A stretch of DNA of 26,213 nt from an archaeon (GTDB lineage: Archaea > Nanobdellota > Nanobdellia > Pacearchaeales > GW2011-AR1): NCBI GenBank assembly GCA_043810775.1, contig JBDRNU010000023.1, positions 1 to 26,213 on the forward strand. The letters run 5' to 3'. Position numbers and translations under genes: made by a program. The notes below the pieces were generated by a model. It was not told the origin of the DNA, ran no database searches, and was given only the letters and a program-made list of their open reading frames with translations. How positions within the stretch are numbered: position 1 is the stretch's first letter; every line of letters starts with the position of its first letter. This document shows, piece after piece, positions 1-26,213 of this stretch.

Positions 1-2
1 AA

Positions 3-299
3 ACAGATTCTGCAGGGCATGATAACAAGCCTATTGAGAAAAAGGAGATGATTGAGTTAATTGACAAAAAACTATTTACTTTTTTAAGGAAATTTTGTGG
101 GAAAGAAAAAGTAAAGGTTTTAGTTACAGCAGACCATTCAACTCCTTGCAAGTTTAAGCAACATAGTGCCCATCCTGTACCTTTATTATTTTGTGATTGG
201 CATGGAAGGGGGAATAAAACCTTTTCTGAGAAAGATGCAAAAAATGGGAAATTAGGGGAGTTGCTAGGAAGAGATGTTATGCGACTGATTCATTCTTAA
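3..299 (+). CDS. apgM: 2,3-bisphosphoglycerate-independent phosphoglycerate mutase (ApgM type), C-terminal part, 5'-truncated by window edge
   Basis: Frame is open from base 3 (TDSAGHDNKPIEKKEMIELID...). Metal-binding motifs D-x-x-GHD and TADHSTP...H-S-x-x-PVP of the archaeal iPGM/alkaline phosphatase superfamily are present. Confidence 0.9.
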   Translation, partial: TDSAGHDNKPIEKKEMIELIDKKLFTFLRKFCGKEKVKVLVTADHSTPCKFKQHSAHPVPLLFCDWHGRGNKTFSEKDAKNGKLGELLGRDVMRLIHS

Positions 300-352
300 C
301 ATATACTTTTAGCAATAATAATGTTTATAATTCTCTATAATCTGGCTTATAT

Positions 353-910
353 ATGATAACTTATAATGATATTTATGAGGCTTTAAGAAAAGAGAGGTAT
401 TCTGAGCAGCTTCAGCCCTTAGGTAAAAATTTTATAGTTGATTTTGCCAAGTATATTGAGGAAAAGAAAAATCTATCCAGTAGAGATGGTGATCTTTTTT
501 CTGATAATGTAACTAAATCAAAAAAACAGCTTGAAAATGCGGTTTCTATTTTTAAAGAGCTATTATTAAGGAGAAAAAAGAAGCTTCTTAATTTGTCATT
601 TGTAGCTGCAGAGACAGGGATATCTAAGAGGGACTTTGAGAATATGCTTCCTTTTGAAAAAAAACTTTTTGATGATATTATGTCTGGTATGGAGAAAGCT
701 GAAAAGGAAATCAGCAGTCTGATGAACGGGCATAAAGTTGAGGAGATAAAAAATGCCCTCATTGTTTTTAAAGAGGATACTGAACAATTTTTAGGAATTA
801 GTGGCGAGACTCTAGGACCTTATGTTAAAGGAGATATAGCTAATCTCCCAAGTGATATAGCTAAAATTCTTGTTGGAGGAAAGAAAGCAGGTTATTTAGA
901 TGAAGGATGA
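353..910 (+). CDS. gins51: DNA replication GINS complex subunit (Gins51/Gins15 type)
   Basis: Helical A-domain (LRKERYSEQLQPL...RRKKKLL...MLPFEKKLF) followed by the beta B-domain motif F-x-G-x-x-G-x-x-x-GP-x-x-x-GD-x-x-x-LP-x-x-x-A-x-x-L. Confidence 0.85.
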   Translation: MITYNDIYEALRKERYSEQLQPLGKNFIVDFAKYIEEKKNLSSRDGDLFSDNVTKSKKQLENAVSIFKELLLRRKKKLLNLSFVAAETGISKRDFENMLPFEKKLFDDIMSGMEKAEKEISSLMNGHKVEEIKNALIVFKEDTEQFLGISGETLGPYVKGDIANLPSDIAKILVGGKKAGYLDEG

Positions 911-1650
911 CAAGCATTTTGATTTCAGTATTACTAGGATTGGTGCAAGGAATTAGTGAGTGGCTTCCAATTTCTTCAAGTGGGCATCTTGCGATTATTC
1001 AGAATATTTTTAAAATAAATGTTGGGGTTGAATTTGACATAGCCCTTCATTTTGGGACTATTTTGGCTGTTGTTGTGTTTTTTTGGAAAGATATAGTGAA
1101 AATAGTTACTAAGGAACAGAAAATTTTAGTATATATTATTGTTGCGAGTATCCCTACTGCAATAATTGGTTTTGGGCTTTCGCTTTATATTAACAATATA
1201 TTTTCAAGTTTTTTGATTATTGGGATTTCTTTTTTAATTACTGGGGCTTTAATTTTTATTTCAAGCTTGTATTTTGAAAGAGGAAAGTTAAATATTAGGA
1301 ATACTTTTATTGCTGGAATTTTCCAAGGTGTAGCTGTAATTCCGGGAATATCCAGAAGTGGAGCTACAATATCCAGCTTGATGTTTCAAGGGGTTGAAAG
1401 AAAACAGGCAGCTAGATTTTCTTTTTTATTAGCTATTCCTGCTGTTATTGGAGCGAATTTAATAGAGATAAAGAGCATTGTTAGTTTAGATTATTTTAAT
1501 TTAATTCCAGGCTTATTAGCTGCTTTTATAGGTGGATTAGTTGCCTTATTTTTACTTTTTAATTATATGATAGAATCTAGGTGGAGGTGGTTTGCTTATT
1601 ATTGTTGGTTTTTAGGATTAGTGGTTTTGATATTGTATTTTTTGATATAA
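907..1650 (+). CDS. uppP: Undecaprenyl-diphosphate phosphatase (BacA/UppP family)
   Basis: QGISEWLPISSSGHL and PGISRSGATI motifs, AARFSFLL, multiple TM helices; overlaps the upstream stop (ATGA). Confidence 0.95.
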   Translation: MTSILISVLLGLVQGISEWLPISSSGHLAIIQNIFKINVGVEFDIALHFGTILAVVVFFWKDIVKIVTKEQKILVYIIVASIPTAIIGFGLSLYINNIFSSFLIIGISFLITGALIFISSLYFERGKLNIRNTFIAGIFQGVAVIPGISRSGATISSLMFQGVERKQAARFSFLLAIPAVIGANLIEIKSIVSLDYFNLIPGLLAAFIGGLVALFLLFNYMIESRWRWFAYYCWFLGLVVLILYFLI

Positions 1651-1678
1651 TTAAATTTATTAAGTCTTGATTAGATAA

Positions 1679-2137
1679 ATGGCGATGGACAAACAACTTG
1701 CTCTATATGGGGAAGCTAGTGATTTATATTGGGAAAAAATAAAGGAGATTTCTTTGGAGAGATTTTCAGATGTTTCTACAAGATTAGTTGAATCTGGAGT
1801 AATTGATAATGCTTTAATTGACAAGGGTCAGTTACTTATGGCTATAACTGCTATTGAGACTTTTGATGAGCTTGAAAGAAAAGCTTATGAAGATAGTAAA
1901 CTTGCTGGGGAGTTAATTGAGTATTGTGGTTGGGGTGATTCATATGGGAGGTTTGGTTGGTGCATGGCTTCTGGGTTTAATGATTGTGAGTATGTGAGGG
2001 AGATGCTTAGGAATGAGTATGGAATAGAAAGATTTCTTAAGAGTGAGAAAAAACTAGATTTGAGTAGAACTAAGATTTCTGAAATAAGAAAAGTTTGGAA
2101 ATCTTCAGAAGAATCTTTGGTTGATTCAAGAAGTTAG
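1679..2137 (+). CDS. Hypothetical protein
   Basis: 152-aa ORF filling the gap between genes, with a TATA-like TTTATTAA upstream; no recognisable motif. Confidence 0.7.
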   Translation: MAMDKQLALYGEASDLYWEKIKEISLERFSDVSTRLVESGVIDNALIDKGQLLMAITAIETFDELERKAYEDSKLAGELIEYCGWGDSYGRFGWCMASGFNDCEYVREMLRNEYGIERFLKSEKKLDLSRTKISEIRKVWKSSEESLVDSRS

Positions 2138-2167
2138 TTTTATAAACAAGTTTCTTTTTATTATAAT

Positions 2168-2365
2168 ATGAAATCTGATTGGCTCGCGTTAGTATCTGGA
2201 ATTGCCTTGATTATTATAGGTTTGATTATAATAATAGCTTCTAAATTCCATATAGTTGGAATTATTTATGGAGTACTAGCTATTTTAATTGGAATATGCA
2301 TCCTAGTTTTTTCTAATCAAGAAAGTGAAATTGAACAAATTAAATCTAAACGGAGGAAAAAATGA
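2168..2365 (+). CDS. Small two-TM membrane protein
   Basis: Two hydrophobic helices plus a charged tail (ESEIEQIK); overlaps the next start (ATGA). Confidence 0.75.
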   Translation: MKSDWLALVSGIALIIIGLIIIIASKFHIVGIIYGVLAILIGICILVFSNQESEIEQIKSKRRKK

Positions 2366-2685
2366 GTGAAATTATTGTAACTACTGCAGAAGAAATTCCA
2401 GGCAAGAAAATTAAGAAAGTTTTAGGAATTGTTAAGGGAAATACTGTAAGAGCTAGAAACATTGGAAGAGATATAGGTGCTGGATTAAAAAATATTATTG
2501 GTGGAGAGGTAAAGACCTATACACAAATGACTGAACAGGCCAGAGATGAAGCATATAATAGAATGGTAAATCAGGCCATTGACATGGGAGCTGATGCAAT
2601 TGTTTGCATGAGATTTATGACTTCAATGGTGATGACTGGTGCTTCTGAAATGCTGGCTTATGGCACTGCTGTAAAACTTAGTTAG
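2362..2685 (+). CDS. ybjQ: YbjQ/UPF0145 family (putative heavy-metal-binding) protein
   Basis: TT-x-x-IPG...GIVKG...RDIGAGLKNIIGGE...AR-x-x-A...GADAIV...AYGTAV family signature. Confidence 0.92.
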   Translation: MSEIIVTTAEEIPGKKIKKVLGIVKGNTVRARNIGRDIGAGLKNIIGGEVKTYTQMTEQARDEAYNRMVNQAIDMGADAIVCMRFMTSMVMTGASEMLAYGTAVKLS

Positions 2686-3052
2686 TAGATGATAATTCAA
2701 TCTCTAACATAGATGCTTCAATTAATTCTTTAACTTGTAGTTTCGGATTATTAATTGTTTCTTTTAGTGCTATGATTGCAGCTCTTTCAAGCTCCCCTAA
2801 TAGCATGGGGGAACTTCTTGATTCATTTATTGTTATAGTTATTATACTATTTTCTATATCTTCTTTATATTCTAAAGAAGAAGCTTCTCCATAAGGATTA
2901 GCAGGATCTAGTAATTTAGTGAAAGAAGCAACTATTTCCGGAGATGTTTCAATTAGTGTAGCGTGATATTGAGAAGGAGAATCGCCATTAGATAAATCAA
3001 TGTATGGAAATCCACATTCATCATTTTGTATTTTAAACTTATACTTTTTCAT
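2678..3052 (-). CDS. Hypothetical protein
   Basis: 124-aa ORF convergent with ybjQ; no motif recognised. Confidence 0.65.
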   Translation of the reverse strand: MKKYKFKIQNDECGFPYIDLSNGDSPSQYHATLIETSPEIVASFTKLLDPANPYGEASSLEYKEDIENSIITITINESRSSPMLLGELERAAIIALKETINNPKLQVKELIEASMLEIELSSTN

Positions 3053-3134
3053 TTGAACTTATTAATATAATTGGCTGGAATAGAATAAGCCTATAAAAAT
3101 GGTGGAAATATGGGTTTTTAAAGCTTTTGAAGAC

Positions 3135-3668
3135 CTAGAATTTCAGGAAATTTGAATTTTTACCATAACTTTTAATAACTTTTGAAGAGAAATCACTTGT
3201 TGTTTGTTTTAAGCTAAAGTTAAGTTTATTTAGCAAGTTTAGGATTTCTTTTTTTGGGCCTTCTATTTCCAGATAAGGTGGAATTTCAGGATACTTATCA
3301 ATTTCAATATGCAAGTTATTAAGTTTAAATGAGGTTCTCTTTTTTTCCCGATGCTTCTTGACTATTAGGCCAATATTCAACAGAATTTTTTCAACAACCT
3401 TAAAATTATCTACGTTTGCCTCTATTTCTTCATTAATTTTGAAATTAGAGTCTTTTTGTTTTGTACTTTTATGACATATTTCTGCTTTATCCCCTATTTT
3501 TCTTAACCTTAATAAATCACCTTTATTAGTAATCTTATTATCTTTAAAATCAAAGTGCTTTTCAACAACAAGCCTTTGAGGAATTTTTTTAGCTCCTAAC
3601 TTGATTAATTTTTTTTCAATTTCTTTAGTATTTATATTAAGAATTTTTAGCTCTATTTCTTCAACCAT
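3135..3668 (-). CDS. cyaB: CYTH domain protein (class IV adenylate cyclase/triphosphate tunnel metalloenzyme family)
   Basis: N-terminal E-x-E-x-K (EIELK), LRLR, K-x-R, and YLEIEG motifs. True activity within the CYTH family is unknown. Confidence 0.88.
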   Translation of the reverse strand: MVEEIELKILNINTKEIEKKLIKLGAKKIPQRLVVEKHFDFKDNKITNKGDLLRLRKIGDKAEICHKSTKQKDSNFKINEEIEANVDNFKVVEKILLNIGLIVKKHREKKRTSFKLNNLHIEIDKYPEIPPYLEIEGPKKEILNLLNKLNFSLKQTTSDFSSKVIKSYGKNSNFLKF

Positions 3669-3675
3669 TTTAATA

Positions 3676-3766
3676 AGCCTGCGGAGGGATTTGAACCCCC
3701 GACCCTTGGTTTTTTTGATTTTAATTTATACAAAACCAATGCTCTAGCCAACTGAGCTACGCAGGC
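3676..3766 (-). tRNA. tRNA-Thr(UGU) with 17-nt intron at canonical position 37/38 (intron 3712-3728)
   Basis: Minus strand folds as GCCTGCG/CGCAGGC acceptor, GCTC/GAGC D-stem, TTGGT/ACCAA anticodon stem with TT-TGT-A|intron|A, and T-loop TTCAAAT. Intron CAAA pairs with exon TTTG, forming the central helix of a bulge-helix-bulge-like motif. Confidence 0.93.
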
Positions 3767-3849
3767 TTAATATTAGTGATAGAAGAGAGTTTAAAAAGGT
3801 TATTTATGACTATAGTAATTCTTATAAAGTGGGGTAATAGAGTTTGAGT

Positions 3850-4185
3850 ATGGGAATTCAGATTTGGTATGATGCAAGGTGTTCTACAGCTAAATATCTT
3901 GCTAGAGTATATGGGGAGGAGTCTGTGCCTGAGAGTTTTATAAGTGTTGAAGGTCAAAAGTGTTTAGATGGATTTAAAGATATATTTTTGGTTAGTGGAG
4001 AATTTATCCAGGGTGAGATAAGATCAAGTGAAATTGTAAGTAAAAGAGAAATAGGGGGAGATGATTCAGAAATGGACTTGAAAAATTTCTTGTTAAGTGA
4101 TTTAGGCACTTATTTTAAAGAACATTTTGGTGCTAATACAGATTTAATTAGCCAATTTGAGGCAGAAGCAAGTTTATTATCTTAG
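3850..4185 (+). CDS. Hypothetical protein
   Basis: Acidic ~111-aa ORF. ATG at 3850 is preferred over TTG at 3844; TATA-like TTATAAA at about 3822-3828. Confidence 0.65.
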   Translation: MGIQIWYDARCSTAKYLARVYGEESVPESFISVEGQKCLDGFKDIFLVSGEFIQGEIRSSEIVSKREIGGDDSEMDLKNFLLSDLGTYFKEHFGANTDLISQFEAEASLLS

Positions 4186-4188
4186 AGT

Positions 4189-4698
4189 TTAAAGTATATT
4201 ATATTTTTCAAGTATTTCTTGAGAGAAATATATTTTAGCTTCTCTTAAAAATTCTTGCGGAGTTCTACAACAATGAAAAGCGTCAATTCTTATTTGTATT
4301 GGCTCTCCATTTTCTTTGGTTTCCTGTACCATTGGGCCAAGGAATCTTGCTCTTAGGGTATTGCAAAATTCTGGTTTCTTGTATTTTTCAAAAGAAGTGG
4401 GACCTACTAAATTATCTATACTTTGAAATGTATTTTGGATTAAATGAGTCAATAAAAAAGCAGATGCTTTTTGAGAATTTCCGTATAATTTTATTCTAGA
4501 CTGAATATCCCTTTGAACAAATTTAAGAGGATTTCCTCTGCCATCAGAATATATTATTGGAATTAGGCTAAGATAATCTTTAATTTCTGCTCTCTCAAGA
4601 ATTTTAAATCCTTCAGTTTCAAGAATTTGAACTACTTCATCTTCTTCTTTGTTTCCTGTGTGAGGGCATTTTAACAGTAATACACTTAAATTTTCCAT
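4189..4698 (-). CDS. Divergent nucleoside diphosphate kinase-like protein
   Basis: NDK landmarks in the correct order: LLLK (IKPD), EGFKI, VGPT (IGAT), TLRARF (TIRGDF), DAFHCC (NAVHGS, phospho-His), REAKIYF (REIALFF). Confidence 0.7.
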   Translation of the reverse strand: MENLSVLLLKCPHTGNKEEDEVVQILETEGFKILERAEIKDYLSLIPIIYSDGRGNPLKFVQRDIQSRIKLYGNSQKASAFLLTHLIQNTFQSIDNLVGPTSFEKYKKPEFCNTLRARFLGPMVQETKENGEPIQIRIDAFHCCRTPQEFLREAKIYFSQEILEKYNIL

Positions 4699-4713
4699 TT
4701 AGAATAAACTAGT

Positions 4714-5274
4714 TTAATCAATTTTTTCAGTTTTAACTTCTGTTTCTGGTTTTTGCTTTCCAACTTTTTTAATGTCACGGATTTCACATAAGCCAAGAGG
4801 ATAGATTTTTTTTAGCTTTTGACTCATTGGCTTTTGCAGTCTTGACGATATAATTTCAGAGAATATTTCTTCGGTTTTTTTATCTCTTACATATTCCATT
4901 AGATATTCTTTAGTAGCTATTCTTAGGGCTTTCCTCACACTTCTATGAACTTTTTTTCGTGTAATTAGTAGTGTTTTTATTCTGATTTTGTAGTCTTTGG
5001 CATCAGTTTCAAATGAATCTTCCACATAGCTAGTAGATTTCCTCATCATTCTTCTGATAAAATAAGGCATGACTAGAAGCCTAATTGTTTCTGCCACTAA
5101 TTTTTTATCTTCAATTTTTATTTTAAAAGTAGCTTCAATACTTTTCCCCCTTAGCTGCCTAGTTAGATCAAGCTTAATGTTTCTTCCTTCTACATCTTTT
5201 GGCTCTTCAGCTAAAACTTTAATTTCAGTTTTTATTAGTGGTATCTGAACTTCTAAAAATTTTTTCTTTGCCAT
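4714..5274 (-). CDS. rps3ae: 30S ribosomal protein S3Ae (eS1)
   Basis: GR-x-I-x-x-DL, YFIRRMMRK-x-TS-x-VE and KKIYPL-x-x-CEIR motifs. ATG at 5274 (MAKKK) is preferred over TTG at 5283. Confidence 0.9.
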   Translation of the reverse strand: MAKKKFLEVQIPLIKTEIKVLAEEPKDVEGRNIKLDLTRQLRGKSIEATFKIKIEDKKLVAETIRLLVMPYFIRRMMRKSTSYVEDSFETDAKDYKIRIKTLLITRKKVHRSVRKALRIATKEYLMEYVRDKKTEEIFSEIISSRLQKPMSQKLKKIYPLGLCEIRDIKKVGKQKPETEVKTEKID

Positions 5275-5280
5275 GCCTGA

Positions 5281-5321
5281 CAACCTAACGGTTTTCTTGG
5301 CTAACTTTCCCTTGAATTAGC
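5281..5321 (-). promoter_or_regulatory. Putative structured leader RNA motif, copy 1 (upstream of rps3ae)
   Basis: Minus strand GCUAAUU-CAAGGGAA-AGUUAGC hairpin, A-rich linker, AACC-GUUA-GGUU hairpin, then G plus 6 nt before AUG. A second copy lies at 15577-15616. Confidence 0.65.
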
Positions 5322-5340
5322 TTAAATTTAATTATCATTT

Positions 5341-5670
5341 TTATTGTTTTGCAACCTTGTCCTCTATTTGAATTTTACTTACTCTTCTTGAGTTTTTAGC
5401 TTGCTTTGATTTTTTGCATTCCTTACAAGTATAAATTAAAACTAACCTTTTTGTAGATTTTGTTTTTCTCTTCCATTTAGTTGCTGCTGGTTTACTTCCC
5501 CATCTTCCCTTATTTCCCATTCCTCTTGCAAGCCCCCTTTTCTTAGCTCTTTTAAGAGCACCCCTTTTTAGAGTTCCTCTCTTAGAGCCTGTGCTAACTA
5601 GATTTATTTTCTGTTCTGTTTTTTTCCTGCAATAAGGGCAGTATCTATTAGTTTTTTTAGGAACTTTCAT
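5341..5670 (-). CDS. rpl44e: 50S ribosomal protein L44e (eL42)
   Basis: MKVPK...YCPYC...K-x-TK...Y-x-CKEC zinc ribbon; very basic; GGAGG just upstream. Confidence 0.93.
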   Translation of the reverse strand: MKVPKKTNRYCPYCRKKTEQKINLVSTGSKRGTLKRGALKRAKKRGLARGMGNKGRWGSKPAATKWKRKTKSTKRLVLIYTCKECKKSKQAKNSRRVSKIQIEDKVAKQ

Positions 5671-5755
5671 TTGCCTCCAAAAGAACCTTGATTATTTTGG
5701 AATCTCCTTTAATATAGTTGAAAAATTAGCTTTTTAAAGGTTTTTAATGCTCAAA

Positions 5756-6919
5756 TTAGCTTAATTCTTGTTTAAGAGAATCAACTTTGTCTAATCTTTC
5801 CCAAGTGAAATCTGGGTCGCTCCTTCCGAAGTGACCATAAGCAGCAGTTTTTTTATAAATTGGCCTTTTTAAGTCGAGCTGCTTTAGTATATCTGCTGGT
5901 TTAAGAGGAAAATTTTTCTTGATAAGTTCTATGATTTTTTCTTCTGGTATTTTGTTAGTATTAAAACAATCTAAATGAACTGAAGTTGGTTCTGCTACTC
6001 CCAGGGCATAACTTAGCTGAATTTCACACTTATCGACTAGACCAGCAGCAACTATATTCTTAGCTATATATCTTGCTGCATATGCAGCACTTCTATCAAC
6101 TTTTGATGGGTCTTTTCCCGAGAAACACCCTCCTCCATGCCTTCCAATTCCACCATAGGTATCAACAATAATTTTTCTTCCTGTAACGCCTGTGTCTGCT
6201 TCTGGACCGCCCATTACAAATCTACCTGAAGCATTAATATGAATTTTTGTGTTTTCATCGAGCATATTTCCACATACAGGTTTTATGACTTTTTCTAGGA
6301 TTTCTTTTTTAAGTTCTTCTTCTTCAATATCATTTTTATGCTGCTGCGCAATAACTACAGCTTCAATTCTTTTTGGTTTTTCATCTTCATATTCTACTGT
6401 AACCTGGCTTTTTCCGTCCGGGCCTAGACTTTTCACTTCTCCGTTTCTTCTTACTTCAGCTAATTTTCTTGTTAGTTTGTGAGCAAGAATTATTGGCAGA
6501 GGCATATATTCAGGTGTTTCATTACAAGCATAACCATACATCATTCCTTGATCTCCTGCCCCTTGTTCTTTATGCTGGCCTTGATTTTCTGTTACGCCCT
6601 GACTTATATCTGGACTTTGACCGTGAATGGATACCCAGACACCTGCGTCTTCATAATCTATTCCAAATTGAGGATCTATATAACCAATTTCTTTAAGAGT
6701 TTGCCTGACTATTTTTTGAATATCTGCGTATCCATTAGTTGTTACTTCACCTGCTACATGGATTGTGCCCGTTGTTGTAAGGCATTCAATAGCTACTCTT
6801 GAGTTTGGATCTTGTTTTAGAAATTCATCTAGGATAGAATCTGATATCTGGTCACAAATTTTATCTGGATGTCCTTCTGTTACTGATTCAGAAGTGTAAA
6901 AATATTTTCCTTTTTTCAT
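5756..6919 (-). CDS. metK: S-adenosylmethionine synthetase, bacterial/eukaryotic type
   Basis: [37 protein letters not shown][13 protein letters not shown] and TAAYGHFGR motifs. Confidence 0.98.
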
Positions 6920-6974
6920 TTTTTTATCTAATCTTAGTTATTTTTAAATTTAATTATACTCTAGGATAGGTTCA

Positions 6975-7047
6975 TGGGCCTGCGCAGAATTGAACTGCGA
7001 ATCTCATCGACGTCAACGATGCGTCATAACCACTAGACCACAGGCCC
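6975..7047 (-). tRNA. tRNA-Val(GAC)
   Basis: Minus strand has GGGCCTG/CAGGCCC acceptor, CATCG-TT-GAC-GT-CGATG anticodon arm, and CGCAG-TTCAATT-CTGCG T-arm. CCA is not encoded. Confidence 0.95.
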
Positions 7048-7110
7048 TTAGAATTTGTTAGAAATTCAAGGTTATAAACTTTACTTCCTGCCTAGAGTTA
7101 GTTAATAAAC

Positions 7111-7118
7111 TTTAAATA
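7111..7118 (+). promoter_or_regulatory. Archaeal TATA box for the 7140/9067 operon (probably leaderless transcript)
   Basis: TTTAAATA preceded by A-rich BRE-like AATAAAC, about 25 nt upstream of ATG 7140. Confidence 0.55.
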
Positions 7119-7139
7119 TAGTCTAATCTTAAACTTTAT

Positions 7140-9065
7140 ATGTATAGTAGAAAAAGAGGAACTCGCGCCCTGAGTTGTGATTATAATAAAAATATACTCA
7201 ACTCAAAACGCTCGCAAATAACAGTATTTGTAATTATAGCTATAGTAATAGTATGTGTTATTGGAGCTTATTTTGTATTAAAAGACAGATTATTTATAAA
7301 TGAAATTCCAGTTGTTTTCCAGCCAGTTGAAGAGTACTATCTTTCTTGCATTGATGATTTAGGCAGAACAGGAGCTGAAATATTGGGCGAGCAGGGAGGA
7401 TATATTTACTTGCCAGAATTTGAGGCAGGAAGTGAATATAGGCCTTTTTCATCCCAGCTTAATTTTTATGGTACAGGTGTTCCTTATTGGTATTATGTTT
7501 CTGGAAATAATATTATAAAAGAGCAGAAACCAACTAAGAGCTCTATGGAAAGTGATTTGGAGAAATATATTGAAGAAAATATTGGTGAGTGTGATTTTCG
7601 TGAGTTTACAGCTAGGGGATTTGATATTGAGGTTGGAGATAGTGTAAATACAGATGTTTCCATAAGTAATAATAAAATAAGTGTTAATCTAGCCAGAACT
7701 ATTTCAATGAGCTATGGAGAAGAGTCTGCAGTAATAAAGGAGCATAAAAAAGATATAAGCAGCAGTTTGGGAAGGTTTTACAGTCTTGCTACAAAAATTT
7801 ATGATAGTGAAAAACAAGAGGCTTTTCTTGAAAATTATGCTGTTGATGTTTTGAGATTATATGCTCCTGTTGATGGTGTAGAGCTAAGCTGCAGCCCAAA
7901 AGTCTGGCTTTATACTGAGATTGAAGAAGATTTGAAGGCAGCTCTGGAAAGTAATATAATGGCTATAAAATTAGAAGGAGATTATTATTCACTGTCAAAG
8001 AAACAGCATGATTATTTTGTCCATGATATTGGTGTAAATGTTGATAGCAATATAAATTTTCTTTATTCTAAGGATTGGCCTTTTAGGTTTGAGGTGTGGG
8101 AAAGCAATAATGGTGTGTTGATTGGAAAGCCTGTTGGGATGCAAGAAGGTTTAGGGATACTAGGATTTTGTTATGTGCCTTATCATTTTGTATATGATTT
8201 GAATTTTCCAGTTATGATACAGATTTACAATGGCGAGGAATTATTCCAGTTTCCTGTTGCTGTAATTATTGATAAGAATAAACAAAGGGAAGCCCTGCCT
8301 GTTGAAAGCACTTTGGGAGAAGCTGAACCAGAAATGTGCAAGTATAAAACTCAGGAAATTACAGTTTATACTTATGATGTTAATCTGGAGCCAGTTGAAG
8401 CTGAAGTAATTTATAATTGTCTTGGAGCAAGCTGTGATATTGGAAGCACCAGGATTGAAGGAAGTGATGCAATTCTTGTTGGTAGTTTTCCACAGTGCAT
8501 AAATGGATTTGTTTATGCTAATGCAGAGGGATATGCCAGCAACAGGGAAATTTTTTCAACTAATAAAGATGGAGTTGTAAATATTGTGTTAGACAAGCTA
8601 TATAATTTGGAGATTGAATTTACAATTGATGAGAAGATTAGTGAGGATAGAGCTATTATTTCTTTTGTTTCTGAAGATAATACTCAGACAGTTTCTTATC
8701 CTGACCAGGATAGTGTAAAACTTTCTGAGGGGATGTATAATATAAGTGTTTATGCTTATAGTGATTCGAAAGTTACTATTCCTGGATTAGATGAAGAGAT
8801 TTGCACTGAGGTGCCTAAGGAGGGATTGCTGGGAGTTTTTGGAGTTAGTGAAGAAAAGTGCTTTGATGTTAATACTGAGTCTCAGGAGATTTCAAATAGT
8901 ATCTCTGGAGGAGGAAATCAGGAGGAGTATTTAATTGAGTCACAGCTACAGACTGGCAAGATTAAGATTAATGTTGATAGTATTCCTGTTCCAGATAGTA
9001 TTGATGATTTGCAGGACGCTTATAATTTAGTGGAAGTTTTAGGAGTGGATATTGGGTTTGGTTAA
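7140..9065 (+). CDS. Large Cys-containing surface protein with class III (prepilin/archaellin-type) signal peptide
   Basis: KRS|QITVFVIIAIVIV N-terminus (basic-basic-small|Q plus hydrophobic helix), followed by an acidic, beta-rich ectodomain with many Cys. Confidence 0.75.
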   Translation: MYSRKRGTRALSCDYNKNILNSKRSQITVFVIIAIVIVCVIGAYFVLKDRLFINEIPVVFQPVEEYYLSCIDDLGRTGAEILGEQGGYIYLPEFEAGSEYRPFSSQLNFYGTGVPYWYYVSGNNIIKEQKPTKSSMESDLEKYIEENIGECDFREFTARGFDIEVGDSVNTDVSISNNKISVNLARTISMSYGEESAVIKEHKKDISSSLGRFYSLATKIYDSEKQEAFLENYAVDVLRLYAPVDGVELSCSPKVWLYTEIEEDLKAALESNIMAIKLEGDYYSLSKKQHDYFVHDIGVNVDSNINFLYSKDWPFRFEVWESNNGVLIGKPVGMQEGLGILGFCYVPYHFVYDLNFPVMIQIYNGEELFQFPVAVIIDKNKQREALPVESTLGEAEPEMCKYKTQEITVYTYDVNLEPVEAEVIYNCLGASCDIGSTRIEGSDAILVGSFPQCINGFVYANAEGYASNREIFSTNKDGVVNIVLDKLYNLEIEFTIDEKISEDRAIISFVSEDNTQTVSYPDQDSVKLSEGMYNISVYAYSDSKVTIPGLDEEICTEVPKEGLLGVFGVSEEKCFDVNTESQEISNSISGGGNQEEYLIESQLQTGKIKINVDSIPVPDSIDDLQDAYNLVEVLGVDIGFG

Positions 9066-9066
9066 A

Positions 9067-12000
9067 ATGTTGTTAGATAAGATAAATAGTTATAGAATTT
9101 TCCTAGTTATGGCTTTGATTTTAATTGCTCAGGTTGGAGCTGTTTGTGCTTTAACTTCTTATGCTTCCAGCTCTTCGAGTACTAGTTTTTCAACTGCTGG
9201 AACTCAGGCTCAGTTTACCTCGCCGAATAGGTATTCTGGATATTCACAACAGTATGCGAGCTTGTACTGGCCTGCTATTACTGACCCTGATAAGTGCGAG
9301 GCTACAAGTGATTTTATTATGAGTGTAAGGCCTTTTTCTTGTTCTCCTTCTGTAGTGAGAAGTGACTTGCTAGAGGAACAGAGTGTTCCTGTTTTTTGCA
9401 AGGTGGATGTTGTTAAGATTAATCCTTTGATTGATGTCAGCCAGATTAAGTCAGTTAAATTTAAAAATAATCCTGGAGATGACAGCAGTTATGTTAGTGG
9501 AGTGAGCTTTCATCCTAACAGGGAGGCAATTTACACAAGGCAGGGAGTGATAGATAATCCTTTTATTAATGATGTGGGTTATGTTGTTGTCTTATTGAAA
9601 AGAATTCAGAATGAAGAGGGCATGCCTGATTCAGTTAGATTGAATTTGACAGGAGTTATCCAGTTTGATGCTGAGGGATTTTTTGGAGCTGGAGAGCAGT
9701 ATTTTTATCTTGACCCTGAGTTTGACTGGATGACTGGAGATAGCTATAAGGAAAATTCTTTTTTTAAGGGCAAGGGATATTTAAGAGCTGACTGGATTGA
9801 TGGAACTTCAGCTGGAATTTCAATTTATAGCGACCAAGATACTAGATTATCCACTTTAACTTTGCAAAAAGGCGAAACTTCTAAAGTAGTTTACTTGCCA
9901 GGATTTTACTGCAAGGCAGGAGTTCAGGTTCAGCTAGAAGACTTGCAGGCTAATATTAAGAAGGCAAGGCTTGAAGTAGATGGAGATGATATTTGGGTGG
10001 GGGAGGGGGAGAGATTTTTAGATGGCTTATGCCAGGTTACTAGCATAGTGTATGATAAAAATAAGCAGAGAGAAAAAGGAAATGTAAAAGTTTATTGTGC
10101 TGGAAAAACTTATACTCTGGAATATGAAAATAAAATTGATAATGGAGTTGTAAGTGAGGATAATAAGTGTGAAAATATAAACCCTTCAGAAGAGGTTATG
10201 CAGAAATATGAGGCTGCTGAAAAATATGCTTATGAGGTTAGAGGATTATATGGAAGTGCAATTGATGAGCAGACAGGAGAGATTTGGGCTGCTAAAGCTT
10301 TGCTTGAATTAGGAAGATTAGCTGATGAGATAGGATTAAAGGCAGATGCTATGGATATTTATCAAGATGTTATTGATGAGTTTCCAGGAAGCAATGCTGC
10401 TGATGAGATTGAGAAAAATGACTTAATAGACAGTGTTTGCAGGCCAAGCACTAGCTATGATGAGCATTTTATTAAGCTGAAGAGAGTTTCTTTTCCAACT
10501 GATTCTAATGCTTCTTTTAGTGTTATAAAAGATGGAAGCACTACTATTCAAGGCAAGGATAAGCAAGTGACTGAAAATGTGATGTTTGCAGACAATAGAT
10601 TTAGAATTGAGAAGCTTTATGCTGACAGGGTTGATTTGTATTATTATAAGCAGGGAACCAGTGACAGTGAACAATTTACGCTGAGCTTTTCTGAAAAAAG
10701 CAGGACTTTTATTGATGGGGAATTTAAATATGAGATTACACTGGAAGATATTAATTACAAGCAAATTGCGAAGGTGAAGCTGATTTCTAAGATGCCTAAT
10801 GAGTATTCTGAATCTGATTTTACAGTTGAAATTGGAATTGAAAAGCGAGCTATTAAGCTTAGCCCTGAGAAGACTCAGGAAATGATTAATAATTTAAATG
10901 ACAGCATAGAAAGATGGGAAGAAATAACTGAAAATTTAGGAAATGTTGTCAAGGGAATGAAAGGAGTTTGTCTGGCTACTTCTACTGTCTTGTTTGTAAA
11001 GAATTTTATTGCTAATACTGGCGGAAGAGCTACTGCAAGGCAGAAGGTTATGCCTATTTATTATAAAAAGTGCGAGCAGAAAGTTGGCAGTGACAGGGGG
11101 GCAATGGATGCTTGTTTAGTAGGAGAAGAAGCCAATATTAAGAGAGATATTGATGCATATACAAGGATAATTGATGGAACTGGAGGGGTTGGTGGGGTGA
11201 ATAAGGCAGTTATTGATACTCAAAATAATAATAAAATTCCTGGAAGTGATGCTATTGACAGGGGAGCAACTGCTGACAGCTTGAGAACAAGTTTTTTTTC
11301 AAATAAACCTGTTAGTTTCTCTCTGGGAAGTCAGACAATTACAATTAAAGATACAGAACTTCAAAAAGCAAGCACTACACAATTAAGAGATTTAAAAGCT
11401 TATCAAGAGGTATTAAACAGCGATGCTAGCACAGATTTTAAGGAAAATGCTTATGCTGAAATTAGCAAAATTCATACCCAGCTAGAATTAAAAGAAGGAG
11501 TAATTAGAGCAGATGAAGATAGTCTTTTTGACCCAGAAGCAAAAAGTGAGAAGCAGTTTGATTGGCTTGACAGAGTCAGGGTAGAGTATTATCCAAGTGG
11601 AAAGCATAAGAATTTAGCTTATGTTGTGCCTATTCCAAAGTTCTATGATAGCAAGACTGGATTTTATGTTATTGTTGATGAGGGGGGATATGCTAGTGAA
11701 AAGGCTTATACTGATGCAGGAGACTTGAAAAGATATACTATTAAGAATCTTGGAAGTGATGGACAGCCTGATTTTGCCAATGATATGGGTTATACTTATG
11801 ACATTAACCAGAGACTAGATGCTGGGCAGAAAATACTTGGATTGAGCCATGAGGCTTCCAAGCAGTTAGTTACTGATGCTTCTCAGGCTATTTATCAGGC
11901 AAATAGAAATTATGGGAGGTCAAGATTTAGCTTGTTTGAGCAGGAAGTAAGAGTTAATCCTGCTGGAAAATCAACTGATTATGTAAGATGCCAGGACTTT

Positions 12001-14541
12001 ATGAGCCCTAGTGACTGTCATATTTTGTTTAATGTTTGCGACCCTGTATTATGCCCTAGCAGCAGATGTGATTTAGGGGGAGCTTATAGAGTTGATAATG
12101 TTATTCAGTCTGGAATAATTGGAAGCATTGCTTTATGCCTGCCTAATGTTAAGGATGGAATAATTATTCCGGTTTGTTTAAGTGGAATTCATGCAGGCTT
12201 GGAAAATTATGTTTCAATACTAAAAGCTCATAGAGACTGCTTGCAGGAAAGCCTGAATACTGGAAGACAGGTTGGGGTTTGCGATGAGATTTATAGTATT
12301 TATTTGTGCGAGTTTTTCTGGAGGCAGATAGGTCCGTTTATGGATGCGCTGATTCCCAAGCTAATAGAGTATTCGTTTGGGCAGGGATCTAGGGGTGGCG
12401 GGGAGTATTTAACTGTTGAAGATGCCTGGACTGATTTAGAAAAAGGAACTGACTGGATGAAGCAGGAGTATGGGGTAAATTCCTGGAATGCATTTAATGC
12501 AAGAAGCACAGATGATATTGGGAGTGAGATTTGCAAGAATTTTATTTCTACCAGATATCCTGCTAGCAAGGATTTTTTTGATAATTTATTAGAGCCAGAC
12601 AGCCCTGTTCAGTTTAGCGCCTGGTTTGATGAGATTCCATTTTCAGAAGCTACTGTTCCAGCTACTTCACAGTATAAGGTGTTTTATCATATTTATGCTG
12701 GAAAAGATGATGGAGCTTATTTTCAGGTTTATTTGAAGACTCCTCCTGATTATGCTTATGTTGGAGTTTCAGATACTATTGTAGTAAGAACTGGATATAC
12801 TCCTCGAGGTTCAAGCACTAGCGAAACTAAGGATTTTACAGCTCCAGCAGGATATCAGGAGCTGTGTGTTAGAATAAATGGAAAGGATGAGTGCGGTTTT
12901 GGCAAGGTATCGACAAGCTTTGCTGTGAATTATGTTTCTGATTTATATTATCAGGAGCAACTGGATAAAGAGGATATTGCGGGCAGTGATGAGTGTATTA
13001 GCGGAGAGAATTCTCTGCTAGGAGCTTTAAGGCCTAATATTCAGGAAGGAGTTGATACTGCTATTAATCCTGAACTTGAGAAAAAAGGAGTTGTTAGGAT
13101 TTGCTCTACTAAGAATCCTGGAATTGGCGTTGAAGAGACTAGGTGGAAGAAAGTTGGCTATTGCGATGATGAGGAAATGATTTGCTGGCTTGACAAGAGA
13201 AGTGTTGAAGATGTTATTAAGAACAAGAATATTGCTTCAAGCATTGTTGAAGATACTGGGGCTGTTAAAACTGTGATTGATGAGAGTGAAATCTGGACAA
13301 TGGAAAAGGTTGGAGAGGTTTTTGATAATTCTGAACTTTTGTTTTTTGATATTAAAAATGAAAGAAAGAAAGTTGGTGATGCTGAGACTATTACTGCAGT
13401 TAATAATATGATTGCAAGTTTAGATGATGTTCAAGCTCACTCATATAATTATGTTGCAGCTGAAGCTGTTTACTGGCAGTATAAGCTTTATGATGCTTAT
13501 ACTAGCAAGTTGTATGAAGCAAGAAAGCCAAGCAGCGGGGTGGTTGGGGGAGAGCCGACTATTAGCGGGACTACTGAGACTCCGGTTGTTAGTAGTGTGT
13601 CTATATTTGAATATAAAGATGGTAAAGTTAGTGGAAACTTGTTTTATAAGTTTGATAGTGAATGGTATTTTGCTACTAATAAAAACGGACCCTGGTATAA
13701 AATTGATGAATTAGATATAGCTACAAATGATTATGGGGATAGTGCTTCTTTTTTGACTAGATTAAAAGCAAATAAAAATAGTTATGTAAGGGGAGTTGAA
13801 GAGCTTGTTAGTAAGTTTATTGTTGATAGTAGTAGTTGTACTCTTTTTTGTCCAGCGGTTGAAGTTACTAAAAGCAGTAATGTGAAAAGTTGGGGGAAAA
13901 GTGATATTTCTAGTTCTGCTAGTATGGCTAAAGCTGAAATTACTAGAGAAATTTTAGATTTTACTGGGGGTGGTGATTTAGGTGGGTCTGTTAAAGAAGA
14001 TAATAAAAAAGTCATAGTAATTGATCCTGGGCATGGTGGAGATAGTCTAGGTGCTATTTCTTCTATTGATGGAACTAAGGAAAAAGATGTTAATCTTCAG
14101 ATTGCATCAGCTTTGAAGAATGAATTAATAACAGCAGGGTATAGGGTTATTATGACTAGAGAAAGGGATATTAGTGTTAATCTTCAAGATAGAGTAACTA
14201 TCGCTAAAGAAAATAATGCTAATTATTTCGTAAGTATTCATGCAAATTCTGCTGAGGATTGCACAAATGTAAAAGGTGTTGAAGTTTATTATAGTAATAA
14301 TAGAGATTTAGAACTGGCAAATTCTATTTTAATACAACTTTCTAATTTAGGTTTTGAAAATAGGGGGGTGAAAGAAGATAGTCAATCTCAATATAGAGAT
14401 TTGTACGTGCTTCAAAATACTGAAATGCCATCTGTTTTGGTTGAGGTAGGATTTCTTTGCAATCAAGCTGACCTAACTAAAATTAAAAGTACAGCAAGTG
14501 TTGCGGAAGCTATTAGTAATGGGGTATCCTCTGTTGTTTGA
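9067..14541 (+). CDS. Giant secreted Cys-rich multidomain protein with C-terminal N-acetylmuramoyl-L-alanine amidase (Amidase_3) domain
   Basis: Hydrophobic signal region; TPR-like segment (~10200-10410); coiled coil (~10860-10960); Cys-rich core (~11990-13190). C-terminus (~14005-14541) has IDPGHGG, EKDVNL, TR, L-x-x-R, FVSIHANS, GVEVYY, LYVL and PSVLVEVGF. ATG 9067, 1 nt after the upstream stop, is preferred over TTG 9052. Confidence 0.9.
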   Translation: MLLDKINSYRIFLVMALILIAQVGAVCALTSYASSSSSTSFSTAGTQAQFTSPNRYSGYSQQYASLYWPAITDPDKCEATSDFIMSVRPFSCSPSVVRSDLLEEQSVPVFCKVDVVKINPLIDVSQIKSVKFKNNPGDDSSYVSGVSFHPNREAIYTRQGVIDNPFINDVGYVVVLLKRIQNEEGMPDSVRLNLTGVIQFDAEGFFGAGEQYFYLDPEFDWMTGDSYKENSFFKGKGYLRADWIDGTSAGISIYSDQDTRLSTLTLQKGETSKVVYLPGFYCKAGVQVQLEDLQANIKKARLEVDGDDIWVGEGERFLDGLCQVTSIVYDKNKQREKGNVKVYCAGKTYTLEYENKIDNGVVSEDNKCENINPSEEVMQKYEAAEKYAYEVRGLYGSAIDEQTGEIWAAKALLELGRLADEIGLKADAMDIYQDVIDEFPGSNAADEIEKNDLIDSVCRPSTSYDEHFIKLKRVSFPTDSNASFSVIKDGSTTIQGKDKQVTENVMFADNRFRIEKLYADRVDLYYYKQGTSDSEQFTLSFSEKSRTFIDGEFKYEITLEDINYKQIAKVKLISKMPNEYSESDFTVEIGIEKRAIKLSPEKTQEMINNLNDSIERWEEITENLGNVVKGMKGVCLATSTVLFVKNFIANTGGRATARQKVMPIYYKKCEQKVGSDRGAMDACLVGEEANIKRDIDAYTRIIDGTGGVGGVNKAVIDTQNNNKIPGSDAIDRGATADSLRTSFFSNKPVSFSLGSQTITIKDTELQKASTTQLRDLKAYQEVLNSDASTDFKENAYAEISKIHTQLELKEGVIRADEDSLFDPEAKSEKQFDWLDRVRVEYYPSGKHKNLAYVVPIPKFYDSKTGFYVIVDEGGYASEKAYTDAGDLKRYTIKNLGSDGQPDFANDMGYTYDINQRLDAGQKILGLSHEASKQLVTDASQAIYQANRNYGRSRFSLFEQEVRVNPAGKSTDYVRCQDFMSPSDCHILFNVCDPVLCPSSRCDLGGAYRVDNVIQSGIIGSIALCLPNVKDGIIIPVCLSGIHAGLENYVSILKAHRDCLQESLNTGRQVGVCDEIYSIYLCEFFWRQIGPFMDALIPKLIEYSFGQGSRGGGEYLTVEDAWTDLEKGTDWMKQEYGVNSWNAFNARSTDDIGSEICKNFISTRYPASKDFFDNLLEPDSPVQFSAWFDEIPFSEATVPATSQYKVFYHIYAGKDDGAYFQVYLKTPPDYAYVGVSDTIVVRTGYTPRGSSTSETKDFTAPAGYQELCVRINGKDECGFGKVSTSFAVNYVSDLYYQEQLDKEDIAGSDECISGENSLLGALRPNIQEGVDTAINPELEKKGVVRICSTKNPGIGVEETRWKKVGYCDDEEMICWLDKRSVEDVIKNKNIASSIVEDTGAVKTVIDESEIWTMEKVGEVFDNSELLFFDIKNERKKVGDAETITAVNNMIASLDDVQAHSYNYVAAEAVYWQYKLYDAYTSKLYEARKPSSGVVGGEPTISGTTETPVVSSVSIFEYKDGKVSGNLFYKFDSEWYFATNKNGPWYKIDELDIATNDYGDSASFLTRLKANKNSYVRGVEELVSKFIVDSSSCTLFCPAVEVTKSSNVKSWGKSDISSSASMAKAEITREILDFTGGGDLGGSVKEDNKKVIVIDPGHGGDSLGAISSIDGTKEKDVNLQIASALKNELITAGYRVIMTRERDISVNLQDRVTIAKENNANYFVSIHANSAEDCTNVKGVEVYYSNNRDLELANSILIQLSNLGFENRGVKEDSQSQYRDLYVLQNTEMPSVLVEVGFLCNQADLTKIKSTASVAEAISNGVSSVV

Positions 14542-14585
14542 TTCTTAAATTTTATTTCTAGAAGAAGGTATATTAAAGATAACAT

Positions 14586-14725
14586 AATGCGGGCATTGAT
14601 AGAGCGCATTTTCTAATAAAAATGCGGGAGAAAGCCCACGACAATTCTACGAATTCTCGGGGACTTAAACTTTCGCAAGTTTAAGTGATTCGAACTCAAA
14701 ACCACATGCGGGTTTTGTATCCTTT
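14586..14725 (-). repeat. Degenerate duplicate of the tRNA-Leu 3' end interrupted by short palindromes
   Basis: 14622-14634 = 14748-14760 (13/13), 14687-14695 = 14761-14769 (9/9) and 14722-14725 = 14770-14773, separated by 52-nt and 26-nt hairpin-forming inserts. Confidence 0.75.
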
Positions 14726-14748
14726 ATCCTTCTGTTCTCATCTCTTTA

Positions 14749-14832
14749 TGCGGGAGAAAGGATTCGAACCTTTGCAGGCACTAAGCCACTAGGGCCTAAA
14801 CCTAGCCCGTTTGACCGCTCCGGCACTCCCGC
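14749..14832 (-). tRNA. tRNA-Leu(UAG)
   Basis: Minus strand has GCGGGAG/CTCCCGC acceptor, CTAGG-TT-TAG-GC-CCTAG anticodon arm, a long variable arm, AAAGG-TTCGAAT-CCTTT T-arm and discriminator A. Confidence 0.95.
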
Positions 14833-14918
14833 TTAAATTTATAAAATTTCAATAAGTTTTAAAACTATCTTTCTTACGAAATGCTTATTTGTAACTATTA
14901 TATAGTAATCACAATATC

Positions 14919-14932
14919 GAAAACTTTATAAA
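14919..14932 (+). promoter_or_regulatory. BRE + TATA promoter for ORF 14972
   Basis: CGAAAAC-TTTATAAA, about 40 nt upstream of the ATG. Confidence 0.55.
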
Positions 14933-14971
14933 GGCTTGTTTTTATGAAGCTTTAATAAAAGGAATGCTAAA

Positions 14972-15373
14972 ATGAATCAAGAAAATTCAAGACTAAGAGA
15001 TTATGAGGAAGTATCTAAAGAGCCTTTAACGAGGAATCAGGTAGAGAGAGCTTTAGCTTTATCTATGAATTATCCTGCAGCTAGATTTTCAGAGCAGGTA
15101 GTTAGTATTAGTGCTGAAAATAGTGGGATAGTATTTAGGGCTAAGTGCATTGGAGCAGTTTATGCTGATGCTATTGCTGACACTAATGGTAATGGTGGTT
15201 ATTTTCCTAATTTAGTAATTTCACCTTGTGGTCAGGTTGTTAAGATGAATGCTGGTGAATATGCAAGAAACGGTGAACAATTACAATTTAATATTATAAA
15301 CTTAGCTGATTTAGAAGTTTCTGATTTAGAACTTATGTTTGATCGTGCTAAGGAATTTAAATTAGATCAGTAA
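14972..15373 (+). CDS. Hypothetical protein
   Basis: 133-aa ORF with its own promoter; no motif recognised. Confidence 0.7.
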   Translation: MNQENSRLRDYEEVSKEPLTRNQVERALALSMNYPAARFSEQVVSISAENSGIVFRAKCIGAVYADAIADTNGNGGYFPNLVISPCGQVVKMNAGEYARNGEQLQFNIINLADLEVSDLELMFDRAKEFKLDQ

Positions 15374-15383
15374 AAATAATTTT

Positions 15384-15569
15384 TTATTTTTTCTGCTGTA
15401 TTTTTACCCCAAGTTCTTCCAATCGCTTAAGATGAGCCTGCATTAGCTGTTCTGTAATTTGAGCCATCTTTATCAATTCGTTTCTCTCATTGATTAGTGT
15501 AGATAAAGAACCTTTATGATAACCAATTTCTTCTTCCTTGGACATTGCTGATTCTTCTTTTTTAGCCAT
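15384..15569 (-). CDS. Small helical/coiled-coil hypothetical protein downstream of tfb
   Basis: EEIGYHKGSLSTL-x-x-ERNEL...H-x-x-x-L-x-ELGV amphipathic helices; preceded by the leader motif; co-oriented with tfb. Confidence 0.75.
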   Translation of the reverse strand: MAKKEESAMSKEEEIGYHKGSLSTLINERNELIKMAQITEQLMQAHLKRLEELGVKIQQKK

Positions 15570-15576
15570 TTTAAAA

Positions 15577-15616
15577 CAACCTAACGGTTTTTTTATATTT
15601 TCCCTTGAATATGCTT
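15577..15616 (-). promoter_or_regulatory. Putative structured leader RNA motif, copy 2
   Basis: Minus strand AUAUU-CAAGGGAA-AAUAU hairpin, A-run, AACC-GUUA-GGUU hairpin, then G plus 7 nt before AUG 15569. Confidence 0.65.
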
Positions 15617-15625
15617 CAAGAGTGA

Positions 15626-16561
15626 TTATTTTTTCTTTTTCAGTTTTTCTTCAGCCTCTTTAATCCTAAGCTTTTCTGTAAGCTCTAAACGGTCAATTAG
15701 TTCTTTATATCTGTTTCTAATTGTCACTTCTGTTATTCCTGCAACGTCAGCAACTTCTCTTTGTGTTTTCTTTTCGTCATTGATTAGGGCTGCAACATAT
15801 AATGCAGCAGCTGCAATTCCTGCTGGTCCTCTTCCAGAAGTTAGTTCAGATATATCTGCTTTTTTTAAGATTCTAAGAGCTTCATTTTGTGTTTTTGGGG
15901 AGAGATGCAAGATTGAGGCAAATCTTGAGATATAATCTTTAGGGCTTGAAGGAGTTACTTTAATATTAAGTTTTCTTACTATAAACCTGTAGGTTCTTCC
16001 GATTTCTTTTCTTTCTACATCAGAAGCATTTGCAATTTCATCCAGAGTTCTAGGGATATTGTAAGATCGGCAGGCTGCGTAGATGCACGCGGCAATTACT
16101 GATTCCATTGAACGACCTCTGACTAGACCTCGCTGAAGCACATAATTATAAACTCTTGAAGATTCGTCTCTTACTACTGTTGGCAGATTCAAGAAACTGG
16201 CAACTCTTCTAAGTTCAGCCATAGCTAATCTTAAATTTCTTTCAATACTAGTAGAAACTCGCTCTTGCCACTTTTTTAGCCTTAGAAATTTACGAGTCTG
16301 GCCTGTTTCGAGTTTATAAATATCAGAAATCTCGCCTACATTAGTTGTAAGGCCTTTGTCGAATTTTTGCATGCTCATTGGAGCTCCACCACGACCTTTT
16401 TTCTCGCTTTTATCAAACTGTCCGTGTGGGTCTTGACCAGTATCTACCATCTTTTCTTCTACTACTAGGCCACAATCATTACAGATAACCTCTCCCCTTT
16501 GCTCATCATAAGTAAGATGAATACTGTTGCATTCAGGGCATCTTTTTATATAAGCATTCAT
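15626..16561 (-). CDS. tfb: Transcription initiation factor IIB (TFB)
   Basis: CPEC...GEVICNDCGLV zinc ribbon, ERNL-x-x-A, RGRS, and cyclin repeats with GRGPAGIAAAA and TQREVA-x-x-AG-x-TEVTIRNRYKEL. Confidence 0.98.
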   Translation of the reverse strand: MNAYIKRCPECNSIHLTYDEQRGEVICNDCGLVVEEKMVDTGQDPHGQFDKSEKKGRGGAPMSMQKFDKGLTTNVGEISDIYKLETGQTRKFLRLKKWQERVSTSIERNLRLAMAELRRVASFLNLPTVVRDESSRVYNYVLQRGLVRGRSMESVIAACIYAACRSYNIPRTLDEIANASDVERKEIGRTYRFIVRKLNIKVTPSSPKDYISRFASILHLSPKTQNEALRILKKADISELTSGRGPAGIAAAALYVAALINDEKKTQREVADVAGITEVTIRNRYKELIDRLELTEKLRIKEAEEKLKKKK

Positions 16562-16642
16562 TTTAGCAAGTTTTATAAATTTAATCCTTTAGCTTTTATA
16601 AAGCTTTCTGTGTCACTTAGAAAAAGTCAATATAAGAGACTT

Positions 16643-17008
16643 TTATTCTATTAAAACTGCGTTTACCTGTCCTTCTTGACTCGGGCGATTTGTGACTCTT
16701 GCTTTACCAAGCTCTGTGTCAATTATTGAACCTTTTGTAAGAATATTCTGCCTTGCCAAGAAACGATTAGAAGGAGTTTCAAGAACTGTTTTTATCTTAG
16801 ATTTTTTGACTTTTTTATCTTTGCATAGAATATTTGCTGTGTCAGCTGATAGTAAAACTACTTTTTTATTGCCCCCTCTTAGCCTCAGGGTTTTTCTTTT
16901 AAGCTTTCCTATTTTTATTACTCTGGCAACTCTAGTTGCTGAGTAAAATTTTTTCTTTTTTTGCTTGTGATAACGACCACCAGAAGCTTTTCGCCCGTAT
17001 TTTGCCAT
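16643..17008 (-). CDS. rps8e: 30S ribosomal protein S8e (eS8)
   Basis: GRK-x-SGGR...RGGN-x-K...NILTKGSII-x-T-x-x-G-x-ARVTNRPSQEGQVNAVL. Confidence 0.97.
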   Translation of the reverse strand: MAKYGRKASGGRYHKQKKKKFYSATRVARVIKIGKLKRKTLRLRGGNKKVVLLSADTANILCKDKKVKKSKIKTVLETPSNRFLARQNILTKGSIIDTELGKARVTNRPSQEGQVNAVLIE

Positions 17009-17143
17009 TTTTCTTAGATATAGTTCAGGTTTTTGCTTTAAAAATCTTCCTATGTAAAGTAAATCAAAGATTCTTGAGGCTATCTAACACCTTTTGGAAT
17101 AGCTTTTAGATACATTTAAAAACTAAAAAGAAGAGTTAAAGTC

Positions 17144-17398
17144 ATGGTTAACGGTATTGAGAGACCTCTTGATCTTTTGAATAGTTCAAAAGGAAAGGAA
17201 GTCTTGGTGCAGTTGAAGAATGACAAGCAGTTAGTAGGGACTTTACTAGCATTTGACATACATATTAATGTGGTAATGGATAATGCTAAGGAGATGCAGA
17301 ATAATGAAGTTAGGAGAAATATAGGCTTGACTTTCTTAAGAGGAGATACAATTATCTTTATATCACCTGCATCTACTGCTTCAGAGAAAAAAGAGTAA
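17144..17398 (+). CDS. Sm/Lsm-like RNA-binding protein (SmAP)
   Basis: ERPLDLL, Sm1 motif (V-x-LK...G-x-L-x-x-FD-x-H-x-N-x-V), Sm2 motif (LRGD-x-I-x-x-ISP). Confidence 0.95.
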   Translation: MVNGIERPLDLLNSSKGKEVLVQLKNDKQLVGTLLAFDIHINVVMDNAKEMQNNEVRRNIGLTFLRGDTIIFISPASTASEKKE

Positions 17399-17459
17399 GT
17401 GCGTTTGCCTATTTAATTTCGCACGGGCTTGCTTCTTTGTTTTTAATCTTAGATGGAGC

Positions 17460-17948
17460 TTAGAATTCTTGATATTGGAAAGAAAGTGAATTGTATTCTT
17501 CAGTGTCATATGCACAAACTCCTTTTTCGTGCCACAGTACAAATTCTTTTATTCCCACATCAAGAGCTAGCTTGCTGCAGTGTGTGCAGTAGGGCTTGCC
17601 AGCTTTGGCAATTTGATTGTTTTTATCAAGACGGATAAAATATAGTGTTGAATTTTTAAGCTTTTGAGGATTTTTAACTAGGGCCTGCATTATAGCTCTT
17701 TGTTCTGCGTGAACACAGCAGGTTTTATCTGCAACTTTTTTATGGAATTCATCTTTATTTTTATGGCATTGCCTCTGTGACTCTTTTTCAGCTGGAGGAG
17801 AGTTAAAGCCCTCCCCTATGATTTCATCATTTTTGATAATTATGCTTCCACACTTCCCGCGCAAGCAGGTAGAACTCAGAGCTATCTTAACTGCCTGATT
17901 TATATAATCAATAGCTTTTTTTTCTTCAGCATCTGACAGATATTTCAT
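17460..17948 (-). CDS. Zn-dependent deaminase, dCMP deaminase/ComEB-like
   Basis: A-x-x-STC, G-x-N-x-PP, HAEQ-x-AI and P-Y-C-x-x-C motifs. ATG 17948 is preferred over TTG 17963. Confidence 0.85.
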   Translation of the reverse strand: MKYLSDAEEKKAIDYINQAVKIALSSTCLRGKCGSIIIKNDEIIGEGFNSPPAEKESQRQCHKNKDEFHKKVADKTCCVHAEQRAIMQALVKNPQKLKNSTLYFIRLDKNNQIAKAGKPYCTHCSKLALDVGIKEFVLWHEKGVCAYDTEEYNSLSFQYQEF

Positions 17949-17952
17949 AGCA

Positions 17953-18855
17953 TTAAATCTCAATAGACATTAGGTCGTGAGCTATTTTTACATTGTTAAA
18001 TACTTTTTTAGCTTCTTGAAGGATAGCTGATTCATTATTTTCATATCTTTGAGAAAGATGACTTAAAATCAAGGATTTTGATTTTGATTTTTTTGCTATT
18101 TCTGCTGCTTGCTTGGCTGTGAGGTGCTTATGTTCTCGGGCAAGGGCTTCTCCATTTTCTGAATTAGCAAGAAAAGTTGATTCTGTAATAAGCAAGTCTG
18201 AATTACTGGCAATTTTTAGTGCAGAGGGATTCATTAGTGTATCCATTATAAATGTAATTTTTCTGCCTTTCTGCAAGTAGGTTAGGTCTGAAGCTTTTAT
18301 TTTTTTACCCTGCCAAGTAATATCTTTGCCTTGAGCTAGCTGGGAAATTATTTTCCCTTGCAATTTATATTTTTTTACCTTGGATTTGTCTATTCTTAGC
18401 TTAGGTTTTTCTATAAAGGTATAAGCATTGCAGGGAGTTCCGTGAGACATTGCTTCTGCTTCAATGTAAAAATCCTTAGTATCAAGAAACTTTCCTGAAA
18501 CTTCGTGAATTTCTACTTTTACTTTTTCCTTGAATACAAACATCTTGTAAATCAGATTAAATCTGAGCTTTGTGCCTTTTGGGCCGTAGACATGAAGTGT
18601 TCTATTATAGTTATTCAGGGCAAGAGTTTGCAGTAATCCTGGCAATCCAAGAATATGATCGCCATGCCAGTGTGTAATAAGTATCCTAGTTAGTTTACAA
18701 GGATTTAACTTGGCTTTTCTGAATTGTCTCTGAGTGCCTTCTCCACAGTCAACTAGGATTTTTTCAGAGCCATAGCTAAGTAAAATGCTGGTATGATTAC
18801 GTTTTGCAGTTGGAATAGCCTGAGCTGTTCCAAGAAATGTAATTGGGATTTTCAT
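17953..18855 (-). CDS. rnz: Ribonuclease Z (tRNA 3' processing)
   Basis: FLGT...PT-x-x-RN, DCGEGTQ, THWHGDHILGL, flexible exosite arm, DT, ESTF, HLT and HLSQRY motifs. Confidence 0.96.
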   Translation of the reverse strand: MKIPITFLGTAQAIPTAKRNHTSILLSYGSEKILVDCGEGTQRQFRKAKLNPCKLTRILITHWHGDHILGLPGLLQTLALNNYNRTLHVYGPKGTKLRFNLIYKMFVFKEKVKVEIHEVSGKFLDTKDFYIEAEAMSHGTPCNAYTFIEKPKLRIDKSKVKKYKLQGKIISQLAQGKDITWQGKKIKASDLTYLQKGRKITFIMDTLMNPSALKIASNSDLLITESTFLANSENGEALAREHKHLTAKQAAEIAKKSKSKSLILSHLSQRYENNESAILQEAKKVFNNVKIAHDLMSIEI

Positions 18856-18911
18856 TTTCCCTTATATTAGGAAATAACAATATTTAAAAATATGTTTTTA
18901 TTTAGTCTTAG

Positions 18912-21900
18912 ATGAAGAAAAGAGGAATTTTGGTATTTGTTATTATATATTTTGTCGTATTAGTTTATGCAGGAAGTTTTCAGGATTTGATTCAAAGTGA
19001 TTTTTCTGGGAATTATAATAATACTTTCTACAATACTTCTGGATTTATCCAGGTGGGGAATAATTCTCTTGCGAATATTACCAATGATATAACTGAGATG
19101 AGTGGAAGTGAGCTTGGTTTAGTTTCTTATTGGAGAATGAATTCAAGCTCTTGGAGTGGAAGTTCTGAAGAAGTTATTGATGTTCTTGGAAATAATCATG
19201 GAACAGCAAGAAATGGAGCAACCACTGCTAGTGGATTGTTTGGAAATGCAGGAAGTTTTGACGGAACTAATGATTATATTGATGTGGGAAATTCTAATTC
19301 AGTGAGAATAACTCAGAATATAACTTTATCAGCTTGGATAAAATTTAATTCAATACCTACTGGAACTAATGGGGATTCAATTATATGCAAGAATGAGGGT
19401 GGAGGATATGGATTGCTAGCTAATGAGGCAAGTGATGGAAAAATACAGACTTATTTTCATATTGGTGGAAGTTATAAAAATGTTGGTGTAAGTTTAAGTG
19501 GATTATCTGCTGGCACCTGGTATTATGTTGTTGTAACTTATAATGGCAGTTCAGTTGATTTTTACTTAAATGGAGTAAGGCAGCAGACTGTTGCTGCTAG
19601 TGGAAGCATATCTGATTTGCCTACTGTAAACTTGACAATTGGTGCAAATCCAGCTCCAACTATTGCAACTTATACTAACTTTTTTGATGGATTAATAGAT
19701 GAAGCTGCTGTATGGAATGAAGCTTTGAATTCAAGCGAAATTCTTAGGTTATATCAAAAAGGAAATACTTCTTCCCAGCAGGAATCTCAGCCAACAACTG
19801 GAACATATGAATCTTCAATAAAAGATGCAGGAAGCATTGTAAATTGGACTAATATTTCTTGGAATGGTTTAACACAACAGGAAAATCAGGGAATTACAAC
19901 TCAACAAGGAAATGTTTTGTTAATGCATTTAGAAGGAAATGCAAATGATGAAAATGGAATAAACAATGGAATGCTAATAAATTCTCCTACAAGTGTAGCT
20001 GGAAAGAGTGGGTTTGGATATTATCTAAATGGAGTTAATCAGTATATTGAGATTAATGATCATAATAGTCTAGATTTGAATTCTGATTTTTCTATAGGAT
20101 TATGGGTTAATTTTACTAGTTTGCCATCTACAGGACAGTGGCAGGGACTAATGGCAAAGGGAGGAGCAGGAGATAGCCCGGCTGATTTAAATCATAATTT
20201 TTTCCTGACTTTAGATAACAATATGGGGTGGGGGGCTGGAATAGGGACAACTTGGGGTTATGAAGATAGTGCTGGAGCTAATTATCAGACAAGGTATCAG
20301 TGGACTCCTGTACTTGGAGTTTGGTATCATATTGTAGGTGTTTTTAATGAGAGTGCAAATACAATGACTCTTTATATAAATGGAAGCCAGGTAGCTCAGG
20401 CTAGTGATGCAACTGCTATTCCTATTACAAATACTCATCCTGTATTTATTGGAAGAAATTTAAATGGCTCTACACCTGTTTATTATTTAAATGCGGTTGT
20501 AGATGACGCTTTTATAGCAAATAAATCTCTAGGAGCAAGTGAAATTCAGAGCATTTACACTAATAGCAATACAGTTACTTCAAATGTTAATTTGCAGTTA
20601 AGGATAAGCAGTGATAATTCTTCTTGGAGTGATTATTCAAGTTTTTATAATTCTGCTTCTAATTTAAATTTAAGTAGTTCAAGATATGTACAGTATAGGG
20701 CTTACTTTACAGAAGCAAGCGCTAAATTATATAATGTCAGTTTTTTTTATGATTCTTTAGGAGAGTTGAGTGTTTCTTTAGACAGTCCAGAAGATAATTA
20801 TTTAACTAATCAGTATAATAATATAAATATCACCTGTTCTGCTTCTTCGACTTCACAGCTTGTCAATGTAACTGCTTATTATGATAAGTTTGGCTGGCAG
20901 GAAGTTGAGCCAGCAAGACAGATTTCAGGGACAAGCAATACATCAACTTTCACTTTAAATGAAATTTCTTCTGCAATAAAGTGGAACTGTTATTTTTGCA
21001 GTGCTGATGGGAATTGTTCCTTTGCTTCTAATAATAGGACAATAATAGGGGATATTCAGGCACCGACGATAAATATAGTTTCTCCAGAAGAGAATCACAT
21101 AAGCTCGAGCTTAGGTGCAGATTTTATTTTTAATGTAAGTGATAATAGGGCTACAAGTTTGTCTTGCATATTAATAATAAGTAATATTGAAAAAGCAAGC
21201 AACTCAAGTGTAGTTTCAGGCTTGAATACTATTTTATCTGCTATCTTATCTAATGGAAATTACTCTTGGCAAGTAAACTGTTCTGATGGAATTAATTCAG
21301 CCATAAGTGAAGCAAGAAATATAAGCCTAGCTTCAACTTATACTCCTTTTTGGGCAAAGTCAAATACACATACTCATACTACAAATTCTGATGGAGATAG
21401 CAGCCCTGCAACTGTGGTAAGCTTGTATAAAAATTTAGGATATAGCATATTGGCAATAACTGACCACGGATATGTAACAAATTGCACACCTTTTACTAAT
21501 TTAAGTGCTAATTTTATTTGTGTCAGTTCTGAAGAGTGGACTTCAACGAAGCATATCACTAGGATAAATGTAAGTTCGCCTTATAATAATAATATCATTA
21601 ATATGCAAAATGCTGTAAATGCTGCAAATAGTGGGGGGGGATTTGCAATTGCTGCTCATCCTAATTGGAGTTCAACAATATGGAGTGTTTCTGATTTAAC
21701 TTCTTTGCAAGACTATACTGCTATGGAAATTTATAATAAGGTTATTGAAAGGTTAACTCCAGATCCTTATGCTGTTAAAAAGTGGGATGAGGTATTAAAA
21801 ACCGGGAAAAAAATATTTGGTGTTGCTGCAGATGATATGCACCAGGTTAGTGTTGATTTAGGATATGGATGGACTAAAGTTTATATGCCTCAATTTACAA

Positions 21901-24104
21901 AACAAGATTATATAAATTCAATGAGGATAGGATATTTTTATTCAAGCCAGGGACCTAGTATGGATATAGGACCTTTTGCTTTAGTTTGTGATGAAGATGG
22001 AGGGCATCATATGGGGGAAAGTGTGAACTGTTCTTCTATTAGTGTAAATGCCACAATTTCTGCGACTAATTCAAGCTATAAAATTCAGAATATAAGTTTG
22101 ATTAAAAATGGAGTTGCAATAAGCACAAAAACAGACTGTGCTTCAGAGCAGGACTGCAGTTTTAGTTATTCTGAAAATGTTTCTGCTTCTGGCTATTATA
22201 GGTTGGAGGCAGTGGATAGTAAAAATAAACAGATTTGGAGCAATCCTATATGGGTCACAAAAATAGCTCTTCAAACAACAATAACTATACATTCCCTTCA
22301 AAATAATTCAAATACAAGTGATTATACTCGTTTGTTAAATGTGAGCTTAAATCAAGAAGCTAGTTTATGGTATAATCTAAACGGGGGGAATAACATAACT
22401 TTATGTGGAAGCTGTTCTGCTTACCAAGAGTACTTAACTTTAAGGGAGGGAAGTAATACAATTAATGTTTTTTCAAATAATTCTGATAATATCTTAGTTA
22501 AAAATCAATTGTTAATTAGATTAAATTTTAATAAAACTTTATTTGAAAATTTCTCAGATAATTCTTCAATACTATCAACAAGCAATATTTACTGGAATAA
22601 TAATAAGATGAGTATGAATAGTACAAATATGTTCGGCAACTTTGTTTTTAAAGATATTATTAGTTCAAATAATATTACTGGTTTTAGAGTTTCATGGGTT
22701 GAGAATAATACTGAAAATGCAAAAGGAGAGGGGCAAAGAGTTCCAGTAATTTTAAAATATAAGTTTGGAGATTCTGCTTGGCAGAGTACGGATCCTATTG
22801 GAAATTATATTGTTAATGGATCTAGTATTTCTGGACTAAACTCGAAGAATCTTTCACTTATGATTGATATTGAGAAAAATGATTTTACTCCTGTTGACCT
22901 AATTAATTTTACTATTCATTGGAGTGAGTATACAGTACCTTTAATCACAAATGTTTCAGCTAGTTCTGTTACTTTGAGTTCAGTAATTATAAGATGGAAT
23001 ACTGATTCTCCTTCTAATTCAAGTGTTTATTACGGGACTACAACTTCTTTGGGCAGTGAAATAAATTCAAATAATTCACTAACTTCCCATTCTATTACTT
23101 TAACTGGTTTGAGTCCTTCAACAGGTTATTTTTACAAGGTTCAAAGCTGTACTGAATCAAGCTGTTCACGAGATCCTCAGGAATCTTATCCCCCATATTC
23201 TTTTACAACCCAATCTGTTTCTACTGGAGACGATGACGATTCCGGAAGCAGTGGAGTTAGCTCTGGTGGAGGGGGTGGAGGAGGAGCTGTTCCTGCAATT
23301 AGTCAGGAAGGGGGATTAAAGCTTTTAGTATCTTTAGTTAGTGAGGTTACAATGAGGGCTGGCGAGAAAAAAGCAATTTCAGCTAATATCAAGAATATGG
23401 GGGGCACTTTTCTTAATGACTGCAGGCTGAAAATAAGCGGGGAAACTGCGACTTGGATATCTTCGAACTCGGTTGAGAGTATGGCTCAGGGCCAGGAAAT
23501 TAGCTTTCAGTTTTTAATAAGTGTTCCGAGTGATGCTGATGAAAAGAAGTATAATTCTTATTTGAAAGTTGATTGCAAGGAGGGGGAGAAAGAAGTAAGT
23601 TTTAATATTAATGTTATTCAGAGTTCTTTTAGTATTGAAATTAATAGTTTATCTGAGGATAAAGGCAGAATAACTATTAAATATTTGCTGAAGGAGAATT
23701 CTGGATTAGACCAAGATTTGGAAATTAAATTATGGTTGACAGATCCAAAAGGCACTAAGCTAACTGAAGGAAGTGATAGTGTAAGTTTGAAAGCTGGTGA
23801 ACAGATTGAAAGAGAAGCTATTTTTGAAGTTCCTCCAAATTCAATTGGAGAATTTATAGCTCATATTCAAGCAGTTTCTGGTGATAATTCTAATTTAGTA
23901 TCAGAGTCTATTTTAGTTGGTAGTGGGGGCTTAACTGGAAGAGCTATATTGGGTGGAGGCAATACCACTATCTTGTCAGTTATCTTTATAATAGGTATTG
24001 GAGGATTTCTTGCATATTTTGTTTTAAGGAAAATAATGAAAAATACTGCTAAACAAGATAGAACAGGTTATGTAAAATTAAAATTAGGAAAGAGAAAACA
24101 CTAA
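18912..24104 (+). CDS. Membrane-anchored multidomain surface protein: 2x LamG/concanavalin-like, Ig-like, PHP metallohydrolase, FN3-like, Gly linker, Ig/CARDB-like, C-terminal TM
   Basis: MKKRG signal peptide. LamG patterns (FDG-x-x-DYI...W...WY-x-V...Y-x-NG...F-x-G-x-IDE) at ~19110-19770 and ~19910-20560. PHP motifs HTHT-x-x-SDG, ITDH, AHP, E-x-YN and DDMH at ~21350-21950. FN3-like W-x-TD...H-x-I-x-LTGL-x-P-x-T-x-Y at ~22935-23210. Many N-x-S/T sequons. Confidence 0.85.
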   Translation: MKKRGILVFVIIYFVVLVYAGSFQDLIQSDFSGNYNNTFYNTSGFIQVGNNSLANITNDITEMSGSELGLVSYWRMNSSSWSGSSEEVIDVLGNNHGTARNGATTASGLFGNAGSFDGTNDYIDVGNSNSVRITQNITLSAWIKFNSIPTGTNGDSIICKNEGGGYGLLANEASDGKIQTYFHIGGSYKNVGVSLSGLSAGTWYYVVVTYNGSSVDFYLNGVRQQTVAASGSISDLPTVNLTIGANPAPTIATYTNFFDGLIDEAAVWNEALNSSEILRLYQKGNTSSQQESQPTTGTYESSIKDAGSIVNWTNISWNGLTQQENQGITTQQGNVLLMHLEGNANDENGINNGMLINSPTSVAGKSGFGYYLNGVNQYIEINDHNSLDLNSDFSIGLWVNFTSLPSTGQWQGLMAKGGAGDSPADLNHNFFLTLDNNMGWGAGIGTTWGYEDSAGANYQTRYQWTPVLGVWYHIVGVFNESANTMTLYINGSQVAQASDATAIPITNTHPVFIGRNLNGSTPVYYLNAVVDDAFIANKSLGASEIQSIYTNSNTVTSNVNLQLRISSDNSSWSDYSSFYNSASNLNLSSSRYVQYRAYFTEASAKLYNVSFFYDSLGELSVSLDSPEDNYLTNQYNNINITCSASSTSQLVNVTAYYDKFGWQEVEPARQISGTSNTSTFTLNEISSAIKWNCYFCSADGNCSFASNNRTIIGDIQAPTINIVSPEENHISSSLGADFIFNVSDNRATSLSCILIISNIEKASNSSVVSGLNTILSAILSNGNYSWQVNCSDGINSAISEARNISLASTYTPFWAKSNTHTHTTNSDGDSSPATVVSLYKNLGYSILAITDHGYVTNCTPFTNLSANFICVSSEEWTSTKHITRINVSSPYNNNIINMQNAVNAANSGGGFAIAAHPNWSSTIWSVSDLTSLQDYTAMEIYNKVIERLTPDPYAVKKWDEVLKTGKKIFGVAADDMHQVSVDLGYGWTKVYMPQFTKQDYINSMRIGYFYSSQGPSMDIGPFALVCDEDGGHHMGESVNCSSISVNATISATNSSYKIQNISLIKNGVAISTKTDCASEQDCSFSYSENVSASGYYRLEAVDSKNKQIWSNPIWVTKIALQTTITIHSLQNNSNTSDYTRLLNVSLNQEASLWYNLNGGNNITLCGSCSAYQEYLTLREGSNTINVFSNNSDNILVKNQLLIRLNFNKTLFENFSDNSSILSTSNIYWNNNKMSMNSTNMFGNFVFKDIISSNNITGFRVSWVENNTENAKGEGQRVPVILKYKFGDSAWQSTDPIGNYIVNGSSISGLNSKNLSLMIDIEKNDFTPVDLINFTIHWSEYTVPLITNVSASSVTLSSVIIRWNTDSPSNSSVYYGTTTSLGSEINSNNSLTSHSITLTGLSPSTGYFYKVQSCTESSCSRDPQESYPPYSFTTQSVSTGDDDDSGSSGVSSGGGGGGGAVPAISQEGGLKLLVSLVSEVTMRAGEKKAISANIKNMGGTFLNDCRLKISGETATWISSNSVESMAQGQEISFQFLISVPSDADEKKYNSYLKVDCKEGEKEVSFNINVIQSSFSIEINSLSEDKGRITIKYLLKENSGLDQDLEIKLWLTDPKGTKLTEGSDSVSLKAGEQIEREAIFEVPPNSIGEFIAHIQAVSGDNSNLVSESILVGSGGLTGRAILGGGNTTILSVIFIIGIGGFLAYFVLRKIMKNTAKQDRTGYVKLKLGKRKH

Positions 24105-25348
24105 ACTTCTTCAAGAGCGTCTTCTATAATATCTTTAGGCCAGTTTTTTGAAAGTAGAATCTTTTTTATCTGACTTTTTGAGTACCCTTTACTCATTGCT
24201 GACTTTACATAAGGATTTAGTTTTGAAACATATTTTGATTTAGCCCTAGCTTGGGGCATTGTTCCTAACAATTCCTTATATTTTTCTTTAGGTTTTGAAA
24301 TTGCCAGCTTTGGCAAGGTTTCCTTTTTAACTTGAGGTTTTATTTCTTCAACTCTTTCAACTGGCTTATAGCTTGCTTCTTTTATAGATTTGGAAGAAGA
24401 TTCGGTTCTTCCTTTAATTTCATATTCTGTTCTGACTCTTGATTTAAATGGTTTTTTGAATATTCTTGCAATTTTTGAAATTTCTTTTTCCTGCTTTTCT
24501 ACTTTTTCTACTATTTTTCCTTTTTCAACTGGCTCTTCTTTTTCTCTTAGTTTTTTAATTCCTAATACGATTAATAATACTAGAGTAATTATTAGTGCGG
24601 CAAGGTTTTTTAATAAATCATATTTGCAATCATTGAAGCAGGAAAAGGCATTTTCTCCCAGTGATTTTTCACATATTCCATTTTCACAGTGTTTTGGTCC
24701 TTCTTTTTCTTCTTCACAGTCCAAGTCATCTTGGCATTTTTCACAGTAGTCAAGTATTTCAATCCACTGGCCAATATCATTACACCATTTATTAATACTT
24801 AGATTGCATGCTCCTGGAATACAATCCATACCAAAAGGGAGGGTAATATTTTGAGTAGTGTTCTGGTCTGTTACATTTTTCTTTACTGAAGGGGGAAAGT
24901 CTGAACCTCCTCCACCTCCATCATCTCCTCCAGAATCATCTCCGGAATCGTCATCAGAATCATCATTTCCGACAGGAACACTAACTGCGAATGTAACTTT
25001 TTCAAAATTATTTATCAGATTTACTGAATTATTACACCAGTATTTAACAGTATATTGCCCATTTGCAAGAGTGGTTGCATATCCAAAACTAGTTACATTA
25101 TTCCTCTCCATTGTAACATTATTAATCCAATCATCTAAAGTATACATACAAAAGCTCAGGTTTTCATTACTTGTAATATTAAAATTTATATTTGAAACTG
25201 AGTAAGTTTGATTTAGTGTTGAAATAATAGTTAGTTGAAGGTCAATAATAGTTACAGAGACATTAACATCCACAGTTTGCCCTTTTATTTCAGGGCTAGC
25301 AGCTAAAATTATAAATAAGAAAAATATAATAAACCACTCTTTTTTCAT
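24101..25348 (-). CDS. Type I membrane protein: Ig-like ectodomain, Asp/Gly linker, Cys-rich module, TM, Lys-rich cytoplasmic tail with terminal helical domain
   Basis: Signal peptide; DDDSGDDSGGDDGGGGG linker; C-x-NG-x-CE-x-x-x-GE-x-x-x-x-C-x-x-DC; TM LAALIITLVLLIVLGI; C-terminal YV-x-x-x-x-x-KGYS-x-x-QI-x-x-x-L-x-x-x-x-W. Confidence 0.8.
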   Translation of the reverse strand: MKKEWFIIFFLFIILAASPEIKGQTVDVNVSVTIIDLQLTIISTLNQTYSVSNINFNITSNENLSFCMYTLDDWINNVTMERNNVTSFGYATTLANGQYTVKYWCNNSVNLINNFEKVTFAVSVPVGNDDSDDDSGDDSGGDDGGGGGSDFPPSVKKNVTDQNTTQNITLPFGMDCIPGACNLSINKWCNDIGQWIEILDYCEKCQDDLDCEEEKEGPKHCENGICEKSLGENAFSCFNDCKYDLLKNLAALIITLVLLIVLGIKKLREKEEPVEKGKIVEKVEKQEKEISKIARIFKKPFKSRVRTEYEIKGRTESSSKSIKEASYKPVERVEEIKPQVKKETLPKLAISKPKEKYKELLGTMPQARAKSKYVSKLNPYVKSAMSKGYSKSQIKKILLSKNWPKDIIEDALEEV

Positions 25349-25382
25349 AGAAAATATAAAAAAAACAATTATTTAAAGTTAT

Positions 25383-25958
25383 TTACTTCTTTTTTGCAGA
25401 TTTCTTCTCTGGTTTTACTTGGACTTTTCCTTTGCTTTTCAGTGCTTTAACTATTATCACTATAATTATTATAATTATAATGATAGCTATTATCCATGTT
25501 ATTAGTGTGGACATGTCGATTGTTGATTCAGGTTCAGGTTCTACTACAAGAACTTTGAAACTTACAACATTAGACATTACTACTGAGACTACTCCTGCAC
25601 TTTTTTCCACTACTTCAGTAAGTTCTAGGTCTACCATATATTCCTGCCCAGCTGTTGCTGTTACTGGAATTGTTACTGTTACTGGAAGAATTGTATCTTT
25701 TGTACCCTTCAAAACCAAAACTTCTGACTCAGAAACACTTGCAATTTCCGAGGTATCTGTAAGTGTTATTCTTACTTTGATGTCGTCTTCACTAATCAAG
25801 TTTTGTAGTTCATAGTTTACTGTTCCTGTTTGGCCAGCACTTAGTTTTAGAGGATTTTCAACTGAATAGGGTTTTACTATTCCTATGTTAGCTGTCACTA
25901 TAGTTGTCAAAGCCATTATTACAAATAAAAATCCAAGTGTTAAATTTATTTTTTTCAT
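25383..25958 (-). CDS. Single Ig-like-domain membrane-anchored surface protein
   Basis: Signal peptide, beta-rich ~120-aa domain, poly-Ile TM helix, Lys-rich tail. Confidence 0.8.
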   Translation of the reverse strand: MKKINLTLGFLFVIMALTTIVTANIGIVKPYSVENPLKLSAGQTGTVNYELQNLISEDDIKVRITLTDTSEIASVSESEVLVLKGTKDTILPVTVTIPVTATAGQEYMVDLELTEVVEKSAGVVSVVMSNVVSFKVLVVEPEPESTIDMSTLITWIIAIIIIIIIIVIIVKALKSKGKVQVKPEKKSAKKK

Positions 25959-25960
25959 TT

Positions 25961-26212
25961 TTATAGTTGGTCAATTGACCACGAGGTTCCTGCACCTGGT
26001 GGAGTTCCTGAAGCTGTATATGTCCCTGCTGTTAATCCTAAAGGTACATTATAAAGACAGTACTGACTTGATACATTTCCTAAACCTGCTGAGTTATTTC
26101 CCTTATATAGATAAATACTTGGCACATTTGCCCAGGTATCACTTATCATTCCTGTTCCTGCTGTACAGACAGTGCTTGAGTTGTCACTTGCTCTGAAATT
26201 AGTTGCGTTTAG
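25961..26212 (-). CDS. C-terminal part of a secreted/surface protein (5'-truncated by window edge)
   Basis: Frame is open to the window end (LNATNFRASDNSSTVCTAGTGMISDTW...YCL-x-x-VP-x-x-x-x-x-GTY...W); Asn/Ser/Thr-rich with sequons; stop is 2 nt before the next ATG. Confidence 0.7.
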   Translation of the reverse strand, partial: LNATNFRASDNSSTVCTAGTGMISDTWANVPSIYLYKGNNSAGLGNVSSQYCLYNVPLGLTAGTYTASGTPPGAGTSWSIDQL

Positions 26213-26213
26213 A

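What the first reader, a model, noticed from the sequence alone, without database searches (positions are those of the whole stretch)
5281..5321. Two-hairpin leader RNA motif shared by unrelated genes (copies at 5281-5321 and 15577-15616)
Seen on the minus strand: copy 1 is GCUAAUU[CAAGGGAA]AGUUAGC-caagaa-AACC[GUUA]GGUUG-6nt-AUG (rps3ae). Copy 2 is AUAUU[CAAGGGAA]AAUAU-aaaaa-AACC[GUUA]GGUUG-7nt-AUG (61-aa gene). The 8-nt loop and the 15-nt AAAACCGUUAGGUUG are identical, while the outer stem-1 pairs differ but still pair, as expected for a selected RNA structure. AGGUUG occupies the Shine-Dalgarno position and is partly sequestered in hairpin 2. Both copies lie in ~55-65-nt spacers before the second gene of a co-oriented pair (rpl44e>rps3ae, tfb>small ORF). 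I do not recognise it as a known family. Inference: a cis-element for internal translation initiation, protein-mediated repression, mRNA processing or ligand sensing.
Basis: partly seen in the sequence, partly recalled or inferred. Interest (0 to 1): 0.8.

Follow-up and report, generated by a model that had tools for sequence, protein, structure and literature searches.

The report
Start-adjacent hairpin leader cassette, DPANN archaea
The two look-alike stretches belong to a repeated ~55-base transcribed cassette, found in about half the genera of one family of tiny DPANN archaea, that ends in a conserved RNA hairpin set 1-3 bases before the start of protein genes and tRNAs, and it matches no described RNA family.

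Summary
Both copies are real and identical where stated. They are not a private mRNA motif. They belong to a family with about 19 copies in this 1-Mb genome, and a covariance model finds it in 33 of 61 genomes (32 of 60 genera) of the family. Rfam has no match. This archaeon makes mostly leaderless mRNAs: the TATA box starts exactly 29 nt before the ATG in 123 of 919 ORFs. A promoter model and a spacing test show the cassette is a transcribed leader, not a promoter.

The helix base lies 1-3 nt before an ATG (35 copies; S3Ae, S10, L11, L24e, EF-1α and others), 0-5 nt before tRNA position 1 (21 copies), or before the next tandem unit. Copies also sit in tRNA introns in both orientations.

Both window copies are absent from the orthologous sites of a same-genus genome, so the cassette spreads. 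The best reading, inferred and unproven, is an RNA 5'-boundary ("punctuation") signal cut just 3' of the helix. No RNA data were available.

The parts
5275..5338 (-). Copy 1 of the cassette, filling the 67-nt spacer between the L44e stop and the S3Ae ATG
   Evidence: Covariance-model hit 5279-5336, 55.2 bits; sequence. Absent at the orthologous junction of same-genus genome G001, where the stop and start codons overlap.
5306..5316 (-). Box 1 of copy 1, the purine-rich core (AAGGGAAA type)
   Evidence: Exact 11-mer shared with copy 2. A core of the form A-R-R-G-G-R-R is found in 116 of 131 copies.
5279..5296 (-). Helix 2 of copy 1: 6 pairs around one A×G mismatch, GUUA loop. Shorter than in most copies.
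   Evidence: Fold of 5275-5300: -5.1 kcal/mol, z -1.7. Family covariation.
15570..15626 (-). Copy 2 of the cassette. It starts on the last base of the TFB stop codon and ends 1 nt before the ATG of the 61-aa ORF.
   Evidence: Best covariance-model hit, 72.6 bits. Fold -14.1 kcal/mol, z -3.6. G001 has an unrelated 22-nt spacer here although TFB is 97% identical.
15614..15625 (-). Box 0 of copy 2 (TCA-XY-CNTGA-Y'X'), containing a short covarying helix
   Evidence: 42 distinct box-0 copies: XY:Y'X' paired in 85% of cells vs 44% shuffled, 0 of 5000 shuffles as high.
15599..15609 (-). Box 1 of copy 2
15572..15595 (-). Helix 2 of copy 2: 9 pairs around the A×G mismatch, GUUA loop
   Evidence: Fold of 15571-15596: -5.5 kcal/mol, z -2.5.
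4714..5274 (-). S3Ae gene behind copy 1 (true ATG at 5274, not the upstream TTG)
   Evidence: PF01015, 63.6 bits. S3Ae is element-linked in 4 of the 30 orthologous loci examined.
5341..5670 (-). L44e-like gene in front of copy 1
   Evidence: NF004425, E 5.6e-15, below the curated cut-off; PF00935, E 0.0012.
15384..15569 (-). 61-aa ORF behind copy 2, no family
   Evidence: Conserved in G001 at 74% identity.
15626..16561 (-). TFB gene in front of copy 2
   Evidence: PF00382 and PF08271.
17953..18855 (-). RNase Z gene, candidate nuclease for the proposed cut. The link to the element is inferred only.
   Evidence: TIGR02651, 316 bits, above its cut-off; PF13691 and PF12706.

Best explanation
The two copies are members of a lineage-specific, duplicative family of ~55-nt transcribed leader cassettes. 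SHOWN: A cassette begins at or near a transcription start (AUCA...). It carries a short covarying 5' helix (box 0), a near-invariant purine-rich single strand (box 1), and a variable spacer. It ends in an A/U-rich helix of 10-11 bp with a conserved A×G mismatch. The base of that helix lies 1-3 nt before whatever RNA comes next: the AUG of an mRNA, position 1 of a tRNA, or the next cassette of a tandem array. The cassette is not the promoter of the downstream gene, and its Shine-Dalgarno-like bases are not tuned to protein genes. It is gained and lost between close relatives. INFERRED: In an organism whose ribosomes mostly start on 5'-terminal AUGs, the terminal helix acts as an RNA 'punctuation' mark. 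An endonuclease cuts just 3' of it. RNase Z, encoded in this window, is the obvious candidate because it cuts one base after an acceptor-like helix. A gene transcribed behind another gene (as at both window sites) or behind extra leader would then still yield an RNA that begins at its AUG or tRNA 5' end. The ~55-nt cassette RNA would be released as a by-product or as a product in its own right.
For: Family and conservation: 19 copies in G000 and 29 in G001. Hits in 33 of 61 genomes and 32 of 60 genera at E<=0.01; by my count from the table, 22 genomes have best E<=1e-4. At order level, 23 of 75 genomes of this family against 4 of 45 in other families. Leaderless setting: the TATA box starts exactly 29 nt before the ATG in 123 of 919 long ORFs. 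Transcribed, not a promoter: 13 G000 copies score -31.8 to -13.5 on a promoter matrix in the gene-start register (true promoters 15.2 +/- 3.0; background mean -28.7). Strong promoters lie upstream with predicted starts at the cassette's first bases, for example 14.3 at the A of ATCA before tRNA-Asp, 19.0, and 16.6. Across genera the predicted starts cluster at ATCA, 7 copies within +/-1 nt. The box 1-to-start distance ranges 34-46 nt without compensation (variance 6.17 vs 5.42 summed; r = +0.39), whereas the helix-to-ATG distance is 1-3 nt. Structure: helix 2 is found in 106 of 131 copies, giving 63 distinct arm pairs. Position 7 is A-U 28 / G-C 27 and position 10 uses four Watson-Crick types. 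With the dedicated tool: 79.9% paired vs 70.2% shuffled (0 of 500), 95 cells with changes on both sides vs 38 expected (0 of 500), covariation score 0.281 vs 0.07-0.13 for slid registers, 7 of 11 pairs compensatory. Boundary role: of the 106 anchored copies, 35 precede an ATG at 1, 2 or 3 nt (9, 17, 9) and 21 precede a same-strand tRNA at 0-5 nt. At least 11 precede another unit: 4 flagged by script and 7 more by eye among the 40 classed 'other'. Both window copies sit at stop-start junctions of co-oriented gene pairs. RNase Z is present. Precedent: acceptor-stem-like stem-loops and t-elements proposed to direct RNase Z to make mRNA 5' ends (PMC1920247, passages read).
Against: No RNA end has been seen, because no RNA run holds this genome. 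tRNA 5' ends need no such signal, since RNase P RNA is present (100 bits). The helix has a 2-5 nt loop and no T-arm motif, so it is a poor copy of an RNase Z substrate. Six copies lie in tRNA introns, 3 of them antisense to the tRNA, which a boundary role does not explain. Some copies face the 3' ends of convergent genes with nothing to punctuate (G000 C9, C10, C20). Four of 35 ORF-linked copies carry a 6-7 nt Shine-Dalgarno match in the loop against 0 of 21 tRNA-linked copies. That hints the leader may stay on some mRNAs. Flush placement could follow simply from insertion into genes with no 5' UTR. Helix 2 copies were chosen as the best register with at least 7 of 11 pairs, which inflates the pairing percentage but not the pair-type diversity.
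Confidence: 0.4

Rival explanations
1. Translational leader. The cassette stays on the mRNA. The AGGU/GGAGG at the loop-3' arm junction serves as a Shine-Dalgarno, which lets a gene be translated as an internal cistron in a mostly leaderless organism. The helix, perhaps with a bound protein, tunes access.
For: AGGU lies 12-13 nt before the ATG, where SD-like words peak in this genome. The 16S ends in CCUCCU. Both window copies precede second genes of pairs. Matches of 6-7 nt occur in 4 of 35 ORF-linked and 0 of 21 tRNA-linked copies. Downstream genes are mainly translation and information-processing genes.
Against: 21 of 106 anchored copies precede tRNAs, and arrays and intron copies have no ORF. 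Duplex energy with the 16S tail does not differ between ORF-linked and tRNA-linked copies (p = 0.89; match length p = 0.15). The SD-like bases sit inside a 10-11 bp helix that ends 1-3 nt before the AUG. 5 of 35 ORF-linked copies have loops that leave only a 3-nt match.
Confidence: 0.2
2. A selfish, MITE-like DNA repeat with no RNA function. The hairpins serve transposition or recombination as single-stranded DNA. Copies survive only where they do no harm: flush between promoter and gene start, at operon junctions, and in tRNA introns.
For: Both window copies are missing at the orthologous sites of G001 although TFB is 97% identical. A 3-unit array stands before tRNA-Ser(gct) in G001, but a plain promoter in G000. 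Copy number ranges from 0 to 29. Tandem arrays have 55-57 nt periods. Intron copies occur in both orientations. G020 has 5 sharply bounded ~90-nt copies with imperfect terminal inverted repeats. Copies within a genome resemble each other more than orthologous copies do.
Against: No transposase link: Y1 transposase is found in 19 of 61 genomes and not in G000; 12 genomes have both where about 10 are expected. Only that one family was tested. No target-site duplication or terminal inverted repeats are seen at the window copies. G-U pairs occur in helix 2 while the A-C pairs expected for the other strand are rare (3-4 G-U vs 0-3 A-C at positions 6-7), which points to the sense strand. An S3Ae linkage recurs in at least 4 genera. 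Mobility and an RNA function are not mutually exclusive.
Confidence: 0.2
3. The cassette RNA itself is the product: a small trans-acting RNA that hitch-hikes on strong promoters, tRNA leaders and tRNA introns, as archaeal C/D box sRNAs do. Box 1 would be its recognition surface.
For: Arrays with no gene directly behind them (G001 C36 and C37) and units between divergent and convergent genes (G000 C10). Locations parallel those reported for N. equitans C/D sRNAs: tRNA-sRNA dicistrons and a tRNA intron (PMC3491384, passages read). Box 1 is near-invariant and unpaired.
Against: No C or D boxes: 0 of 131 copies have RUGAUGA. No target was identified. Antisense intron copies would not give the same RNA. 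Flush placement before AUGs is not required by this model.
Confidence: 0.1
4. A special promoter or operator. Box 1 plus the spacer would act as BRE/TATA for the gene that starts just after helix 2, and the inverted repeat would be a site for a dimeric regulator.
For: The gene start, which equals the transcription start in leaderless genes, lies right after the element for both tRNAs and mRNAs. Copy 2 and 2 other sound type-2 copies score 7.2-8.7 on the promoter matrix in a near-correct register. The box 1-to-start distance averages 38 nt, near BRE geometry.
Against: 12 of 13 G000 copies score at most -0.8 even within +/-8 nt. Distances range 34-46 nt with no compensation, whereas real promoters are fixed at -29 (123 ORFs, against 20 and 10 at the neighbouring positions). 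Most spacers contain C/G and are not TATA-like. Loop length varies 2-5 nt, and helix 2 covaries within one genome. Both argue against a dimer site. Canonical promoters lie upstream.
Confidence: 0.07

Closest known systems
Plant mitochondrial t-elements and acceptor-stem-like stem-loops; mitochondrial tRNA punctuation
   Same: A helix that ends next to the 5' end of the downstream mRNA, in a system with tRNA-processing nucleases. PMC1920247 (passages read) proposes RNase Z cleavage at t-elements and at simple stem-loops to make mRNA 5' ends. That mitochondrial mRNAs are leaderless is my recollection, not from a call.
   Different: No cloverleaf and no T-arm motif here; the loop is 2-5 nt. It is multi-copy, tandemly arrayed, also found before tRNAs and inside tRNA introns, and archaeal. 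No cleavage has been shown.
Archaeal C/D box sRNAs that hitch-hike in tRNA-sRNA dicistrons, UTRs and tRNA introns
   Same: About 55 nt long, multi-copy, without promoters of their own in many cases. Found next to tRNAs and in tRNA introns, and discussed as mobile (PMC3491384, passages read).
   Different: No C/D or C'/D' boxes: 0 of 131 copies. The whole unit is conserved rather than having variable guides. It ends in a long helix flush with the next gene.
Small structured intergenic repeats of bacteria (REP/BIME, Correia/NEMIS elements, MITEs)
   Same: Short, dispersed, hairpin-forming and co-transcribed with neighbouring genes. A review abstract seen only in a search listing (PMC3184786) names MITEs and REPs as such repeats. 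That Correia elements are cut by RNase III and can carry promoters is recalled, not from a call.
   Different: Strictly co-oriented with and flush to gene starts. The window copies have no terminal inverted repeats. No Y1 transposase link. It is archaeal and confined mostly to one family.
Shine-Dalgarno-sequestering leaders (translational operators, RNA thermometers)
   Same: An A/U-rich helix with an internal mismatch covers AGGU just upstream of an AUG. The comparison with thermometers is from memory.
   Different: The same element precedes tRNAs. SD complementarity is not enriched in ORF-linked copies.
Canonical archaeal BRE/TATA promoter
   Same: Box 1 plus the type-1 spacer resembles this genome's BRE/TATA words, and the element ends at the gene start.
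   Different: It fails the promoter matrix and the spacing test.

Membership tests
Any Rfam 15 family | Covariance-model match at the gathering score, or at E<=1-10 on small regions | tested here: not met
   Window at gathering threshold: only 3 tRNAs. Four loci with arrays at E<=1: only tRNAs. Window 5230-5360 at E<=10: three chance-level hits, 9.7-15.7 bits.
Archaeal BRE/TATA promoter of the downstream gene | TATA box in this genome's fixed register (first T 29 nt before the start) | tested here: not met
   13 G000 copies score -31.8 to -13.5 in register. Within +/-8 nt only copy 2 reaches 7.2. In the cross-genus scan, 5 of 107 copies score >=5 at the gene start, and 2 of those are doubtful model hits.
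Archaeal BRE/TATA promoter of the downstream gene | Constant distance from the BRE/TATA-like part to the start | tested here: not met
   34-46 nt, sd 2.5, no compensation among parts. Real promoters: 123 at -29, 20 at -30, 10 at -28.
Shine-Dalgarno leader | Complementarity to the 16S 3' tail at the usual distance | tested here: inconclusive
   Mostly 4-5 nt matches (AGGU, AGGUG) 12-13 nt before the ATG, lying inside helix 2.
Shine-Dalgarno leader | Specific to, or stronger before, protein-coding genes | tested here: not met
   ORF-linked -6.23 vs tRNA-linked -6.09 kcal/mol, p = 0.89. 21 tRNA-linked copies.
C/D box sRNA | C box RUGAUGA and D box CUGA | tested here: not met
   0 of 131 copies have RUGAUGA.
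t-element / tRNA-punctuation signal | Helix whose 3' end coincides with the 5' end of the downstream RNA | tested here: met
   As gene-model ends only: ATG 1-3 nt (35 copies) and tRNA 0-5 nt (21 copies) after helix position 10. No RNA ends were seen.
t-element / tRNA-punctuation signal | tRNA-like fold or T-arm motif | tested here: not met
   Loop of 2-5 nt and no T-loop in 63 distinct helices.
t-element / tRNA-punctuation signal | Cleavage by RNase Z or RNase P at that site | not testable with these tools
   The enzymes are encoded: RNase Z 316 bits, RNase P RNA 100 bits. No RNA run was listed.
IS200/IS605-type hairpin elements (PATE, REP) | Co-occurrence with a Y1 (TnpA/RAYT-like) transposase | tested here: not met
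   PF01797 in 19 of 61 genomes and none in G000. 12 genomes have both where about 10 are expected.
MITE | Terminal inverted repeats and sharp boundaries | tested here: inconclusive
   Met by the G020 subfamily: 5 copies, about 90 nt. Not seen in the window copies.
MITE | Target-site duplication | tested here: not met
   Filled (G000) and empty (G001) sites at TFB/61-aa ORF and L44e/S3Ae show no duplication; the spacer is replaced. Only two sites were examined.
CRISPR array | Repeats separated by variable spacers | tested here: not met
   Units are head to tail with no spacers: 57 nt x 3.9 copies and 55 nt x 2.9 copies.
Riboswitch-type cis-regulatory leader | Confined to 5' UTRs of mRNAs of one pathway | tested here: not met
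   Also found before 21 tRNAs, in 6 intron sites and in arrays.

The most novel reading that the evidence does not exclude
A self-propagating 'punctuation leader'. The RNA cassette inserts exactly at position +1 of leaderless genes and tRNA genes or at stop-start junctions, and is transcribed from the host promoter. It is then clipped off just 3' of its terminal helix by a tRNA-processing nuclease. That restores a leaderless mRNA or a mature tRNA 5' end and releases a ~55-nt small RNA. If so, these DPANN archaea would build operons for a leaderless translation system by RNA cutting, as mitochondria do with tRNAs.
Probability: 0.2. Interest if true: 0.85.

Novelty: new variant of a known kind. 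Interest (0 to 1): 0.68.

Why it matters
DPANN archaea are uncultivated, and their gene-expression signals are known only from sequence. This work gives:
1. Evidence that this lineage is strongly leaderless, with rigid promoter geometry.
2. A widespread, covarying RNA element that marks the 5' boundary of tRNAs and of core translation and replication genes, and that matches no described family.
3. A concrete, testable idea for how a leaderless organism can express genes from operons or behind extra leader sequence.
4. A practical aid for annotation, because the helix predicts start codons and tRNA 5' ends to within 1-3 nt.

If the cut is real, the cassette is also a compact, portable processing module.

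Tried and rejected
Promoter reading: this was my first idea once tRNA-linked copies appeared. I rejected it on the promoter matrix and the spacing test.

'Life without RNase P' reading of the flush tRNA promoters: rejected, RNase P RNA is present.

C/D box sRNA: rejected.

IS200/IS605 or REP link: not supported. Only PF01797 was tested.

An 8-bp box 0:box 1 helix, which is the minimum-energy fold of copy 2: it is class-specific, 7-8 of 8 pairs in the CC/CT/AC classes but 4 of 8 in the GG class, and 70% vs 69% shuffled overall, with 568 of 3000 shuffles as high.

Shine-Dalgarno tuning in ORF-linked copies: not found.

Sequence related to the element in the 12 intron-bearing tRNAs of G000: none seen.

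RNA evidence: no RNA holder was listed for window 5000-14999.

Literature: five searches listed no paper on such an element in Pacearchaeota, Woesearchaeota or DPANN. I read only listings, plus passages of PMC3491384 and PMC1920247. Supplements were not consulted. These searches cover open-access text only, so 'not in print' is provisional.

Weak model hits: 25 of 131 copies could not be anchored on helix 2. Several of them (L047, L049, L102, L127, L129) look like false positives by eye. All are counted in the denominators.

The downstream class 'other' (40 of 106) was sorted only by eye.

The intron calls rest on ARAGORN with introns allowed. Only the G009 tRNA was also spanned by Rfam's tRNA model. 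ARAGORN through the find_trnas tool found nothing in that locus.
Full report
OBSERVATION. The 15-mer is identical at 5281-5295 and 15577-15591, and an 11-mer is identical at 5306-5316 and 15599-15609. Copy 1 fills the spacer between an L44e-like gene (NCBIfam NF004425, E 5.6e-15, below its cut-off) and S3Ae (PF01015). Copy 2 lies between TFB (PF00382) and a 61-aa ORF with no family. Two copies in 26 kb cannot be judged against chance on their own, so I went to the whole genome: 995,483 bases, 26 contigs, 33% G+C.

A FAMILY, NOT A PAIR. The exact 13-mer occurs 4 times in the genome, and 12 times allowing 2 mismatches. Several of those sites lie directly before tRNA genes. Of 29 tRNA genes found by ARAGORN, 5 carry the full element immediately upstream and 1 carries its 5' half. 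The element is modular. It has box 0 (ATCA..TGA..), box 1 (AAGGGAAA type), a spacer and box 2, sometimes with extra hairpins inserted. A covariance model was built from 16 copies of four genomes. It finds 19 copies in this genome and 29 in the same-genus genome G001. It finds hits in 33 of 61 genomes and 32 of 60 genera of the family at E<=0.01. At order level it hits 23 of 75 genomes of this family but only 4 of 45 from other families at E<=0.001. Record titles of relatives place the lineage among the Pacearchaeota/Woesearchaeota. Rfam 15 has nothing for it, even at permissive thresholds.

PROMOTER OR LEADER? The element ends at the start of tRNAs as well as of ORFs, so a promoter was the obvious rival. 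The genome supplies its own calibration. In 123 of 919 long ORFs a TTTAWAW box starts exactly 29 nt before the ATG, against 20 and 10 at the neighbouring positions. So most mRNAs are leaderless and promoter geometry is rigid. A matrix trained on those 123 promoters scores 15.2 +/- 3.0 on them, and random positions average -28.7 with a 99.9th percentile of 6.2. Thirteen element copies scored in the gene-start register give -31.8 to -13.5. Within +/-8 nt only copy 2 reaches 7.2. By contrast, strong canonical promoters lie upstream, and their predicted starts fall on the first bases of the element: 14.3 at the A of ATCA before tRNA-Asp, then 19.0, 16.6, 12.3 and 10.3. Across all genera the predicted starts cluster at that ATCA (7 copies within +/-1 nt) and at box 1. 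A minor cluster at the gene start holds 5 copies, 2 of them doubtful hits. The distance from box 1 to the gene start ranges 34-46 nt (sd 2.5). Its variance (6.17) is not below the sum of its parts (5.42), and spacer-plus-loop length correlates positively with tail length (r = +0.39). A fixed TATA-to-start distance would need the opposite. What is constant is the distance from the base of helix 2 to the start. I conclude that the element is transcribed as a 5' leader or an intercistronic spacer.

STRUCTURE. I collected all model hits, giving 131 distinct copies. Helix 2 is far longer than drawn. In 106 of 131 copies an 11+11-nt stem can be anchored on CC-loop-GG, which gives 63 distinct arm pairs. 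Position 6 is A-U 44 / G-C 14 / G-U 4. Position 7 is A-U 28 / G-C 27. Position 10 uses A-U, U-A, C-G and G-C. Position 5 is a conserved A×G mismatch in 30 of the 63. No partner shuffle out of 2000 reaches the observed pairing at positions 5-10. The dedicated tool agrees on the 63 distinct sequences (alignment A4). It gives 79.9% paired against 70.2% shuffled (0 of 500) and 95 cells with changes on both sides against 38 expected (0 of 500). The covariation score is 0.281 against 0.07-0.13 for slid registers, and 7 of 11 pairs have compensatory changes. One caveat: I chose the best register per copy and required 7 of 11 pairs, which inflates the pairing percentage but not the pair-type diversity. 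Different arm pairs also occur within G000 itself, and loop length varies from 2 to 5 nt. Both speak against a site for a dimeric DNA-binding protein. Box 0 holds a short helix, XY:Y'X' around CNUGA. It pairs in 85% of cells against 44% shuffled (0 of 5000), with C-G 15 / G-C 14 at one position. The 8-bp box 0:box 1 helix predicted for copy 2 (-14.1 kcal/mol, z -3.6) works only in some sequence classes. Copy 1 folds no better than shuffles (z -0.9). Box 1 is near-invariant and appears to be single-stranded.

WHAT FOLLOWS THE ELEMENT. Of the 106 anchored copies, 35 are followed by an ORF whose ATG lies 1, 2 or 3 nt (9, 17, 9) after helix position 10. A further 21 are followed by a same-strand tRNA at 0-5 nt, 3 lie in tRNA introns in the sense orientation and 3 in the antisense orientation. 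The script flagged 4 as followed by another unit and left 40 as 'other'. By eye, 7 of those 40 are also followed by another unit. In G000, by my reading, 15 of 19 copies are directly followed by a same-strand gene start or another unit, and 3 face the 3' end of a convergent gene. Pfam confirms several of the linked ORFs: S3Ae, S10 (two genera), L11, L24e, EF-1α, an aIF2β-type domain, the SRP54 N domain, a proteasome subunit and an Mre11-like phosphoesterase. Other names I gave from N-termini only (PolB, RPA-like, Rad50-like, XPF-like, RpoP) are recalled resemblances and were not tested. Tandem arrays are confirmed: 57 nt x 3.9 copies in G001, and 55 nt x 2.9 copies at 100% identity in G051.

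DYNAMICS. S3Ae was found in 54 of 61 genomes. Of the 30 loci examined, 4 carry the element before S3Ae, and 2 more are degenerate by eye. In G001 the L44e stop overlaps the S3Ae start with no spacer. At the second site TFB is 97% identical between G000 and G001. Yet G001 has an unrelated 22-nt T-rich spacer where G000 has the 56-nt element, flush with the stop codon and the ATG. Conversely, tRNA-Ser(gct) shares its promoter in both genomes but has a 3-unit array only in G001. G020 holds 5 sharply bounded ~90-nt copies with imperfect inverted ends around the core. So the cassette is gained, lost and dispersed on short time scales. A Y1 transposase does not track it.

TRANSLATION SIGNAL? The 16S ends in CCUCCU. 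The AGGU at the loop-arm junction is a 4-nt match at the usual distance, but it lies inside the helix. Complementarity is the same in ORF-linked and tRNA-linked copies (-6.23 vs -6.09 kcal/mol, p = 0.89). Only the 6-7 nt matches are confined to ORF-linked copies, and 4 of 35 against 0 of 21 is not significant.

MECHANISM. Shown: a transcribed, structured, duplicative cassette whose terminal helix abuts the 5' end of the next functional RNA. Inferred: in a leaderless organism an AUG behind 55 nt of leader, or behind another gene, is badly placed. A cut just 3' of the helix would restore a 5'-terminal AUG. RNase Z cuts one base after an acceptor-like helix, and it is encoded at 17953-18855. Stem-loops and t-elements have been proposed to direct it to make mRNA 5' ends in plant mitochondria (PMC1920247, passages read). 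Against this reading: RNase P already serves the tRNAs, the helix lacks a T-loop, and the intron and orphan copies have nothing to punctuate. Flush placement may also simply reflect insertion into genes that have no UTR. I put 0.4 on this reading. The rivals are a retained translational leader (0.2), a selfish DNA repeat (0.2), a hitch-hiking small RNA (0.1) and a promoter or operator (0.07). Mobility can be combined with any of the RNA roles.

COMPARISON AND NOVELTY. It behaves like the small structured repeats and hitch-hiking sRNAs known elsewhere (PMC3491384, passages read; PMC3184786, listing only). It may work like a t-element. It meets the defining features of none of them (see the membership table). 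Five literature searches found no description. I class it as a new variant of a known kind. If the punctuation role holds, it would be new as a mechanism in archaea.

LIMITS. There are no RNA data. The genome is 80% complete. The promoter matrix was trained on G000 and then applied to other genera. Model E-values are rough, and some weak hits are probably false. Related genomes are not independent samples.

Noticed in passing
whole genome G000; window examples: tRNA 6975-7047 (-): Rigid leaderless architecture. The TATA box starts exactly 29 nt before the ATG in 123 of 919 long ORFs. The ordinary tRNA genes have their TATA box about 21-23 nt before the mature 5' end, although RNase P RNA is present. 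Many tRNAs may therefore be transcribed with almost no leader.
   Followed up: partly
window 17953-18855 (-): RNase Z gene (TIGR02651, 316 bits) about 2.3 kb from copy 2. The proximity is probably coincidental.
   Followed up: partly
G000:C11:1419-1967 (+): A second S3Ae paralogue in the same genome, 52% identical to the window's copy.
   Followed up: no
G000 C9:5253-5359, C10:25058-25166, C3:60795-60900, C25:21206-21300; also upstream of tRNA-Trp (C10:34276) and tRNA-Phe (C15:144435): A separate set of near-perfect palindromic hairpins of the TCAGAAA...TTTCTGA type. They are inserted between box 1 and box 2 of some cassettes and also occur alone near tRNA genes. Their middles vary while keeping the pairing.
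   Followed up: no
G020 loci L076, L078, L079, L081, L082: Five near-identical ~90-nt repeats with sharp ends and imperfect terminal inverted repeats, each enclosing the cassette core. This is MITE-like.
   Followed up: partly
G000 tRNA genes; L034 (G051), L023 (G015), L026 (G009), L050 (G019), L109 (G043): 12 of 29 tRNA genes in G000 have introns of 12-68 nt. In other genera, introns of 70-249 nt hold one to three cassettes, in either orientation. One ARAGORN call in G000 (C11:40010) is labelled tRNA-Stop(tta) with an intron and is preceded by a truncated cassette.
   Followed up: partly
L038 (G007:C20): A tRNA 3'-end fragment plus spacer plus cassette appears to be repeated in tandem. This may be a trace of duplication or integration at a tRNA gene.
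   Followed up: no
window 9052-14541 (+) and 18912-24104 (+): Two very large ORFs (1829 and 1730 aa) in a 1-Mb genome. Not examined.
   Followed up: no
G001:C36:7410-9092 (L011, L069): Two cassette arrays (about 4 and 3 units) flank a single gene of about 430 aa. The first array ends 2 nt before its ATG, and the second begins on its stop codon.
   Followed up: no

What the first reader, a model, noticed from the sequence alone, without database searches (positions are those of the whole stretch)
7140..14541. Candidate bacteria-targeting surface apparatus in an archaeon: class III signal protein plus giant protein tipped with a peptidoglycan amidase
Seen: two tightly coupled genes (1-nt gap) between tRNA-Val and tRNA-Leu. 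The first has a prepilin-type KRS|Q signal. The second is a ~1,820-aa secreted Cys-rich protein whose last ~180 aa carry the three Zn ligands and the catalytic Glu of Amidase_3 (His 14032, Glu 14080, His 14239, Glu 14443). Established: Amidase_3 (AmiC/CwlC family) cleaves the MurNAc-L-Ala bond of bacterial peptidoglycan, and archaea do not make this polymer. Inference: this organism displays a cell-wall-lytic domain on a large scaffold, possibly linked to a type IV pilus-like structure, to attach to, breach or feed on bacteria or scavenge their walls. That would point to a bacterial host or prey for a DPANN-like cell.
Basis: partly seen in the sequence, partly recalled or inferred. Interest (0 to 1): 0.9.

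Follow-up and report, generated by a model that had tools for sequence, protein, structure and literature searches.

The report
Archaeal giant surface protein with wall-cutting tip
A tiny DPANN archaeon carries a conserved two-gene surface module, a pilin-like anchor protein followed by a giant secreted protein, whose tip here is an enzyme that cuts bacterial cell walls; similar giant proteins with a different wall-cutting tip have already been described in this group.

Summary
Gene 1 (7140-9065) carries a class-III-type signal (KRS|Q plus a hydrophobic helix). One base later (ATG 9067) begins an 1824-aa secreted protein ending in a full-length Amidase_3 domain (E 2.3e-48) with all four catalytic residues at the stated coordinates. 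The contig is archaeal, and named relatives are Pacearchaeota/Nanoarchaeota. No Mur ligase or PBP was found in the genome, which is 80% complete.

The pair is not a local oddity. Gene 1 sits directly upstream of the giant gene in 37 of 40 relatives of the order. Outside the order, the same holds in 45 of 51 genomes that have the giant's core.

The scaffold is conserved and the tip varies. In a 151-genome sample of the order, 44 genomes have Amidase_3 (8), SLT (30) or Peptidase_M23 (11) inside frames of at least 1500 aa. Many members have no recognisable tip.

A co-fold of gene 1 with the giant's N-terminal domain gave weak support only.

Large murein-lytic (SLT) proteins of Pacearchaeota/Woesearchaeota, and the idea of bacterial hosts, are already published (Castelle 2021; Vigneron 2022). 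This is therefore a new variant of a known kind. The amidase tip, the interchangeable tips and the conserved pilin-like partner are the additions.

The parts
7140..9065 (+). Gene 1: a 641-aa protein with a class-III-type signal. It has an N-terminal helix, an alpha/beta domain, and C-terminal beta-sandwich (transthyretin/CnaB-like) domains. It is the conserved upstream partner of the giant gene.
   Evidence: ORF. No Pfam or NCBIfam hit. At least 2185 homologues, named only from Pacearchaeota/Nanoarchaeota. AF2 model pLDDT 88.8. Residues 400-490 match transthyretin-like/CnaB domains at Z about 10.
7206..7289 (+). Class-III-type signal: K23-R24-S25|Q26 followed by a hydrophobic helix to about residue 50.
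   Evidence: Sequence, hydropathy, and motif conservation across 110 homologues. Orthologues begin e.g. MDKRKRGQVSIFVIIAILIV.
9067..14541 (+). Giant gene (1824 aa from the ATG, stop included): a secreted, Cys-containing scaffold with a C-terminal Amidase_3 domain.
9067..9171 (+). N-terminal Sec-type signal or anchor of the giant protein. This is its only hydrophobic segment.
   Evidence: Hydropathy. Orthologues have a hydrophobic N-terminus ending in ...SAQ/NAQ/RAQ. Cleavage is inferred.
9169..10131 (+). Conserved N-terminal domain of the giant protein (residues about 40-360).
   Evidence: Matches at 34-45% identity in nearly all 40 relatives. Six invariant Cys. This part was used in the co-fold.
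11569..13551 (+). Most conserved core of the scaffold (residues 840-1500), with 17 invariant Cys. It is the hallmark of the family.
   Evidence: 40-50% identity across the order. Found in 66 of 301 genomes sampled across the phylum. Invariant columns. No solved relative by profile.
14014..14529 (+). Amidase_3 (N-acetylmuramoyl-L-alanine amidase) domain. His 14032, Glu 14080, His 14239, Glu 14443.
6975..7047 (-). tRNA-Val(GAC), the upstream flank.
14749..14832 (-). tRNA-Leu(TAG), the downstream flank.

Best explanation
The window holds the local copy of a conserved two-gene surface module of a large clade of Nanoarchaeota (Pacearchaeales and sister families).

Gene 1 is a pilin-like protein. 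Its class-III-type signal is probably cut by the genome's prepilin-type peptidase. That would leave an N-terminal hydrophobic helix holding it in the membrane, or at the end of a type-IV-like filament, with a stalk of beta-sandwich domains pointing outward.

The giant protein is exported by a Sec-type signal and has no other anchor. It is probably held at the surface by gene 1.

Its C-terminal end is a slot that different lineages fill with different peptidoglycan-cutting domains. In this organism the slot holds an intact, uninterrupted Amidase_3 domain that would cut stem peptides off MurNAc.

No Mur ligase or PBP gene was found in the organism, so the substrate is most likely the wall of bacteria that the cell touches. 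The purpose would be to attach to, locally open or lyse them.

Shown here: the domains, their intact residues, export signals, gene linkage, tip variability and distribution. Inferred: signal cleavage, the anchoring of the giant by gene 1, enzyme activity, and a living bacterial target.
For: Amidase domain:
- Full-length Amidase_3 at E 2.3e-48, with His/Glu/His/Glu in place.
- 172 residues cover 173 of 174 HMM positions, so there is no large insertion.
- Its nearest shorter relatives are bacterial wherever they are named, at 33-47% identity.

No peptidoglycan of its own:
- No Mur_ligase_M and no Transpeptidase match in the genome, which is 80% complete.

Export and processing:
- Each protein has one N-terminal hydrophobic segment.
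- The class-III motif is conserved across 110 homologues: -1 is G/A/S in 110 of 110 and +1 is Q in 109 of 110.
- A Peptidase_A24 gene is present, next to small pilin-like ORFs.

Linkage:
- Gene 1 lies directly upstream of the giant gene, on the same strand, in 37 of 40 relatives. The other 3 cannot be assessed because of contig breaks.
- In 20 of 20 fetched loci the ORFs overlap or are at most 43 nt apart.
- Outside the order, 45 of 51 genomes with the core show the same layout.

Variable lytic tips:
- 7 of 18 scanned relatives' tails carry SLT, M23 and/or Amidase_3.
- 44 of 151 genomes of the order have one of these domains inside a frame of at least 1500 aa (my hand tabulation).

Other support:
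- In a quick tree the own amidase groups with those of two other giants, at SH-aLRT 89, which is not strong.
- The genome also encodes a membrane-anchored SLT protein.
- Co-fold of gene 1 (residues 22-641) with giant residues 31-400: weak support. The median score was 0.49 and the best of 3 controls was 0.00. The mark was reached by 58 of 80 solved complexes and 2 of 110 mismatched pairs, but scores of 0.60 or under came from only 7 of those 80 solved complexes and from both mismatches that passed. Partner pLDDT was at least 56 and the runs agreed in at least 69% of contacts.
Against: - Most family members have no recognisable lytic domain. 10 of 18 scanned tails had no Pfam hit. All 8 long-tailed database homologues scanned had none. 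By my local HMMs, only 2 of 120 closest database homologues carry such a domain. The scaffold's conserved job therefore cannot be peptidoglycan cleavage as such.
- No peptidoglycan-binding module was found in the protein.
- The pair is not next to pilus ATPase or platform genes. Its neighbours are tRNAs, MetK and TFB. Gene 1 matches no Pfam pilin model.
- The co-fold support is only weak.
- The giant's own fold could not be modelled (pLDDT 49.9).
- No read or contig from other runs bridges the scaffold-amidase junction.
- There is no evidence of expression, activity or a bacterial partner.
Confidence: 0.6

Rival explanations
1. Core envelope structure. The pair is the lineage's two-component surface layer, or another structural envelope element: a membrane-anchored stalk (gene 1) plus a giant canopy protein. 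This would resemble SlaB/SlaA of Sulfolobus. The lytic tip is then an occasional add-on, much as S-layer-associated wall proteins of Clostridioides carry Amidase_3. Targeting bacteria would be a side function, not the purpose of the module.
For: - Both genes are single-copy, adjacent and nearly universal in the clade.
- Most members lack lytic domains.
- Gene 1's beta-sandwich part matches SlaB 8qox_B (Foldseek E 6.2e-05, probability 0.99; VIA Z 9.7 over 83 residues), alongside many other beta-sandwich proteins.
- The second-best solved match of the amidase is the C. difficile wall protein Cwp6.
Against: - The SlaB match covers only a common beta-sandwich domain and is no better than matches to pilins or carboxypeptidase regulatory domains.
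- Gene 1 is anchored at its N-terminus by a class-III-type signal, unlike SlaB.
- There are no data on abundance or lattice formation.
- This reading does not explain why three chemically different peptidoglycan-cutting domains recur at the same end of the protein.
Confidence: 0.25
2. Scavenging enzyme. The amidase-tipped protein digests free or dead bacterial wall material to release peptides for a cell with little biosynthesis. It neither attaches to nor attacks living bacteria.
For: - The organism has an exported amidase and an anchored SLT protein but no wall synthesis genes were found.
- Use of peptidoglycan from dead cells by Pacearchaeota has been proposed (PMC11537232, passages seen).
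Against: - No LD-carboxypeptidase (Peptidase_S66) was found in this genome, which is 80% complete.
- A 1650-aa conserved scaffold and a conserved anchored partner are a costly way to deliver a digestive enzyme.
- The M23 protein of this genome has no signal peptide.
Confidence: 0.2
3. Artefact. The amidase end is a bacterial fragment joined to an archaeal gene by mis-assembly or binning.
For: Other public runs hold only short exact pieces on either side, and none bridges 13732-14140.
Against: - A single open frame with no compositional break.
- The contig continues with archaeal tRNA-Leu, TFB and S8e.
- Amidase_3 lies inside giant frames in 7 other genomes of three families, and in G002.
- The own domain groups with those of G032 and G037.
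- Exact pieces of both the scaffold part and the amidase part occur at similar low depth in runs from three studies. This is weak evidence.
Confidence: 0.02
4. The domain acts on something other than bacterial peptidoglycan, such as the cell's own envelope glycans or a host archaeon's pseudomurein, or it only binds without cutting.
For: - No substrate was tested.
- No peptidoglycan-binding module was found.
- The known hosts of cultured DPANN are archaea (abstracts seen).
Against: - All four catalytic residues are kept.
- The domain alternates in relatives with SLT and M23, two other enzymes of the same polymer.
- Pseudomurein has no MurNAc-L-Ala bond (established knowledge, recalled).
Confidence: 0.05

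Closest known systems
[quoted passage not shown] 2021, PMC8204110; also Vigneron et al. 2022, PMC9723730)
   Same: Giant proteins (up to about 3000 aa), lineage-specific and exported, carrying a bacterial-wall-cutting domain, and read as a sign of bacterial hosts or prey. The closest relative of this protein (52% identity, same genus) carries SLT where this one carries the amidase. SLT is the commonest tip in the order: 30 of 151 genomes have it in frames of at least 1500 aa.
   Different: Here the tip is Amidase_3, not SLT. I could not check that this family is fam00969, because the supplements are closed. In the passages I read, those papers mention neither amidase or M23 tips nor the upstream class-III-signal partner.
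Stand-alone bacterial Amidase_3 autolysins and endolysins (CwlV 1jwq, Nostoc AmiC2 catalytic domain 5emi, C. difficile Cwp6 5j72, CwlD)
   Same: Same catalytic domain over its full length, with the same metal-binding and catalytic residues.
   Different: In bacteria the domain remodels the producer's own wall, or a phage's host wall, and is usually joined to wall-binding repeats. Here it ends a 1650-aa archaeal scaffold with no recognised binding module, in an organism where no peptidoglycan synthesis genes were found. It aligns with E. coli AmiA/B/C-type enzymes only over the first 100 residues or so.
Secreted modular peptidoglycan hydrolases of archaea that kill bacteria (Woldo/Danwoldo of Halogranum; Strock et al. 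2025, PMC12352652)
   Same: An archaeon exporting a bacterial-type wall hydrolase acquired from bacteria. That paper notes such hydrolases as prominent in Nanoarchaeota.
   Different: Those are small diffusible enzymes with a catalytic domain plus PG_binding_1 domains and Tat/Sec signals, with a patchy, often plasmid-borne distribution. This one is a tip on a chromosomal, lineage-wide scaffold with a conserved partner.
Minor pilin plus large tip-associated adhesin of type IV filaments (bacterial PilY1 with minor pilins; PilY-like and other large adhesins in archaeal T4F loci, PMC13705601)
   Same: A protein with a class-III-type signal is encoded next to a large Sec-exported non-pilin protein. 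This genome repeats the layout twice more on contig C15.
   Different: No sequence or fold similarity to PilY1 was found. The pair is not in a locus with an ATPase or platform protein. Filament incorporation is untested. The PilY1 comparison is partly recalled, and the archaeal statement comes from passages seen.
SlaA/SlaB two-component S-layer of Sulfolobales
   Same: Adjacent genes for a membrane-anchored stalk with beta-sandwich domains and a very large outer protein. SlaB appears among the fold matches of gene 1.
   Different: The anchor is at the opposite end and of a different type. Only a generic beta-sandwich matches. There is no evidence of a lattice.

Membership tests
Amidase_3 (PF01520, N-acetylmuramoyl-L-alanine amidase) | Full-length match to the family model above its curated cut-off | tested here: met
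   165 bits against a cut-off of 27, E 2.3e-48, HMM positions 1-173 of 174. The genome search gave 170.6 bits.
Amidase_3 (PF01520, N-acetylmuramoyl-L-alanine amidase) | Zinc ligands His-Glu-His and the catalytic Glu are present | tested here: met
   H1661, E1677, H1730 and E1798 align with the conserved GHGG, EKD, SIHAN and LVExG motifs of 5emi and 5j72. The roles of these residues are recalled.
Amidase_3 (PF01520, N-acetylmuramoyl-L-alanine amidase) | Cleaves the MurNAc-L-Ala bond of peptidoglycan | not testable with these tools
   This needs an enzyme assay.
Class III (prepilin-type) signal peptide / type IV pilin-like protein | Charged leader, then [KR][GAS] before the cleavage site, then Q and a stretch of about 20 hydrophobic residues at the N-terminus | tested here: met
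   KRS|QITVFVIIAIVIVCVIGAYFVL. The motif is conserved in 110 homologues. The leader here is 25 residues, which is within the family's range of 4-60.
Class III (prepilin-type) signal peptide / type IV pilin-like protein | A prepilin-type peptidase (Peptidase_A24) is encoded in the same genome | tested here: met
   G000:C5:14609-14950, 55.6 bits.
Class III (prepilin-type) signal peptide / type IV pilin-like protein | Encoded in a locus with a filament ATPase and platform protein | tested here: not met
   Neighbours are tRNAs, MetK, TFB and S8e. The ATPases lie on contigs C3, C7 and C20.
Class III (prepilin-type) signal peptide / type IV pilin-like protein | Processed and incorporated into a filament | not testable with these tools
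   This needs biochemistry or imaging. Class-III signals also occur on non-pilus surface proteins (recalled).
Giant murein-lytic surface proteins of Pacearchaeota/Woesearchaeota (as described in PMC8204110) | Very large, exported, and restricted to these lineages | tested here: met
   1824 aa with a signal segment. At least 964 homologues of 1550-2450 aa, named only from Pacearchaeota, Nanoarchaeota or 'archaeon'. The core was found in 66 of 301 genomes of the phylum sample, all in one class.
Giant murein-lytic surface proteins of Pacearchaeota/Woesearchaeota (as described in PMC8204110) | Carries a lytic transglycosylase (SLT) domain | tested here: not met
   No SLT in this protein. The same-genus orthologue has SLT at the equivalent end.
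Giant murein-lytic surface proteins of Pacearchaeota/Woesearchaeota (as described in PMC8204110) | Belongs to the published cluster fam00969 | not testable with these tools
Modular peptidoglycan hydrolase (catalytic plus wall-binding domain, sensu PMC12352652) | A recognised peptidoglycan-binding domain (LysM, SH3b, PG_binding_1, SPOR and the like) beside the catalytic domain | tested here: not met
   Pfam at E up to 0.1 finds only Amidase_3 and a sub-threshold TPR_6.
SlaA/SlaB-type two-component S-layer | Fold or sequence relation of both partners to SlaB and SlaA | tested here: inconclusive
   Only a generic beta-sandwich of gene 1 matches SlaB. The giant protein's model was too poor to search.

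The most novel reading that the evidence does not exclude
The gene pair is the conserved host-contact device of a whole clade of Nanoarchaeota. It consists of a pilin-like base that holds a giant secreted arm, and the far end of the arm takes interchangeable bacterial-wall-cutting heads (amidase, lytic transglycosylase, M23 endopeptidase, and others not yet recognised). If so, many Pacearchaeales live on or prey on bacteria rather than archaea. The type of head would then track the wall chemistry of the host, giving a sequence-based way to predict hosts of uncultured DPANN.
Probability: 0.3. Interest if true: 0.8.

Novelty: new variant of a known kind. Interest (0 to 1): 0.55.

Why it matters
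The hosts and lifestyle of Pacearchaeota and Woesearchaeota, among the most abundant uncultured archaea, are still unknown. A published hint is that some of them carry large lytic-transglycosylase proteins.

This analysis adds three points:
- The large protein is a lineage-wide scaffold.
- Its tip is swapped among at least three peptidoglycan-cleaving chemistries. In this genome it is an intact amidase.
- It is always preceded by a pilin-like partner.

Together these give a defined two-protein target for expression, localisation and activity tests, and a possible genomic marker for bacterial association. It does not overturn anything. It sharpens an existing hypothesis.

Tried and rejected
Fold of the giant protein. 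An AF2 model of residues 830-1829, built on a 21-row alignment, reached only pLDDT 49.9. Even the amidase part was below 35. I did not search with it. A deeper alignment using whole database proteins failed inside the tool.

ESM Atlas. It has no model and gave no usable hit for the giant protein. For gene 1 it lists only Nanobdellota hypothetical proteins and CarboxypepD_reg-like sandwiches.

Profiles against PDB sequences. Profiles of gene 1, of the giant's N-terminal domain and of its core gave nothing meaningful. The best hit was E 0.0021, to an engineered fusion protein.

Fold search of gene 1. Foldseek TM-scores were 0.14 or lower. VIA-align matched only the domain at residues 400-490, so the N-terminal alpha/beta domain (55-390) remains unassigned.

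Read support for the junction. Four runs (three DNA, one RNA), all held as contigs, contain only short exact pieces:
- 13220-13383, 13419-13728 and 14315-14498 in X1.
- 14141-14291 and 14347-14497 in X3.
- 14496-14646 in X2.
- 13258-13451 in the RNA run X7.
No piece bridges 13732-14140. This neither confirms nor refutes the junction, and it does not show transcription.

Local HMM census. HMMs built from the few domains found here detected lytic domains in only 12 of 140 giants: 10 of the 20 locus giants, and 2 of the 120 database homologues (the own protein and P0004). These HMMs are less sensitive than Pfam, so I rely on the Pfam-based genome searches instead.

Amidase tree. The careful search did not finish within the time limit, so only the quick tree is reported. 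The G002 domain sits on a very long branch and its place is unsure.

LD-carboxypeptidase. I looked for it as a sign of muropeptide use and found none.

Pseudomurein and self-wall targets were considered and set aside (see the rival explanations).

Full report
**What is in the window.** The 26.2-kb window is a whole contig (C23) of a 995-kb genome in 26 contigs, estimated 80% complete. The neighbours of the finding are plainly archaeal: Gins51, ribosomal proteins S3Ae, L44e and S8e, TFB and an LSm protein. A bacterial-type SAM synthetase and BacA are also present. GC content is 0.29-0.40 throughout, with no break near the amidase. tRNA-Val (6975-7047, minus strand) and tRNA-Leu (14749-14832, minus strand) flank two genes on the plus strand. 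Gene 1 runs from 7140 to 9065 (641 aa). The giant frame opens at a TTG at 9052, but the public record of the same protein starts at the ATG at 9067 (1824 aa). That leaves one base after the stop of gene 1.

- The last 172 residues match Amidase_3 over the whole model (E 2.3e-48, 165 bits against a cut-off of 27). NCBIfam models for CwlD, AmiA, AmiB and AmiC also match, all below their equivalog cut-offs.
They align with the conserved motifs of solved Amidase_3 structures.
- Alignment to AmiA/B/C-type enzymes stops after about 100 residues, while CwlV/AmiC2-type domains align end to end. The domain has no large insertion. I infer that it lacks the autoinhibitory insert of the E. coli division amidases. 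That insert is recalled, not tested.
- The giant protein has a single N-terminal hydrophobic segment and 33 cysteines. At least 23 cysteine columns are invariant in 21-row alignments of relatives.
- Gene 1 begins with a 25-residue leader, then KRS|Q and a 25-residue hydrophobic helix.

**Gene 1 carries a conserved class-III-type signal.** Across 110 aligned homologues the positions before the helix are K/R (90), R/K (100), G/A/S (52/34/24) and Q (109). Orthologues start, for example, MDKRKRGQVSIFVIIAILIV or MQKKAQVTLFIIIAIVIV. The Ser here is one of the three small residues the family uses. The genome encodes a Peptidase_A24 homologue on contig C5, beside a row of small ORFs with pilin-like N-termini, and three T2SSE-type ATPases elsewhere. 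The pair itself is not in such a locus, and gene 1 matches no Pfam model.

An AlphaFold model built on the 110-row alignment is confident (pLDDT 88.8). It shows the N-terminal helix, a second helix, an alpha/beta domain up to about residue 390, and then beta-sandwich domains. Residues 400-490 match transthyretin-like/CnaB/carboxypeptidase-regulatory domains at Z about 10. The same fold occurs in Gram-positive pilins, adhesins and SlaB. This looks like a stalk. It shows no function.

**The pair is an old, conserved operon.**
- With gene 1 as query, 39 of 40 relatives from nine families of the order gave a near-full-length or contig-truncated match. With the giant protein as query, 40 of 40 matched.
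- Comparing the two tables, gene 1 lies directly upstream of the giant on the same strand in 37 of 40. In two of these (G005, G016) only gene 1's last codons are on the giant's contig. The other three (G008, G012, G040) are split by contig ends or lack a gene 1 match.
- In the 20 loci I fetched, the two ORFs overlap or are at most 43 nt apart in 20 of 20. TFB and an RNase-Z-like gene are frequent neighbours.
- In a sample of 301 genomes of the phylum, the giant's core (residues 840-1500) was found in 66, all of one class. It is near-universal in some families (f1 12/13, f30 10/10, f31 9/9, f32 13/14) and was not found with this query in others.
- Gene 1 relatives were found in 194 of 301.
- Of the 51 genomes outside the order that have a clear core match, gene 1 is upstream on the same contig and strand in 45, on another contig in 5, and partly so in 1 (my comparison).

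**The scaffold is constant and the tip is not.** Homologues number at least 964 in the protein database, are 1550-2450 aa long, and are named only from Pacearchaeota, Nanoarchaeota or 'archaeon'. Similarity covers an N-terminal domain (about 40-360) and above all the core (about 840-1500). After the core come tails of 9 to 1467 residues.

Pfam scans of 18 relatives' tails gave:
- SLT in G001 and G033.
- Peptidase_M23 in G034, G031 and G027.
- SLT plus Amidase_3 in G037.
- M23 plus Amidase_3 in G002.
- DUF1615 in G013.
- Nothing in ten tails.
- In G032, SLT plus Amidase_3 sit in a 424-aa ORF that overlaps the giant's end.

In a 151-genome sample of the order:
- Amidase_3 occurs in 18 genomes, in 8 of them inside frames of at least 1800 aa.
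- SLT occurs in 78 genomes, in 30 of them inside frames of at least 1500 aa.
- M23 occurs in 43 genomes, in 11 of them inside such frames.
- The union is 44 of 151 genomes (hand tabulation).
- Where the same genomes were, the coordinates place these domains in the giant's own frame, usually just after the core (e.g. G338, G289, G071, G277, G027, G034, G031, G033, G016). In G146 and G035 a domain also lies before the core.

Against this, eight long-tailed database homologues have no Pfam domain at all. My less sensitive local HMMs found lytic domains in only 2 of the 120 closest database homologues. Peptidoglycan cleavage is therefore a frequent accessory of the scaffold, not its conserved function.

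**Origin and integrity of the amidase.** Among proteins under 1005 aa, the domain's best relatives are bacterial wherever a name is given (Clostridium, Omnitrophota, cyanobacteria, Poribacteria, Halanaerobiales, Bacillus), at 33-47% identity. The domains on the G037 and G032 giants are 43-45% identical to it. In a quick tree they group with it at SH-aLRT 89. The G002 domain sits on a long, unplaced branch. Together with the eight giant-borne amidases in three families, the single open frame and the even composition, this makes a chimeric assembly very unlikely. Direct read evidence is lacking: public runs from biofilm and groundwater metagenomes hold only short exact pieces on both sides, and none spans 13732-14140.

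**Why a bacterial target.** No Mur ligase, penicillin-binding transpeptidase or LD-carboxypeptidase was found in the genome, which is 80% complete. The genome does hold a second exported wall enzyme, a 488-aa SLT protein with an N-terminal membrane segment, and an M23 protein without a signal. An organism that appears to make no peptidoglycan yet exports two enzymes that cut it most plausibly acts on the walls of other cells.

**How it may work.** The giant protein has only a Sec-type N-terminus, which in orthologues ends in typical A-x-Q/A sites. If that is cleaved, something must hold the protein at the surface. The translationally coupled, always-present, N-terminally anchored gene 1 is the obvious candidate.

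A co-fold of gene 1 (residues 22-641) with the giant's N-terminal domain (residues 31-400) gave weak support. The median score was 0.49 against a best control of 0.00. Partner pLDDT was at least 56 and the runs agreed in at least 69% of contacts. By the tool's calibration, passes at or below 0.60 are more often wrong than right unless the pair was likely beforehand. Given the conserved operon I regard binding as likely but unproven.

The same layout, a class-III-signal protein of about 257 aa homologous to the first 230 residues of gene 1 followed by a 1216-1252-aa Cys-rich secreted protein, occurs twice in tandem on contig C15. A truncated second copy of gene 1 sits at the end of contig C11. 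This suggests a general 'pilin-like holder plus large exported cargo' arrangement in this organism.

I cannot tell whether the holder sits in the membrane, at a filament tip (as minor pilins hold PilY1-type adhesins in bacteria; archaeal type IV filament loci also encode large adhesin-like proteins, PMC13705601, passages), or forms an S-layer-like stalk.

**What is known.**
- Castelle et al. [quoted passage not shown] It is widespread in and specific to Pacearchaeota and Woesearchaeota. They propose it as a new class of extracellular enzymes for attachment to bacterial walls.
- Vigneron et al. 2022 (PMC9723730; passages) report 'large lytic murein transglycosylase' in Woesearchaeota and argue for predation on bacteria.
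- A 2024 ISME J paper (PMC11537232; passages) repeats the idea for Pacearchaeota.
- Strock et al. 2025 (PMC12352652; passages) show that archaeal modular peptidoglycan hydrolases kill bacteria, and note their prominence in Nanoarchaeota.
- My searches for the amidase in this context found no paper linking N-acetylmuramoyl-L-alanine amidase to DPANN giant proteins. The single paper holding both 'alanine amidase' and 'DPANN' mentions each once and, by its title and abstract, deals with another subject.
- The search found no description of the class-III-signal partner.

**Verdict.** However, the concept is already published for the SLT-tipped members. The amidase is one option among interchangeable tips on a scaffold whose basic role remains unknown. 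I rate it a new variant of a known kind, with interest 0.55.

Noticed in passing
window 18912-24104 (+): A second giant ORF (1730 aa) with an N-terminal signal-like segment, two Laminin_G_3 domains (E 7.7e-46), an fn3/purple-acid-phosphatase-N-like domain and a weak PHP match. This is another large surface protein on the same contig.
   Followed up: no
G000:C15:96227-105848 (-), own genome: Two tandem copies of a smaller version of the same layout. A 256-258-aa protein with the same class-III motif (KKRAQITIFVIIAI...), homologous to gene 1 residues 20-230, is followed each time by a 1216-1252-aa secreted protein with 71 Cys. Two further pilin-like ORFs follow. The large proteins show no BLAST similarity to the giant.
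   Followed up: partly
G000:C11:1-822 (-), own genome: A second copy of gene 1 (51% identical over residues 21-297), cut off by the contig end. A second giant gene may lie in the unassembled part.
   Followed up: no
G000:C20:12153-13619 (+) and G000:C12:1090-1725 (+), own genome: Two further peptidoglycan-type enzymes in this genome: a 488-aa SLT protein with an N-terminal membrane segment, on the same contig as a T2SSE-type ATPase, and a 211-aa Peptidase_M23 protein without a signal.
   Followed up: partly
L030 (G013:C20), tail of the giant, residues about 1821-2053: One relative carries DUF1615 (PF07759, E 1.4e-25) at the position where others carry SLT, M23 or amidase. By position, this hints that DUF1615 may be another wall-active domain.
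   Followed up: no
L027:11667-12941 (G032:C7): SLT plus Amidase_3 lie in a separate 424-aa ORF that overlaps the end of the giant gene by 16 nt in another frame. This is either a real split or a frameshift in the assembly. In G021 the giant itself is split into 491 and 1742 aa.
   Followed up: no
window 3675-3767 (-): The tRNA-Tyr(GTA) is called at 93 nt, longer than a standard tRNA. It may hold an archaeal intron.
   Followed up: no
window 5756-6919 (-) and 907-1650 (+): A bacterial-type three-domain S-adenosylmethionine synthetase (MetK) and a BacA undecaprenyl-diphosphatase homologue sit in an otherwise archaeal context.
   Followed up: no
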